Part shown: one piece after another, positions 1 through 64,000 of the stretch
Position numbering within the stretch: the first letter of the stretch is position 1
Layout: every line of letters starts with the position of its first letter
DNA from: Dirinaria sp. TL-2023a
Taxonomy: Eukaryota
DNA: 64,000 nucleotides
NCBI GenBank assembly: GCA_051941275.1
Contig: JAVEBF010000002.1
Location: 1 to 64,000 of the forward strand
Direction of reading: 5' to 3'
Notes under the pieces: model-generated
The model's database searches: none
The model's input: only the letters and a program-made list of their open reading frames with translations
Told to the model about the DNA's origin: nothing
Position numbers and translations under genes: made by a program

Positions 1-608
1 CAATCCTAGGCATGCAAGCCCTGTCTGCACACACTGCATCTTTGCTCGACTCTTGGCCGGGGACAGTGCAGTTCGAGAGGTGCTTGTACTCCCGTAGTCT
101 CAAAATAATGTCGGTGATGACAGAGATAAGAAACTCCCTCAGCTTCCATTTTCCAATCAAAATCGGTTCGGTCCCGGTCCCTTGAGCCACATCCATGATC
201 CCCCTTCAGAACGAAGTCAAGTACTGTACCTTGAGATGCCTACTCTATGTTGTGTAACAACCTGGGATGCGCATGCGACGAAAAAGTTTCGCGGACTTCA
301 TCCCGCCAGAGGCACCCCTGATCACAACGATGCATGCACGTTAATCAACTAGTATTAATTGGTAGCTCGCTACCCCGGTCACGGTACGCTAACATCCCGC
401 TCCCACAAGAATCCCCCCAAACTCCCTGCATCCGTGGATCCGTGTACCATCGTCCCGGCCTCGCCGTATGCGCTTGCGCGGTACCTCCCTGTGGGGGCCT
501 CCACCGTCATTGGATCAACAACTGGATGCTGGCCCCAAGTCCATCCCACCCGCCAAACCCCCTCTTTCTTTCCCATGCTGTTCTGCGTTTGCATTGCATA
601 ACCTGCAT

Positions 609-1294
609 TTAGCCTTCCAGGTTCTTGGGTGCAAGAGTTTTGCTGCGTCGCCAGAGGCACACGGTACAGATCGCAGAAAAAGCGAACAGTATACTGTCAA
701 CTGATCAGTGGAAATCCCCTGCTGGAGTGGAACGCGAGAACAAGCATACCACAACGCAATGCTCAAGCCCCAGATGGCCTTCATCTCGTAGCATGTACTC
801 CGGCTGGCCCCGATCCAATTGCTGTAAACGACCTTCCCACCGTGGTCGTGAATGCTGGCCTTGAGTTCAGCGCTCAATTGATAGGCCGACTCCGCAACAC
901 TAGCCGATCCGATAATGCGACAGTTCAGATATGACAGAGGCTTGCCCACCACCACGGCAATAACGATCAACGCGACCAACAGTAGGCCGTCAATGGCGGT
1001 GCTGATCAAGTAAGGCAGGATGTTGTCAAGGAACAAGATGTACGTGATGACGCAGTAGATGACGGCAATGCAGGTCTGCATGCGAGTGGTCAGCTCAGCA
1101 CTTCCTTTCGTAAGAGCTTCACCAATACCTACAATGCTGAGTGTACCAACCAGGACGTCCGTAGGAGCGCTATTGTTCGACACCATGTCAGAGATGAAGT
1201 TTGCCGCCATTCCGATGATGGCGATCAGAGATATGAACTGAAATGCTCGGACGGTCTTGAACGTCCCTGCAAGAGCACCATTGGGTCCGGCCAT
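609..1294 (-). CDS. Small multi-pass membrane protein (MARVEL-like fungal protein), 3 exons
   Basis: ORF 515..1294 has four hydrophobic segments. GT-AG introns at ~1076-1132 and ~694-749 give a C-terminus ILFAFSAICTVCLWRRSKTLAPKNLEG with stop at 609. Confidence 0.7.
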
Positions 1295-2297
1295 GTCGAG
1301 TGATTAAAATTGGATAAGATAGGGGATGCGAAGTATGCTCGATCAAGGACGACGCAGTACAATATTATTGGTTCGCAAGACGGGCAATGAGCGAGTGACG
1401 TGATGGTCCGGAATGCTGGTGATGCCTCTGTGGAAGAGAACGAGCGGGCTCAGTTGAAAGAGTGTGGCAAGGAAATTGAACAGTCAAGGAAAAGCGGACG
1501 AAGATCCAGTGGTAGAGAGAGAGATGCTTAGTGGTATGAATGTAGAGGAGACATCGAGGTACCTTCGCGGTGCTTAAGTACTGCATCTTGCGATTTTTCC
1601 AACGCTGTCATTATTGTAGTTGTCGCTGCAGTAAAATTGGTGTTTCTAAGATTGTTCAGAGTACAGTCTTGGGGAGTTTCATGCCTGAATCTGTTTGAGG
1701 CTCTCTCGTCCAATGATGGCACAAGGTCGCAAGCATGAGGCTCTCACGGATCGTCCCGAAACCCAGCGCTTGCACGGCAATCTTGGGCCACAAACCATCA
1801 ACACGACAATATTTATCGACCATTCAGACAGCGAAGAAGACTAGTGTCGCTGCTAAGAGAAACTTCCGAAAATATGTGAGGCATTTTGGATATTCCATTA
1901 TTGTCAGTCCTCGTTATGCGGACAAATTTGGTCGCGAAAAGTTTGAACCATCTGAGTGGCTCTCGGCTAGCGGACCGAGAAGAAGGGCCAGCGATCCTGC
2001 AAGGGAATATATCGAGTTGTCTGAGGCATCACTGATCCAAGCCGAATGTGATTCAGTTTGCTGCGTGTCTTATAATATCTTATGATACCTTTAAAAAGAC
2101 AGACATCGATAGTGCCTTAGCAGCGACAATAGCACAAAGTAGAGAGCAGGCTAGCACCAAATCTGGTAGCGGGAGCGAATCGGCTATACCTTCCCACCTC
2201 GATCAGTGCGGGGATATGAAGGAGGAAGCTAGTACTGTAGCTATTGTCTCTGCTTTTATGGGCGAGACATAGTCCAGCTCCAGCCCATTCGGAGACG

Positions 2298-4190
2298 ATG
2301 CTTCCCCCCTTCGACTATCTTGACCATCGGCGAGCTTGGTAAGGTGGTCGCGAAACGTTTACCAAACAACCCATAACTGATCTTTGTACAGCCAAAGGAA
2401 GCAGCTCGAGCGAGAAGCCAGGATTGCGAACCTGCATCCTGCCTACCGGGAGCCAATCGACTCGCGAGATCGCACCATCTTGAGCAAGCCAGTGAAAGAG
2501 CTTGTTCAAGATGTACACAAGCAGCTACTTAAACCCATCGATATACTCAGATGCTATGGGAAGATCGCGGTCAAGGCGCACAAAAAGACCAACTGTTTGA
2601 CGGAAGTGATGCTGCCCGAAGCAGAACGATGGGCTGAGTCAGAGATAAACCTAAAAGGGCCTCTGGCAGGTATTCCAGTTTCTTTGAAAGACTCGATTGC
2701 TGTAGGAGGTTTCGATGTCAGCGTCGGATATTCGTGCAATACTGGGAAACCTTGCCCGCAAGATGGCACGATGGTAAAGATACTCAAAGATGCCGGTCAA
2801 AGACTTCTTTCCGACTTTCAAGGCATCGGCTGACCATGTGCAGGTGCGATACCTTATGTTAAAACGAATCTCCCAATAACGCTGCTTTCCTTCGAGTCGA
2901 CGAACCAGCTATGGGGACGTTGTACAAATCCCCACAATGAAAAGTATTCTCCAGGTGGTTCCACTGGAGGTGAGGGAGCGCTCCTAGCCTACGGTGGAGG
3001 GCGAATAGGGATCGGTTCAGATGTCGCTGGTTCTGTTCGTGCGCCTGCGCACTACAGTGGGATATACTCGCTTCGATGCTCAACCGGACGTTGGCCAAAG
3101 ATGGGTATGAATACCAGCATGCCAGGTCAGGAAGGAATCCCCAGCGTGTTCAGCCCCATGACCAGAACTCTCGAGGACCTTGTGTACTTCTCTAAGGCCA
3201 TGGTTTCCATGAAGCCATGGGAGTATGATCATAGCGTGCATCCTATCGAATGGCGGACACACCAGGAGCGTGATGCGCGGGAAAAGCCGAGATTCAAGGT
3301 CGCAGTTCTGAGAAGCGATGGTATAACATTCTACCAACTGCCAATTTCGCTGTGCTGACGGAATAGGTGTTGTTGATCCATCTCCCGCGTGTAACCGTGC
3401 TTTGAACAAAGCTGTCGCTGTTTTGCGAGCCGAAGGCCACGAAGTTGTCGATGTGGATCCGCCATCACCATACGAAGGCCTTGTGATTGCAGCAAACCTC
3501 CTGAACGCTGATGGGTGTAGGACGTTTCGGTCTTTCTTTCGGACTGGTGAATGGAGCGATACCGGTGCTGCACAAATGAACTTTTACATGCGAGTTCCAA
3601 GACCGATCAAGTACCTTTACCATTTGTGGGTTAAGTATATTCGTCGTGACCCAATTTGGGCAGGTCTTTTGAAGACCTTTCACGAGAAAAGCGCTTTTGA
3701 GCAATGGCGTTGGGTCGCTAAGAGAGAAGCTTTCAAAGCGCGATGGCATGCGTGGTGGCAAAATGAAGCGAAAGTCGACTTTTTGCTAACACCCCCTAAC
3801 GCAATACCTGCAGTGCCCCACGACGGGATGAGAGATGCTGTCAGCAATTGCGGATATACTTTTCTCTTCAACCTGGTATGTGCGGTTGGCAGTACAATTT
3901 GGCGGAGGCTAACACTCAGGAAGCTTGACTATTCGTGCGGCATCCTGCCCGTGACTCATGTTGATAGAGCACTTGATGGACTGCCCAAAGGCTTCCGGCT
4001 TCGGGATTTGAACGGCGTAGCACGTGGCGCTTATCAGCACTACAGTGCTGACGACATGCATGGCTTACCGGTTGCTGTTCAGATTGTTGGTCAGCGTCTA
4101 CAAGAAGAGAAGGTCCTTGCCATCATGGGGCGACTTGAATCGGCTCTAGAAAAGCATGATGGCAAGTACAATTTACTCGAAATCGAATAA
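2298..4190 (+). CDS. Amidase-signature family protein (acetamidase/fatty acid amide hydrolase-like), multi-exon
   Basis: GPLAGIPVSLKD, GGSTGGEGA and IGIGSDVAGSVRAPAHY signature motifs, C-terminal GLPVAVQIVG. ATG at 2298; several short introns join ORFs 2384, 3101 and 3402. Confidence 0.92.
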
Positions 4191-4328
4191 GAAGTCATTG
4201 CAAGACACGAGGAGAACCTACGTAATTGTCCCACGTATGACCGACTGTTCGAATCAACGACAAAAAACCCCCTTGAGAGGAGTTCATAGGGTTCCCCTTC
4301 AACTAGCTTCCAAGTAGAACTGAAATGT

Positions 4329-4625
4329 TTAACCGGAGCTGACTGGAGGTATGATTGCGACCTCGTCACCCTCGTGAATGATGGCACTGGTATTTTCTTG
4401 TCCACTAGATCCAGCTTCTTCCATGTCGATGTAGTTAAGATTGACTGTAACAGCGCAGCTGCTTAGGACCGATTTCCTGAAACCGGGATAGCGTTCCTCC
4501 AAGGTATCGAATAATTCATTGAAATGCATAGGTGATCGAAGATATTCGGAAGATCTATTTGTGAAGCTGGCTGCGGAGGCGAAGTAGAGAATGTTGAAAT
4601 GGCCTAAAGGCGTTTTGGCGGGCAT
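4329..4625 (-). CDS. cnxG: Molybdopterin synthase sulfur-carrier (small) subunit, MoaD/ThiS family
   Basis: ILYFASA N-terminal motif and C-terminal GDEVAIIPPVSSG. Likely start MPAKTP at 4625. Confidence 0.88.
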   Translation of the reverse strand: MPAKTPLGHFNILYFASAASFTNRSSEYLRSPMHFNELFDTLEERYPGFRKSVLSSCAVTVNLNYIDMEEAGSSGQENTSAIIHEGDEVAIIPPVSSG

Positions 4626-5109
4626 ACTGTTCGGCAAGCGTAAATAGATACTGTGAAAGTTCAGCGGATTCTTGCATAGCTCGGCCATCTGCTACAGATC
4701 GGATGGTGAAGAGGTCAGATATGTAGGTAGGAGTGTCAATTGTGGAGCCGCACGACACTCCCTTGGATAATACATGCTTTTACAGTGATCATCAGGGAGA
4801 TTTTGAATCAATTGTGGGTGGCACATTGACTGACCTTTTCTAATACTATGATGCTCGATGATGATGATTCGGAGAAGTTGCACAGTAAAAATAATAATAG
4901 AAGTGGCCAAGTTCGCCCGAGGGCCAAGATAGATACCTAATGTAGTTAGATACACTGTCGGCAGAAGTTCGGAAGGACCCCCAGAGACTAAAGTAAAGTT
5001 CCGTACTTTGGTGTATTTCTCTCAACTTCTAATGACTACTTAATGCATCAGGTAACTCACAGACAAGAAGCTGAAGGGTTTGCTATTCACCGCTCAACAG
5101 AAAACCCTA

Positions 5110-8100
5110 ATGGCCAGTACCCCTAGCGGCCCTAAAGCCGTATGTTGGCGCTGTACACAGAAGCGCCCTTCCTCGAGTAGACCACGAGTACATCCCTCAG
5201 CAGCGCTGTGCACCTACAATATTCCCAAATTGCGAGATTACGTCTACTCACCCAGAAATGGCAGCCACAGGTTTAGGAAATCATCCTGGCCCCTATCCGA
5301 TGTGGCGGCACATAGAGCAGCCATTCACCATGATGGGCTTTGCGCAGCTTTCACATATTCAAGCTCCTTTGCCACGAAGCGACGATCATTTGTTACTGGA
5401 ACTGTAGGTCAGTGATGCTTCCCTTTATCCGAAAATTTTAACTGATACACCCTGTAGAGTAGAGGTTCGAGTCTAGAAAACGTAATCAGAGCCGCATCGG
5501 ACGGAGGCACTTCGATTCCTCTCCCTCCAGAAGCATTCAAGTCCAAGTCCAAGTCCAAGTCATCGATCAAGCAGCATCTCAGGAAATGGCAACAGCAACA
5601 GGCAAAAGAGTCAAATGCTCTGACGCCAAGCGCTCTCACAGGCATGGGTGCTTTGGAACAAGTAGAGAGCGACCTTATTGGTCGGCCAAAGATGAATGAT
5701 GACGATGCCCGATTCGACGACGACGCACTAAATATCGATGTGGCAGATCCCGTTGAAGACAACAGTATTCACCACGTCGATATCGCTCCAGGTGATATGG
5801 TGGCGCTTCGGTAAGTGGCCCCGGTCTTTAGTGGTCATCCTGGAGCTCAAAAGTCCTAGAGTTGGCCGTTTGCTTGTGCCCGCCATATGTGTGCAATATG
5901 TTAGACAGCTGTTACAAGTCTACACGATTCGGGGCGAGGTTGCCTACGTCTATCCGCGACGCATTTCTCGATTCTCGCTATCTCGATTTATTTCGCATGC
6001 GGAGCTGAGCCCTCTCATTCCTCACTTGCCTACACGGGCCATCGAGCAGTCCGAAGAGGGCAAGTTTCAAGTCGTAGATACAGCCGTCCCCCGTGAGATT
6101 GGCGCACATCTCATTGAAAAAATGCTTCATCTCAACAACCTTGCTGGCGAGGTTTACCGAAAGCATGCCGACAGGTGTGATCGAGCTTGGGAGATTATGA
6201 CCTGCTCAGCCTATACCAATCACGTGCCCCTTGAAGACATAGCAATGTTGATTTGCCAACAGAATGATCGTGCCTCTATTTCTACACCAATGCTTTGGTG
6301 TATTTTCCAACTTCTTGAGTTTAACCCGGGGTTTGTGAAAAAGACCGATTACCATCGGTCGGGTCTTAATTACACGATAATATCAAAGGGAGAAGGCCAG
6401 AATCGTCAGAAAGTGGCGGAGTGGGTGAGAGAATACCAAGAGCAGCTTGCCTCTGCTAGCTTAACCGATTTCGATGACGCAAGCAATGCTTCCGAAGTAG
6501 ACAACAATCAAGGATACAATCCTGTGAAGGAATTTGCGCGAAAGGCCCAACCTCTGATTCAAAGTAGTCGAGAAATCCGCGATGCCCGTGAGCATGGCCG
6601 TCTTGGCCCTTGTAGGATTGCGGCGGGGTCGTATCCAATTGACATAACCAATGATTCTAGACATAGGTTTCATTTTGGGAAAAAGGAGGAGAAAATCATT
6701 AGGTTCCTCTACGAATGGGTCGTTGACAGGACCATTGATAACTACTCACATCTCTACTCCGTTGGCCCCTCGATTCTTCGTGCGATCGGGATGTACGCCA
6801 ACCTCGAGCTTGACAGGCCTACTGGATTGCTGTTGCTACAGGAACTCGGTGTACTGCTTCCATGGGAAAATTGGTCCGTGTACTCGCGAAATCTAATACT
6901 TCCAGGGCACGGCATGGACTCTACAGCCGATAAATTACGTGAAGTAGCTACATCGTCTACTTTATCTATTGAAGACTCTATGGTAGGCTTGCGTAAAGAC
7001 TGGGGAAGTCTTCCAGTGTTCTGCGTAGACCCTGCGCAGACCACGGAAGTAGACGATGGGATTTCCTGGGAAGCTATCGACGAGTCAAATTGCTGGGTTC
7101 ACGTTCACATTGCGAATCCAAGCGCATTTATCAAGCCCGACTCCCCGGTCGCCGAATATGCCGCCAGACTTACCCAGACTGTTTATCTCCCCGAACGCAG
7201 ATATTTAATGCTAGAGTCAGAATCCTTACTTCAGCATTGCAGTCTTAAAGCCAATGCGCCAACCATTTCCTTCAGTGCTAGACTCAATACAGATGGTGAA
7301 ATACTTGAGAGCAAAATTTCTCACGGGATCATACGCAATGTTAAACGCGTCACTTATGAAACTTTGGACAGCGCGCTCTCACCTCATGCTTTTGATGGTT
7401 CTCAGACCGTGGACTCGGCCACAGTCCTTACAGTACGAGGGGAATTGCCCTCAGAAAACACGAGTCCGCCAGATCAGATCTTGACCGAGTCCGAGGTCTT
7501 CATACTTCGAAAGTTGATGCAGATTTCAGAAGCTAGACGTTTTAAGGGCGTCGAGGGTACAGAACGAGACGGTCGACAAGGCGTAACTTCAAAAGTCGAC
7601 ACACAAGTGTACCTGGGGGAGAACCATCCACCATTTGCGCCGTGTATGGAGTACAGTCGGCTAGCTCGTGGAGACCCTATCATCTCACTAAAGACACAGC
7701 CTTTCGACTCGGAACATACCAAGTACGCGTCGTTGGCAGTTCAGATGATTGCAGATCTCATGTTGCTTGCTGGGGCGATCGCGGCTCGGTGGTGTACTGA
7801 ACGTGGCATTCCCATCGGTTACTCATGCACAAAAAGCAACCCGCAGCAGCAACTAAGTAAACAAAAATACCTTCAAGAGGTTTATAACCCAATTGTTGCA
7901 AGATATGGCCGTGTCCCAGTTCTGCTGAGCTATGGTAAGCAGGCCCTGATGGGCAGGGCTTCATTGTCGGCACAGCCAGCTCCTCACGAACATCTGAACC
8001 TAGTACAATACGCTCAAGTTACCTCGCCTCTGAGGCGATACAACGATTTACGTACTCACTGGCAAATCGATGCTGCCGTTCGTCAGGAAGCGCGCACAGG

Positions 8101-8545
8101 CACCTCGCTTGTAGGCAATACCGACCAATCATTCCTGCCCTTTGATCTGAATGAAACACAAAGATCTGTCGAAAAGCTTAATACAACGATTTCAGATCTC
8201 AAAAGCATACAAAAGCTGACCCGCCGCCACTGGATTATTCAATGGTTCAACCGAGCCTATTATTACAACGAAGTGCCGCTTCCCAAGCCGTTACACATTT
8301 GCATCCTCGGCATTGACCCTGTTCAGAACTACAACCAGGGCGTCATAAAGGAGCTGGGCATCTACTGCGAGATCACTGCGGTTGATGCTGCCAAGGCCCA
8401 AGCCAGCCTGGAAATGGGAGACACGTGGGAGGCAGATGTCCAGGAGCTCAATCCGCTCACGCACAAAATCGTCATGAATCCAGTGCGCTTGGTGGAGAAG
8501 TCGGCAATCGATTACGGATCATATATGTACCCGAAGCCCGCTTAG
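5110..8545 (+). CDS. RNB-domain (RNase II family) exoribonuclease, mitochondrial Cyt-4/Dss1-like
   Basis: VFCVDPAQTTEVDDGIS catalytic motif, VHVHIANPS, TSPLRRYNDL. Basic N-terminal exon with CWRC resembles a mitochondrial presequence. Start (5043 or 5110) and 5' introns uncertain. Confidence 0.85.
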
Positions 8546-9144
8546 TTGGTTGACAAGTGTATGTCCGCTGCGCATGCTTGTCATAGTGTAAAGGTTATGA
8601 CAATTTTCGAAACGTTTTGTTCTCTCTTTCACCCTTTTCAAACAAGTATCCTCCACTCCTCTCGGATGACGAAGAGTCGTCACGGCTTCGGCAGGCTTCC
8701 TTGCCAGTCGAAAAAGACACATGGGGGTGGCGGCGAATGACTTGAATGCTATCCCTCTACAGCCAATGTACATGTACCATGCATAAGCATATATGGGTAC
8801 TGGGGCGCCGCATTGAACAGCGAGCAGAGCATATAAATAGCACCGTGTATTCTGTGACAAATATTCAATGATGTATCATTGATTCAGCACGGGTGAACTC
8901 CCTGCATTCTTCCTTTTGGTTTGTCAAGATGCATAAGGTAAAAAACTGTGTTTGAGGTAAGATACCTTCGACACAGCGAACAAAATGACATCATGATTGG
9001 TTACGTTATGAAACCACCCGTGAAGCAGTACCTAAGGTAAGGTAAGGTATATAAGGTATAAGGTACCGATATTCCTACTTTATGTTGCCGAGCCTCATCC
9101 CCAATGCCGGTCAACTTCAGCATCAACTATCAAACAAGGCAAAC

Positions 9145-10260
9145 ATGTCGCGAAAGAGTCTAACCACACATCCATTTGATATCCAATGGCGAAAGGCCCT
9201 GGTAAGCCTACCGCGAGCCGTGCCCCTTGCCACGTTGAGAATCACCTCGCCCGAAGGCCCACAACCCTTCATCATGAACTTGCCTTCTCGCTCCAGCCAC
9301 CGGATCCCGCTCTATATATTCGTCCCCCCCGACATTACCGAGGAAACCGCCCCAAAGCTGCCTGTGATAGTCGATTTCCACGGGGGAGGATTCGTGATGG
9401 GATCATGCCTCGAACAAGCTCCCTTTTGCGCCAAGCTCGCTCGCGACCTCACGTGCGTGGTGCTGACAGTCGACTACCGAATGGGACCCATCGATAAGCA
9501 TCCCGCAGCACTAGAAGACGGCGAAGATGTCTTGAGCGCGATCCTGGATCCTGAAGTTGCGGGATACTCACCGCTACGCAAATCGATTGCGAAGCGGGTA
9601 TGCGAAACCAGCAGCACCACCACCAACAAGGACAGCAAACGCCGAAGCCGCTTGAAGCGGGAGATGATCGACCTCGATAGATCCCGGATCGCCATCTCCG
9701 GTTTCAGCAGCGGCGGCAACGCGGCGCTGAACATGGCTCTTTCAATTTCCTCCCCTCAGAGCAGGCTGGAGTGGCCGTCCCGCTTCCCAGCAGACCATCC
9801 TTCCAGCATCCCGCTCTTGCTTTTCTATCCTTCTTTGGATTGCAGGCAGTTGCCCTCTGAACGGACCAGACCGCCCAAGCTCCCGGTTTCGGGCGGGTTC
9901 TGGGCCGAGTTGGACGATAAGCTGATGCCGACGTATCTCCCCCGTGAGCAGGCCGGTGAGTCGCGAGCGTCGCCCGGACTGGCGGACCTGAGAGGCCTGC
10001 ATCCGCGAGCGAAGATGTTGCTCGTGTTACCCGAATTGGACTCGTTGGCCGAGCAGAGCGAAGTGTGGGTGAAGAAAGTCGTCGAAGGGGGCAGAGGCGA
10101 CGATCTTGCCGTTGCGAGGTATGAGGGTATGAAGCATGGCTGGACTCAGATGCCGGTGAGTTGGCTGAATGAGGAGGAGAAGAGGACTCGAGCCGAGATT
10201 TTTGAGCGCACGGTGGCTTTTATTCGTGGTGTCTGGGAGGGTGGGACGAGCGTAGCTTGA
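9145..10260 (+). CDS. Alpha/beta hydrolase (HSL/GDXG-type esterase-lipase)
   Basis: VIVDFHGGGF oxyanion motif, GFSSGGN nucleophile elbow, C-terminal HGW. Intronless; alternative start at 9082. Confidence 0.88.
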   Translation: MSRKSLTTHPFDIQWRKALVSLPRAVPLATLRITSPEGPQPFIMNLPSRSSHRIPLYIFVPPDITEETAPKLPVIVDFHGGGFVMGSCLEQAPFCAKLARDLTCVVLTVDYRMGPIDKHPAALEDGEDVLSAILDPEVAGYSPLRKSIAKRVCETSSTTTNKDSKRRSRLKREMIDLDRSRIAISGFSSGGNAALNMALSISSPQSRLEWPSRFPADHPSSIPLLLFYPSLDCRQLPSERTRPPKLPVSGGFWAELDDKLMPTYLPREQAGESRASPGLADLRGLHPRAKMLLVLPELDSLAEQSEVWVKKVVEGGRGDDLAVARYEGMKHGWTQMPVSWLNEEEKRTRAEIFERTVAFIRGVWEGGTSVA

Positions 10261-10631
10261 AGCTTGTACTATCTTCGTGGATGGTGTTGCACGTTAGAAG
10301 ACTCCAAGCTGGTGCTCGTTACTGGTGGGTAGGGCATCCGAGGCCTGGAAAACCACCTATTCCAGACAGTCTTAAGAAGAGGCGTAAGTATAGCATAGGC
10401 TTCACGTAGATCTTGCACCACTACTCATCGCATAGAAATTAGCCCTAAAATAGCGATCCTCGATCAGAAAATTCGCAAAGACGTCCAACTAAAACCTTTT
10501 TGGCAGTATAACCCAGGGCGTTTCCCTACATCGTTATCAGGCGGCCTAAATACAGCAACATAGATAGATTACTAAAGCCGTAACATCTCCTTGCCGAATT
10601 ATTCACTGGTGATGGTACCTTGTATTCCACA

Positions 10632-12499
10632 TCAAGCGAAACCAAGTATCTCATTGGCTCTCTCGAGCATCTTCCGTTCCCCCGATGAGATTCCAGGCCG
10701 ATCTCCTGTCTCGTATTTCGCGAGTCCCATCGCTCTCTGCGCTTCGGGAGTAATGTTCTGCATCACAAAGTCCGGCGTCAGCCGTCCCACATGCTGCGTT
10801 TCGCCCACGCCGGACGGGAAATCGGGACCGGGTGCTCCTGGAGAGATTTCCACGTTGGGATGTTAGAAATTCGTTCGTTGAACCCGTTTTATTGTACTGG
10901 AAGGGGGCAAAAAGGGGCGCGGAATGGCGTTGCCGAAGGCCCAAAAAAAAGGGGAAGGGGGCAATACGTACCTTCCCAGAACGCTTCTCTCTGCCTCCGG
11001 AGGTATTCTGCATTCCCCACGGTCAGGGGACATGCAGGTATATACATCACGCTCGAATCGCTTTTCCCAGCATGGATCTTGTCGACGGCGTGGATCGCTA
11101 GCATCGATCAATTCAGCCGTGGCCGATAGGATTGAACTAGGTTATTGAATACTCACTATCGCAATGCCAAGCCACATAATCCCCTGGTCTGATGGATGGG
11201 ATGTGGACCATAGTGCCCTCAAGGTCAAGGTGGGGATGCAATGTAGCATTCAATTCCTGGCAATTGGAGGGGACAGCGCCCTGAAAAACCAGCGTGGGCG
11301 TTTCATCCATCGTCCAGTTGTCCGGGTCGAGGAACGCTTCCGTGTGGTGGCTCCTGGGACTGAAGAACGGCCGCAGCAAGTAGTAAGCTGTAGCTCGAGA
11401 AAACAGCGGATTCACCATCAATGTGCCCTCGCCTGGGCCCGTCTCGCTCATCGACAGCCATCCCTGGAACATCCTGAGCATGGAGCACGCTCCCGCTCCG
11501 TTGTACAAGTCGGACACCACGGGCAATCGGCAACTGGCTTCCCACGGATTGTAGGACTGCCAATTTCCCTGGAAAATCTGATTGTACACTCCTCCTTTCC
11601 CGTAGCCGTCCTCTTCCCAGCGCTCGCAGCTGCCACTATCCACGTGCGGACCTAAGGCAAAGCCAGTATCACCTGGTTGTCTGATCCGTAGTCGGTCCGC
11701 GTAGGAGGTAGGATGGGAGGTAGATATCAATGCGGATTTTTGGGCGGAATGCCAGTGCGACATGAGAAAGGCCTGTGCTTGGAGAACATTTGGGTGCGCA
11801 CGTGCGAGGATTTGCGAAGCAGCCCAGTATAATTCATATACAGCGGGCCTATCAGGGGGGAAGCCTACGAGATGTGAGAAAAAGGTTCTGTAAAGGCTGG
11901 CCAGGCGCGGTAGAACTCTCAGTTATGCTACGAAAATCAGATGAATGTGAGGAGAGAGTGATTGGACAATAGGTAATTTCCATTTTTCAAAGCAAGTATA
12001 AAGAGCTCAAGGACCTACCTCTTGTCGTAGGGTTAGTCTCAATGTATCTCTGAAGCAGCTCTTTCCATCCTAGAGCTTCACTCTCGGCCACCACGCCACG
12101 TACGATAGCAACACCGCGCCTGTGCAAGCTATCCCTGAACCTCGTCCTCTTCTCCACATCGTCCAAGTCCCAATAGTCGATCTCCGGAATGATCGCAGAC
12201 CCTAGTGCTTTGACCTCCTCTGTCTCTCGCTTCAAAACCAACAGCAGTGCCCGCCAGCTTTCTTGGAGTTGTTGCTCACGCCCAGATGATAACTTCGATT
12301 TGAGATCCGCGAAGCGAGCAGGTAAAGAAGGACTAACGGCTCCAGACAGCGACGGGAACACCGCGGAGATATCTCCAGTCGCTTTTGCAGCGGAAGACAT
12401 ATTTGGCTGCGCCGTTGCGAAGTACGCATAGCTGGCCCATAATCTGATCGTGGAACAATGGGATGGAGCAACAACACGGGCACAAGCCTTCAGTAACAT
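10632..12499 (-). CDS. DUF1479 (Gig2/YbiU-like, 2OG-Fe oxygenase-fold) protein, multi-exon
   Basis: GDISAVFPSLSG, YADRLRIRQPGD, LGPHVDSGSCERWE, PGDYVAWHCD, SSVMYIPACPLT spread over ORFs 11987-12499, 11137-11763, 10889-11104 and 10632-10853. Confidence 0.85.
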
Positions 12500-13295
12500 C
12501 CCAGCTTTGGCTAGATGTACAAAGCGTAGCTCTAGGTCCCTAAAAAAATTATGACAGTCTTTGAGATGGCATCCACAGCAGGCCTCGTTTGGTAGTAGTA
12601 GTACACCTCTTCGTGGTCACGATATCAGTGTTACAGTTAGCATTATTAGGAAACCTAAGAGGTCTCCGTGCTTGTCTTCATCGGCACTCTTTCCCTTTTT
12701 GGGATCGGCACGGTGGGCGATAAAATACACGTGGGTAAGATTACGTGCGAGGTTTTTAGGCTATCTTACGGAATATCTACAAGTCATTTCTCCTGGTAGA
12801 TAATGCCTCAGATTCGAGTATATCCATTTCTCTGCTCTGACAGGCTGCGAGCTTCAAGCAAAGACGATTTGACGACGTGGCGATGGGCTGTTTCACCACG
12901 AAAGTGCCACCGTCAAATAGATAAATCGTTAAAGGTTAAAAATGGATGTTGGGAAGAAAAAATAGAGAAACATTGATAGATGGAAACGAGTAGTGGGGAC
13001 GGCGGTGTAGCAGCACAGTGAAGGTGGTGTAGCAGCAGCGAGATCCTAATTCAATGTACATGTACTTTGTCATCTTCCTGAGTTCAAGCAACCGCCGATA
13101 GAGGCAGCGCGAATACTCTTGGACGAATTCGCCGTTCTAAGCGCCATCTCAACCGTCTGTAACAACGTTCCGAGAAAAACCTCAACGCCTTGCTAACGGA
13201 CTAACGGGAATTGAGACAACCAATGAATCGTAGCTTGAGCCAACGACCTCCATCTATAAGATTTGTCGACCAATTCGCCAGAAACAAATTACACT

Positions 13296-15221
13296 TTATA
13301 ACTCACCAAGTTTTAGCATTGTCGTCGTCGAATTTGATGGGATGCAAAATGGTAATGTGTTGGTTTTCGTGCCAGAATGGGCACCGCGCGTAGATAGGAT
13401 ACCGAAACGCAGAAACACCTCCGAGCAAGTGACTATAATGGAGAGCAAGATTAGGACGATGATGATGTACGTCAATCCTGCCGGCCACGGTTAGCTCAGC
13501 CTTCCTAATGACATGCTCCGGCTAAGCACATGAGATCGGAGTTGAAGAAAAGTAAGCTGACTTACGTGACATCTTGTTATCGGCGATTGAATCGGTGAGG
13601 ATCTCTGCAAGGTCTAGAAATACGCGACAACGCTCGTTGAGCACTTGGATCCGAGGCTTGATTTCAAGGTATTCGCGCACGCCGAAGTAGAGTGGATGCA
13701 AGGTGGGCTCGCTATCCCAGAAGAAGTTGGGAACATCGAGCATGTTGGATGCTGTGATGATGTTCAACTATTTAAGTACGACGCCAAATTATATAGTAGA
13801 AGCGTAACAAAGGGAATACAATCGACTTACAAAGGTTGACATCCACGCGACTCTTGAATAACGCTCCGAGGATCTTCACCACCTCTTCTCTCTTCATTCC
13901 CAGCTTTCCTGTCAGTGCTAGCCTCCTAGGCACATGTTGCGCATCCACCATCTGGTTCGCCATCCTCTGTTCGAAGAAACTAAGTTTTGTGCTCTGCGCG
14001 ATTGCATGCGACATTGCCAGTTTGATCATATGATCTCCGCTTCTCAAGGTAATCATATCGTTGAACACCCTGGGACGGGGAGTTTCAGGATTGTATTCGA
14101 AGTGGAACTCTTCTGTTTCAAAATCTTCTTCGTTTTGCAGGCCAAGGACTAGAGAGGTTCCTGTTTGATGGGAGGAGAAAGTAAGGTCGGCGAGGATGTC
14201 CTTCTCTTGGTGTTCTGTGAAATTCCAGAAGACGACCACACCGTAAGAGAAGACAAACATTTCTGCAAATTTCAGTGCGTTTGTAGAGGCTCGTGTAGGA
14301 CTGTGTGGGCGGTCTGGTTCTTGAGCCGACTCGCGTCCTGCGCTTTCATAATTGGCTTCTTCGTGATTTGAATTGTCGTACTGCGAGTTCTCAACGTCAT
14401 GACCTCTTACACCAAAGTTTTCTCCACCGCCTTCTTCAAAGTAGCCTTCCACATAGTCTCTCCCTTCACTCCTCTCAATTTCCTCATCCAATACTGCTTT
14501 CCCACCCGGACTCTTCAGCACCGGACTGCTGCGTATCCTATAACCGCCCTTTCCCGGCATCAATGGCAAGTGGTACACAGTATAAAGACAATCATCATAA
14601 AGCTTCGTCCGTGCTCCATGCTGGCCTCTCAAGAACTCCGCCGCTTTTTTCAATTTATACGCCTGCGCGGTACAGTAGGCTGTAACCCTAGCCAATTTCT
14701 CCGCTCTCCTCGCTTTTGGTAGCCTCTCGGCATAGCTCTTGCCCTTCCTTCCCCCAGTCCGTCTTAGCGCTTCTTCGTCATCCTTCGTAGGTTCCTCTTC
14801 ATTATCATCATCATAATCGGCTTTCTCCTCGGTCGCCAAGTCTGTATCCGCTGTCTCTGGTAGCAAGACGAGTTTTTCGCTTACTTTCGTGGTCCGTGAA
14901 GGCATGTGCTGAGGGACTAATCGCCCAGATAGGCGAGGGTCGGCAGGTCGACCGGACTTGGTACGAGGAGCGGAAGGTCGGGGTCCGGGTTGGCGTTGCT
15001 GCATAGAGGGGATATCAGAGGCGTATTGGAGGACATTGTCGACTGTGATGAAGCGAGATGATTGCCGGAGGACTTGGGAAGGTCGTGGCGGTGGGAGACG
15101 TTGTTGGCGAGAGTCGGTGACCTGGTATGGGGTGTAAGCTTCCAAGATGGTATGGAGAGTAGAGGTGGAAGGTTACAAGGACTGTGGGCCCATTTCTAGG
15201 GACAGGAGCGCTTGGCGCCAT
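13296..15221 (-). CDS. DUF155 / RMD1-Sif2 family protein, multi-exon
   Basis: RVTAYCTAQAY, FVFSYGVVVFWNFT, KLAMSHAIAQSTKL, YLEIKPRIQVLNER and a C-terminal TM helix. 3' end approximate. Confidence 0.85.
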
Positions 15222-15640
15222 CTTCCTACGTCGCGACAAACTTCTGCTGCGATCTGACTCTGATGGGAGTCACAGTAAATACGAGCAGTTGAGCAATATC
15301 ATGCGGGCAGAAACTTTGAGAGTATGTGTACAGTCGATGTTGCGCGGTATCAATACACTTGGTATGATTGGCGTGGTATGATTGGCGTTTCTTTGCCCAG
15401 CGTTAGGTAAGATATTTAAATACACAGTGATCTAAAGGAAGACGAGCACTTTTTGATGCTGTATATACATATGACCATTCCCTCATACTCTCCGACGATC
15501 CAAAAGTGTATTATCCAATCCCATGAGACTTTCTTCCTCGCCTCGAGGGTTGCATTTTGCATGCATCGTCAAGTCATGAAATCATAAAAGTCCTACTACT
15601 CATACCGTTCAGGGTTTCACCCAAGAAAGAGCAGTGAGCT

Positions 15641-18574
15641 CTATACCTCCACCTTAGCATCTCTTGCCATTTCCTTCTCCAATTCTAGTTCGAGTCTTTT
15701 GCTGACCTCGCCCAATATCCTTCCTTGCTCCTGCTCTATTCCTTCATCCGACCCTTCCACTTCTGGAATTTGCTCTAGAGCAGGCTTTTGTGTATTCTCA
15801 GTTTTCAACGTCTCCTCCAGTTCTTCAGAGTCTCCACAGTCATTTTGGAAATGGAGGTGCATTTGCGTCCACAAAGTATGCGTTTGCCACCGTGCAGAGT
15901 CAATGTGGTGCTGCAGGCTGGCCTGCGGTTGTGGATGATGAAGCAATGTTTCATTGCGAATCGGATTGTGCGCGAGTGACTCCGTAGAATAAGCGTGCTC
16001 GTAATGCTGGCTTTCCCGTGGGATCAACGATTCTTGACGATCGAACCCATCAGTGCTGCATGACTGTGAAGCATGTTGATCACGTTGGTGAACCTGGTCA
16101 AGAGAGTCCTCATGCTCCGAACCATTGAAGCTTCCATATCGCGAGAGCACACTCCCAGGAGGTCCGAAGCAGTTCTGATTGTAGAGCTGATGTTGTTGCG
16201 TCTCCTCCGCGAACGATATGTGGATCTGACCGCCATTGAAATCATCGGGTCTAGTTTCTGTAAAAGCTGCGGCATCTGCTGGAGTGTAATGGTCGCTGTG
16301 GGACCCACGGATTTGATTCCGACCAAACTCATGCTCGACGTCCCGTACATCATTGTGTTCGGCTTGTGGATGGTCTATATAGCCCAAAGCCGAGGCATGA
16401 CGAGATAGCGCATGCACGCTATCAGAGCAGTCAAATTGATCATCCCGATGGTACAGAGCGTAATCGCTGTGTGCATGCTGTTGGTACCCGAGGTGCGAGG
16501 GATCAGGAAAAGGTGACCCTTTGGGAACATATTCTGTGTTTAACACTCCATCGGCTATGGCCTGCGAATGGGAAGCGGAGTCTTGCGGAGGGTACATCAG
16601 CGGCTCAGACTGGTGTTCGCTATTGTGAATGAAGTGTGCCGAGTTCTGGATCCGAAAAGAGGATGTTTGACTATATTGTGCACGATGGAGAGGCTCTGAG
16701 AATGAGGAAGCAAATGATGTCCCAGTAGAAGAAGGCAGCGACCGTAGATCTGGAGTCCGAGTTGAGAAGCTGGAATCCTCTTCGACGGATTGTCGGCTAA
16801 TTATTCCCTCTGCGTCATCCACAAAAAAGCTGGGCTGATGTGAACAGGCCATTTGTACGGGAACAGCTGGAAGGCCCTCGGCATGATGCAGTGCAGGATC
16901 CACAGAACTCAGCAACGGATTGGCCAGAGACAGAGGAGATCGATCTGCAAAATGAATGTCCAGTGACGCGTTCGGTATTAGCAGCTTTCTCCAAGTGGTG
17001 GTAGCTGCCTCATTCTTCTCAGTCTGGCGGAATCGCCATAACAGAACAGCGATCCTTCGCAGCTCAGAACCGCCAGCCTCTGGTGTTGCATATACCTCTT
17101 GCATCATTGACATATCTCCCAGAAAGCGACGGCCCCATTCTTCCGCCTGCTGCACAGGCTTTCCACTTTCGTGAGCTCGGGCACACTGGCTATAATTTTG
17201 AGATACGATCTCATGAAATACATTTGAAGCCCACCACTTGCTTTGGATGTTGAGGGTAACTCTCACATGACTTGTCGATCCAATGGGCCTGGCTTCTAAT
17301 CGTACTCGCCGGTCATTGAATCGTATATTCCTCCTTTCGCTTACGAAGCGGCCCTGCTCGTATAGATAGGTGCTGGATTGCCAATCACAGTACTGCCTTC
17401 CTCCAGTGACCACTATAAAAGGAGTAATCTCAAGCGCAGCTCTCGGGGGCGGATATTCCTGGGTCAAATTGAGGTTTGTTTCGAGAAGGATCACCTCGCT
17501 GTCCACTTGACCTTTGTCATAGTAGGACGCCAGCTCAGGGTAAAACGTCCGCCACGCAGGAATATCCTCCAGTGCTTGAGTCGAGGACCCTATTTCGCTC
17601 TGTATGCTGGTGTAAGTGTGTATCTTCTTGCCATTGCAATCCTTTATACACATCTCAAAGTTCACCTGGTGAATCGAAGGCACATTGGACCCAAGTATAT
17701 CCATTGGAGGTGGTAAAGCTCCAGAATGAGACTGTCCCAAATTTGTATACTTGCTAATGCTTTTGGCTTCATTGGGAGGCGAATCTGGGAAATCCGGGTC
17801 GAGTTCTTGATGCTTAAGTGCCGTTCCAGCTACATCATTTTTCAAGTCACTGGTCACAAGTCTCAACCCTATAAGGGGCCATGATTTAGAAGAAGGTTAT
17901 CATCAGTAATCTAAGAGACAAACTTACAGGCCTGGTTATCATGCATATAGCCTTTGAGCACCTGTAGGTGGCTTGAGACTTGCTTCCTACCGCGTATTTC
18001 ACCGGTCCACTTCTTTATGTAGTCTTGTATCAATTCATTCCTCCCTCCTTGGCCACCGTCATCATCTACACGGACGTCCTTTTTCCGCCCCAAGACTGGA
18101 AGAATACGTAGGGCTGATAGAGATCAAGTCAGTCTTGTAGCGGCTCGAGAATGAACAGTGCTGATGCGTACCATATTGGAAGCAGTCTTCTACATCATCG
18201 GGCCAGATGGGTGAACCACCATTCTGTTGTTGCCTTTTCCTATACGCACAGTAACGTTCGGACTGAAATTCGTATCTGATGAAATTCGGATTGTTTTGCC
18301 AGGGGAATCTCCGCGACCTTCGCCTCCTACGGTCACTAAGCCTTGTACCATTGCTTCCGGGAACTGTCGATCGGTACTGCGAAGCGGACGCTGTCTCCTT
18401 CGACTCGATTGGTTCGTTTTCTTCTATGCTTGAAGCCGTGGGCTCGCATCCTAGACCAACGTTGCCAGAGCCGTGTTGGAGGATTCTGGAAGTCGTATCT
18501 GCATACAAAGCTCCTTGACTCTCGCTGGGTTGGGAGTGGGAAGCCCGTACGTAATTATCGGTGCAGAAGTCCAT
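15641..18574 (-). CDS. TEA/ATTS-domain transcription factor (AbaA-like), 3 coding exons
   Basis: TEA motifs IWPDDVEDCFQ ... GRNELIQDYI ... RKQVSSHLQVLK split over ORFs 18062-18574, 17911-18093 and 15641-17866. Confidence 0.85.
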
Positions 18575-19047
18575 AATACAACAGATATGCGAAAGAAGAA
18601 TGTATAAATGGAATGGGGGCCCTCATCATTTTTGAAAGCTACTAAGGGTATAGTCTTCATACAATAACCCTCTAGAAAGGGAGGCAATTAGACACGACTT
18701 ACATGCAGGTACCTGCGAACTCCTCCTCCCGGCTAACGCCCTATGTCTCTAGAACAGTCCAATCGCATCTGGAGCCTTACTGCGATCTTTGATTGCAGAT
18801 TCCTAGCGACTAAAACCGCAAGGGATGAAGCTGCGGGTATAAAGTGGCTCGGGAATGGAGTTCGCTACCTGGACAGCAGAAAATGCTGCTTTTATTAATG
18901 ATGTTCGGAATGATCAACAATGAAAATGCAACTGAAGTATAGCAGACTTGTTTGGCGAGGGCTTATGCTTAGACATGACTAGTCTTGATGGGCATGCAAG
19001 GGATTTCACTATACGCACCCTACAACAGCTTGGAAGTTGAGATCGGC

Positions 19048-21845
19048 TTAGTTTTCATCATTGACATTGAATTTCCTCCGATTTGTGCTGGTTAGATTTC
19101 GCAAGGCAACCTTATCAGCTTGTTTTCCCACTCTTCGCTGGATGTCTGCAACCTCTTGTTGAGAATTCATGGCATCTTCGGCGGTGAAGTCCAGCACCAA
19201 CTTCCTTCCCAAGAGATGGGTATCCTTAAGCGAGTCCATGGCGTTCTCGGCCTCTTTTGCGGTGATGAACTCTGCAAAAGCAAAACCACGACTCGACGAA
19301 TCGAACTTTTTGGGTAGACGAATTGAGCGAAGTTGACCGTAAGGACTGAACAGCGATCGCACCTGCTTCTTTGAGGCCTCAAAGGGTAGGTTCTTAATGA
19401 TTATTTTGGTTTTCCGCCCCATTGCTTTCTTTGCACTATCCTCCTTCCGACGTCCTTCCGCGACATCAACATCTTTGCGCGAGACTTGAAGATGGATCTG
19501 GTGGCCATCAAGATTGAAGCAATCCATTGCTTTCAAGGCCACTTGGGCTTGGTGTTTAGTACTGAATTCGAGAAAGCCAAAACCCATACTGAGTAATTGA
19601 CCTTGTTTCTTCGGGTTAGGCTTCATTTTCACTCTTGCTGATAGAAACCCCTCGAGCGGTCTAAACACCTCGTGCAAGCGATCCGTAGTGGTAGAAAAGC
19701 TGAGATTGCGTACGAAGAGGGTAGAGCTATCTACTTGTCTGTTCGAATTTGCGTCTTCGCGAACCATTATTCTACTTGACGGGTTTGCCGCCTTCCCATC
19801 ATCCGGGCGAGGCTCCGCCTCAAGGAACAAGTTCTTCGGCGCTTTTTCAAGAAACAAGATGGAGTTTTTGACCTTTCGATAGGCGAGGCCAGCGAAGGCA
19901 GACCGAGCATGGTTTCGGTCCTTGAATTCAACAATCGCAATAGTACCAGATGGTGGTACCAGCAATCCTGACAGTGGCCCATAGCTCTCGAAGAGCTCTC
20001 TGAGTTCGGATGCTTTCGTCTGGTATGAAAAGTTCTTGACAAGAATGCCAGTATCTCCTCGATCACTGTTTCCGAATGCATCCAGATTCACGCCATTGGC
20101 CGAAAAATACGCTTTGGTCGCTTGGATGTTGTGGGTCTCAGCATGAGCTTGCTTGACCGCAGCATCTGAAGACGAGGCATCTATCAGACTTGATTTGGCT
20201 ACGCCTAGCCGATCTGATACGGAAGATAGAACCGCGTCAGCCTAAATCTATGATCAGTTTGGAACATTTTTTATTCATCATGATGGAAAATCACTGACGT
20301 TCATGAACATTGCATTCCAATTGAAGGTTGAGAAAGCCGCCTCGGCTTTGCGCTTTATGTGTTGCTGCTTCTTATGTGGCAATTTGGAAACGGCAAATTC
20401 GTCGAGGCCTCCCAATTTCCTTTGTGCCGCAGGCGCGATATGCAGTACACGTCCTTGAAACGAGGTGCCACTCAAGTCGTTGAGAGCACACCGGGCAGCT
20501 TCAGGTTGCATGTACGCTACATATGCGTAGCCATTGCCTGTACCTGTTTGGCGATTCATAGACAGGCGTACCTACAACGTGTTAGATACAATGGCGAAGC
20601 AATAGAAAAAACTCATGGCTAAGAACCCAGATGTTTCGGCGTAAGGCTTTCAGACTTGAGATGCATCTACTAAATTGCTTTCCCTAGTGACATCATTTGC
20701 ATGGCATAAGCTGTCCCTATCAGGATATTCATCACAAACGCAAGAAGGAAAAAGATGACTTCGTTTGGGAATTGCCTTACCTCTTCGATTGAGCCGTAGT
20801 CGTAAGAATCGAAAAATTCACGCAAATCTTTTTCTGTTGTAGTGTATGGGAGGTTGCGGATGAATAGTCGACTACTATCTAATTCAGCTCGTTCTAGTTT
20901 GGGACCTTTCAATGTTTCATCGGGAAATATCTCTGTAGTAAGTTGAGCCTCAGTCTGAGTACTGATATCTAAGACTGAAGGAGCTGGCGGATCAATACGT
21001 GAATTACGTTCACCGTCGTTTAAGTCGGGTGCTTTTGACACCAGCGTTTCGTCCTCTTCGACCAGATCCAGGAGCCTGCTTGTTCTAGAACGAAGCCAGG
21101 CTGCGTCTGAGGTCGCAGTCTCTAGCTTTGTTGACCTTGCAGAAGCTTCGAGGGATTGGCTAGGACCTTGGACAACGTAAGCTTCTGCTAGGCCCGATGT
21201 TCCTTGGCCTTCTGCATCTACAGGGGCGCGCTGTTTAGATTGAGTGTCTTGATCCTGATAAACGTTGTTACCGTTGACCTCTGGGGGACAGTCGTGCTGC
21301 GTAGAGTCATGATCTAGAGAGTTGGGCTGGGATTCACGTTTCCCCACCGCAGCCGCATCCAGGATCGAACTTCTGTTTCTCATAGATGGTTCCAAATTTC
21401 TGAGAGAAGAGTCAACTTGAGAGTCGCTGGCCTTGCGCTTCCGTTTTCGAAGATTCTCAGAAGCAGTTGCATCCTGTACAGCAGAAATTACCCCGGTCGT
21501 GGCATTCTGATCGGCAGTGGTATCATGTTGTTGCAACATACGCTGGTCTTCAATCTGCCACCTGAGCGTTAGTCAATATACTTAACATTGTCGATTGTAC
21601 ATGCATAATCCTACCGAGCGAGCTAGCTCGACATTGATCCTGGTCATATTGATGAATGACCTGTTGTAGTATTTTACAGCTTTCAGAGCATCTGCCGGAA
21701 GTTTGTAACCTATATATGCTATTCGTTTGCGGGTGATACATTTTAGATCCGTAATTGGCGATAGTTTGGAAAAATGGTCTTGCAGCTCTTCGGAACGGAT
21801 GTTTGGAGGTAAACCTCGAACAAAAATCCGTGAAGACTCAGTCAT
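19048..21845 (-). CDS. MRD1: Multiple RNA-binding domain protein 1 (multi-RRM, 40S biogenesis)
   Basis: MTESSRIFVRGLPP start, multiple RRMs (RLFIRNLPY, TLFVRNLSF, KIIIKNLPFEA, RGFAFAEF), FNWNAMFMN motif. Confidence 0.93.
20646..20739 (-). ncRNA. Intronic box C/D snoRNA, snR64-like (25S rRNA 2'-O-methylation guide)
   Basis: Lies in the ~207-nt MRD1 intron. Box C GTGATGA (20735-20729), guide GATAGGGACAG (20721-20711) complementary to the conserved LSU rRNA sequence CUGUCCCUAUC, C'-like ATGATGT, box D CTGA (20653-20650). The snR64 identity is from recall. Confidence 0.8.
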
Positions 21846-22319
21846 AGTGACTCTTTACCTTTGTATACGGTTGCCAGATGGCACTTTACTTTGCTCCATA
21901 TTATGAGGACTCACGAACGCACATCATTTCAAGCTGCTTTAGTGTTGGAACTAGAAATTGGAATTTGTGTGCTGGTGGCTCAGGCTTAGGCTCGTTAGGA
22001 TGCCTCGTGCCAAGAGATGCCAAGATATGACACGGAACAATGTTTTCCCAGCACAAGACAAGGCATGGAGATTCGGCAATTACTCAGTCTTTGCCGAAAG
22101 GCGAGTGTGTTATGCCCTTCTGTACTAGACTCTCCAGTATCATATAATTCCGAGATCACTGCTTGGTTGGAAGTTCTACAATCGTATTGAAGAGGGATAT
22201 CTGCCTCATTTCAACACCATTCCCGAAGCTGAATACGACCTCGCCTTCCAAACCTTGGTCTGCTCCTTCGTTGCTTTAGACCGTGCATCTGGCTTGCGGT
22301 CCTGAGGAGACAGAAAATC

Positions 22320-23020
22320 ATGGCTACGGAGAAGAAGGAGAGACTAGAAGGTAAGTCTATCGGCGATCCGCCACATTAATTTCTGTGAGCTGACTATCCT
22401 TAGCTCAGATCAAATCGGCCGACATGGTATTGTTCCCAGTCGCCTAGCTGTTTTCCACCGCGTGAGTTGTTACTTATAATCAAGTGATATCAGACCGACG
22501 AGATGCAGCAAACCGCGATCGATGTTGGTACGGCGCGCACAGAAGTCTTCTCTCCCGTTGATTTGCGCTGACTCGCAACCTTCTAGCTTCCGAAGCTATG
22601 GAGAAGTTCAGCATCGAAAAGGTGCGGCATCTTTCAGGCCCAGAGATATACTATCACAGTACGGATACTAATTTCTAAGGCTAGGACATCGCTCAGTATA
22701 TAAAGAAAGAGGTATGCTTATAAGCCCTGCTCTTCGGAGAGGATCCGCATGCCCCAGGCAGAACATCCTTTGTATCATAATCTAAGCGCAAAACTCACTA
22801 TCTTCTTACGCCAGTTCGATTCGAAGTGTGGAGCGACTTGGCACTGCATTGTTGGGCGGAACTTTGGCAGCTTCGTCACCCATGGTACGTGGCCAGAGAC
22901 GTGCGATCACTGCCTTCAGAGGGCCGAAGAGTGACTGATATTTGTTGCAATATAGAGACGAAGCACTTCATCTATTTTTATCTCGGTCACTGCGCAATTC
23001 TTCTTTTCAAAACACAGTAA
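22320..23020 (+). CDS. nudG: Dynein light chain LC8 (NudG/Dyn2), 7 exons
   Basis: Spliced product [18 protein letters not shown]...[55 protein letters not shown]; six GT-AG introns. Confidence 0.93.
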
Positions 23021-23445
23021 AATTGCAACGTTATTCAAGGGATGGCATTGGACGCGGTGCGCTATGCACGCCACGGGCATAGGCATAGGAAACGAAAAAT
23101 CATTGAGGTCAAAACTATGAAGCTGGACAAGCGGAACCGCAGCGCGAGGCGTTCTTTGCAATGGCGATATTCCGGGACGGTTGAAGAAAACTTGGGTGCT
23201 TTCATGCTGTCAATAGCAAATGCAGGGAAGAATGGCAGGATATTCGAGCTACGATCAGATCTCGTGCCAGTCTTGTGATGCTCTACGTACAATTTGTTTT
23301 TCCGAAGCAGCATGGGGGCTCAACATGCAGCAAAGGCCTACCTTACTTTGCAGTGTCGAACTGTGACGACTGTGACGACCGTGACGACCGTGACTGTGGA
23401 GAACGCCGATCGCTTGGCACCAGTCTTGGCCGGAAGCTAAAAGGA

Positions 23446-23559
23446 AGATAAGTACAGTACATTATCTTATCTTCGCAGACTGCGATAAGGTAAGGAGATG
23501 ATTTTCAAAAACCCTTCAAGGCAGCTAATGCGAAATGATGATTCGCTATAGCTACGATA
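23446..23559 (+). promoter_or_regulatory. Cluster of HGATAR (AreA/Nit2-type GATA) sites upstream of the urea transporter
   Basis: AGATAA 23446, TTATCT 23462 and 23467, CGATAA 23483 and 23554; consistent with nitrogen metabolite regulation of DUR3/ureA. Confidence 0.6.
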
Positions 23560-23769
23560 AAAGCTCGGGCCTGCAGTGTCTCGATCTTAGCTGCATAAAG
23601 CAAGCGTGGGCGTCTGAGTCTCGACAGCGATCGATCTTTGGCATTCGGTTATATCAACCATCCAGATCTCCTCTTTTTCCCAAGCCCTCTTCTCTGCTTT
23701 CATTTTCAATCTCTCTCCTTGTCCATCTACTATTCGCCTCTTGCTTGCGCAGTTCGAACAGTCTAAAGC

Positions 23770-26724
23770 ATGTCGGGAACGCCTCCCCTGAGCCAAGGCG
23801 TTGGCTACGGTGTGATTGTGGGGCTGGGCTTCGCCTTTGCCCTGGGAATGATATTGACCACTTGGACCCTCAAAAAGTACCAGAATGAAGTTCAAACGTC
23901 GGAGATGTTCAGTACGGCCGGGAGAACAGTCAAGTCTGGCCTGGTTGGTGGGTAGCTACCTTACCTTCTTTGCCTAACGTCATGGCGCCGAACAAGTTAT
24001 GTTTTGCATGCTTGAAACTTACAAGCGTAACAGCTTCAGCTGTGGTATCATCTTGGACGTGGGCAGCCACATTGCTCCAATCTTCTGGAGTTGCATATCG
24101 ATACGGCGTGAGTGGGTAAGTCATTCTCAGAGCCAGTTCGAGCGTGTCAAGAGCCATAAGATATGTCTGAGTAATATCTGCTCCAAAGACATACTTCTTA
24201 GCTCAATCTTTTTTGCTCAGAAACATAATGCTGACATCAGAAACCTTGTAGTGGCTTTTGGTATAGTGCAGGTGCAACTGGTAAGTTGTACTCAACAAGA
24301 TCTCTTCAACCCTGTCTGAGTTTGCCAAACACCACAAGATACATCTAAGTAGCAGCTACTTCAAAGACATGCCCATTAGCTTAATCCTTCGTCTCAAAGA
24401 CAAAGTGCTGACGGCGAAAATTTGTAGTGCAAATTATCCTGTTTGCCACGGTAATTGAACCAATACCAATGTCAGGTCTCAATCACTCGAGTTAACGTTG
24501 TCCCAGCTCGCGATTGAACTCAAGAAGAAGGCAAGCAAAGCCCATACCTTCCTGGAAGTTATCAGGGCTCGTTACGGCGTATATACCCACCTAACTTTCA
24601 CTATCTTCGGATTAATGACCAACGTGCTCGTGACTGCGATGCTTCTCACCGGCGGCTCTGCAGTTTGCACATCATTGACAGGCATTCATACAGCAGCTGC
24701 ATGCTTCTTGCTTCCTGTTGGAGTGGTGCTGTATACAATGTTTGGGGGAATCAAAGCTACCTTTTTGACTGATTGTACGTATGCCATGTGCACAGGCTCG
24801 TTTCGAGATATGTGCTGACTGTTTCATCCTCAGATGTCCATACTGTAAGTCATTTCACGATATCGAAGCTGCGACTGTTAATTTCACTCGGCAGGTCATG
24901 ATATTGATCATCATCATTATTTTGTATGTTAATGCAGGTAACCTTTTCAGGGCGTAACTGATTATGCCAAGCGCTCTCACCGCATTTGGAACCAATGCAA
25001 ACCTGGGCAGCCCCAGCAAAGTCTACGACCTCCTTGTCGCCGCAGCTAAGGCGCACCCAGTAGCAGGGAATGCCGAGGGTTCTTACCTGACCATGAGGTC
25101 CAAAGAAGGTGCAGTGTTCTTTGTTATCAATATCGTGGGGAATTTTGTTAGTAAACCCATTCTCTTCTCCGATGCATGCCTTATCTATACAACCGAGAAA
25201 TGCTATGTTACCAGTCTAGAGATTGGCACGCTTGGAGCTGACTGTTGTTTTTCTCAAGGGTACGGTTTTCTGCGACAACGGGTATTACAATAAAGCCATT
25301 GCAGCAAGCCCAGTCCATGCGTTGCCCGGGTACATCATGGGAGGTCTCAGCTGGTTCGCTATTCCTTGGCTTGCCGCAACAACTATGGGTCTCTCCGCCC
25401 TGGCACTAGAAAGTAATCCAGTATGGCCGACCTATCCTTTTAGAATGGCGGATGCGGATGTGACCGCAGGTCTAGTCATGCCGAATGCAGCAGTGGCTCT
25501 GATGGGTAAAGGTGGAGCGGCAGCTGTTTTGCTTTTGGTTTTCATGGCCGTAACTTCGGCCAGTTCCGCGGAATACATCGCCGTATCGTCGATTTGGACA
25601 TACGACATATACCAAACGTACTTCAATCCTAGGGCAAGCGGGAAGACATTGATATATGTCTCGCATGTGAGCGTTGTAGTGTACGCTATTCTACTAGCGA
25701 GCTTCTCCACTGGTCTCTATTGTAAGTCTCTTACGAATACTCTTGAAATAGACATACTGATAGTATCAGATATTGGAATTTCTATGGGCTGTGAGTAGCC
25801 GGACGATTTGACTGCTAACCTAACTAATCCCTGTCTGATAGATCTGTACCTCTTAATGGGCGTCATCATCTCTTCTGCCGTGCTCCCCGCTACACTCTCT
25901 TTAATGTGGAGTAAACAGAACATGATTGCCGCGACTTTGAGTCCTTTTCTTGGCCTTGCATGTTCTCTCATCGCATGGCTTGTCACAGCCAAGAAGCAAT
26001 ATGGAAATCTCTCCGTTGCCAGCACAGGCAGCAAGTACGTTCATTCTAAACTCTGCTCTACCTCATCTAACCCCCAGCACCTTGGCCCACTCAAAGCTTC
26101 TTTTATTACTACTAACAGGGATTTTGCAGCAACCCCATGCTCGCCGGTAATGTTGTTGCCCTGCTCTCGCCCCTTATCTTCGTCCCGGTCTTGACATACA
26201 CCTTCGGTCCTCAAAACTACGACTACAAATCAATGGCCGCGATCCGCCTTAGCGACGACACTGAAATCGCACGCCAAGCACACACAGACCTCGAATCCAT
26301 CCCCGGTACACAGACAATTACTGACGCTCAGCAAACGGAAGAAGAACAAGTGAAGCTCCGCCGTGCATCCAAGATCGCCAAGTCCATGACCGTGATTTTG
26401 ACGATCGCGCTTTTAGTTCTGTGGCCTATGCCCATGTACGGCAGCTCATACGTATTCAGCAAGAAGTTTTTCACAGGATGGGTGGTTGTGGGGATCCTCT
26501 GGATCTTCTGCAGCACCTTCTGTGTTGGACTCTATCCTCTCTTTGAGGGAAGACACAGTCTGATGCGAGTCGCAAGAGGTATCATGGCGGATCTGAAGGG
26601 CGGCAACGGCAGAGTAGTGAGGGGCGAAGGCAGCGACACTGCCAGTAGCGATCGCGTAAGTGGAGAGCGAGCGAGTGAGAAAATCGATGAGAAGCAAGCT
26701 ACTGCGGTGGTAGGGGAGAAGTAG
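23770..26724 (+). CDS. DUR3: Urea active transporter (sodium:solute symporter family), intron-rich
   Basis: [89 protein letters not shown]. About a dozen introns with micro-exons. Confidence 0.95.
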
Positions 26725-28910
26725 GCTCATGGCTGTTTCGTGAACGTCAATATGTGTGGATTCCTCTCTTTATTTGATTTTCGTCTGTCAATCCTAAAAG
26801 CCTTACGTTCGTTGTTACTGGAGCCTTTCTGTACATGTATTTAGACGATCAAAGGGCTAGGTTTCGGTGCCTTACACAGCCATGATGTGTACTTTTACGA
26901 ATGCACGATATAACGATGGACCCAAGGACCAGAATCTACCCAGTGCCAAACTGTCAAGTCGTGATATCACATATGTTGACTTAGGTTTTCATGGAGGTTT
27001 GAAATTAGACCCAAGATAGGACACTACACTTGGAATGACTTTACAGTGGGGGGACATTGGATTGACTCTCAAAGCTTTGTCTACCACGAGCAAATTCCAA
27101 AATCATGAAAAACATTCAGGATCGCATCAAGAGATACTGCTACGATAACGATGAAAAGGAACTTTTAAGATAGAACTATAAGCATCGGTATATTCCATTA
27201 GAGACCTCGTTCGGGATCCGCCGATGCTTAGTATTGACACGGGGAGATACTATTATCCTGGATCATTAGTAGGAGAGATTACGCAAACAATAATTGTGAG
27301 ATAGAATGTAAGATAGTAGTCAGGGAAGAGGAGATAGCCCGAGGCAGTACTTTTTGGGAGTGACGAACTGTGTGGAGTTTTGATATCGATATCATAGATT
27401 GAACGAATGGATGGGAGCAGCTGACACTCTTTAGACTAATGCAAAATTCAGTTCAGGTGATGAGATACACTAAGATCGTTCTTCGAAGCAATCTTGCAGG
27501 TTCCCCCACATAATCAATAATTCTTGCTTGCTTGACTATCATGTGGGGGATTCCCATTAAGGCAACAATCTGCCCTGAGGTTAGAAGATACACGCCAAGG
27601 CGCTACTGATGTCAAGGCTCTACCTTAGACGACGACCATCAGACCTTACCTAAGATCCGAGCGGGGCGGAAGTGCTCTATCCTGACATCGTAGCTCGATA
27701 ACATGAGGATATCCATCAATACCTACACCGCTTCAAGATGCCTTATCTGACGACGACGTCCATGAATTAGCAGCGTGTTCACAAGATGCCTCGCGCTGTT
27801 CCACTTGAATACCCTGTAGTTCCGATTCCAAGCAAATACCAGCTAATCATGAAATTCTATGGAATTCCATACTAATGGTATTGTCGAAGGAGCTGAATAA
27901 GCCTAATATCTGATATGTTCGCATGTCAGAGATTGATCCCGACATCGATTAACAGAATCGCTGACGATCGAGTCCAGAGGAGTGGCATTAAAGAGTCAGG
28001 TCATTGATACAATCCACTACAAGACAGGGCAGTCTTTTTCCCATATTACGTGCTTTCGCTTACCTACTGTATACGAGGAAAGCGAAGGAAGTTTACTAGG
28101 ACCACCGCTCCGGATATTATTCAAGCTTCACGTATCGTAAGGTATTCTCTCATCTGCAACGACTTCAAGAGTCAGGGTCATTCTCCTTGATTTCATAGAT
28201 AGCAATCTACATGGATAGTTTCATAGGAACTTTGTTCTCACAGCCGTGCACAAATTCAGTGTATCGAGGCTTGCAAACAGCTAAGATGACCAAGACGGGA
28301 TCATTGCGCTTCGCCAAGATACCTATGAAATTCTCACCAAAGCAGACTTAGGCATCGCTTCAAGGCATCGAGGATGGGAGATGCTACGTCATACCTTACC
28401 TTATGACTTCTGAGGTGGCCTTGCGAAGGCGCCGGCGATTTGGATCCCCCATAGTGAGCTCAGCCAATATTTGGGATCAAGAAGATAGCGGCGCGGTCTG
28501 TAGTACCTAAGGTACTGCACATGTAGTTGGAGACTGAGTCATCGATCAAAGCAAACTTCAGTGGACTTGATACTCACCGATTGCCGACAACTGGGTTTCT
28601 ATAGACAGGTCAGGTGAGAAGTCTATGGCTTCTTGGTAGTATTGGTTACGGGGTAGAGTGGAGAATGCTCTATCAGGTGACGCAATGCTCTTTCCCTTGC
28701 CTGGCACCATCCCATGGTGAATTCCCTCAGCTTCCATTCCCATTATCAATCCCGATTGGGCTAGCAGGGTGGGGCGCGTAGCAGTCATCGACCCACTTTC
28801 TTTCCAGTTCCTCTCACTTCCTCTCACTTCCACTTCCTTCTTCACCTCCCCTCCCCTCCCTTTCCCAAACCTCTTCTCCCATCAACCTACACCTATCCTC
28901 CTCCACAGAT

Positions 28911-29656
28911 ATGTCGTACACCAACATGCAGCGCCACAACGGCCGATACAACCCGAAAGCTGCCTATAATTTAAATACAACAGCTCGCAAGGTTTTGAGT
29001 AAAGACAAGGCTATGAGATGGATCAAGCGCCCAGATCGCCCCCTAGCACTTCTCACAAACGCGGTCTTTAGAGAAGTCGTTATGCTGAACCCCAGCACCT
29101 GGATAAATCACCCCAGAACACCTTCAGTACTCAGTGCGAGATCGATCCAACATATACGAGACCGACTTAGCCAGATCGTAAGCGTCCTTCGCGTACTTAT
29201 TCGTACGTATCACTAACCTGGCTATCTAGGCCCTAAGGGGCAGAACGTCGCCCGCAGCACCTCAGAATGTTCAAGATGGGCACGTTACTGAGGACCACGA
29301 AACTGGGGAAAGCTCTAGTCAGAACGTAAGCGTCCTTCGTGTGCTTATTCGTACGTATCACTAATCTAGCTATTTAGGCCCTTAGGGGCAGATCTTCAAC
29401 GGCACATGTAAGAATCGTTTGTGTCCTCCTCGTGTTGCACATCATTAATACAATCTTCTAGTTTCAAAATGATGCAAGCCTTCAAGCCCGCGTGGATAGT
29501 AAGTGTCTTCAGTTTTGTTGAATGACAATTTACTAATGTAGTGACTTAGAGTTTTTTAAGGAGCTGGAGCGTAAGGACCTTTCATGTTCTTAGAAGAAGT
29601 ATCACTAATCTAGGTATCCAGTTGAGCTAGAACAGCCGAAACCACATGAAGGCTAA
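28911..29656 (+). CDS. Orphan protein, ~161 aa, 6 exons (intact paralog, copy 1)
   Basis: Exons 28911-29177, 29230-29325, 29378-29407, 29462-29498, 29550-29570 and 29622-29656 sum to 486 nt with an open frame; all introns are GTAAG...YAG. Homologous to 31144-32452. Confidence 0.65.
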
Positions 29657-31143
29657 TGATACATGGGAAATAGCGCATTTATGACGCTTAACATTAGCAT
29701 TTACATAATTAGCTATAGCTGGCTAGAAAAGAACACTGTTGTGCAGTCTTCTACATACACGTCCACGCCGACGAGGAGAATCGTCTGTAGGTGGTGCCGA
29801 CTACCTTACGCAACCGGTGCTACGTGCAGTATGAGGTGTCAATAATTCTCTAAGGGATACAATCCGCTCGGGGATGAATGAGCCACCATGGGTACCCCCT
29901 AAAAATCGCCCCGTCCATAAAGTATTGATGCATGTTCCACTAATACGACGGATAACTGGCTTTACAGCGGTCAATTTTGTATCGAATCGGCACCCAATTC
30001 AACAACAAGTAGAGGAGCAGGCGACAGAAACGGACCCACCACCACCCCCACCACCCCACTTCAAACCACTACATTCATTGGGAGAACGATCAGTGGCCCA
30101 CGTCTTACCGCCAGCTAGGCGTCAAAGACCAACCCATCGGGTAACGATCCAGGCAGCAAGCGTATACCCATGACCCCGGCCTTCGCAACGCCCTGCTGAG
30201 CATTAGGCGGGCATTGAGGGTCATAAAAAATCGTCAGTCAATAAGGTACAGATAACAGAGGAGGCGCATGTAGACGCGTATGTTACAAGGTCCACCACAG
30301 ACACATTTATCTTACTGGGCGAACTCTATGACATGGTATGATGGGTTTGATAGGGTACCTATGGATGTACGGTACGGGCGCTACGAACAGCGTCACCGTT
30401 TTCCTTCCGGGCAGATGTTTTGTGACGGACCTGGGGGAGAGATTCTCAGACCTCCTTTGGGAGCGAGCAAAGCAGTGTAGGACAAACCTTCATGGGAGCA
30501 CGGCGACAAACAGTCTATATCCTATCATAGGAGGGACGATGATGTAACTATTCCTGTTTCTATTATACAGATCAACGCTAACCGCTGCTGCCAGATTCAA
30601 ATGAAATTAATTGCGATGGTATGGGGCGCTTCCAATCGTAGGCTCAGTGAGTAACTAGTATCAAGCGCCTAACAAAGAGGTGTGTCACAGTGGACGGCTT
30701 GTATTTCGTACACGTACAAGGTAAGACTTTGTACCTTAGAAGAGCCCAGCGACGCTGATAGGTAATGACTCACCTTCTCCTGCCGGGTCGAGGTCTTTGA
30801 GCAGGTGGTATATCTTCTAGCCCTTGGTCTACCTTGAAGTGTGGAGTGGAGCATGCTCTATCAGCCGACCCCTCATTCTTTCAAGGCAGCCGGTTCTCCT
30901 TCCCTTGTCTGACATCATCTGGTGGTGAATTACCTCCCTTTCCCCCCATTTGACAATTCCGATTGGGTTAGTTTTTTTGTGGGGCGCGTAGTACCTTCAT
31001 GATTTGTCACCGACTCACTTCCTGCCCACTTCCTCTCACTGCCTCCCACCTTCTCACCTTTTCTCCCTTCTCACTCACGCTCCACATCTTGTCTCAAACA
31101 ACACCCCTCTCCATTGTAGCGTCTACCAAAACAATTCGTGAAA

Positions 31144-32452
31144 ATGCCACGCAACAATGGGTGAACAGGAGACAGCTCAGAAAACAATGTCGATACAACC
31201 GTGCGCAGACGCGGCAACCAAAGCAAAGCTAGAACATGGCAACGACATCACTACTGCCCTGTGGAGCAACTGAGCTCCGCCGTATTTAGGGAGCTGGTGA
31301 TGCTTGACCCAGCCCCGTACATCAACCATCCGCGGACAAGCTTAGGATTCAACGCTCGATCCAGGCAGCATCTGCTCAGTCGAGTGGCGGTAGGTACCTT
31401 GCATATACTTGCTATTCGGTCACTTATTTCTGCCAACAGCCGCCAACAGCCGCTTCAAGCTCTGGTCAAATCGTAAGCATCCTTCGTGTCTGTATGTGTA
31501 CATGTCACTGATCTAGCTACTTAGACTCTATGGAGCAGTACAACTCGGATCAAAACGTAAGCATCCTTCGTGTCTGTATGTGTACGTACCACTGATCTTG
31601 CTACTTAGGCCCTAAGGGGCAGTAAAGCTGAAGAAGGATCTGGGGAAAGCCCTAGCTCTCACCAAATCGTAAGCATCCTTCGTGTCTGTATGTGTACGTA
31701 TCACTGATCTAGCTACTTAGGCCCTATGGGGCAGATCACCTTTACATGGACCTGGGACTGAAAGCACCGCCGAAAACTCCAACTCTGATCAAAACGTAAG
31801 CATCCTTCGTGTCTGTATGTGTACGTATCACTGATTTAGCTACTTAGGCTCTATGGGGCAGTACAACTCTGATCAAAACGTAAGCATCCGTCGCGTGTGG
31901 ATGTGTACGTATCACTGATCTAGCTACTTAGGCTCTATGGAGCAGTACAACTCTAGACGGACCTGGGGAAAGCTCCAAGTCTGATCGAAACGTAAACATC
32001 CTTCGTGTATGTATGTGTACGTATCACTGATCTAGCTACTCAGGCTCTATGGAGCAGTACAACTCTAGACGGACCTGGGGAAAGCTCCAACTCTGATCAA
32101 ATCGTAAGCATTCTTCGTGTCTGTACGTGTACGTATCACTGATCTAGCTACTTAGGCCCTTCGGGGCAGATCTTCAAGATCTCATGTAAGGACCGATAAT
32201 GTCCTCGTTTTGCAAATCGCTAATCTAGTCTTATAGTCGGAGGATCACGACTTTCAAGCGCGGGTCGATCGTAAGTGTTTTGAGTGTTATTGGATGGCAT
32301 TTTACTGATCTAGTAATTTAGGATTTTTTGAGGAGTTAGATCGCGAGTTAGATCAGAAGGAGGCTTTGGAACGTGAGGAGTTGGAACGTAAGGATCTTAT
32401 ATGTCCATGAATGATATATCGCTGATCTAGCTTTTCAGGCTCTGCAGAGTAG
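31144..32452 (+). pseudogene. Paralog of the orphan gene (copy 2) with expanded micro-exon array, an in-frame TGA and two frameshifting exons
   Basis: AVFRELVMLDPAPYINHPRT aligns with copy-1 AVFREVVMLNPSTWINHPRT; shared terminal exons (QARVD, FF.EL). TGA at 31162 aligns with copy-1 CGA. Two 32-nt exons break the frame. Confidence 0.55.
31473..32155 (+). repeat. Tandem array of 7 near-identical 52-nt intron repeats separated by 32-75 nt variable exons
   Basis: Consensus GTAAGCATCCTTCGTGTCTGTATGTGTACGTATCACTGATCTAGCTACTTAG starting at 31473, 31557, 31669, 31796, 31880, 31992 and 32104. Confidence 0.95.
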
Positions 32453-32850
32453 ATATAGACGGAAAATCGATGAGCATGGACGCGGTTGTGGTTACTAGGC
32501 ATTAGCTTTCATGTGAAATATGATTAGGTGCTTTACGCTGTAGCAGTCATAGGCTATTGAACCCGAAGCTCATCTTTCAAAACATGCAAGTATTCTGGAA
32601 TCAAAGGTGCCTGCGATGTGCCTGTTCGCTCTCAGCAATCTCGCACCAAGGCGTAAATGGCGCCATCAACGAATCACGACACAACGACTTGACATCGGAC
32701 ACCCACAGGGCTATTCGACCCGAACAAACCCCCGATCAAGTCGTCAAGTCGTAAAAGTGGTTTTTCCGTGCGTTGGATGAGAAATGCCTTGAGCAGCAAC
32801 AGCTAACATAACACCACCGTGATAGCAGGTTGTGTCCTGGGTAGCTCAGA

Positions 32851-33306
32851 ATGGACGCCTCATTGCTGCCTGCGCTCGAATCCGTCTTTGCCAAAGTTCT
32901 TCCCGGTGGGCTCTCCGAAAGAGTGATTATTCGTCCCTCTCAAAGTCCTAAAGGGAAAGCGGGACTGCTCCTAAGGTTCAAATTTCCTCCGATACGGCAA
33001 GGCAAAAACGCTGGGATATATTGCGTTGCAAGCATGGATTTGAATGGGATTAGGGAGATGGGTATAAAAGATAATGTCTCAGGGGGGGATCGCTCTAGAC
33101 GAAGCTCAACATTGGAGCAAGGTTGGAGCTCACGCTATGCCGCTGAGTATCATTTCAATAGAGCACAGCGCGAGCTGCTTCGTGGGTGGGCTATGAAGTG
33201 GTATTCTAGGAAAAAGCCGGTAGCCTCATTATTGAAAGCTCATGCTGTCCAAGGTAACTACATCCTACGACTTAGCCAGAATCTCACAGCTATTATGGAG
33301 GACTGA
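32851..33306 (+). CDS. Hypothetical ORF (151 aa), no recognisable motif
   Basis: ATG-initiated ORF only; lies in the gene-poor island. Confidence 0.25.
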   Translation: MDASLLPALESVFAKVLPGGLSERVIIRPSQSPKGKAGLLLRFKFPPIRQGKNAGIYCVASMDLNGIREMGIKDNVSGGDRSRRSSTLEQGWSSRYAAEYHFNRAQRELLRGWAMKWYSRKKPVASLLKAHAVQGNYILRLSQNLTAIMED

Positions 33307-34760
33307 TAGACCTATAAAAGCCTTTTCATCGACATCAAATCCCCCAAGACGCCGGACACCCATGAAGAATGCTGTACCTCAATTTTCGATTACACCGTCT
33401 TCCATTGCAGCCCTCAACACGATGGCTATTTATACTGTGGTGGTCCTCCATACTGTGGCTGTCCATACTGGGATTGTCCTCCGGGTCCTCCGCCCGGCCC
33501 TGTACCTGGAGGAGGCACTTGCATAGGGCCGGCGCCTGGATGTTGCGATTGTACGTCTGGCCGCATACTGCAGATCCATATCACATGAGCAATGACCCGT
33601 CTACCGAAGGAAGTGCCTTGAAGCGGATCGTAGGAGGGCTACGCCAACAAAGCTTTGAGCGTGCAGCTGCGATAGGACAAGCTTACCTCAGGTCTTGCAT
33701 AAAGTGGCAGATGCGGCAGGCAACTTCCTAAGACGCATGTGTTAGCCAAGATTCTTCCCGCAAAGGTGCCATGCACCCAGAGAGACCAACCTTATACTTG
33801 TGCGTCGAGAGCGGGATGACTGGCTGTTGGCAGACTGTTAGATCGCAGACCGCCTTTCTCCGAAGGAGGATCGCTGGCGCATACCAAGAAGCAGACAGTG
33901 AACCATGGCCTGCACATTTGGAATTAGCCCACGCGCTTTGAAAGTTGGACCGATAGCACGCCGTAGCCCCATGTCCTCTCTCAGTGGAGCTCACCATCTT
34001 GTAATACATTGCGCGCTCCAATTACCACCTGATGGAGAAGACCATGATGTTAGCGCTGCTTGTGGCCTGGACGTTTAAAGGGCGCGCCCGGAGCACGAAG
34101 GGGTTGCACTGCAAGGCAAGGAATGGTGCTACTTGCAGTTGTGACATTGCGCGGTCCTAAGGATGGCTTCGTCAGCGTTTGGGAAAACATGTTGCATAGA
34201 TCCCCAGGCTATACTAACACGCCTTGATAACCTTCGAGCTGGTTGGTGAATTCTATCGTCACCAAGCAGCTGTCAGCCCCCCAGGTCTTATGTAAGGTTT
34301 TCCAGAAGCTGCATTTTGCGATAGGAGTTTAACTTACCATGCGTACCAAAAGTTATGCAAAATGCCATGACCTTGAATTTAGATGTGCATTTCGGAGACA
34401 GGAGAGCAATGGCAGGCGGTTGTTGGATGAGGCCGCGCGGAACGGTTACTATGCTACGCCACAGTAGGCTGCGCCTGCAGAAATCAGCCTACCATAGGCC
34501 GATGTTATCCCGGTACACGGTTTAGGCGCCACATCCCATCAACCTTAGCATATGTAGGTTTCCTTCAATGTTATTCATGTTGCCTGCAAACATGTTCTTT
34601 GTGTCCTCCTTTTTTAGGTATCACTGATCTAGCTATCTAGACCCTTAGGGCGAGATAACGCCTGAAATGCCTGACGCAAAGGCAGGATGCCACCCGACAC
34701 ATCATCCACTTCTAGTGTTTAGGCCCGGTCCTTCCGGGCACTTGCCCAACGTGTCGACAG

Positions 34761-35449
34761 ATGCTGAGGCCCGACCACCCTGCTCATGCGGAAGCCCCAG
34801 AGCGAGCGAGGCCCCAAGGCGAGACTGAGATATTAGATGCCCCCACGCCAGGCTATGAGCCGTGGATGTCACCATGTTGTACAAATTCTCATTGGTTTCT
34901 CAATGGTCGATGCCTCCATACAAGGATACGAACCGTGCGTGTTGCCAGTACGGCCAGGTTCCCATTGGCATCTGGGTGAGAGGATGGTCCTGCTCAACGC
35001 ACCGCTCGAGCACTGGACGAACCCATTTCTCAGAGAGCGATTGATACGTAGATAGCTAGTGAATGCGGTCGGCGTACAAGGTACCTGACAAGGACAACGC
35101 ACTGGGACCATCGTATGAACCGTGGGTATCACCCTATGGTATAGGCCCTCATTGGCTTCTCGATGGTCGAATGATCCACTTTGACGCACGTCCGGACGAC
35201 TGGACAAACCTCCGGAGGAGGGAACTCTTGATCCGTCGAGAGCGATTTGAGTACGACCGGCGCAAGCAATTTATGAGAAGTTCGACCCACTATGACCGTA
35301 TTCAAGAAGACTTAGATGGATTCAGAGAACGCCGACTGCCTATCCCTCTGCCTCTAGCAGCACAAGAACCGGAGATGCCTGGTTGGGCGCGGACCCTGGT
35401 GAGTTCCACTCTGCTTTTTGGAAAACAAGAGACTGATCTCCATGCGTAG
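34761..35449 (+). pseudogene. Degenerate orphan coding sequence with three internal peptide repeats in different frames
   Basis: GYEPWMSP..SHWFLNGR (34851), GYEPCVLP..SHWHLGERM..WTN..RERLIRR (34924) and SYEPWVSP..PHWLLDGRM..WTN..RELLIRR (35111), separated by a frameshift and a stop. Confidence 0.5.
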
Positions 35450-35991
35450 GCTCCCTTCTAGAAGGCCTGAGAGAATAGCGCACTTTTAGGTCGTGTCCTA
35501 ACCGAGATCAATTGCTAATTTGCACGCCCTTTTTGGGGAGGATATTCAACTGGCTTCTTTGATGGAGTTTGAGCGTTTGCGCCTTTGGAGGCAATATGTA
35601 ATATTACTTCTCCTTATGCACTCCATATGCCCCGGTAAGAAGGAATGCTCTTACTATTACCATCATCTACAGACGTAGCTGCTTGATTCGTATTTGTGAT
35701 CGCTTCAACGATTTGACGAGTAGACCATGGTTGCTCGTTGGTATACTGAGCCATCAATATTTCATTTATTCGTTTTTGTCTATCAGAGTCCCACTGCGGG
35801 TAAACCACCCTTCCCAATCTTCGTTACGTGTCTGCAGGGAAAGAGGGTGAGTTCCAATTTAATACAGAAGAGGTCAGAGTTATGCTTGCAATCGTAGTAA
35901 ATACCGTCATGTTAATGCAGAGTTAGATGCTTCTCTATTTAATATGTGAGCAATAATTATATTTAATTTTAACACAATTTATCAGAACTCA

Positions 35992-36119
35992 GCCTCGGTG
36001 GCGTAGTGGTAAACGCGTCAGTCGGCCGGTGAGGGAAAGGCTAGCCCGGACCCTCAGACAAGAAACGCCCCAAGGGGCAGACACGCCTGAAGACGGAGGT
36101 TCGAATCCTTCCCGAGGTC
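35992..36119 (+). tRNA. tRNA-like gene copy 1 (non-canonical anticodon arm with ~56-nt insert; identity undetermined)
   Basis: Acceptor GCCTCGG/CCGAGGT, D arm GCGT-AGTGGTAA-ACGC, T arm GGAGG-TTCGAAT-CCTTC, followed by an oligo-T terminator. Confidence 0.7.
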
Positions 36120-36328
36120 AAATTCTTTTTTTTTTTTTCTTTTTTTTTTTTTTCAATTTGTACTTCTACCCATCGAAACGTATCTAGAATCAAGATCAGA
36201 TTAATGCTCGCAAATATAGTGAGATAAATCATGTTCACGTAGATCACGATTCGCTGTTGACGCAGTGGTTCTCAATTTGAATGGATGCAATGATTATATA
36301 TAATTTTAAGACGGTTTTTCAGAACCCA

Positions 36329-36456
36329 GCCTCGGTGGCGTAGTGGTAAACGCGTCAGTCGGCCGGTGAGGGAAAGGCTAAACCGGACCCTCAGACCAGA
36401 AACGCCGATAGAGGCAGACACGTCTGAAGACGGAGGTTCGAATCCTCCCCGAGGTC
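36329..36456 (+). tRNA. tRNA-like gene copy 2
   Basis: Same cloverleaf arms, T stem GGAGG/CCTCC, oligo-T downstream; starts 337 bp after copy 1. Confidence 0.7.
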
Positions 36457-36662
36457 AAAGTCTTTTTTTTTTTCCTTCTTTTTTCATTTGTACTACTACC
36501 CATCGAAAAATATCCAGAATCAAGATCAGATTAATGCTCGCAAGTATAATGAGATAAATCATGTTGACGCAGAGCAGGATTGGCTGTTGACGCAGTGGTT
36601 CTCAATTTAATAATATGTGTGCAATGATTATATTCAAAATTAGCCGTGTCTATCATATTCAA

Positions 36663-36770
36663 GCCTCGGTAGCGTAGCGGTGGAACGCATCATTCGGCCG
36701 GGGGAGGGAAAATGGAACGCCCCTAGGGGCAGGTCGTCTGAAGACGGAGGTTCGAATCCTTCCCGGGGCA
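36663..36770 (+). tRNA. tRNA-like gene copy 3 (diverged, shorter insert)
   Basis: Acceptor GCCTCGG/CCGGGGC-A, D stem GCGT/ACGC, T arm as in copy 1, followed by an A-run and then a T-run. Confidence 0.65.
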
Positions 36771-38165
36771 AAAAAAAAAAAAATTTTTTTTCCCTTCTTT
36801 GCTTTCTTTTCGTTTCATAGTACCTACTAACTACTACCTACATGCATCGAAACATACATATCTAGAAGGAGATCAGAGTAATGCTCGCAATGATATCTTC
36901 TCATATCATCTCATGTAAACGCCTATGCTAAACTTGAACCATTTCCAGATTTGACGGCAGTGGGATCGATCTTTTGCATTGATACCAGTCAGAACTTACG
37001 TCTCTCAATATCTTTCCATTAGAGCCAAATTTATCCAGCATTCGCATCTTGAAACCAGATCAGCTAGCATTAGGATAAATCATAGAAGATCAATGCTGCC
37101 ATTCGATAAGTAGACTCTATCCAGCTTGCTTGTTGAAGGACAGCTTCATCTGAGTGGTGCCACGCTTTAGTAGATGCTGCATCTCAATCACACTCCGGGT
37201 CAACATCGCTGCCATGTATTATCAATATTTGCCAACTATCCCTCGCAAATTCCGTTGAAATTGCGCTCCAGTCACCTTGTCTATTAAATACTAGGCAGGG
37301 TTTGTGGTCAGATAGATCTACCTATGGCGACCTATCATAGAGCAGAGGCATGTAGGTGACGCGGAGAGCCTCCTGGAATCATCATGGTGTTCAATGATTC
37401 CCAACAATTTAACGTTGAGGTGTTCGTAGGGTGGCAGACAGAATTTTCTGCAATTTATTTTTTTTTTTTTTTTGCCCCGAAAAGGCCTTCTCAAATATCA
37501 ACATGTTTCTGATATTGATTGATTTTGAACAACGCTTTATATAGCTATCAAAAGTGCAAGACAGTTGAGTAACCACGGAGCTACCTTACCTATAGTAAGT
37601 CATGTACATGTAGGTAAGGTAAGGTGCCCTAAACATGTGTAACCCTACCTAGCTCTGAGCTACCTCATGGTACCTAGCGTTGGCTATTGAGGCAGCTAGC
37701 TGTTGACGGAATGCTATAATCGTTGAGTAATAAGTCATGAATACTAGGATTGCTTTACAATACGTAAGTCACGGTGCTGAAAGCTGGTATCCTTCGATTT
37801 GTGTATCACTTTGTTGGTATTTAGGGTTGAATGACTAATCGGTTAAAAATGCCGTGCTGCAAAAGGTCATGCACTGTGATAAGCAACGGGACCTCGTCAG
37901 AAGCATCTACAACCCAGACATCATGTGTCGACTACTCTCAAGCTGTGGTCATCGTGGAGGTTCCGATCTGTCCACACAAAGAATGAGTCAGGCCGAGATC
38001 TACCGAGCTCATGGGTCATCCTCCTCGAACATAGTTTGTCTACTGAGAATCCACCAGGCATAAAAGGTCTTTACAGCGCTCTGGCAACGCTGCAGTGCTG
38101 TGAGCCCGACATGGAGGTCCATTGGTGCAGCTAAAACTTCTAAATCCTTACACATATCGAAGAAC

Positions 38166-41100
38166 ATGGCCTACTTCATACCGTCCTTCATACAGAAGCG
38201 TATCTTACGTTATGTCCTTTCGCATCTTGAGCTCTTGGAAACCGAAGACTTTGATCTTGACAACTTAAATATAGAATGGGGAAAAAGAAGCTCGGTCGAG
38301 CTGCGTGACCTTGGGATACGGATACAGAAGCTTTCTACCCTCCTGCAACTGCCACCTAATTTTCTATTAGTCAAGGCCAAGGTTTCGCTACTACGAATTA
38401 CCGTCCCCGCCGATCTATACAAAAATGGAATCTTGATCGAAGCAGATGGCTTAGAATTAAGGCTGGATGCAAGAGAGAACGAGAAAGGCAAAAGCGACCA
38501 GCAGAGGGTGTCTCCGAAAGACGGTGAAAGACTGGGTCCAGACAAAGGTGAATCGGACCAAACAAGGAGTAACCAATACCATGTACACGATCCCGGAGGG
38601 CATAGCCAACCTTCCACGAGGGAGCATAATGCTGCGGGCAGGAGGTCTTCAGACCACTTGCCGACCGCTATCGACTTAGCAGAATCGTTCTTGGAAGCTG
38701 AGCCGCAGCCAGAAAAAGCTAAGTTGCATAGCGCGCTTGCACAGTCCCAATATGCCGATCAGTCTCAAATCATTGGCGAATATAGTGAAAATGCAGCCGG
38801 TTTGGGTGTAGGGGCTGGTATTTCCTTGCCCGGTTTTGTTGCCGACTTTTTAAAAGGGATTGCAAATCGGGTTCAGCTCATTATACGGAATACAGACGTG
38901 GATCTAGCGGTTGACCTGATGATACCATCTGGAAAGACTGCTGCGGAAAATTCGCAGAAGGCAGAGCAGGTGACGCTGAAACTCAGTGTTGGAGAGGTCG
39001 CACTGGACGGCATTACTGATACACCATCGGCACCAGCTGGTGACAGCAAGGAGTCCGAGAGCCAGTATCGTCAGGGTCCAGAACGATTGCTGCCAAAAGA
39101 GAGCCTCCGGCGCATAACGCTACGAAGACTTAAGGGCATGCTGGTTGCTGAAAGCTCTTTGTTCACATACCTGATCCGTTGTAATGTTCCGCCTTCTCCA
39201 AATACTACGCAATCTAGCGCAATTCGGAGGGCCAACACAGAAAATTCGTCACCGAGCTTGCCCCTAGGCACATCAGCTTTTGGCGCTGAGATATACACAA
39301 GTACGCCCGTGATTCGGGAAGCAACATCCTACCTTCACTCTCCGACCTCTCTCCCAACTTTGCATTTGAACCAGTATCAAAATGAGGATGTGCAGAATCA
39401 ATCTGTTGTAACGTCCACGCGGCCAGACAGTTCTGATCTCGGCTCGAGTCAACCTCAACAGAATGATATGAAAGATTCAATTTATTCGGACTCTCGATCT
39501 AGTCATGATAAGCAAAGTCCTCTCAGTGATATACCTGGATCTTTCTCTCCACCGCACACCTCGAGGAGCAGCCACAGCTTTCCAGAAGAACTGTTCGTAG
39601 ATAATCCAAGCTTTGTGCAGAACGAGACTTCTGGTCAATACGTTGACTCTCCTTTAAATTCATCGAATCAAGCCTTGGAGAGCGGTCAAAACTCCCCACA
39701 GCTTTTGACCCTGGCTCAATCGAAGCTCTTCAGCCACGAGGAAGCTGAAAGTATGTACATGAGCGCCATGACTTACCCTGCATCGGGAGAGCAGAGCGCA
39801 TTTCGCTCATTGAAAAAGATGCCAGGCGACTGGGGAGACTCTGGCTCCGAAGATGAGCAACGTACAGTAGACAAGGAGCAGGCGAAGATGGATGCAACCG
39901 GCGAATTAGCATCTACGGAAAATCCCGGTAGCGGTCTAAGGATACGATCTTTGTATTCGGATACTCCAGAGCTTACAGCACCCCAGCGGGCTGACCAGGA
40001 GTCTACTAGGGAAGAGTCAATACAGTCGATATTTGCAAAGCAAGCTGATACCACTGTTACGGCTGCCTCTACATCCTCTCAACAGGCTTCATCAAATAGT
40101 TCCCAAGCCAGTTCCTCGAAATTCGATCGTGGATTGCTGGTTGTGAAGGAAATTTTCGATGTAGACGTCGTCGTCATCGAGCTTTGTGAAGCCATAATCG
40201 CAAATGAAGACAGTGTTCAACTTAGTAAAAGGCACCAACCTCCGTCCGAACAGCATGAGCCAGGCTCAGGATCGGCAAGTACTAGGTACGGACCACGAAG
40301 GTCGGTGAAAGTAGGGGCTGTCACTATCCTAGGTGACCTGGGGCTCACTAAGCTAGCAATTATCACTATCCAGCGATTTGTAGAACTGCTGAAGCCAGCC
40401 TCCCTCGGGCTTGCTAATAAACCGGAGTCGAAAAGGTCGTCCAGCCGGATAATGATTCGCGTCAAGCGATTCTCATGGCGATTTCTTGACCTTGTAAGGG
40501 GACTGAGCACATCGTGCCCTTCGACTTCGTCACCGGACCTTCAACCTGCAGGAAAGCCGGATGATGCTGAGGTACTGCTGAAGGCTGTCATTCTAAATTT
40601 GAAAATAAATCTGGAAAGAGACGGACTGTCATCCTCATCCGTTGTGTCAGTCGGTAAATTCAGCTTTGGATATGCCACTGAAAACGTCATCTCCTTCGAT
40701 TCTGGATTGAAATTGAGGGAGTCTACACGCGACATTCTAGCGCCGATTGATCAAGATATGATATTGAAGATCACAGAATCGCCACATCACAGGCATTGGG
40801 AATTGACGACCTTACCCTTGCACATTAGACTTGACCTACGCCGATTGGATGAAACTTTCAGCTGGTTTGGCGGGTTCAGCAGTATTATCGGTTTAGGAAA
40901 TTCTATGATGTCAACAATCACGGTTGTGGATATCAGCCCAAATCCAAGTCGGCCCGCCAGAAGTGCTCGAGGGGTCCATTTCGAGCACGAACCACTGCAG
41001 AGCCGGCCTCTGGTATCTGAGGTCGATTGCAAACAGAAAATCACCATTAGATTTGGCAGTGTCGTCCTTGATTTTGAGGGTGCTTGCTGCTCCTTCCGAC

Positions 41101-44100
41101 TAGAAAGTACAGCTGTCAAAGTGGTGAGTCGTGAAGAGGGCATCGGGTTGGCAGTCGATCGGCTCAACCTCACTGGGCCAGATCATGGTTCTGACGCCTC
41201 TACTTCCTCGATTAATGCCAAGCTAATAGCGCTACGCGTCGAATACCTAACGACTCCCAAAGACGTTGATTTGGCTCGTTTGCTTGGATTACTCTCTCCT
41301 TCAAAAGATGGATACAAGGAGGAAGATGACGATATACTGCTCGGAACTCTGTTTCGCCAAAGACGCCAAGGTGGTGTTGTCCGTGTCAATGCTGAGAGAG
41401 TTGAGTTTGGGGTCCTTGACATAGAAGATCTCCACTGCTTGCCTGCCCTTGGAGAAGAGATGAAGAAACTATCTACCGTTGCGAAATATCTTCCAGCAGA
41501 CGATCGGCCTGGCATCATGACTATTTTGCTGGTTCGAGAGCTACATGCTCAAGCCAAATTCCTGGAAAACGTTGGTACCTTACAACTTACAGCAAAAAAC
41601 GCCGAGGTGGCTCACATTAGTATTCCAAGTCTAGTTGCTTTGGGCATAGGGAAGCTAAGTGTTACACGGAATTCTTCCGAAGAGCTTCTAGGAGAGGCTG
41701 AAGGCGCTTTTGTTGACAAAGCATCGCCTCCAACGATCATGGCTCGGTACGTTGGCAATGAGTTGGAGCCTACTGTAAAGATACGTCTTTACAGCCTCCG
41801 TGCGGAATATCACGTCTCAACGATTACCTTAATGCTGGGCCTCCATGAAGAGGTGACGCAAGGAAAGTTGGCAAGCTTGGCTTCTTCTATAGCTACCGTA
41901 ACAGGCCAGCAGCGAGCAAGGCGATCACCTCCCCAGCTCTCCGCTCGAGCGTCGGGTAAGAGCGATACCTGCACGGTGGGCTCAAAGACTTTGAAAATAG
42001 ATTTTGCACTCCGAGATGTGATCTTAGGGCTAAATCCACGCAACTCACCTGCACGGGGTCTCCTTGTACTTACTGACGCTCACCTCGTGAGCACATTGCC
42101 AAAAGATGAATTGGTCAGCGCTCGTCTGGAGATCAATAAGGCCTCGCTGTTGGCTATCGATGATGCGAAGAACGTCATAGTGCCCAATTCTCCATCAAAG
42201 CGCGTTTGCTCCAGCGGTCAAGATAGTCAAATGCAACATTTGTTAGACAGAGGCTACGTGTCGTTGAGCTACGTCTCCGCAATTAAAGCGACTTTAGAAG
42301 TCGTCAGATCAGCTCTGGAAAATGGCAAAACGGTCGAGCTTGAATTGCGCGATAATTTACTTGTCATCGAATCATGCGCAGACTCGACACAGACTTTGCA
42401 GGCCATCCTTAACGGGCTGCAGCCGCCCTCTCCATCTAACAAAGAGCCAAGGTTCAGGACAGAAGTCGTACCTGTTGAGGACATGCTTGCTTCATTCTCG
42501 GGGAAACCTTTCGTGGCCCCTGGTCAGGATAACAGCCAAGATGCGAATGTATCTCTTGAACTGGACGACGCCGACATGATGGAAGACGATGTGCCTCAAA
42601 ATCTTGAATTTGTGAGCAGCTTTTACAATCCAGACCCTATTTCTCTGAATGATAGTATTGCACAGAGCATGTTAGAGGGGGATCTCGAAGCCTCGCCAAA
42701 ACCTACAGCAACTCGCAACATTGGAGACAAACCACTGCTCGAGAGCTTTCAAGACCGTTTTGAGGTTGCTCCCAACGAATCAACACTCCACTTTCGCGAT
42801 GATCATTTTGGTAATAATTCCAGTGTTGGAGGAACTGCCCACAGGTGGAATGTCAAGAAGAACACCTACGAATTGACAAATGAGCCTCAGATTCGTGCAA
42901 GCCCGTTGAGGGTTCGCGTCAGAGATGTCCATGTCATTTGGAATTTGTTTGACGGTTATGATTGGCAGAAGACCAGGGATGCTATTAGTCAAGCTGTAGC
43001 AGCTGTCGAAGAAAAAGCCACTGAGCAAAGGTCGAAAAGACATCAGCGCCAATCTTTGGATGCCGAAGAGGAGGAAGAATCCGTAATTGGGGATTTTCTC
43101 TTCAACTCAATATACATCGGCATCCCTACTAACCGCGATCCAAAAGAATTGAGTCGTCAAGTCAACCGTAACATTGACGATCTCGTGAGTGAAACAGAGA
43201 GCTATGCAACGTCTTCAGGGTCGGGATCGCCCAGTCGCCAGAGCCGCGAACATCGCTCCAAAGGCAGGAGGCTCCGACTTCGTCGCAGCAAATACCACAA
43301 GATGACATTTGAGCTTAAAGGCGTTTCAGCGGATATGATGGTGTTCCCTCCTGACTCTGGGGAGACTCAGAGCTCGGTTGACATTCGCGTAAATGATTTT
43401 GAGATATTTGACCATGTGCCGACATCCACTTGGAAGAAGTTCGCAACATACATGCATGATGCAGGCGAGCGTGAAAGCGGTACCGCTATGATCCACCTCG
43501 AGATCTTGAACGTAAAACCCATTCCCACTTTGACTGCATCAGAAATGATCCTCAAGGTACGCGTTCCTTGAATCTTTCATGGGTCTTTAGCTGACTGCTG
43601 AATGTAGGTGAATATACTACCACTCCGGCTTCACGTAGACCAAGACGCGTTAGACTTCATGATGCGGTTCTTTGAGTTTAAGGACGAATCAACACTGGTT
43701 ACGAACTTGAAGACGGAATCTCCCTTTCTTCAGCGAGTCGAAGTACAATCAGTACCGGTGAAACTAGATTTCAAGCCTAAACGTGTTGACTATGCAGGTC
43801 TTCGCTCTGGACATACGACTGAATTTATGAACTTCTTCATCCTCGATCAAGCGGATATGGTACTCCGCCATGTCATCATATACGGCGTCTCTGGATTTGA
43901 CAGGCTGGGGAAAACGCTGAACGATATATGGTCACCGGACGTCAAACGCAATCAGCTTTCTCGTGTCTTAGCCGGGCTTGCACCTGTACGATCGTTGGTA
44001 AATGTCGGTGGCGGGGTCAAAGACCTTGTCGTAGTCCCAATCCGAGAGTACCGGAAAGACGGCAGAGTAGTGAGGAGCTTCCAGAAAGGTGCGCTAGCTT

Positions 44101-44612
44101 TCGCGAAAACTACTACGAGCGAGCTCGCCAAGCTGGGAGCTAAACTTGCCCTCGGTACTCAGACTGTTCTACAAGGCGCCGAAGGGTTCCTGGCTCCGGA
44201 TAATCAGGGACCGGATTTGTCATACGGCTGGGAAGAAGCGGAGTTTGAGGATGAAGACAGAAAGAAAATCAGTCTGTACGCTGACCAGCCGGTAGGTGTG
44301 GTGCAGGGTTTAAGAGGTGGCTACGCGAGTCTGGAGCGAGATTTGCTCATGGCCAAGGATGCCATTGTAGCAATGCCTGGCGAGGTGATGGACAGTGGGT
44401 CAGCCGGCGGTGCAGCTCGAGCCGTGCTTCGAACCGCGCCCACGGTAATCCTAAGACCTGCTATGGGAGTGAGCAAAGCAGTGGGACAAACGCTGATGGG
44501 AGCGACGAACAGTTTAGATCCTGCCAATCGTAGGAGAGCGGATGATGTGAGTGTTCTAGATTCTGCACAGATCAACGCTGACCGTTGCCGCCAGAAATAC
44601 AAGCGGCATTGA
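38166..44612 (+). CDS. ATG2: Autophagy-related protein 2 (lipid transfer protein), 3 exons
   Basis: N-terminal chorein-like [60 protein letters not shown]. Introns at ~43557-43607 and ~44546-44594. Confidence 0.95.
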
Positions 44613-44887
44613 CTGGCGTAACCAGGAGGACTTGCATTGAAGAGGGGGATGGGCACTTGCTTCTGTGTCGGTAGGGGTTGTCTTTGCATAGCGCGTGGTA
44701 TCTTGATAAGGAAGGAACGGTGCATTCTCGGATGATGGGGGTTGCGGAGCATTACGCAGCGTGCTTGATCAAGGGCACTTGGGGAACGACTGGGAACAGG
44801 CTCCATGTGAGAGATTTCGGCGCGACATTACTTGCGTCTCAATTGTGGTACAGCAGAACTGTCATTAGAAGGCATAGTTGCAAATGT

Positions 44888-46188
44888 CTAATCTATTGAG
44901 GTTCGCCGAAACCCGGGCTGGCATCTATTCGCATGATATACATCGCCTTTTAGCTCACAGATGCAATCCCCGTCCGGGCCAGCTCTTACCAGGCCCATCT
45001 CCACGAACTCAGATGGCGGCCTGAGGAAGGTGGGCCTGATGTGCGTCTCTGACTCTGGGCCCGAAGCTTGTCTTTGGCCGTAGAGGTAATTTTCTAGATT
45101 CTTGACATCATGGACGATGACCGCTTGAAGACGCTGCCTTCCCATTGTTTCCAATATATCTCCGCCTCGCTGTCGTTTCGTTGTATGGATGACGATTGGG
45201 CTTATCGCTATCGATATGGGACCGTGCTTGAAGAGGTCAGTACTTAAGGTAGGCTTTGCGGCTTGGGCCCTGTAGAAAATGGCGGCTCCTGGACGCGGGA
45301 CCTGGAGGCTGGCGGTTTCCCGTCGACTTTCGACTGTCGCATTCGGCCTAGCACTCGTACGGCATTGCTTAATTTGCTTGGCGAAGAAGCAGGGATTTCC
45401 ATTGGATTGGAAGGCTCCGATGAAGCAGGATTCTGATTGATGCATAAGCGCAGTCCGACATTTTCCCGGCTGCGCTTCTCTCAGGATGCCCAAATCTCAA
45501 TCTCAACCTCATCCTGACCTTCTCGGGGCTTCCTCATTGAACCCGAGATCTGGTGATGAACCGATAGGAAAACATTGCGCTGAACAGTCGCATCGAAATT
45601 TCCGTAATCACATAATCTTGCCCAATGACACCCATGCACTAGGCAGTGGTCCTACTGAATGTGATCCCTTTTTTTGACGATTCTCTTTTGTCCTTTTGGT
45701 GTCCGGCGTCGGAGGCAATGGAGGTGTTCTGGAAATATTTCGTCTTGCTTTTGTCCTGGAAGGCGTTTGGCTTCCACAGTCGAGCAATCCTCCTTGCCAT
45801 CTTTCTTTAGCAAGGCCAACTCTGCCATAACGACTGCTCCGAGATTGAAAAGCCAAGCAGATAGTTGAGCTGCAGAACGACCTTGATACATCTCTCATCA
45901 GACCTGTGCCATATTCGTCACTCTCTTGTTCTTGAGCAGAAGAAAGAACTGTGTAGAGACCAGACTTCTGGTAGGCATTGACAGCCAGATGTAGGAAAGT
46001 CAGTAAGCCGCAGGAGTGCCCTGGCAAGGAATCATGAGGACTTGATACTTCGGATTATGTAAGAGAAGATAAGTTCCCTGCCTTTCTGTCTCTGCTGTAT
46101 GCCTCTTTATTGTCCTTAGCAGAAGAGGCTTCTGATAGTGGAATAGGTGGCAAAGCAGGGCTGCCAATGCTTGCTGAAGTTCGGTCAT
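44888..46188 (-). CDS. Possible hypothetical protein (fragmented ORFs)
   Basis: Consecutive minus-strand ORFs 46000-46188, 45608-46027 and 44888-45493; no motif and no convincing splice model. Confidence 0.25.
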
Positions 46189-47068
46189 AGCAAATCGACT
46201 TTCTTGAAGATGTTCAGAAGCAGGGTAGTGTTTAAGAACACTGCAAACAGAGTAGTTGATCTCGTGTTGAGCGGAATTGATCCGCCATCATGAAAAGCTC
46301 TCGCTTAATTGTGATCGTTGGAAGCTAAGTGTGACTTCTGCCAGACCTTACCCTCTCCAAATCCCACATTCGATATCGTCTGCTCTGTATTGTCACCCCA
46401 TCACCCCAGCATAGCTCTTTCAACAGCTCTTTGCTGCATGCCCATAGACAATCTTGTTCTTGAAGACTGTGCTTGCACTAGTTCCCATCATTTGACTTTG
46501 AAAGGATCAGACTTCCACCATCCTGGGTATCTGACTACCTAGAGGTCCGAACTAAGGTGATCCGATCACCTTGACCTGCCAACCACGGACCTCGTTTCAG
46601 TATGTTGCTCCCATTCCAATATCACCAAATGTGTCTTTAAGGATCCTCTCTATACTCATTGAGACTGAAATCCATTCAGACTTGTGTATCTCGGAGAAAT
46701 CGATTTGGGTGATCGTCGCGTCCACGACGCGGTTCAGGGATCAACACCTATTTCGAATCTGACATGCATACTAGACCGAACCTGCTGAAGGCTCCACTAT
46801 AGTATCGCAAGGCCTTGTAAGTTGCTCCTGGGTATCCAAAGCTTCCTGAAAGGTATACATGTGCAGTTGTTGAGTTTTCCTTAGTCGATTGTCGTTGGCT
46901 TGAGCCTCTGATAAAATATCAGAACGATCATCAAGTATCAAACACCCTTTCACAAGGCGTTGCCGATACCAGACTGTATAGAATTCAATTCTTGAGACAT
47001 CTTATCGACCTTTTCCGAGGGGCGTTGTCGAGCCTCTGAGCATCCAGGGATCAAGCCACCTAGATCCG

Positions 47069-50000
47069 ATGGCTCCTAGAATCTTTGGGCTCTCGTCAAG
47101 GTCTCGGCCTAGATCCGTTTCAGAGTCTCACGAGACGCCTTCCCGTGCGATTTTCAACGACCTGAGTGATGCTCATGCCACTATCACTCGACGGCAGCCA
47201 AGCAACTGGGCGACCCTTACTCCAGGATGGGCCAACGATCAGCCGCTTTCAGTGGGCAATGCGAAGTCGACTCCCCTTGCGAGCGTCGCACGTTCCTCAA
47301 ATCTAATAGTCAACCATTCGTCGGAGACTCCCCATCAGCGGCTTCGTCACCCGGCATCTCCTGAAATTCCTGAATCAGAAATAGGCAATAAATTCCCTAG
47401 TCTTTCTCCTCAGGGTAGTCATTTTCCTGCAAGCGGCTCCCGAGGCCTCCGTACTGAGCAACATCAATCGACTGCTGAAAACTCTCACCGGCGTTCACGC
47501 TCGCTGGATCAGCTTCTCAATACCCCGCACTTATCGACTTCCAAGGAAAATGTGGCCCATCAACTTCCACAGCACGTCAAGGGTAACTTGCCTCAGAACT
47601 CCACCGTAAGCGACATATATGACAGTTACATTGGCGAAGGGATCGAAGACGCTCAAGAGCCAAGAAATTTGCCAGAAAACGGCGGTGCTGTTGGGAACGA
47701 ACCTATGCATGGCATGTCCAATTATGCCTCACAGTCACAAACCCAGCTTAGCAATTTCGCTTGGTCTCCTCGAGGTAGTCTGGTCGATACTGAGACCGGA
47801 ATGCATACTAATATTGCACCGTATGTTGGGTCTCCAGTACGCTCAGGAGGTGCCGAACGGGCGCATGGTCATGGCCACGGCCATGGCATGGACTATCTTG
47901 ATCCAATCGAGGCATCTATTGCACCTACCAGAGACCCAGAAGTGTCACCGCATGACTCTTTCGACTCCTTTGAAGCTTACATTAATGAAGTCGAGAATGG
48001 ACGGGATTTTGAGGATGAGCAGCGACGCCTGGAGGCGCAGTGCGCCACCGTAACTCTTGTATCCCAGCCAGGGCCGGTGAGGTCACGGCCAATGTCCCAG
48101 GCTGAGATTATGGACCTTGAGCACCAAATCAGACGGCATCTCCGAAGTCCGAGCCCTCTCTCTAATGAGTATGTTGGCGAGTCGAACGTGGATCCAAATA
48201 CAGCTTTTGGTGCCAGCCGTAGCTCGTCTTCAACTAGTTTTGGTACATTCCACTTGCGTAGGTATGGCCACACAGTCGAAGAAGCGATTAGACGTGCCGA
48301 ACCTCAGATTCCATATGGTGGTATCGAGACCGTAAGAACTCGCACTGGTACCCCACCTTTGCTATTTGGAAGCAACGCGATACCTGATTCTCGCGTTTTC
48401 CCTGTCGCCTCTTCTGAACACGACTGGGAGACCGAAGACGGAGTATCCAGACACAACACACAAGTAACCCATGTGCAAGGTGGCGTCAGCAGCTTTGCTG
48501 ACTATTCGAGCTCCTCAAGTGAGATGAGAGCCAGAGGCTTGCCTCCCGGTGGGCGGGTCCTGCAATATCCGCCTCATCCACGATATTTGCATACATGGAA
48601 CATGATGAGGGATGCTCGCACTGGTCAGATCTTGTTCCTTCCTGAAGATCGCGCAGTGACAAGCCAGTTTCCTTATCAGAATGCCTTAACTTCGTCTGCA
48701 ATGAGACAACAACTTTTCGTGGATAATCATGGAGCTGCTATGGACTCAGGTTCCCATATAGATGCTGCACAAGAACCTCATTATGCAGTTTCCGAGCAGG
48801 CGTCAATCAGTGGTTATGACTCCGATGATAACCTGCAAATGATCACAGGATCTGAAGAAGAAGGCAAACCGATTTCAGCTCCTAAAAATCAGTCGTCGGC
48901 ATGGATGTCGACCGATGAAGGAGTCACAACAGAGCCTAACGTCAATACGCGTGCTCGTGACGGTAGTTTCGCGCAAGTTGTGATTGCTAACCAGCAAGCC
49001 AATATTACAGGGACTCCTGAAGGTACAGGAGCGCGGGAAGTCGGTAGTAGTTTGGCAGATGTGAGCAGCCCCAACCCGGCTTTTTCAAGTAGCCCTTTTG
49101 ATATATCGTCACCAGCTTTGAGGTATCAGAATATTTCGAACTCCGAAAAGAAAGCTCATCGTCGTACAATTGATGGTAGCTTGGACACGCTAAAAACTCA
49201 GAGCTCGGAAGAACTCTTCAAGAAGTTACAAGGTGCATCCATTGCCAGGAGCTCTGTGTATTCTGCAGATGAAGAATTCACGGCTTTGCCGCAAGCTAGT
49301 AGCAACTTACCGCCTGAGATAATTGAGCATCGTCAACAATTAATCGACCATAATTTGCTTCCTCGACCAATTGCCCCACATTATCAAGAACCCAAGCGTT
49401 TGTCATTACCACTTGATTCTCTCACACCAAGCAAAAATAAGAAAGCCACGACAGCGACAGGTGCAAACCTTAGCCGGCACTTTCAGCAATTCATTCCTTC
49501 TGCTGCCATTCTCCCAACCATGCGTAAGCGGTCACCGCACCGTCGCGAACCAGCTATGGATCACGCGTCCACGGATTTCGAGCTGGAAGTCACTCACCCA
49601 CGTCGGAGCAAAAAGTCAGCTCGCGGCAAAGAAGGGAGGAAGCGTAAGGTCTCCGATGGCGAGGGATCCACCGCTCTAGATAACAAAAACACTGCTGCTC
49701 CTACGGAACGTCACATCATCGAAGGACAAGAAGATCGCGTCGACATCAAAACCGTCTCTACTGAGCCCGTGCAGCTTGAACCTGCGACTGTCCCCACTGC
49801 GGCGACTGATTCTAGTAGTGCCAATGGAGTTGACCGTAACGAGAATGACAATCACGGTACTCAGCGCGTCGATACACCTGCTATGATTCCTTTCCGCGTG
49901 GACAACGAATACAAGCGGAGCCGCCTCAAGAATCATGAGTGGGATCTGCTTTACACTGATCTCCCAGGTCGCGAGTCTGGCACCGAGCGCATCGGGCGTC

Positions 50001-50353
50001 CTCTTCAACGTCCCCGTCCTCGTCCAGCCGGACCTACCCAGACTAATCGCCCGATTGCACGCGTCCGGTCACCTCACCTTTACGCCATCCCGCGTACCCC
50101 CGAGGACAATCTCCTTGCGCGTCAGAAAGAGCTTGGGCGAGTGATCCTCGTCCTTTGCATCCTTCTTCCCCCCCTTTGGCTTCTTTTCGGCCACGGATAC
50201 CTGGACTACATGATGGATTATCTCACATACGGCGCTTGCAGAGGAATGAGGAAGGAGGAGAAGCGGGTTGCCTTGTTTCTAGGGTACTCGACTATCGCAG
50301 CGGTGGTCATCGGGATCCCTGTTGGCGTGGTTGTCGGCACCGCCGCTCTCTGA
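47069..50353 (+). CDS. Large Ser/Pro-rich, mostly disordered protein with two C-terminal transmembrane segments
   Basis: 1094-aa intronless ORF; C-terminal VILVLCILLPPLWLLFGHGYLD...IAAVVIGIPVGVVVG. Confidence 0.8.
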   Translation: MAPRIFGLSSRSRPRSVSESHETPSRAIFNDLSDAHATITRRQPSNWATLTPGWANDQPLSVGNAKSTPLASVARSSNLIVNHSSETPHQRLRHPASPEIPESEIGNKFPSLSPQGSHFPASGSRGLRTEQHQSTAENSHRRSRSLDQLLNTPHLSTSKENVAHQLPQHVKGNLPQNSTVSDIYDSYIGEGIEDAQEPRNLPENGGAVGNEPMHGMSNYASQSQTQLSNFAWSPRGSLVDTETGMHTNIAPYVGSPVRSGGAERAHGHGHGHGMDYLDPIEASIAPTRDPEVSPHDSFDSFEAYINEVENGRDFEDEQRRLEAQCATVTLVSQPGPVRSRPMSQAEIMDLEHQIRRHLRSPSPLSNEYVGESNVDPNTAFGASRSSSSTSFGTFHLRRYGHTVEEAIRRAEPQIPYGGIETVRTRTGTPPLLFGSNAIPDSRVFPVASSEHDWETEDGVSRHNTQVTHVQGGVSSFADYSSSSSEMRARGLPPGGRVLQYPPHPRYLHTWNMMRDARTGQILFLPEDRAVTSQFPYQNALTSSAMRQQLFVDNHGAAMDSGSHIDAAQEPHYAVSEQASISGYDSDDNLQMITGSEEEGKPISAPKNQSSAWMSTDEGVTTEPNVNTRARDGSFAQVVIANQQANITGTPEGTGAREVGSSLADVSSPNPAFSSSPFDISSPALRYQNISNSEKKAHRRTIDGSLDTLKTQSSEELFKKLQGASIARSSVYSADEEFTALPQASSNLPPEIIEHRQQLIDHNLLPRPIAPHYQEPKRLSLPLDSLTPSKNKKATTATGANLSRHFQQFIPSAAILPTMRKRSPHRREPAMDHASTDFELEVTHPRRSKKSARGKEGRKRKVSDGEGSTALDNKNTAAPTERHIIEGQEDRVDIKTVSTEPVQLEPATVPTAATDSSSANGVDRNENDNHGTQRVDTPAMIPFRVDNEYKRSRLKNHEWDLLYTDLPGRESGTERIGRPLQRPRPRPAGPTQTNRPIARVRSPHLYAIPRTPEDNLLARQKELGRVILVLCILLPPLWLLFGHGYLDYMMDYLTYGACRGMRKEEKRVALFLGYSTIAAVVIGIPVGVVVGTAAL

Positions 50354-51140
50354 GCATACCACTGCAGATACTCTAACGGCCTATCTCATCACCACCCAGC
50401 CCCAGCATCTTTATTGAGCACATTGTCTTTCCAACCCCATGCCATCCCATACGCAGCATTCGTGAGGTCGACTCGTGGCACTTGTTGCCAGTCCCTTTGT
50501 GGATGTCCCTCCGATGCGCCAGCACCAGCGACCCCCCTAGCTAGCGAGCGATTTCAAATAGCGAATAGAAAAATAAAAAAGCCTCACGGCACCAAAAAAA
50601 CAAAGTCCCGCTGCTATAGTGACCGTGATCTAGTCTTATCAACTGGGGGAAGAATCATTCCATCGCTGCTTCCTTTAGTAGTCAGCCCTTTGAAGATTTC
50701 ACTCATTATTTGATATTACTTTTCTGATCCGTCAACATTAATCCTGATCCGTAAGGCGATGCACAGTTAAGCACGTAAATTAGTGGAAAAGACCCGAGCG
50801 ATAGCTTAATAAGGTAGAGTGTCCGCAGCCTAATGCCATATCAAATTGACAAAGGAAACCAATCTACAGAAGCTATGTGTGCATGTGTTGAGTCATACAT
50901 AGCAGTAATAAAAAAGAAGAGAGGCTTACAAGCTTAGTACACTAATTTCGAAAGACCTGCAACCTCACAGCAGTATCAAGTGTCAAGCAGTGTCTAGTGT
51001 GCAAGCAGGACAAAAAACTTGGACGCCTATAGCTCAAGCATCTACAGGACGACTACATATTATGTTTGAAAACTTGTTGAGAAGCTATTGGTATGAGTAG
51101 GCGTTTGTAGAGGTTTTCGTTCGCTGCTGTCCTTTGATCG

Positions 51141-52883
51141 TCATCCCTCATCACTACCGTAATCGGCTGCATATTCCATGACGATCCATTCGCAAAACCT
51201 GTTCCAGTCACTTGTCCACTCTCGGAGCCGTTGTGCACGAACGCCCTGACCGTATACTCCATCTTTGACGTCCTTGGTCCATTCTTTGGTGCTCTGATCT
51301 GGGGCATATGCTGCATATTTAACGCTATTCTCTGCCAAAGAACCAAGTCCCTCAAGCCCTAGGTTCTCCCACCCTTGTAAAGCTTGCCAGAAATCATGCG
51401 TCATCCCATTCTTTCCATGACCCAGAATCGCCGGATCGTCATTGCACAATGCAGCGGGGATACCGCGAGCTAGCAGCGCGGGCAATGGATGAGACTTGAT
51501 GGAGTTTGTTAGGCGCAGCACCTCATTAGAGATGGGGCAAACCTCGACGAGGATCCTCTTCTGTTTAATCATTTCCACAAGCAGAGGATGCTTGTATAGC
51601 GAGAAACCATGGCCTATGCGCCGTGTTCCAAGAAGTACTGCATCAAACAGATTTTGGTCGGTCTCGTCTCCGTCGCCAAGACATTCCCCAGCATGGAAGA
51701 AGTAGGGGATTTCCACGCCCTCTTCTAAGCAACGTTTACGAAACCAAAACAACTCAGGTGTCAGGTCTGCAAGCGGCCTTCCTAGGTCCTCCTGGCCCAC
51801 AACGTCGAAGCCCGCAATGACATCTGGGTACGCTTTCTTGATCGAGACACATTGCTTCATACTTTGCACAATCGATTCCTTGTTCCCTGAACGAAGAGTG
51901 GTCCAGATCATACGACAACCCCAAAATGAGCTGCCTTCGTTCGTCAATTTAAAATTTTCAATTTCCTCCTCGAGAATTCTGAAGAAGTCCTCATAATTCT
52001 CAGCTGGAGCTTCTAATCCCGCCAAACGGAACGGGAAAATAAATGCGGCACGAAAGTCTGCCCATCTAATGCCGTCGTTAACCAATTCTTGTAGCAAGCG
52101 CTGTATTGCGGCACGAAAGATAGGCTCGTAGAATAGTATTGATCCTATAACCCTGAAACAGGTTGTAAATTTTCGCCACACAGCATCAATGCCATGATGA
52201 TAGTCCATTGATTCTTCAAAGGTGATGGTCATCCTGCTCTTCAGCCAGGTTTTGAAACCAGACCGCCCACCTTCGGGGAAACTGTCTGCGGCTAAAGCAA
52301 CTGATACCAATCGATTGACTTCATAATTCTCCTTCCAGATTGACGCTGTATGAGCTTCGGTTGCCATCGTGTACTGGAAGACCACAGCTCCTTTCTTTCG
52401 CGCCTCGGGAGTGCATAGCGCCTGATCAGCCATCACTGCTATCCCGTCTGTATTCAATGCTTGCTCTATAAGCCATTCTGTATCGATCATTGCGTCTAAG
52501 TGACAATGCAAAAGCGCTCCTTTGGGCATTTTCTTAAGTATCTCCCATGTTTTCGTTTTCTCCGCTCTCTCTTTCGCTAGTGCGAACATCATGCCCGGGA
52601 AATAACTTACGCCTTGATGTTTGGCTAACTCACGCTCGAATTCGTCTGTCCAGATGATCCGATGTTCTTCTGCGCGGATACGGGCGACTATGGCACAAGC
52701 CTCTGCCGCTAGGGGCGTGAGTGATTGCCGGAAACTGTAGTCGCTGCGTTGCGCTTTCTCCTGGTCGATGAGAGCTTCACGGCCCTGGAGGTACTGCTGA
52801 ATGAATTGATCGGAGAACTGAGGAAGACCATCTTCGATCTCCCACTCTGGTATGTCTTGTCCGAAATCAGGCTCTGAAGCCAT
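51141..52883 (-). CDS. Adenosine deaminase family protein (ADGF/CECR1-like)
   Basis: MPKGALLHCHLDAM, AGFDVVGQED, FFHAGE, RRIGHG, EVCPISN and NDDP motifs. Start MASEPD at 52883. Confidence 0.92.
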   Translation of the reverse strand: MASEPDFGQDIPEWEIEDGLPQFSDQFIQQYLQGREALIDQEKAQRSDYSFRQSLTPLAAEACAIVARIRAEEHRIIWTDEFERELAKHQGVSYFPGMMFALAKERAEKTKTWEILKKMPKGALLHCHLDAMIDTEWLIEQALNTDGIAVMADQALCTPEARKKGAVVFQYTMATEAHTASIWKENYEVNRLVSVALAADSFPEGGRSGFKTWLKSRMTITFEESMDYHHGIDAVWRKFTTCFRVIGSILFYEPIFRAAIQRLLQELVNDGIRWADFRAAFIFPFRLAGLEAPAENYEDFFRILEEEIENFKLTNEGSSFWGCRMIWTTLRSGNKESIVQSMKQCVSIKKAYPDVIAGFDVVGQEDLGRPLADLTPELFWFRKRCLEEGVEIPYFFHAGECLGDGDETDQNLFDAVLLGTRRIGHGFSLYKHPLLVEMIKQKRILVEVCPISNEVLRLTNSIKSHPLPALLARGIPAALCNDDPAILGHGKNGMTHDFWQALQGWENLGLEGLGSLAENSVKYAAYAPDQSTKEWTKDVKDGVYGQGVRAQRLREWTSDWNRFCEWIVMEYAADYGSDEG

Positions 52884-54172
52884 AAGTGAGGGGCAGTAGT
52901 TGAAGGCTCGCTGTTGCCTAGCGAACTGCCTCTCGCTTGACAAGAACTTCTAAACGTAGGGGCTGAACTAGGAAATAGGAGATGAAAGCTAGAGAAGAAT
53001 GAACGAAACCGTTCTTGAATGCCTTCGGACGGAGAAGTTAGGGCTCGTCAGAGAGGCACGGCCGAGAATAGCCTTCATCAATCAACGTAAATAGCTCCCA
53101 GAACCATTAAAGATTTCATAAGGGTATATTTCAGTGTTCACACAAGCAGTCCTTTTTGAGAGTCAAGGATGCAAGTCCCGTTCTTGGTGTGGAGCCGCTC
53201 GGATTCAACCTTGGATAGTATGCGTGGGATAATTTATGCCTTCTCGATCATTGTAGAGAGACTTTTCATATGTCGGAGTAGCACACTTGTTGCATTCATT
53301 CAAGCATTTTGCCTACTGTACAGTATGTACCTTGGCTTGCTTAAGGTAGGTAAGGAGAGCGCAAAGTCACGTGACACTTGCTCGGCAGTTTAAGTCTGTA
53401 TAGCGTGGGGGGACTTGGTGGGTCATTGATTACCCACGGTTTAACATCTTCTACTGAATACAATCCCGGATTGCTACCTGTTAAAGTATTATTATTGTAC
53501 TTTGATGAGAACTTTCACCTTCATGTACATTAAATTATGTACGCAGTAGACAAACCGGTCTTGGCGTACATCGTAGCCAAGGCTTATCCTTCCTTGCCCC
53601 TATTGAAGTGCCTTGGTTGCCAAACGGCGGACGCTACCATTGCTACTTTGTACTGTAGGATTCTTTTCTGTAAAGGTACCTTACCTTGCCTCGCCTTAAA
53701 TTATCTTTATGTAACCTTACCTGGATGAAGCGGGCCTCAAATGCTATGGCAAATATCTACATGTCGAAAGTTAAGGTACCGTAGGTAGGTGCATTATTTC
53801 TTTATAATAATAATACTGGACAAAGAACACCTTCCTGTTTCGTACTCGAACCCCGTGACATCCTACATATGTAGAGTACTCAGACCTCGGCAATTGATAA
53901 GAGCTCAAATCGGTACATCTCCGAATCCCGTCGTCCAGCTTTCCCTAAATGAATTCGCCAATGAACTTGCAGCTCCCATCAAACTCTTGGTGCTGTGCAG
54001 CACTTGGCTTTTCAGGATGCACGAGTATGCGCCATCATGCGTCAATATATCTGTGCAACCTCTGCAACGGTATACTTTACTAAAGACCGATCATACCCCA
54101 CCAGCAGGAGCTATCATGTTCATTGCCTCCAAGTACTATTAACAGCTTACATTAGCATATTGCGCGAGCAGA

Positions 54173-56287
54173 ATGTCGATTTCACAAGATACCGAGCCCT
54201 CAGAGGACCACAATGCTTCAGCTCAGCATCACGTGGTGGAAAAGGACAGCGCTGCGCTAGAAAAGTCTCACGAGCATTTACATCGCTATTTGCACCATGC
54301 CGGGCATGCTGAGCAAGGTAGCAAGAACGAACCGGTCTACTCCGATGGCAACACGTTCGAGAAGGGCACGATTCAGCATCAGGAACCCCAAGACCCTGAA
54401 GTTGCCCGCAGACGTCACGTGGGGACTTCGAAGGCAGGCGGGGGTGTGAGAGATACGGAGAAGGGGGACATAGGCACCCTAGGGCTGGAAGAAGAGGATC
54501 CACAACCCAAGACGTTGTCGAACTTCTACCGGAGATATCGAATCTTCTTTCATCTCTTCGTCTGGTTGTTCTTCACAGGGTATGTGCTTCGTGGACACGA
54601 CCCAGACGGGCTGTTGCAGAGACTGATACAATCAAAGTTGGTGGATAGCAAGCCTTGTCCTTCACCGTAACGATCCTCTGAGCTCTCGTACCGGCTGGCT
54701 GAAGCCGTTCCTCCTCTATCTTGCCATCACCATTCGGCTGGTCTTCTTCCATATCTCAATCACCATTGTTACAAAGCCAATGCGTTGGGTGTGGAATAAT
54801 ACCGGTGTGAGATTCGCTGAAACGATTCCTGAAAGACTCAAAATCCCACTAGGCGCACTTCTCGTGATCGGTGTCATGCTCGTTGGTGGATTCGCAAGTC
54901 CAGAAACCCAGGATAATTCGCGGGCCAATCGTGCAGTGTCCTTGTTCGGGCTGGCAGTGATCATCGTAATTCTGTGGGCGACTTCGAGAGACCGGAAGAG
55001 GATTAAGTGGCACACCGTCATCGTAGGAATGCTAGTACAATTTATAGTCGCCTTGTTCGTGCTTCGGTCAGAGGCGGGCTGTATGAAGCCCGGACTGCTT
55101 CCTAAGGCTAGGCTAATTGGTAATAGACGATATCTTTGCCTTCGTTTCGGAGCTTGCTCGAGATGTTCTTGGCTTCGCTGATCTTGGTACATCTTTCCTG
55201 ACTGCAGACAGTGTCCCTAAATTGGGCTGGTTCTTGGTCACCGTCCTTCCAGCTATCATCTTCTTCGTGGCCTTAGTTCAGCTATTTTACTACCTTGGTG
55301 TGGTGCAATGGTTCATAGGCAAGTTTGCAGTCTTTTTCTTCTGGTCAATGCGCGTGTCAGGAGCCGAGGCGGTAGTGGCAGCCGCGTCTCCATTTATCGG
55401 TCAGGGAGAGTCTGCCATCCTCATCAAGCCGTTTGTTGCCCACACCACTCAGGCGGAACTGCATCAAATCATGTGCTCTGGTTTTGCGACTATTGCTGGA
55501 AGCGTGCTCGTGGCCTATATTGCGCTAGGTGTGAACGGTCAGGCACTAGTGTCGTCATGCATCATGAGCATTCCAGCCAGTCTAGCAATCAGCAAGCTTC
55601 GATACCCAGAAAGTGAGGAAACCCTTACAAATGGTCGAGTGGTGATCCCAGATGATGAAGAAGACCGGGCTGCGAATTCGCTTCACGCTTTCGCGAATGG
55701 TGCGTGGCTGGGCCTCAAGATCGCAGGCATGATTTTGGCTACATTGCTTTGCATTATTGCTCTACTCGGCCTTGCAGACGGCCTTCTGACGTGGTGGGGG
55801 AGGTACTTGAACATTAACAATCCTCCCTTGACTGTAGAGCTAATAGTTGGGTACATCTGTTACCCAGTCGCTTTCCTGTTGGGTGTCCCACGAAATGGCG
55901 ATTTGTTAAAAGTCGGGCAACTGATTGGTACCAAACTCATTGCCGTAAGTTATATCCACACAACGATCAGGTCTCATCTGAAAACCTCTTTAGAATGAAT
56001 TTGTGGCGTACACCAGACTTCAGACAGATCCATCATACGCCGATCTTTCTCCTCGTTCTCGCCTCATTGCAACGTACGCACTTTGTGGCTTCGCCAACAT
56101 TGGCTCGTTGGGTACACAGATTGGTGTGCTCTCCCAAATCGCTCCGAGCAGGAGTGGCGACGTAAGCAGACTGGCTATTTCGGCGTTGATTGCAGGTGCA
56201 TTAAGCACTCTCACCAGTGCCAGTATTGCGGGCTTGCTTGTTACGGATCAGGCTGCATACTTTACACCCAGTGCAGCGAGTCGATGA
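54173..56287 (+). CDS. cntA: Concentrative H+/nucleoside cotransporter (CNT/SLC28), 4 exons
   Basis: SGAEAVVAAASPFIGQGES, IMCSGFATIAGSVL, SKLRYPE, ATYALCGFANIGSLGTQIG. Introns at ~54580-54638, ~55081-55127 and ~55945-55993. Confidence 0.93.
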
Positions 56288-56466
56288 TGGCTCAAGCTAC
56301 CACTTCACGTTTAACGATTTTGCGATGTATGAGGAGCATCTTGCAATGACATGATAGCCTTTTCAATGGACTTCCACTTACTTGCGCTGCAATCATTGTA
56401 GCGAAAGCCGAGCAAAAAATGGATATGATGGTATCAGAGCCCAGCCCAATTACCAATTGAGACTTC

Positions 56467-56478
56467 CAGTCACGTGAC
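56467..56478 (+). promoter_or_regulatory. CAGTCACGTGAC: Homol-D-like element overlapping an E-box palindrome upstream of RPL31
   Basis: CAGTCAC core resembles the Homol-D ribosomal-protein promoter element; CCCTAC (Homol-E-like) occurs at ~56483 and ~56574. Confidence 0.4.
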
Positions 56479-56711
56479 TCAGCCCTACATCAAGCGAGCC
56501 CACATAGAAATTGGAAATTACTGAAGACATACGGTAATAAAGTACCTAAGGTGGCTTTGAACACTGAATTCTACCCTACACCAACTCCACCCAAAAAGAT
56601 CTTTACCACAATCCGATTCCCATCTTAGATTTCCGGCACGCAGGTGATTCATACCTTTGCCTTCGCCTTGCTTCCCTAGATTTACGCTGACAATCTGTCG
56701 CACCAGTCACC

Positions 56712-57449
56712 ATGCCGACCCAACAAACCAAGGCAAAAACCGCGGCTTCCAAGAAACCCACCGCCACCCGCTCCGCCATCGCCGACGTAGTTGCTCGCGA
56801 ATACACCATCCACCTGCATAAGCGAGTATGAAAGCCCATATCCCAATATCCATTACAGCCTTGTTCCCTGGACATGGCTGCCTGCGACCCTCAGAAGGGT
56901 CGCAAAATGCAAGAGGTGGAGAACGAGACGAGTGATTAGTTTGATGAAGTCCACAACAACCAAGGTTCCATCCGTTCGAGATGGGACATTTAGGACGGAA
57001 GACTGATTTTTCGTATTTGTCCGCGAATAGGTTCATGGCATAAGCTTCAAGAAGCGGGCGCCGCGGGCGATCAAGGAGATTAGGGAGTTTGCTGTTAAAG
57101 CTATGGTTCGTTCATATAGTCCCAAGTTCCCCTCCCATCTACTGCTCCATACCTACTGTGCTTCTGCAAATCCAAGATTTGGGCATGAGTGCGAGATGGC
57201 TCGTTCTCGGTGTCCTAAGCTCATCACGACGTTTCTATACAGGGCACCAAAGATGTTCGCCTGGACCCACAACTGAACAAGAAAGTCTGGGAGTCTGGGA
57301 TCAAAGGAGTGCCGTTTCGCCTGCGCGTACGGATATCGAGAAAGCGAAACGATGAAGAGGGTGCGAAGGAGAAGCTCTACAGCTACGTGCAGGCGGTCAA
57401 TGTCAAGAACCCGAAAGGGTTGAGTACGGTGCTCGTTGAGGAGACTTGA
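56712..57449 (+). CDS. RPL31: 60S ribosomal protein L31 (eL31), 3 exons
   Basis: [83 protein letters not shown]; introns 56826-57030 and ~57105-57243. Confidence 0.95.
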
Positions 57450-57777
57450 GTGATAAGGTGGATTGTGGTTTGTAAGACGAGGGAGCAGCTGCTTGCATGT
57501 TGTAGGTATTTCCTAGTACCAAAGTGATTGGTAGCCGCAACTGAAAGCTCTTATCTACGCCACCTTATTCCTACAAATAAAGTTTGACGCTGCAGCTGAT
57601 CGGACTGGAACTATCAAAGCTATGAATCGTACAGAACTTCGCTTAAAGAACAGACCTCAAACAATTTGGCTCTGGGGGTATTGTCTGTCCATCAAAACGC
57701 CGGAAACTGTGCACTATACCATGAAGCGTCTTACATTAATCTTTTCGACGGGCCCTCTGAACAGTCACAGTAGCCTT

Positions 57778-59465
57778 CTAGTCTCGCTTGAGCACCGCAT
57801 CCTGACATAGAACAGTAATATTTTTGAAGAAGCGTCTCCACTCTAATGGGTCACCCTTCGCCTTTACAAAGGTAATCTTACTCAGAGTTCCAAGTGCTCC
57901 TTGGATAGGCTCCATAACCACATCGCCGCTCAGCGGACAACGCCTTGTATCCTTAGCACGTATCTTGACCCAAGTCGGCCCGCTAGCGCCGTCAACAGTT
58001 GAATGCGGCATAGAAACTACAGGCACATTGAGCCGGTGTAAAGCATCGACAATGATCTGATGGAGGGGCGTGCGGTCCCATTGCGAGAAGAAGCTAGTGA
58101 ATGACCCGGATGAAGGGAGGATATCGCCAAATTTCCGAGCGAATTGTGTCCTGCTAATGGGTACTGCGGGCGTGCTGCTGAACTGAGACATTGATGGCTC
58201 GTCTGCAAGCCTCTCATCCCAGTTGGTACTGATCATCGAATTGTCCACTGTGGAAGCAGGCTGACTTGTGAAGACGGCATCTGTTGCAGCGACACGAAGA
58301 GGTCCATCTTGATCGGCAAAGTCGATATCTTCTACAAGAGCCTCTGGCTTTCTGGAAGAGATCCTCGCTTTTGAATCTTGGCAATCAATATCCATGGCAT
58401 CTGCAGAGCGTTGACTTCGTTGTGATTGCGAAGCTACGGGATCTTGGAGGAAATCAATCTTCATATTCTCGAACAACTGCGTGGCCAAGGGTACTGAGTT
58501 CTGCAACGTGCCGTCTGAGCTTAGATAGTCATTCTCCCGTGTGAACCATGGATGTTGTCGCACATCTGCTAAGGAGAAGCGACTCCCGGGCTCGACCCGC
58601 ATCATGCCACGGAGAAGCGACAGCGTCTCGATCGGTAAATTTTGCCATAGGTCGTCCGCAGGCCTTCCATTGCTAGTAACGTATTCATGAAACTCGTAGC
58701 TTGTGTCGAGTGGCTCATCCCAAGGCGTGTTACCAACGAGCAGGACAAAAAGCACGACCCCGCAGGACCATATATCCACAAGATCACCATAGTAGCCTGA
58801 TCCAAGCTCCTTCGCCAACTTTGTATCACATGTAACTACTTCTGGAGCAGTATACGGGGGACTTCCGCAGCTCGTCTTGCACAGCTTCTTGACGCCATTG
58901 TGCATGAACAGCGTCGCGAGCCCGAAATCTGCAATTTTGAGATTACCGTCGGCAGATAACAGGATATTCTCTGGTTTGATATCTCTATGTCCAACGCCCT
59001 TCGAATGCATGTAGCCCACAGCGCTAATTAATTGCGTGAAGTATAGATGCGCTATGTCTTCGCCGACTCCAACGTCGGACTCGATCTTGTCGAACAGGTC
59101 TCCGCCTTCGGCAAGTTCCATGGCAATCCACCGCCATGCCGGGTCTTCTCCGCACTGAAAAAATTGTATGATATTTGGATGGTACTGCAAGAAGCTATGG
59201 AGAGTGATTTCAAGGTTCAACTGCTTTGGCGTTACCCGACCGTGGCGTGTTGCATACTCTTTGTGGATGAACTTGACAGCGAAAACAGGCGTAGGCTGGT
59301 CGGTAGGGGCGGCTTTCTTGATACTGTCATTCAGCACTCAGTTCATAGTGCTTCCGCCTGGAAATTTGTGGCTTACCAAGCATATGCCCCTTGCCCGATA
59401 GTCTTGGAGACTATTCTGAATGGAAGCTTGCTGGGTAAGGGCGCCAATTGCGAGTGGGCTATCAT
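57778..59465 (-). CDS. chk1: Serine/threonine checkpoint kinase Chk1, 2 exons
   Basis: IGQGAYA, FAVKFIHK, HRDIKPEN, DFGLAT, CGSPPYTAPE, and the Chk1 C-terminal KGDPLEWRRFFK motif. Confidence 0.93.
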
Positions 59466-59950
59466 GATGGATGCCCTCCAAGGCTCCAACTGTTACAAAG
59501 TTAAGCGGAACCACTTTGTGCTATGGCATGAGTGTTCTGTTAGGGTCAAGCCCTCTGCAGAACCTCCGACACGTTCCTTAGTCCATATGACGCGTAACTG
59601 ACACGTCTTGGTCTCAGAGATGTGCTTCAGAAGCGATTACACTTGTGAGTGGTTCGACAACGGAGATAAGAACGTTGTCTGTAGCGCTCTCGCTTAAATC
59701 CGGGTGTTGCTAAGAGGTTACGGATGATCCCTCGGCTCTTTGTTTACCTTATCGCATGACAGATCCATCTTGCTGAACCTCAAATCCTTTGATCCCTCTC
59801 CAGAATACCATCAAGAGCCTTGTAGACCATAACTCATCTAGAAGCGCCGAACCGCTTCTCAATCCACAATAGGCTGAAAGATCTTATAATCAAGAGTCTG
59901 CTTGGAGAAGCTCCACAGCTGTCCTTCATTCTTCACATCGCTACTTCAGC

Positions 59951-60628
59951 ATGAACTACTCCATGGAGGATACCCAGAATTCCGCTCCGGGCCAGCCAAC
60001 ACCTCATGAAGCCTCAAAGCTCGTCTCTGCTTCGAGACGTAATGATGTGCAGAGTGTGACAAAGCGGTAATGCCTAGAAAAAATATATGTTGAATCATGT
60101 TACTAATCCTTTTCTTCTAGCCTGCAGACAGAACTCATGCAACTGATGATGTCCTCTACGCCTGGTGTCTCTGCTTTTCCTGACGACCCTAACAACCTCC
60201 TTGCTTGGACCGCTACCATCGCTGGCCCAGCAGATACTCCATACGCAAATTTGACCCTGAAGTTATCCTTTGAGTTTCCTAACAACTACCCCTACGCTCC
60301 GCCTACTGTTCTCTTCAAGACCCCTATCTACCATCCCAACGTTGATTTTTCGGGGCGGATCTGCCTAGATATTCTTAAGGATAAGTGGAGTGCCGTGTAC
60401 AACGTATCAAGCGTGCTCTTAAGCCTTCAAAGTCTATTGGGAGAGCCGAATAAGTAAGTTCACCCTTCCCGAGGGAAGGCTTCCTTCTCCTCAGCGGTAG
60501 CCCTAGCCTAACGCCTCTCTTCCAGTGCAAGTCCTTTGAATGGTCAAGCAGCGGAGTTGTGGGACTCGGACCCAGCTGAATTTAAGAGGTTAGTGCTCGC
60601 CAGGCATAGGGACCTTGATGAGGAATGA
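59951..60628 (+). CDS. Ubiquitin-conjugating enzyme E2-C (UbcH10/Ubc11 type), 3 exons
   Basis: [60 protein letters not shown]. Confidence 0.92.
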
Positions 60629-61842
60629 TCGTCCTTTGCGGGTCCAACGTTCCTCGAGCAATTCTCTTAATGACGGGTTTTGCGTCTTTAATAAGCCGAT
60701 GTTAATACGTTAGCATTGTGGCCAGGGGCGTGGCTCTGCAAGAGGTGGAGTTTTTTGGTATGCAGAGAAAGGTGTTACACAACCTTGCTAGAGCGAATTG
60801 AAAAGCTCTGACGATAGCAAGGTTTCCTACATTGCACAATTAACGTTCCCACTGATTTTTCTCCACGCTAAAACTCAAGTCTGATATCAAAATGGACTAG
60901 TGAACATCGGTTCAAAAGAACAGTGTAGATTGAGCAAAGGCTTACACTTCAAAAACTCCAGTGCGGCTGCCCAAGTAAGAGAAATGTATTGTACTTTAAG
61001 CCATGAAATTCACAGTAAGCAGCAGTCCTAGTTGTGGACCTGCCTCATGCAGGCAACCCAAAAAAAGACTTTGATAGGTACGAAAGGATGCGCGTGTGAT
61101 CTATCACGGCAAGTACTGTCCTCTATTCACTTTTCAGTGTTACGAAGTGAGGTTGCAGACAGCCGTTCCAAAAAAGTGCGACCTATTCTTGCATCATGAG
61201 TAAGTCGGCAGGTCATCGTAATACGGCTGAGCATACAGTGCCAAACTCGAAGAATACCTACGACGCACAAGCTTAAAATCTGATGCATTGGCCATTACAG
61301 TCCCTGTAACTCTACTCTCAGATGAGGTATTGAGTCAGTAGCATGAGGGTTTCAATCGCTAAGAGAATATGTAAAAACATATTTGACAGTAATGGAAATC
61401 ATCCACCATTACTGTCGCACCGGTGAATGTTGTGTATTGGCGAAATCTTGAGTCTGCAGCAGCCTCTTCCTGCCCGGACCTCTCCTCTAATGTTACATAC
61501 TCTATAACAGGTGCTTTGAGACTAGCAGCTTCTTTCTAATGGCCGATTTACCTCCTGCTCGTTTGTTCGGCCTGCGATGAAGCCTCGACTACGAGTACGT
61601 TTCCTTGGCAGGTTTCTCTGGAGAAATGTCAATTCAGAAAAGATTGGCCTTTAGCCACGCTTACCCCAATGCTTCTGGAATAAGTTTTCACAGATGAAGA
61701 TACCAATGATAACGCCCCATGGTGCTCCTTAGGGTAAACCATTGTGTAGGAACTCCGCTCTGCACGCGTACGATATCTTCTTCTCTGTGAATTAAAGGGT
61801 ATTTCTAAGGACAAAGTTCCGGTTGTATGCCCGCACGACGCT

Positions 61843-62301
61843 TCAGTGCTCGCCATCCGGAACTTCTCCTCTAAGGAGCGTAGTGCGTTCTTCACGACCC
61901 TTATCCGCGGCCTCCACCTCGTCTATTCCCTCATAAGCGTTGAAGTGTGGAGCCTCAAAATACTTCATCCTCAGCCGAGGATCCACGGCGCCACCTTGCC
62001 TCTCAATAATCTCTATCATCTTCCTGCCTTCCTTAAGCTGAGCGTGTCCGTATTCGACGAGTCTTTCCAAGACCAATGCTTCGCTCCTTGCTTTACCCTT
62101 TGCGTCCGGTACTATTTCCGAGAGCCTATCAAATTGTGACCTCAAGAAGTTTCGCCGGTTTTGCTCCGAAGTAATATGATTCGTTTTCTTTTGATCATGC
62201 GTCAAGCGAGGTTTATCGGCCTCTCGTTGTCTTTGCAAATGAGCCTGACTATCAGGTGAATTCGATACTGGAGATGCGGGCATCTTTTCTGAGCGAGACA
62301 T
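61843..62301 (-). CDS. Small bHLH transcription factor (Ino4/Mlx-like)
   Basis: KPRLTHDQKKTNHITSEQNRRNFLRSQFDRLSEIVP...RSEALVL basic-HLH motif. Confidence 0.85.
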   Translation of the reverse strand: MSRSEKMPASPVSNSPDSQAHLQRQREADKPRLTHDQKKTNHITSEQNRRNFLRSQFDRLSEIVPDAKGKARSEALVLERLVEYGHAQLKEGRKMIEIIERQGGAVDPRLRMKYFEAPHFNAYEGIDEVEAADKGREERTTLLRGEVPDGEH

Positions 62302-62552
62302 TAAAACTGAGCTGGGAGCTGCCTCATCGTTGTGTGAAGAATCGAAGGTTAAGGTAGGGATCCCAACGATGAAAGCGGCAGAGTGATTAATTTAGATTCG
62401 CAAAAGAATCCTTAAAGGTCTACCTTTAGGGCTAGGGGTGGGACTACCTAAGGTAATCTTACATAAGGTATGCTACGGTACCGTAATGTATCTCTTCTGT
62501 AAGGTATCTTACCGTACCTCAGTAGGTATCTCATCCACTCGAGCCAATTTTG

Positions 62553-62558
62553 GAGTCA
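62553..62558 (-). promoter_or_regulatory. TGACTC (Gcn4/CpcA response element) upstream of HIS4
   Basis: GAGTCA on + strand ~160 nt before the ATG of a histidine biosynthesis gene; a single short motif. Confidence 0.45.
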
Positions 62559-62716
62559 CGAGGTGGGTTAAATCATCTAATCAAGTCAGATTTTCACTGC
62601 AATTGGTCTTCAGCATGACCATAGAATAAGATGCGCAGCCCCATTTTTTTGATAGCAATTGTGTGCTACCCTTGACAAGGAAACTAGCAGAACACTTCAG
62701 AGGCCAAGTGGCGGAG

Positions 62717-64000
62717 ATGGCTGAGCGCTTCCTGGTCCAAGTAGACCTTGATTCGGTGCAGTCTTCTACATCAGAAGGTCTAGATTTGAAAACAATCTCG
62801 TATCTGGGTCGAGTACAGATTAAGATCACTCCTAAAAATTTTGCGTTGGCCAAGGACTTTCTCAAGAAACATTTTAATGATTTTACTACATACTGTGACG
62901 CCAACGAGCTAGAAGACCGTTTCGGTGATATTATTTCTTTACTTGACCATGGCGCCATGAAAGTCTTCGTTACACAATTTCAATTTGACGCCATCGCAAA
63001 AGAAAAGTTGTTGGGAGACTTTTCCAGGCTCATCGTCTCTCTCGATCATCCTGCCCGCTTAAACGACATATCTAACGCCATTCGTCAAGCTAAGGAATAT
63101 ATCAGAGGTGTTGTAGGAGATGCAACAGTAGGCATTGCCATCCCTGATGTACACGAAGACGTGGCTAAGGATTCTGGCTATCCCACAACATACATAACGA
63201 TTGCAAATGCGCAAAACACTTTGGATCTGTACAAAAAGGCTTTAATAAGCGGGCATGTTCCAATCATACCAGCTAAAGAGCTTACGATCGATCAGCAGAA
63301 GGACCCGCTCAAAATACCTGCCTGGCTCCTGATCACGACTGCAATTAAGACTGATCGTCCTGATAGTCTGTTTGCAACTGTGGTTACTAACGAACATGGG
63401 ATATGCCTGGGTCTAGTGTACAGCAGCGATTTGAGTGTCGCAGCAGCATTGAAGTCCGGTAATGGTGTGTACTGGAGCCGGTCACGGAACAAATTATGGA
63501 TCAAAGGAGCCGAAAGCGGGGATACACAAGATTTGATTAGCATTGGATGGGACTGTGATTCAGACGCTCTTCAGTTTACCGTTAGACAACATGGCAACGG
63601 TAATCGCGTGTTTAGATGAGTCAGGAGAAATTGCTTGCTGACTTGGTCCAGGTTTCTGCCATCTCAAAAGTCCTACCTGCTTTGGGGATTACTCTGGCCT
63701 GGCCCGTTTAGAAAAGACTCTCGACAGACGGAAAGGATCAGCTCCCGAGGGCTCTTATACCGCGAGGCTCTTTAAAGACCCTAGACTACTTGAAGCGAAG
63801 ATAATGGAGGAAGCAGGTGAACTTTGCGAAGCCACAAGTAAAGAAGATGTTGCCGCAGAAGCCGCAGATCTGTTCTACTTTGCTATGGCTCGGTGTGCAG
63901 CCATGGGAGTGAACCTCGAGGATATCGAGAAAAATCTAGATCTTAAAAGCGTCAAGACTTCAAGGAGACGAGGCGACGCGAAACCTCAATGGGCCGCAAA
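62717..64000 (+). CDS. HIS4: Trifunctional histidine biosynthesis protein (HisI/HisE domains visible), truncated by window end
   Basis: TDRPDSLFATVV, GVYWSRSRNKLWIKGAESGDTQ, DCDSDAL; after the intron ~63600-63651, GFCHL...GSYTARLF...KIMEEAGELCEA. Confidence 0.95.

Follow-up and report, generated by a model that had tools for sequence, protein, structure and literature searches.

The 64,000-nt stretch of DNA analysed here (the window) contains a gene in which two consecutive introns, separated by 29 nt of coding sequence, resemble each other. This raises the question of whether one intron was copied from the other and, if so, how an intron could be duplicated while the surrounding exons were not. 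The gene and the features around the two introns are as follows.

23770..26724, + strand: predicted gene for a DUR3-type urea active transporter (sodium:solute symporter family); 12 exons, 11 introns, 688 codons plus stop
23948..24033, + strand: intron 1; 86 nt, codon 60 phase 1; RNA-supported
24116..24251, + strand: intron 2 (sister intron); 136 nt, codon 87 phase 2; GTAAGT donor, TGCTGAC branch site, TTGTAG acceptor
24252..24280, + strand: micro-exon between introns 2 and 3; 29 nt, 11 residues counting the split end codons
24281..24427, + strand: intron 3 (sister intron); 147 nt, codon 97 phase 1; GTAAGT donor, TGCTGAC branch site, TTGTAG acceptor
24451..24506, + strand: intron 4; 56 nt, before codon 105, phase 0; RNA-supported

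When exon 9 was used as a query, 1534 proteins were retrieved at E ≤ 0.001, and the best named matches carried the source label "urea active transporter" and a precomputed PF00474 assignment. The full-length alignment of homologues showed 68-94% identity to its first sequence, and on this full-length similarity the host gene can be placed in the DUR3/sodium:solute symporter family. All 11 introns were precisely removed in RNA contigs of a lichen metatranscriptome (X1 and X2, which represent one sample), and the gene model agreed with the translated contig P0001 across exon junctions.

Introns 2 and 3 are both genuinely spliced. In the X1/X2 contigs, the RNA joint at 24114/24251 skipped 136 nt and that at 24279/24427 skipped 147 nt, each with GT..AG ends, and between exon 2 and exon 5 the RNA contig had exactly 52 nt (29 + 23). 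The P0001 translation read continuously through both sites. The coordinates given in the first-pass annotation (24116-24251 and 24281-24427) were exact, as were the G/GTAAGT...TAG/TG contexts; in full, both introns have G/GTAAGT...TGCTGAC...TTGTAG/TG, where the slash marks the splice site. That annotation had also described the two as longer than most introns, and they are in fact the longest of the gene, at about 2.5 times its median length (the other nine introns measure 48-112 nt, median 56).

The similarity between introns 2 and 3 is confined to their 3′ parts, where two blocks were delimited.

24154..24251, + strand: homologous block, copy A; 3′ 98 nt of intron 2, with branch site and acceptor
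24332..24427, + strand: homologous block, copy B; 3′ 96 nt of intron 3, with branch site and acceptor

Local alignment of the blocks gave 71 identical bases out of 96 (74%), with 2 gap positions; of the mismatches, 19 are transitions and 6 transversions, in agreement with the earlier observation that the differences are mostly transitions. The alignment score of 57 was reached by none of 5000 dinucleotide shuffles (mean 16.7, sd 2.5, max 32). When the splice signals were trimmed (first 6 and last 30 nt), the score was 41 compared with a shuffle mean of 15.6 (max 30), and again none of 5000 shuffles equalled it. The outcome that the first-pass annotation had named as fatal to its proposal, similarity no better than that of shuffled introns, thus did not occur. 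Its claim of a colinear alignment over ~110 nt stood with respect to significant homology but not with respect to length, which is ~98 nt. BLASTN of the 64-kb window against itself recovered the pair at E = 1e-6, and among all 55 intron pairs of the gene, introns 2 and 3 had z = 17.1 and the runner-up pair 3.1; neither introns 1 and 4 nor any other intron of the gene showed similarity to introns 2 or 3.

The 5′ parts, 38 nt long in intron 2 and 51 nt in intron 3, could not be aligned past GTAAGT, with 540 of 5000 shuffles scoring equally in global and 867 of 5000 in local alignment. Copying of a whole intron is therefore not demonstrated and would need later indels in this part. A relative, X5, represented by DNA contigs about 90% alike, carries three insertions, of 1, 1 and 10 nt, between 24124 and 24132 in the 5′ part of intron 2. 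The Kimura two-parameter distance between the copies, calculated from the alignment counts, is ~0.34, indicating that the duplication is old. Repeat-induced point mutation was rejected as the source of the transition excess, because only 6 of the 19 transitions fall in a CpA/TpG context and the changes are bidirectional.

At the 3′ splice site the similarity ends. The exon flanks of introns 2 and 3 showed no similarity to each other either upstream or downstream (1528 of 3000 and 1677 of 3000 shuffles equal). The exons around the pair are conserved and non-repeated, and the DUR3 protein runs colinear with its orthologues, without extra or lost residues, which bears out the earlier description of the flanks as conserved, non-repetitive DUR3 sequence.

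Intron positions were compared with those of DUR3 loci from metagenomes, of which the best 80 of 526 by tblastn were used, a ranking that may favour intron-poor genes. In all 80 loci, a single tblastn alignment spans residues 72-112, and in 75 of them this segment is free of any insertion; the other five have introns at different positions: in L035, L049 and L052 the intron falls in codon 94 at phase 1, in L056 in codon 84, also at phase 1, and in L009 close to codon 72. Not one of these best 80 of 526 loci has an intron at the position of intron 2 or intron 3, so the second outcome named as fatal in advance, ancient positions shared by distant orthologues, was not found either. The pattern AVVSSWTW, which is blind to introns 2 and 3, is present in 63 of the 80. 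The positions of introns 1 and 4 are likewise empty in the same set, and introns 1-4 therefore all lie, within 45 codons, at positions that are intron-free in all 80 loci.

Introns elsewhere in the gene were found in 51 of the 80 loci, indicating that the loci are genomic DNA. The positions of introns 9 and 11 are exactly common to L008, L005, L054 and L046 (that of intron 9 also to L003 and that of intron 11 also to L035), which shows that the method is able to detect shared positions. These two were the only introns exactly shared with the loci examined; introns 6 and 10 had no exact positional match there, and introns 5, 7 and 8 lie 3, 1 and 2 nt, respectively, from introns of other lineages. 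Because introns 2 and 3 are absent from all of the best 80 of 526 loci and other introns of the gene are shared with relatives, both appear to have been gained in this lineage.

X5, whose sequence differs from the window by 7-10% across the gene, contains intron 2 entire and both ends of intron 3. Its coverage of intron 3 comprises the first 44 nt and the last 52 nt, to which a loose end adds 15 nt at the 3′ part, one letter off the window; the stretch 24325-24360 lies outside contig coverage. The duplication predates the split from X5. An air metagenome, X6, yielded one 228-nt contig near-identical to 24217-24444 and two exon pieces of other organisms, and its contigs are uninformative on copy number.

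Further copies of the block were sought in the window, in the best 80 of 526 loci and in the contigs of four sequencing runs, a scope smaller than the whole genome. None was found in the 64-kb window, and an nhmmer profile of the block run over the window and the 80 loci (694,038 bases) returned the two known copies only, the next match having E = 1.3. Among the 102,337 contigs of X5, only five matched at a likeness of at least 80%, a threshold that older, less similar copies would escape, and all five were colinear with the gene. In X1 and X2, the only contigs that matched were those of the DUR3 mRNA.

The pair was also compared with the hallmarks of introner-like elements. Its length agrees with the roughly doubled intron length that characterises such elements, when measured against this gene's own introns (136 and 147 nt versus a median of 56), and canonical signals (GTAAGT, CTGAC, TAG), splicing and gain positions are all present. 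The stable hairpins that the first-pass annotation expected of introner-like elements were not observed: folding stability was not unusual for the whole introns (z = -1.05, with 36 of 200 shuffles as stable, and +0.30, with 123 of 200), and the blocks, folded by themselves, did not differ significantly from shuffles (z = -1.70 and -0.64). A consensus fold computed for the pair of blocks was weak (-6.05 kcal/mol, 2 of 16 pairs compensatory), and two sequences give such a comparison no statistical power. Of the features of DNA-transposon-type Introners, namely a 3-9 bp target-site duplication and/or terminal inverted repeats, neither was found. No inverted repeats join the intron ends, and the flanking direct repeats are TGG...TGG at intron 2 and TG...TG at intron 3. 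The TGG was rejected as a plain target-site duplication, because the codon count equals that of intron-less orthologues and, if a 3-nt duplication were removed, the gene would lack a conserved codon that they have.

Taken as a whole, introns 2 and 3 are probably paralogues that arose by intron duplication within the same gene without exon duplication. The first-pass annotation had offered two origins, copying of one intron to a site 29 nt away or descent of both from a mobile intron family, and the core common to both (homology, splicing, gain positions and unduplicated flanks) was borne out. The second of these origins, separate insertions of a dispersed family, either introner-like or of low copy number in unrelated genes, with a common source elsewhere and neither intron copied from the other, is in our judgement unlikely. 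Several features would suit it: the introns exceed the median length of the others by ~2.5-fold, introner-like elements being about twice as long as regular introns in the available text of PMC3609843; both lie at gain positions in a gene with more lineage-specific introns; introners are reported in Pezizomycotina (PMC9860276, as far as its text was available); and the two blocks have in common a small hairpin with one compensatory G-C/A-U change. However, no extra copy emerged from the window or from the 694-kb profile search, although this scope falls short of a genome. The contig matches in X5, X1 and X2 all belonged to DUR3 itself, those in X5 at a likeness of at least 80%, fold stability was ordinary, and two independent insertions 29 nt apart would be improbable unless the family were very abundant.

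A tandem duplication of the intron together with adjoining exon, with the exon part since lost or diverged, would account for copies that are direct repeats just 29 nt apart, and half of the published fungal same-gene duplicated introns arose in this way according to the available part of PMC3609843. Nevertheless, such a segmental origin is very improbable for this pair: the exon flanks are dissimilar, the spliced product is colinear with all orthologues without a residue added or missing, and a duplicate of the 29-nt exon, which is not a multiple of three, would shift the frame. Similarity without any common origin, whether by chance, through splice signals and composition, or by convergent constraint from, for example, an intronic RNA or a micro-exon splicing element, is hardly credible. 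Although the branch site and acceptor, elements that resemble each other in any pair of introns, form part of the shared block, the shuffles failed to reach the score even without splice signals, and the remaining 54 intron pairs came nowhere near it despite having these signals too. A structured intronic element fares no better, since Rfam returned zero matches for 23700-26800 even at an E threshold of 1, with no known intronic RNA such as a snoRNA, and the consensus structure was weak.

Under same-gene duplication, this lichen-forming fungus, which its closest named proteins (from Ptychographa, Schaereria, Agyrium and Xylographa) place in the class Lecanoromycetes, would descend from an ancestor in which an existing DUR3 intron was copied 29 nt away into coding sequence, and the copying would have brought no exon sequence along. 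Each copy would have had its own donor, branch site and acceptor, so that the spliceosome could remove both and leave the 29-nt micro-exon. Two routes are favoured. The excised intron may have been reverse-spliced into the neighbouring exon of the transcript, followed by reverse transcription and recombination, or a templated copy may have been made at the DNA level during break repair. The homologous nearby introns in one gene of Oikopleura dioica and the duplicated Xdh intron of Drosophila are cases in which a new intron came from an intron of the same gene, and they have been taken as evidence for reverse splicing. Both of these are animal lineages, whereas the present host is a fungus. The near-identical introns of Oikopleura are also mentioned in the available text of PMC3609843.

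There is a weak hint that intron 3 may be the parent and that its copy carried two exon bases. TG follows both introns; at the intron-3 site it is ancestral (G/TG CAA in the closest relative, L008), and the bases that follow intron 2 are derived (this gene reads T GGC, and 10 of the 10 orthologues listed read N CCN). The resulting Pro88-to-Gly change occurs only in this lineage when compared with those 10 listed orthologues. The assignment of the parent depends on this 2-base match.

The pair is best read as a member of an already known class, same-gene intron duplication. In 24 fungi, 82 same-gene duplicated introns were described, half of them without exon duplication, and were attributed to transposition within a transcript or to transfer between paralogues (Collemare, van der Burgt and de Wit 2013, PMC3609843, in its available part). 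Like those without exon duplication, the present pair consists of similar spliceosomal introns in one gene with unduplicated exons and, in the 694 kb searched, no copy in other genes, and transposition inside the same transcript was proposed there, as in one of the two routes favoured here. The published duplicates differ in being near-identical (they were identified by BlastN clustering), whereas this pair is 74% identical over the 3′ two-thirds only. They are also of ordinary length, while introns 2 and 3 are the longest of their gene; in the same available text, a length of ~2.5 times the median is a trait of introner-like elements rather than of same-gene duplicates. Very few of them (0 to 1 per species) occupy a site where gain was demonstrated, compared with both introns here. 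The host, a lichen-forming fungus, is not among the 24 species as given in that text.

Introner-like elements of Dothideomycetes (van der Burgt et al. 2012, via the available text of PMC3609843) are similar to the pair in length, canonical splice signals and gain positions. They are also expected to decay until they are indistinguishable from ordinary introns (same source). They differ in being defined by unusually stable folds and by copies that number from tens to hundreds across unrelated genes; the fold here is ordinary and no extra copy was found in 694 kb. Transposon-type Introners (Gozashti et al. 2022, PMC9860276, in part) likewise produce similar introns by insertion, and short direct repeats flank the introns here, but the pair has no terminal inverted repeats and its TGG is not a plain target-site duplication. 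The sister stwintrons and related canonical introns of Hypoxylaceae (available text of PMC8469720 and PMC9024468) are, as here, similar introns at new positions in Pezizomycotina; those are nested or internally symmetrical and occur in many genes, in contrast to two ordinary introns in one gene with the intervening exon retained in the mRNA. Our literature search found no paper joining "introner-like elements" and "Lecanoromycetes", and the words "lichen" and "Lecanoromycetes" are absent from the main text of PMC9860276 as available.

Intron gains whose source sequence is still recognisable are rare. Here, one gene shows what would be a parent intron and its daughter, separated by 29 nt, both spliced and neither apparently at an ancestral position, which would make the pair a clean case for new introns copied from their neighbours with the coding sequence left untouched. 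It is a clear but not unprecedented example, and the known picture of intron gain is unchanged.

According to the available part of PMC3514964, there is no general model for adjacent intron gain. A local burst of intron gain in this lineage of lichen fungi, with new introns arising beside existing ones, could lie behind the pair as its last recognisable trace, but we regard this as doubtful. Such a burst would have proceeded by intra-transcript reverse splicing or local templated copying, leaving micro-exons behind, and if the pattern were genome-wide, lichen-forming Lecanoromycetes would offer a new system for adjacent intron gain. The lineage-specific introns 1 and 4 are unlike the pair, and one local process behind the entire cluster is therefore not demonstrated. 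The gene contains five micro-exons in all, of 29, 23, 11, 29 and 21 nt, and the one between introns 2 and 3 illustrates how micro-exons can arise.

The DUR3 gene lies on the plus strand, with its ATG at 23770 and its stop codon at 26722-26724, and the 2067-nt coding sequence (23770-26724) is split by 11 introns in a model of 12 exons and 688 residues. With exon 9 (154 residues) as query, 1534 proteins were matched at E <= 0.001. The named matches were urea active transporters (DUR3) with PF00474, and the closest came from the lichen-forming Lecanoromycetes Ptychographa (89%), Schaereria (88%) and Agyrium (88%), which places the host among the lichen fungi. About 370 nt upstream of the start codon, at 23363-23400, GTGACGAC-like units form a short run.

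Introns and micro-exons of the DUR3 gene; the micro-exons are supported by RNA contigs
23948-24033, plus strand, intron 1, 86 nt
24116-24251, plus strand, intron 2, 136 nt
24252-24280, plus strand, micro-exon, 29 nt
24281-24427, plus strand, intron 3, 147 nt
24428-24450, plus strand, micro-exon, 23 nt
24451-24506, plus strand, intron 4, 56 nt
24775-24833, plus strand, intron 5, 59 nt
24834-24844, plus strand, micro-exon, 11 nt
24845-24894, plus strand, intron 6, 50 nt
24895-24923, plus strand, micro-exon, 29 nt
24924-24971, plus strand, intron 7, 48 nt
25147-25258, plus strand, intron 8, 112 nt
25722-25769, plus strand, intron 9, 48 nt
25770-25790, plus strand, micro-exon, 21 nt
25791-25841, plus strand, intron 10, 51 nt
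26035-26129, plus strand, intron 11, 95 nt

Introns 2 and 3 are real introns. When the contigs of four out of six sequencing runs were compared with the window, the RNA contigs of X1 and X2, which derive from one lichen metatranscriptome sample and count as a single piece of evidence, were 95-99% alike to it and skipped all 11 introns with borders exactly as modelled. The joints were found at 24114/24251 for intron 2 (136 nt skipped) and at 24279/24427 for intron 3 (147 nt skipped), both with GT..AG ends. In a 2332-nt contig of X2, exons 2 and 5 were separated by exactly 52 nt (29 + 23), and the DUR3 homologue P0001, encoded on a contig of 2332 nt, reads across the junctions of both introns. 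The 11-nt exon was present as letters between two joints in the X1/X2 contigs, and no intron-retaining RNA was found among those matched to the gene.

The two introns share the context G|GTAAGT ... TGCTGAC ... TTGTAG|TG, and the coordinates and splice contexts that the first-pass annotation gave for them were exact. Their claimed homology also held, over a shorter span (~98 nt rather than ~110 nt): local alignment of 24154-24251 with 24332-24427 gave 74% identity, with 71 matches, 19 transitions, 6 transversions and 2 gap positions. Significance was judged by 5000 dinucleotide-preserving shuffles. The whole introns scored 57 (shuffle mean 16.7, maximum 32), and after 6 nt at the start and 30 nt at the end, containing the donor, branch site and acceptor, were cut from each, the score was 41 (mean 15.6, maximum 30); with or without the splice signals, 0 of 5000 shuffles reached the observed value. 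In addition, self-BLAST of the whole 64-kb window found the pair at E = 1e-6, and it was the sole outlier among the 55 pairs of the gene's 11 introns (z = 17.1, next 3.1). These results confirm the similarity, and the shuffles and the single outlier led us to reject chance or convergence as its source. Repeat-induced point mutation was rejected as the source of the excess transitions, the relevant dinucleotide context being present in only 6 of the 19 transitions.

The similarity stops at the 3′ splice site; the BLAST match runs 2 nt past it because TG adjoins both introns. The 5′ parts, 38 nt in intron 2 and 51 nt in intron 3, showed no significant similarity beyond the GTAAGT hexamer, with 540/5000 shuffles doing as well in global and 867/5000 in local alignment. 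No similarity was found between the exon flanks, either upstream (29-30 nt; 1528/3000 shuffles doing as well) or downstream (23-29 nt; 1677/3000). Segmental duplication was rejected, since the flanks are dissimilar and the protein is colinear with its orthologues.

Metagenomes were scanned with an alignment of 19 DUR3 proteins, and the best 80 of 526 confirmed loci were examined, a ranking by tblastn that may favour intron-poor genes. Residues 72-112 were spanned by a single tblastn alignment in 80/80 loci, and none had an intron at the intron-2 or intron-3 position, indicating that these positions are not ancient. No insertion whatever was present across these residues in 75 loci; the remaining five had introns at other positions, namely at codon 94 phase 1, 9 nt upstream of the intron-3 site (L035, L049, L052), at codon 84 phase 1, 10 nt upstream of the intron-2 site (L056), and near codon 72 (L009). 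At least one intron occurred elsewhere in the gene in 51 of the 80 loci, which are therefore genomic DNA and not transcripts. As controls, intron 9 (codon 420 phase 1) was exactly common to L008, L005, L003, L054 and L046, and intron 11 (codon 491 phase 2) to L008, L005, L054, L046 and L035. The closest loci among the best 80 of 526, L008 (88%), L003 (86%) and L005 (85%), were uninterrupted over residues 36-273, 1-273 and 32-273, respectively. Of the two patterns used in the search, YGVSG[PG]FW straddles the intron-2 site and may bias the sample; the other, AVVSSWTW, is blind to introns 2 and 3 and was present in 63/80 loci, including all close ones. We conclude from these alignments that the window's lineage acquired introns 2 and 3 before it diverged from the relative sequenced in run X5. 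Because the positions of introns 1 and 4 were contiguous in 80/80 loci, these were acquired in that lineage too. A distant metagenome locus, L078, contained two tandem DUR3-like genes (6001-7887 and 8569-10371), 40% and 44% identical to P0001.

The relative X5, whose DNA contigs come from a lichen metagenome, carries both sister introns. Across the gene it differs from the window at 146/2092 positions (7%) in one record and at 29/293 (10%) in a second. Its contigs span intron 2 in full and the first 44 and last 52 nt of intron 3, the 3′ part being lengthened by a 15-nt loose end one letter off the window, and they also run colinearly through introns 5-11. Three insertions (1, 1 and 10 nt) in X5 intron 2 all fall within 24124-24132, in the 5′ part no longer alignable with intron 3, which shows that this part changes by indels. 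The Kimura two-parameter distance between the two copies, calculated from the alignment counts, is ~0.34, several times the X5 divergence (7-10%) and consistent with the presence of both introns in X5.

Introns 2 and 3 are paralogous spliceosomal introns at two gain positions separated by 29 nt, without exon duplication, and same-gene intron duplication is the best reading of their origin. They fit the same-gene duplications of Collemare and colleagues (PMC3609843), as a further case of a known class; that study gives 82 same-gene duplicated introns in 24 fungi, half of them without exon duplication and ascribed to same-transcript transposition or transfer between paralogues. The first-pass annotation had left the choice between a nearby copy without exon duplication and a mobile intron family, and as a disjunction this is borne out. 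We consider it unlikely that the pair belongs to an introner-like family, whose members, according to the same study (PMC3609843), recur many times in unrelated genes, are about twice as long as regular introns and have unusually stable folds. Introns 2 and 3 are indeed long (136 and 147 nt versus a median of 56), but they do not fold into unusually stable hairpins (z = -1.05 and +0.30), and no extra copy of the shared block was found in the window, in 694,038 bases searched with a profile or, at >=80% likeness, in the contigs of the four runs.

Same-gene duplication might have proceeded by reverse splicing of an excised intron into a neighbouring exon of the same transcript, followed by reverse transcription and recombination. 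Both copies possess complete splice signals and lie in the same orientation at adjacent sites; with homology ending at the acceptor, this is the outcome expected from reverse splicing. A DNA-level templated copy made during break repair would look much alike. Around intron 3 the window has ACT G|TG CAA, and L008, intron-less at this site, shares the G TG CAA. The intron-2 site reads GG|T GGC versus GGN CCN in all 10 orthologues compared. Codon 88 (24252-24254), directly 3′ of intron 2, encodes P in 77, A in 2 and S in 1 of the 80 loci, and the Pro88-to-Gly change was found only in the window and in the homologues P0001-P0003. This is a weak hint, resting on two bases and possibly due to chance, that intron 3 may be the parent and that the copy took two exon bases along. 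Because an excised lariat has no exon bases, the hint leans to a copy made from DNA or pre-mRNA.

Only 2 of the 11 intron positions were exactly common to mapped loci, and introns 1-4, 6 and 10 had no counterpart there. Introns 1-4 (codons 60, 87, 97 and 105; 23948-24506) lie within 45 codons, at positions that are uninterrupted in 80/80 loci; among them, only introns 2 and 3 are alike. The new introns cluster side by side, leaving micro-exons, which suggests that introns may have been copied locally more than once in this gene. Introns 5, 7 and 8 are offset by 3, 1 and 2 nt from introns in L050/L053 and L054, whose splice sites were inferred from sequence only, and these offsets could reflect sliding of the introns or separate gains at almost identical positions.

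Introns of orthologous loci lying close in position to window introns within 24775-25258
L050, 2645-2748
L053, 1525-1627
L054, 6622-6674
L054, 6851-6896

Several other features were observed in the window. A tandem array at 31460-32170 consists of units 84 and 112 nt long (82-93% matching) and is not covered by any long open reading frame, and related copies are dispersed nearby at 29170-29394 and 34615-34656. A direct repeat at 35928-36890 is offset by ~338 nt, with 538 nt aligned at 81% identity, and a 158-nt stretch is 75% identical between 44448-44595 and 30442-30595, 14 kb apart. The plus strand at 38064-43571 contains an uninterrupted open frame of 1835 codons, in contrast to DUR3, which is rich in introns and lies 11 kb upstream.

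Follow-up and report, generated by a model that had tools for sequence, protein, structure and literature searches.

The DNA analysed here is a stretch of 64 kb from one assembly (the window), which we examined together with protein databases and published papers. It is fungal, and its long open reading frames have Pfam matches to ATG2, RNB/cyt-4 domains, AMP/adenosine deaminase, a protein kinase, RRMs and DUF155. Two related genes lie on its forward strand. Paralog A is an intact model, while gene B bears an array of seven near-identical 52-nt elements that alternate with short exons of variable sequence. The positions of these genes, their parts and the related elements nearby are given in Table 1.

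An earlier note on this DNA had described seven 52-nt repeats, which lie in gene B, and a regular-expression search recovered them at the same seven starts. Each of the seven has the signals listed there, namely a GTAAG or GTAAA donor, a CACTGAT motif and a TAG or CAG acceptor, and the six spacers between them (32, 60, 75, 32, 60 and 60 nt) begin and end with the motifs, and yield the four translations, that were originally reported. When copy 3 was used as a query, 6/7 copies matched with at most three mismatches and the copy at 31880 with four; 100 dinucleotide shuffles gave no match. The limits first placed on the array were, however, too narrow. A degenerate eighth copy of the family intron (B0) and then a 33-nt exon (E0) precede the seven repeats, and three further 51-nt introns with related 3' ends (I8, I9 and I10) follow them. 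B0 and the array consensus are identical in 32 of 47 aligned columns, with gaps present, and removal of B0 leaves the frame intact. Tandem Repeats Finder (TRF) reported periods of 84 nt (52+32) and 112 nt (52+60), the core recurs in the array at 84, 112 and 127 nt, and a repeat search detected a higher-order repeat of 300 nt at an offset of 323 nt that is 85% identical. Left unspliced, the array has stop codons in all three forward frames, and no stop-to-stop open reading frame longer than 48 amino acids lies inside it on either strand.

Table 1. Positions in the window of paralog A, gene B and related elements.
Feature	Position	Strand	Remark
Upstream blocks of A	28688-28827		counterpart of the B promoter blocks
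Paralog A	28911-29656	+	intact 161-codon model, six exons; 2.2 kb upstream of B
A, first 52-nt intron copy	29178-29229	+	
A, second 52-nt intron copy	29326-29377	+	
B promoter blocks	30896-31049	+	conserved with blocks upstream of A; 70% over 156 nt (blastn)
Gene B (array-bearing paralog)	31144-32452	+	ATG to TAG in the model that skips both 32-nt exons; colinear with A
B exon 1	31144-31389	+	corresponds by homology to the family's conserved, helical N-terminal domain
B0	31390-31439	+	degenerate copy of the family intron, 50 nt; GTAGGT donor; CACTTAT replaces CACTGAT
E0	31440-31472	+	33-nt in-frame exon; 3' end matches 3' ends of array exons (unit alignment)
Intron copy 1	31473-31524	+	52 nt
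E1	31525-31556	+	32-nt frame-breaking exon; deletion derivative of the 60-nt module
Intron copy 2	31557-31608	+	52 nt
E2	31609-31668	+	60-nt module
Intron copy 3	31669-31720	+	52 nt; same as the consensus of the seven
E3	31721-31795	+	75-nt module
Intron copy 4	31796-31847	+	52 nt
E4	31848-31879	+	second 32-nt frame-breaking exon
Intron copy 5	31880-31931	+	52 nt; most diverged of the seven, 4 private changes
E5	31932-31991	+	60-nt module
Intron copy 6	31992-32043	+	52 nt; GTAAA donor, CAG acceptor
E6	32044-32103	+	60-nt module; differs from E5 at 3 positions
Intron copy 7	32104-32155	+	52 nt
B 3' part	32156-32452	+	aligns to A 29297-29571, 73% over 281 nt (blastn)
E7	32156-32185	+	within B 3' part
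I8	32186-32236	+	within B 3' part
E8	32237-32270	+	within B 3' part
I9	32271-32321	+	within B 3' part
E9	32322-32387	+	within B 3' part
I10	32388-32438	+	within B 3' part
Last exon and TAG	32439-32452	+	within B 3' part
42-nt relic	34615-34656	+	3' half of the family intron and exon start; stop directly after

The consensus for the branch point of fungal introns is CTRAY. Eight other candidate introns link long open reading frames elsewhere in the window; they are 51-95 nt in length, most of them 51-58 nt and three of exactly 51 nt, and have no sequence kinship with the array introns, whose signals and 52-nt length nevertheless fit them. The reading of the repeats as spliceosomal introns is thus borne out in each respect that was compared with the predicted local introns (donor, branch motif, acceptor and length), and the 52-nt elements have the appearance of ordinary fungal spliceosomal introns.

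Paralog A has just two copies of the 52-nt intron, placed around a single 96-nt module. The two genes are colinear exon by exon, with an N-terminal domain, a 52-nt intron, the variable module (96 nt in A) and another 52-nt intron, after which come a 30-nt exon (25/30 nt identical between the genes) and three more short exons. The introns between these short 3' exons are 51-54 nt long and show 71-78% identity from one paralog to the other. The first exon of A (89 amino acids) aligns with that of B without gaps (30/68 residues identical, E = 2e-19), and a tblastn search of the window found no third copy of this domain. Paralog A thus displays the unexpanded state, in which two intron copies flank one module. 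The distribution of the unit was determined with an 88-nt nhmmer profile (15 nt of exon, the intron and 21 nt of the following exon) scanned over the 64-kb window. At E < 1e-3 it matched only the seven copies, two sites in A (29171-29247 and 29311-29396, both strong), the last intron of B and the 42-nt relic; there was no further match below E = 0.03 in the 64 kb, and masked blastn agreed. The relic (nhmmer E = 1.6e-6; 86% identical to A over 42 nt by blastn) lies 2.2 kb downstream of the array. As it carries the exon start of the family, it is the remnant of a gene copy and not an insertion.

The divergence of the two paralogs is uneven along their length. In exon 1, identity by codon position is 44/68 at first, 42/68 at second and 22/68 at third positions; the pN of 0.35 against a saturated pS of 0.87 indicates that these are old paralogs and that the domain is under protein-level selection. 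Local similarity between A and B is no greater than that of shuffles for exon-1 DNA (z = 1.6), absent for the 3' tails, which are unalignable (z = 0), and very strong for the half made up of introns and micro-exons (z = 32). The promoter blocks also stand out, with a local score of z = 21 against 200 dinucleotide shuffles. Intron positions outside the splice signals are 72% identical (79/109), compared with 22/68 for the third positions of exon 1 (p = 2e-7). Between these values lie the third positions in the small 3' exons (16/28), whose difference from the introns is not significant (p = 0.17). As these exon positions are conserved too, the whole 3' half looks younger, as it would after gene conversion, and the similarity is most simply explained if conversion between the paralogs took in all of that half.

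Within gene B, the conserved core of the repeat runs from the end of one exon through the intron and ~14-21 nt into the exon that follows, while the middles of the exons vary in sequence and length. Nine 88-nt units, exon flanks included, align without gaps at a mean column identity of 88%. The intron copies have a mean pairwise identity of 92%, with 1-6 differences per 52 nt, and form a star centred on copy 3, from which the others depart by 2, 2, 1, 4, 3 and 2 private changes (14 in total), none of them shared. Repeat-induced point mutation (RIP) was considered as a source of these changes and rejected, as the 14 include four T>C and just two C>T and two G>A. The exons show more structure: E2 and E5 differ at 17/60 positions, E2 and E6 at 14/60, E5 and E6 at 3/60, and the two 32-nt exons at 3/32. 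Where the 323-nt higher-order repeat pairs copies with one another, 12/156 intron positions are different, compared with 17/60 between E2 and E5 (p = 2e-4). Conversion of the shared core would be expected to leave just such a combination of star-like introns and structured exons. The two intron copies of A provide a second instance, since they are 90% alike and yet only 73-85% like those of B, which points to homogenisation within each gene. That the introns are more conserved than the exons, as had been noted before, is true relative to the old module cores E2 and E3; it does not extend to E5/E6 or to the two 32-nt exons, which are as similar to each other as the flanking introns are, or more so. 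Concerted evolution explains this pattern best. A literature search on the concerted evolution of near-identical tandem introns returned nothing relevant among the papers listed.

An alternative is that selection at the level of RNA, and not concerted evolution, keeps the core (here the intron with ~14 nt at the start of the exon after it), for example through regulation of splicing by a small hairpin just after the acceptor. The 72% identity of non-signal intron positions in the face of saturated silent sites in exon 1 would fit such selection, as would the first four codons of the modules, which are identical even at silent sites. Each exon start can also form a GCCC-NNNN-GGGC hairpin of 4 bp with one compensatory pair (CG in five, UA in three and UG in one). 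However, the three UA rows are related by descent, the consensus fold of the nine units is weak (-9.8 kcal/mol, with a covariation term of -0.27), single-sequence folds are no better than those of shuffles, and a search of 28000-35500 against Rfam at E <= 1 gave zero matches. The fairly conserved third positions of the neighbouring 3' exons also speak against a constraint specific to the introns. We regard selection on the RNA as an unlikely cause.

The preferred model for the origin of the array is as follows. The ancestral layout would be the one kept in A, in which a helical N-terminal domain is followed by a single variable low-complexity module with the same 52-nt intron on either side of it, and then by three short exons with 51-54-nt introns between them. 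In B, the core of exon end, intron and exon start would have been multiplied by replication slippage and/or unequal crossing-over into seven near-identical copies and one old degenerate copy. Gene conversion would have maintained uniformity in the shared core, whereas differences would have persisted in the module cores, which cannot be aligned. Deletions of 28 nt between CAACTCT direct repeats would then have produced the two 32-nt exons. Each 52-nt intron would be spliced out singly, by intron definition, and their full removal would put the B message out of frame, leaving a gene in which the repeat has expanded with no demonstrated function. The earlier proposal that an exon-plus-intron unit had been amplified in tandem or homogenised is supported by the repeat periods, the co-repeated exon flanks and the colinearity with A; the symmetry also proposed for the unit is not uniform, as two spacers out of six measure 32 nt and break the frame. 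We consider it likely that the array is an intron-containing tandem repeat in a member of a fungal gene family, generated by slippage or crossing-over together with conversion, and that it sits in a decaying gene.

The state of gene B bears directly on this interpretation. Relative to its intact paralog, B carries disabling lesions, as an unprocessed pseudogene would. Codon 7 (31162-31164, forward strand) is an in-frame TGA where the aligned codon of A is CGA (Arg), the first ATG of the family is absent, with the next in-frame ATG at 31300, and the degenerate first intron, with its CACTTAT, has no CTRAY branch motif. The internal exons of the array measure 33, 32, 60, 75, 32, 60 and 60 nt, and both 32-nt exons shift the frame. 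These two correspond to the 60-nt module after loss of the 28 nt that separate two direct repeats of CAACTCT; the deleted part includes CTGGGGAAAGC, which is common to the module of A and to E2, E5 and E6, indicating that the long form of the module is ancestral. With every intron removed, B has no open frame from exon 1 and translation stops at once. With both 32-nt exons skipped, there is an open frame of 218 codons colinear with A. The frame is likewise rescued by an alternative GCAG acceptor 14 nt downstream, which converts each 32-nt exon into an in-frame 18-nt exon. A survey of alternative splicing in 23 fungal species attributes 3% of events to skipped exons and 61% to retained introns and gives intron definition as the fungal norm (PMC3925392). 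As fungal splicing is intron defined, the default expectation is an out-of-frame B message. Together, the TGA codon, the 32-nt exons and the degenerate first intron make decay the most likely state of B, while the remaining intact frame and the conserved promoter blocks imply either recent decay or continued production of a shortened protein. On balance, the sequence suggests that B is probably a recently disabled paralog in decay. It could still be expressed from the ATG at 31300, and the frame breaks caused by the 32-nt exons would not necessarily be fatal, given the GCAG acceptor or skipping.

The earlier note had gone further and suggested a module that generates diversity by combinatorial exon skipping. 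In the form considered here, B would be a functional gene whose near-identical splice sites permit exons to be skipped in combination, yielding variable disordered proteins, with copy number changing by unequal crossover and with the 32-nt exons either obligatorily skipped or acting as 'poison' exons. Five of the seven internal array exons are indeed multiples of three (33, 60, 75, 60 and 60 nt), the 218-codon frame obtained on skipping both 32-nt exons is colinear with A, and the promoter blocks are conserved. In addition, E5 and E6 differ by three non-synonymous and no synonymous changes and the dN/dS of E2/E5 is ~1.6, although these counts are tiny. Against these points stand the TGA at codon 7 and the lost first ATG, a first intron copy without a branch motif, an intact paralog that makes do with a single module, and a predicted product with no signal peptide and no known family. 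The two 32-nt exons also mean that, contrary to what is expected of a cassette gene, the exons are not all multiples of three, and skipping on this scale would run against fungal intron definition and the low share of skipped exons in the survey (PMC3925392). Generation of diversity in this way is unsupported, given the frame-breaking exons, the nonsense codon, the degenerate first intron and the rarity of skipping in fungi, and we think it improbable that B is such a gene. A related and slightly more doubtful suggestion is that the intron/micro-exon half of the whole family may be a regulated splicing device, in which the introns and the hairpin-bearing exon starts are selected and the 32-nt units of B serve as poison or alternative-acceptor micro-exons. 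If this were true, the choice of splice sites would set the number of low-complexity modules and whether the protein is made at all, and the family would be a fungal counterpart of the cassette-exon stacks of animals, in a lineage thought to be almost wholly intron defined.

Two further explanations were considered. A plain non-coding minisatellite, or an artefact of assembly, that only mimics introns is very unlikely: periods of 84 and 112 nt in tandem are what a minisatellite typically shows, but B is colinear with A exon by exon and intron by intron, the length differences among the modules are multiples of three (60, 75 and 96 nt), and each copy has private substitutions and differing spacers, unlike a collapsed or duplicated assembly. 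The least credible explanation is a mobile, introner-like intron inserted repeatedly; although the copies are near-identical with full splice signals and an isolated partial copy lies at the relic, each copy is repeated together with its exon flanks (15 nt on the upstream side and about 14-21 nt on the downstream side), the length is that of ordinary local introns, there are zero copies in unrelated genes within the 64-kb window, and the relic carries the exon start of the family, as a gene-copy remnant would. Introner-like elements are found by the hundred in unrelated genes, are ~2x the length of regular introns and have stable predicted structures (PMC3609843). Like those of the Dothideomycetes (PMC3609843; PMC4457414), the array introns are near-identical spliceosomal introns that are present in multiple copies and have canonical signals; dispersal by the hundred in unrelated genes, double length and stable structure were none of them seen in the 64-kb window. 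The 52-nt intron has a minimum free energy of -5.9 kcal/mol, 166/200 shuffles fold at least as well, and fold z-scores are +0.89, +0.48 and +0.42, so that neither the extra length nor the stable structure of an introner is present.

The origin of the array by duplication within a gene has precedents in fungi. Sharpton et al. (2008, PMC2395259) describe the Cryptococcus neoformans gene CNN00420, in which ~107-nt repeats of exon ends and a full-length intron have expanded to give polymorphic new introns. The unit in gene B is likewise composed of exon ends and a full intron (84-127 nt here), and both genes contain several identical or near-identical introns within a single gene of unknown function. 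The cases differ in that CNN00420 belongs to a basidiomycete yeast and its polymorphic gain is proved by orthologues and population resequencing, while ours is described from one assembly. Gene B in turn has more copies (seven plus one), a linked unexpanded paralog, frame-breaking derivative exons and a nonsense codon. Collemare, van der Burgt and de Wit (2013, PMC3609843) counted 82 introns from 'same gene duplications' in 11 of 24 fungal species, with a maximum of 16 per species; these were normal in length and folding energy, and half had duplicated flanking exon sequence (PMC3609843). The array introns resemble those described there in being near-identical, confined to one gene, ordinary in length and folding energy and flanked by duplicated exon sequence. 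Relative to those numbers, seven or eight in one gene is at the high end, and the intron of gene B is in addition common to the adjacent paralog A. The nearest analogue of the cassette idea is provided by the micro-exon genes of Schistosoma, which have exons of 6-36 nt, all multiples of three, and encode secreted proteins with demonstrated splice variants (PMC3961193). Both are tandem stacks of very short exons for which variation by skipping has been proposed. Unlike the Schistosoma genes, in an animal with exon definition, gene B is fungal, and its exons are 30-75 nt long, two of them asymmetric.

Gene B has near-identical introns, co-duplicated exon flanks, and ordinary intron length and folding energy, as expected of same-gene intron duplication. 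The array is a rather large further case of this known fungal class, in which introns are duplicated within one gene by repeat expansion, and hence a large addition to a small catalogue. Its value lies in being a clean, internally controlled example of intron multiplication without a mobile element, with A (two copies) beside B (seven plus one), in which the duplication unit and the later decay by 28-nt deletions and a nonsense codon can be read directly in the sequence. The array illustrates, too, how introns can come to look 'more conserved than exons' when a shared core evolves in concert. No new mechanism is called for, unless the near-identical splice sites prove to be regulated at the RNA level.

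The description of B as an orphan gene was roughly right. Exon 1 of either paralog matches no Pfam family up to E = 1, and protein searches yielded two distant relatives only. Among 1.84 billion representative proteins there were four hits at E <= 1e-3, two of which are colinear relatives (162 and 133 amino acids); the other two (P0002 and P0003) were set aside by eye as low-complexity repeat proteins. A profile search of a 5.8-billion-protein collection, confined to proteins of 41-284 amino acids, returned only the same two relatives (P0001 and P0004) out of 806 candidates. Scans of metagenomes gave 203 pattern matches with the protein profile, of which none was confirmed, and no match with a 27-nt degenerate pattern from the 3' half of the intron. 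Paralogs A and B belong to a real, small, lineage-restricted fungal gene family. In the ESM Atlas, only unnamed eukaryotic clusters were recovered, with recognition below the usual threshold, and no structure in the PDB matched the model of A exon 1 at E <= 0.001 (best E = 4.9). That model, predicted by AlphaFold2 from a four-sequence alignment, is a confidently predicted helical domain from residue 20 with a mean pLDDT of 78.4.

The N-terminal domain of the family, encoded by exon 1 of A, the intact-looking paralog, is predicted by AlphaFold2, from an alignment of only four sequences, to adopt a confident helical fold, with a pLDDT of ≥ 90 at 45 of its 89 residues. No Pfam family was found for this domain up to E = 1, and the model had no fold match in the PDB at E ≤ 0.001; it is therefore a small fungal domain with no assigned function. 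Its two distant database relatives, P0001 and P0004, both terminate 11 to 15 residues past a 'VS' that aligns with GTAAGC, the donor that comes after exon 1 both in A and in B, the array-bearing paralog. The P0001 and P0004 gene models may read through into an unrecognised intron and hence miss the micro-exons downstream.

Positions of the features discussed here
Feature	Position	Strand	Size	Sequence
Promoter blocks of A	28688-28827
N-terminal domain (A)	28911-29177	+	89 aa
Promoter blocks of B	30896-31049
Acceptor duplication, first intron of B	31430-31453	+	~10 nt	…GCCAACAG CCGCCAACAG CCGC…
Late exon E9 of B	32322-32387	+	66 nt
TRF call at E9	32366-32394		period 15, 1.9 copies
Paired similar stretches	34855-35400	+
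ATG2 ORF	38064-43571		1835 codons
Candidate intron	43557-43607		51 nt	GTACGC…GCTGAC…TAG
Next ORF	43608-44612		334 codons

The blocks upstream of A and B are conserved between these old paralogs, unlike the silent sites of the neighbouring exon 1, which are saturated. The blocks include GTGGGGCGCGTAG and an ATTGG motif, which we take to be CCAAT-box-like, and they are candidate shared regulatory sites.

Within B, a direct duplication spans the 3' end of the first, degenerate intron and so creates a pair of candidate CAG acceptors with a spacing of 10 nt; of these, the first alone preserves the reading frame. The late exon E9 is also longer in B than in A (21 nt) and contains short tandem duplications, detected by TRF, which give B a longer acidic, coiled-coil-like tail. 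B therefore carries a repeat expansion at a second site, there without an intron.

As a yardstick for local intron size only, we used a candidate intron that links the ATG2 ORF with the ORF that follows; the gene structure around it is ordinary.

Beside the relic, an isolated 42-nt piece of family intron and exon start, reading by eye picked out a pair of similar stretches, separated by about 240 nt. Both encode an '…EPW.SP….HW.L.GR…' motif, and the second runs on into an Arg/Glu-rich open frame. Another small repeat-containing gene may thus adjoin the relic.

Follow-up and report, generated by a model that had tools for sequence, protein, structure and literature searches.

Three tandem tRNA-like Pol III-type genes with an enlarged, non-canonical anticodon arm in a fungal nuclear locus

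Three tRNA-like genes arranged in tandem on the forward strand, with start-to-start distances of 337 and 334 bp, raise the question of what a tRNA gene may become when 43-64 nt occupy the place of tRNA positions 32-39, which are eight bases in a tRNA. Such genes might be drifting relics, sites that matter as DNA, tRNAs that decode after splicing, or templates for an RNA of another kind. They lie in a window of 64 kb, the whole stretch of DNA that was analysed, which is fungal nuclear DNA with an intronic Afu_335 snoRNA and an ATG2 gene. The array is positioned between an unannotated region and ATG2, and the repeat comprises a whole unit of ~335 bp, the gene together with its surroundings. The reading favoured here, with a probability of roughly 45%, is that the genes specify a tRNA look-alike RNA that would be made by Pol III, processed by RNase P and RNase Z, CCA-tailed, non-decoding and probably uncharged. 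The coordinates of all features are collected in Table 1.

The Rfam tRNA model RF00005, which has a gathering score of 29 bits, matches all three copies end to end (model positions 1-71 of 71) in a 1-kb search, at the scores given in Table 1. The alignment skips 65, 65 and 46 nt at the anticodon loop of copies 1, 2 and 3, where the model has 9, 9 and 11 positions, and the scores of the three copies exclude this loop stretch. An Rfam scan of the whole window lists two of the three copies, copy 2 being absent because the speed filters lost it. Standard pairs make up 20 of the 20 cloverleaf pairs in copies 1 and 2 and 19 of the 20 in copy 3, with 59 of 60 stem cells paired overall, and U8, A14, GG18/19, A21, G53, T54, T55, C56, A58 and C61 are kept in all three copies. 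A 3' CCA is not encoded in the copies, as is usual in eukaryotes, and the acceptor and anticodon stems may resemble those of elongator tRNA-Met. The first-pass annotation had described three tandem copies at this spacing with their acceptor, D and T arms kept, and the coordinates and distances read in the sequence, together with the Rfam matches to all three copies, bear this description out.

Table 1. Positions of the tRNA-like genes, their parts and neighbouring features in the 64-kb window.
Feature	Positions	Strand	Remarks
tRNA-like gene copy 1	35992..36119	+	128 nt; Rfam tRNA 47.8 bits, model 1-71/71, 65 nt skipped
Parts of copy 1	tRNA positions 1-31, 35992-36022; stand-in for 32-39, 36023-36086; tRNA positions 40-73, 36087-36119	+	stand-in of 64 nt
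tRNA-like gene copy 2	36329..36456	+	128 nt; inserted stretch 36360-36423; Rfam tRNA 50.0 bits in 1-kb search
tRNA-like gene copy 3	36663..36770	+	108 nt; inserted stretch 36695-36737; Rfam tRNA 47.4 bits, 46 nt skipped
A-box-like element	copy 1 35999..36009 (TGGCGTAGTGG); copy 2 36336-36346; copy 3 36670-36680	+	read from sequence
B box GGTTCGAATCC	copy 1 36098..36108; copy 2 36435-36445; copy 3 36749-36759	+	exact in 3/3
TATA-like element, -35 to -26	copy 1 35957..35966 (TTATATTTAA); copy 2 36294-36303 (TTATATATAA); copy 3 36628-36637 (TTATATTCAA)	+	
Insert hairpin	copy 1 36067..36078 (GCCCCAAGGGGC); copy 2 36404-36415 (GCCGATAGAGGC); copy 3 36719-36730 (GCCCCTAGGGGC)	+	
T13-C-T14 run	36126..36153	+	begins 7 nt past copy 1
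T11 run of copy 2	36463-36473	+	read from sequence
A run of copy 3, then T8	A run 36770-36783; T8 36784-36791	+	read from sequence
20-nt spacer block GATCAGAKTAATGCTCGCAA	35872-35891; 36194-36213; 36524-36543; 36871-36890	+	3 mismatches in the first block, 0 in each of the others
ATG2 (autophagy protein 2)	38166-43571 and 43659-44612	+	two long exons; PF13329 1-1384 and 1399-1694; complete
C/D-box snoRNA, Afu_335 family	20648-20739	-	Rfam 79.7 bits, E 1.5e-11

The stretch that replaces the anticodon loop is partly shared by the copies. Each of them opens it with the 17 nt CGGCCGG-N-GAGGGAAA and carries a GC hairpin in it, and the insert of copy 3 is 21 nt shorter, the missing part being the middle of the insert. 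The hairpins described earlier were all located in the sequence, together with the pairing of TGAGGG with CCCTCA in copies 1 and 2 and of CGGCC with GGTCG in copy 3. Comparison of the copies does not support the accompanying proposal of a structured module conserved in the expanded arm. The alignable insert diverges by 11-13%, similar to the flanks (copies 1 and 2 differ at 8 of 64 insert positions and at 32 of 182 flank positions; p = 0.43), and copy 3 has lost its 21 nt. The four pairs of the hairpin are formed in 11 of 12 cells, the inner pair being lost in copy 2, where four changes fall within 12 nt and one of them breaks a pair. Compensatory, double-sided changes occur among the three copies at 0 of 26 pairs, so that covariation evidence is absent. 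These features fit an enlarged arm whose exact sequence probably matters little.

Several further identities for the insert were considered and rejected. For a C/D-box or H/ACA guide, the insert has no proper C box, and no other Rfam family appears at E 0.05 on either strand; the other rows of the 1-kb Rfam search are mascRNA-menRNA (E 0.06) and CrcZ (E 0.9), with none besides. A spliceosomal-type intron could be drawn from GTGAGG...CAG in copies 1 and 2, but copy 3 is without the GT. A hammerhead-like CUGANGA consists of the 3' strand of the anticodon stem and the variable loop, and Rfam gives no match to a hammerhead.

In the comparison of copies 1 and 2, the body of the genes differs at 1 of 64 positions, as against 32 of 182 in the alignable flanks (Fisher p = 0.0005), and the diverged part of the insert lies between the two near-identical halves of the body. 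Gene conversion could account for the identity of copies 1 and 2, but selection on the body is favoured over a single conversion tract, because the diverged insert splits the identical halves. In the two comparisons that involve copy 3, the body is not better kept than the alignable flank, the two differing at 6 of 63 and 35 of 185 positions (p = 0.11) and at 7 of 63 and 24 of 193 positions (p = 1), and this rate test depends on the alignment, because a gap-poor multiple alignment made the flanks look more diverged. Relative to copy 1, copy 3 carries eight body substitutions, six of which are transitions; they spare all invariant positions and break one rule, at pair 30-40. In a simulation of 50,000 trials, random sets of eight substitutions do as well in 2.8% of cases when transitions are favoured 3:1 and in 0.3% when no bias is applied. 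All three acceptor- and T-stem substitutions keep pairing, in agreement with the earlier view that the substitutions largely preserve the stems, with pair 30-40 as the sole break. Partial constraint on the tRNA body has moderate statistical support, and selection, on the favoured reading, would act on the body and not on the sequence of the inserted arm. Thermodynamic folding is uninformative here: the folding-energy z-scores are -0.27, -2.55 and -1.10 for copies 1, 2 and 3, those of copies 1 and 3 being not unusual, and the cloverleaf lies 3.1-6.5 kcal/mol above the unconstrained optimum. The unconstrained minimum-energy fold of copy 3 departs from the normal cloverleaf.

Homologues were sought in metagenome, prokaryote and viral collections. 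In the metagenomes, a pattern made of the insert's start and the 3' half gave 0 matches, and a second pattern, the D arm with the 5' strand of the anticodon stem, gave three loci, all of which were rejected as chance matches without tRNA shape. The specific pattern gave 0 matches in prokaryote genomes, and viral contigs likewise gave 0 matches. A further scan, with the T arm and the 3' strand of the acceptor stem, returned at least 115 stretches, and among the matches listed, ARAGORN places at least 76 in bacterial tRNAs (Asn 34, Gln 34, Arg 5, Leu 1, Ala 1 and Lys 1). The matches in bacterial tRNAs are convergent and uninformative on parentage.

The same observations bear on the main alternative, judged somewhat less probable than the look-alike RNA, that the copies are decaying pseudogenes, that is, a tRNA gene that was disabled by the loop replacement, duplicated twice as a ~335-bp unit and left to drift without function, the similarity of copies 1 and 2 being the result of recent duplication or gene conversion. 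Decay of this kind is consistent with a repeat unit that is the whole 335 bp and not the gene alone, with a body divergence from copy 3 of 9.5-11% where the alignable flank reaches 12-19%, with an insert that evolves like the flanks and carries a 21-nt indel, with a discriminator base and a 1-72 pair that are not conserved, and with the lack of a homologue in the metagenome, prokaryote and viral collections. It sits poorly with the near-absence of body changes between copies 1 and 2, where a diverged insert stands between the conserved halves, and with the eight substitutions of copy 3, which spare all the invariants and break one pair (p ~0.003-0.03); in addition, all three copies still score 47-50 bits.

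Each copy has what a type-2, tRNA-type Pol III gene comprises: an A box and a B box within the gene and, downstream, a T run (of 13, 11 and 8 T in copies 1, 2 and 3). Measured against the A-box consensus TRGCNNAGTGG, the A boxes of copies 1, 2 and 3 have 0, 0 and 1 mismatches, and the B box, when one mismatch or none is allowed, has four matches in the window compared with ~1.03 expected by chance. The A box, B box and oligo-T runs that had been claimed for the array are all found, with the B box exact in every copy and a T run after each gene. The T runs would, from their position and length, act as Pol III terminators, and the TATA-like element is a putative upstream Pol III promoter element. 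Downstream of copy 3, a run of 14 A precedes the T8, whereas copies 1 and 2 instead have AAA, a few other bases and the T run; the A14 run could be a slippage expansion and, given the tandem arrangement of the units, does not speak for retroposition. The spacers contain a 20-nt block with four matches compared with 0.01 expected by chance, which is better kept than its surroundings; one block precedes each tRNA-like gene by ~120-140 nt, and a further one follows the last gene. This block could be a binding site or a piece of another small transcript. Weaker echoes of it, GATCAG...ATAAATCAT...GATCAATGCTGCC, are present at ~37060-37100.

Budding yeast tRNA genes and tRNA relics can act as boundaries or as regulators of neighbouring genes, and the units might similarly be kept as TFIIIC/Pol III sites on the DNA, for example as a chromatin boundary or as a regulator of the neighbouring gene ATG2, with the RNA irrelevant. 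A and B boxes that are perfect or nearly so in all three copies, and a conserved TATA-like element and 20-nt spacer block that accompany each unit, would be in keeping with such a role. Nevertheless, a DNA-level element has no need of stem pairing, yet each of the three acceptor- and T-stem substitutions keeps a pair, and the conservation between copies 1 and 2 extends to positions beyond the boxes; a role of the DNA alone is accordingly considered improbable.

A separate matter is whether the genes could decode. The anticodon region reads C32-G33-G34-C35-C36-G37 in all three copies. In its default mode, ARAGORN finds 0 tRNA genes in the 64-kb window, and no tmRNA, for which it also searches. 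In its intron mode, it calls Val-GAC, Ser-AGA and Gly-GCC for copies 1, 2 and 3, and all of these calls depend on an intron at a non-canonical site (32/33, 31/32 or 38/39) and on an odd arm. When every single-intron removal that leaves a 5-7-5 anticodon arm is considered, giving 18 registers in each of the three copies, U33 is present in 0 of 54, and the canonical cut at 37/38 would leave the loop C-G-G-C-C-G-G. A canonical anticodon loop is impossible in these genes, and, as judged from these sequences, none of the three copies can be an ordinary decoding tRNA.

The same region departs from the usual signals for splicing. In eukaryotic pre-tRNAs, according to the available part of PMC10275265, loop nucleotides base-pair with the intron, position 32 being matched to its third-last base, and a bulge-helix-loop results. 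In copies 1 and 2, C32 faces a C at the third-last intron base and the anticodon-intron pair is absent. Copy 3 could form a C32-G pair, but in that register positions 33-35 are unpaired, and the fold is instead a continuous helix that runs through the 3' splice site with no bulge, so that the bulge-helix-loop as set out in the available part of PMC10275265 is found in 0 of 3 copies. The first-pass annotation had read C32-G33-GCC-G37 without U33, had noted that copies 1 and 2 are without an anticodon-intron pair, and had argued against an ordinary intron-containing tRNA, and each of these statements agrees with the present results. A spliced decoding tRNA, from which introns of 56, 56 and 35 nt would be removed at 37/38 to leave the loop C-G-GCC-G-G, with a Gly-type GCC next to G33 on a foreign body, is highly improbable, because although all copies share the seven loop nucleotides and G38 and differ in the interior of the insert, and the anticodon of copy 3 can pair with the end of the intron and its C32 with the third-last intron base, no register restores U33, copies 1 and 2 are without the pair that splicing would use, the discriminator is C in copies 1 and 2 and A in copy 3, and the ARAGORN calls disagree among the copies.

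The ends of the acceptor stem bear on charging. Position 73, the discriminator, is C, C and A in copies 1, 2 and 3, and the 1-72 pair is G-U, G-U and G-C; because both vary among the copies, no single synthetase identity is kept. The pair 3-70 is C-G in all copies, which also counts against a tmRNA, for whose alanine charging a G3-U70 pair would be needed.

Taken as genes for a non-decoding tRNA look-alike, the three units would be duplicates of one tRNA-derived Pol III gene, and the loop replacement would predate both duplications, because the insertion is common to all copies. Transcription would begin with TFIIIC on the intact A and B boxes, with the TATA-like element at about -30 assisting, and Pol III would then transcribe the unit and stop in the T run. 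RNase P, RNase Z and the CCA-adding enzyme require only the acceptor/T-arm half of a tRNA, and they should accept this transcript and treat it as a tRNA, because its acceptor stem, D and T arms, elbow and core nucleotides are intact. The product would be non-decoding, having G33 in place of U33 and no consistent anticodon and, in copies 1 and 2, no standard splice signals. Charging by one synthetase would be unlikely, because the discriminator base and the 1-72 pair vary between copies. The product is most likely a stable, uncharged tRNA look-alike of ~108-128 nt plus CCA; its transcription, processing, stability and cellular role are what we infer from sequence, and it could serve as a decoy or partner for a tRNA-binding protein.

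A more specific version of the look-alike reading, put forward tentatively and with some doubt, is that the copies belong to a lineage-specific fungal family of Pol III tRNA-like RNAs, in which the body would be selected, the arm would be enlarged (from CGGCCGG...GAGGGAAA to the GC hairpin) and the CCA-tailed, non-decoding product would act as a mimic or as a dedicated partner of a tRNA-binding protein. If true, this family, which has not been described previously, would be the equivalent of mascRNA or of the tRNA-like Y RNAs in the nuclear DNA of fungi.

Stand-alone Pol III-type tRNA look-alikes that have an intact body without a usable anticodon are, to our knowledge, hardly documented in fungi, and topical literature searches found no description of such a fungal RNA. 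Among the closest parallels are the tRNA relics and unconventional Pol III units of budding yeast, such as ZOD1, which keep A and B boxes, are bound by the Pol III machinery and give no usable tRNA. They resemble the present genes as tRNA-derived loci with A and B boxes and no usable tRNA; however, these relics are not known to fold as a cloverleaf, whereas all three copies described here have an intact cloverleaf and intact core nucleotides. YrlA-type tRNA-like Y RNAs are similar in design, with additional RNA in place of the anticodon loop of a retained tRNA body. These RNAs are bacterial, whereas the present locus is fungal and nuclear, with three paralogues and no covariation.

The mascRNA and MEN-beta RNAs (RF01684; treated in PMC11693755) share a tRNA-shaped top half that is usable by RNase P, RNase Z and the CCA-adding enzyme, as well as a non-decoding anticodon arm and the absence of aminoacylation, all of which are predicted on the fungal side. 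These vertebrate RNAs are ~60 nt long and are released by cleavage from the 3' ends of long Pol II transcripts. The fungal copies, in contrast, are stand-alone genes that have A and B boxes and T runs of their own, and their arm is enlarged. Membership of the mascRNA-menRNA family was rejected, as RF01684 matches copy 3 only, with a score of 22.8 bits (E = 0.06) that falls short of the gathering score of 42.5. An alternative pairing peculiar to copy 3, between the GCCCC strand of its hairpin and the 3' strand of the acceptor stem, can give a mascRNA-like mini-cloverleaf (36719-36769, forward strand).

Intron-containing eukaryotic pre-tRNAs, in the account given by the available part of PMC10275265, are alike in having an interruption in the anticodon arm, and the end of the copy 3 insert pairs with loop nucleotides as an intron would; compared with that account, the fungal copies differ in having no U33, no 3' splice site in a bulge and no consistent anticodon. 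AfuSINE2, in the available part of PMC5063351, is likewise tRNA-derived, with Pol III boxes, a low copy number and an ascomycete host. Its boxes are described there as degenerate, its 3' region as unrelated to tRNA, its insertions as flanked by target-site duplications and its heads as not folding into a cloverleaf. Unlike AfuSINE2 as described in that portion of the paper, the fungal copies carry their extra sequence inside the anticodon arm, have an intact 3' tRNA half with a terminator directly 3' and are tandem. A tRNA-derived SINE was rejected on the same grounds, the intact 3' tRNA half, the directly adjoining terminator and the tandem 335-bp units, with dispersed copies sought within the window. 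Nothing similar to the array is described in the available parts of the Aspergillus small-RNA paper PMC2377427 and the AfuSINE2 paper PMC5063351, and a literature search with a 10-nt string from the window gave only unrelated primers among the matches listed. The locus is best filed, as a provisional placement, as a tRNA-derived and probably non-decoding variant of a Pol III gene.

If the genes are expressed, they would offer a simple system for the function of an uncharged, non-decoding tRNA mimic in a eukaryotic cell and would show the origin of such RNAs from tRNA genes. If they are silent, they would be an unusually well-preserved pseudogene cluster and a caution for automated tRNA annotation, given that ARAGORN misses the copies by default and yields three different false isotypes in intron mode.

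The surroundings of the array contain open reading frames without a Pfam family, a solute symporter and, ~1.4 kb downstream, ATG2; no synthetase-like or tRNA-dependent enzyme is present within ~15 kb of the array. Over the last exon of ATG2, the nearest database proteins are 71-78% identical, those named being from Thelocarpon, Pyrenula and Aspergillus egyptiacus, that is, from lichen-forming fungi and Aspergillus. The source is accordingly placed among the Pezizomycotina, as a filamentous fungus with no close relative in the database searched. The Afu_335 snoRNA lies within an open frame with an RRM domain, and in the available part of PMC2377427 the A. fumigatus Afu_335 snoRNA is placed in an intron of Afu1g04840. 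Upstream of the array, at ~34860-35200 on the forward strand, two similar stretches of ~100 nt, ~240 nt apart and sharing the motif ...CATTGG(T/C)TTCTC(A/G)ATGGTCGA..., lie in open reading frames without a Pfam family.
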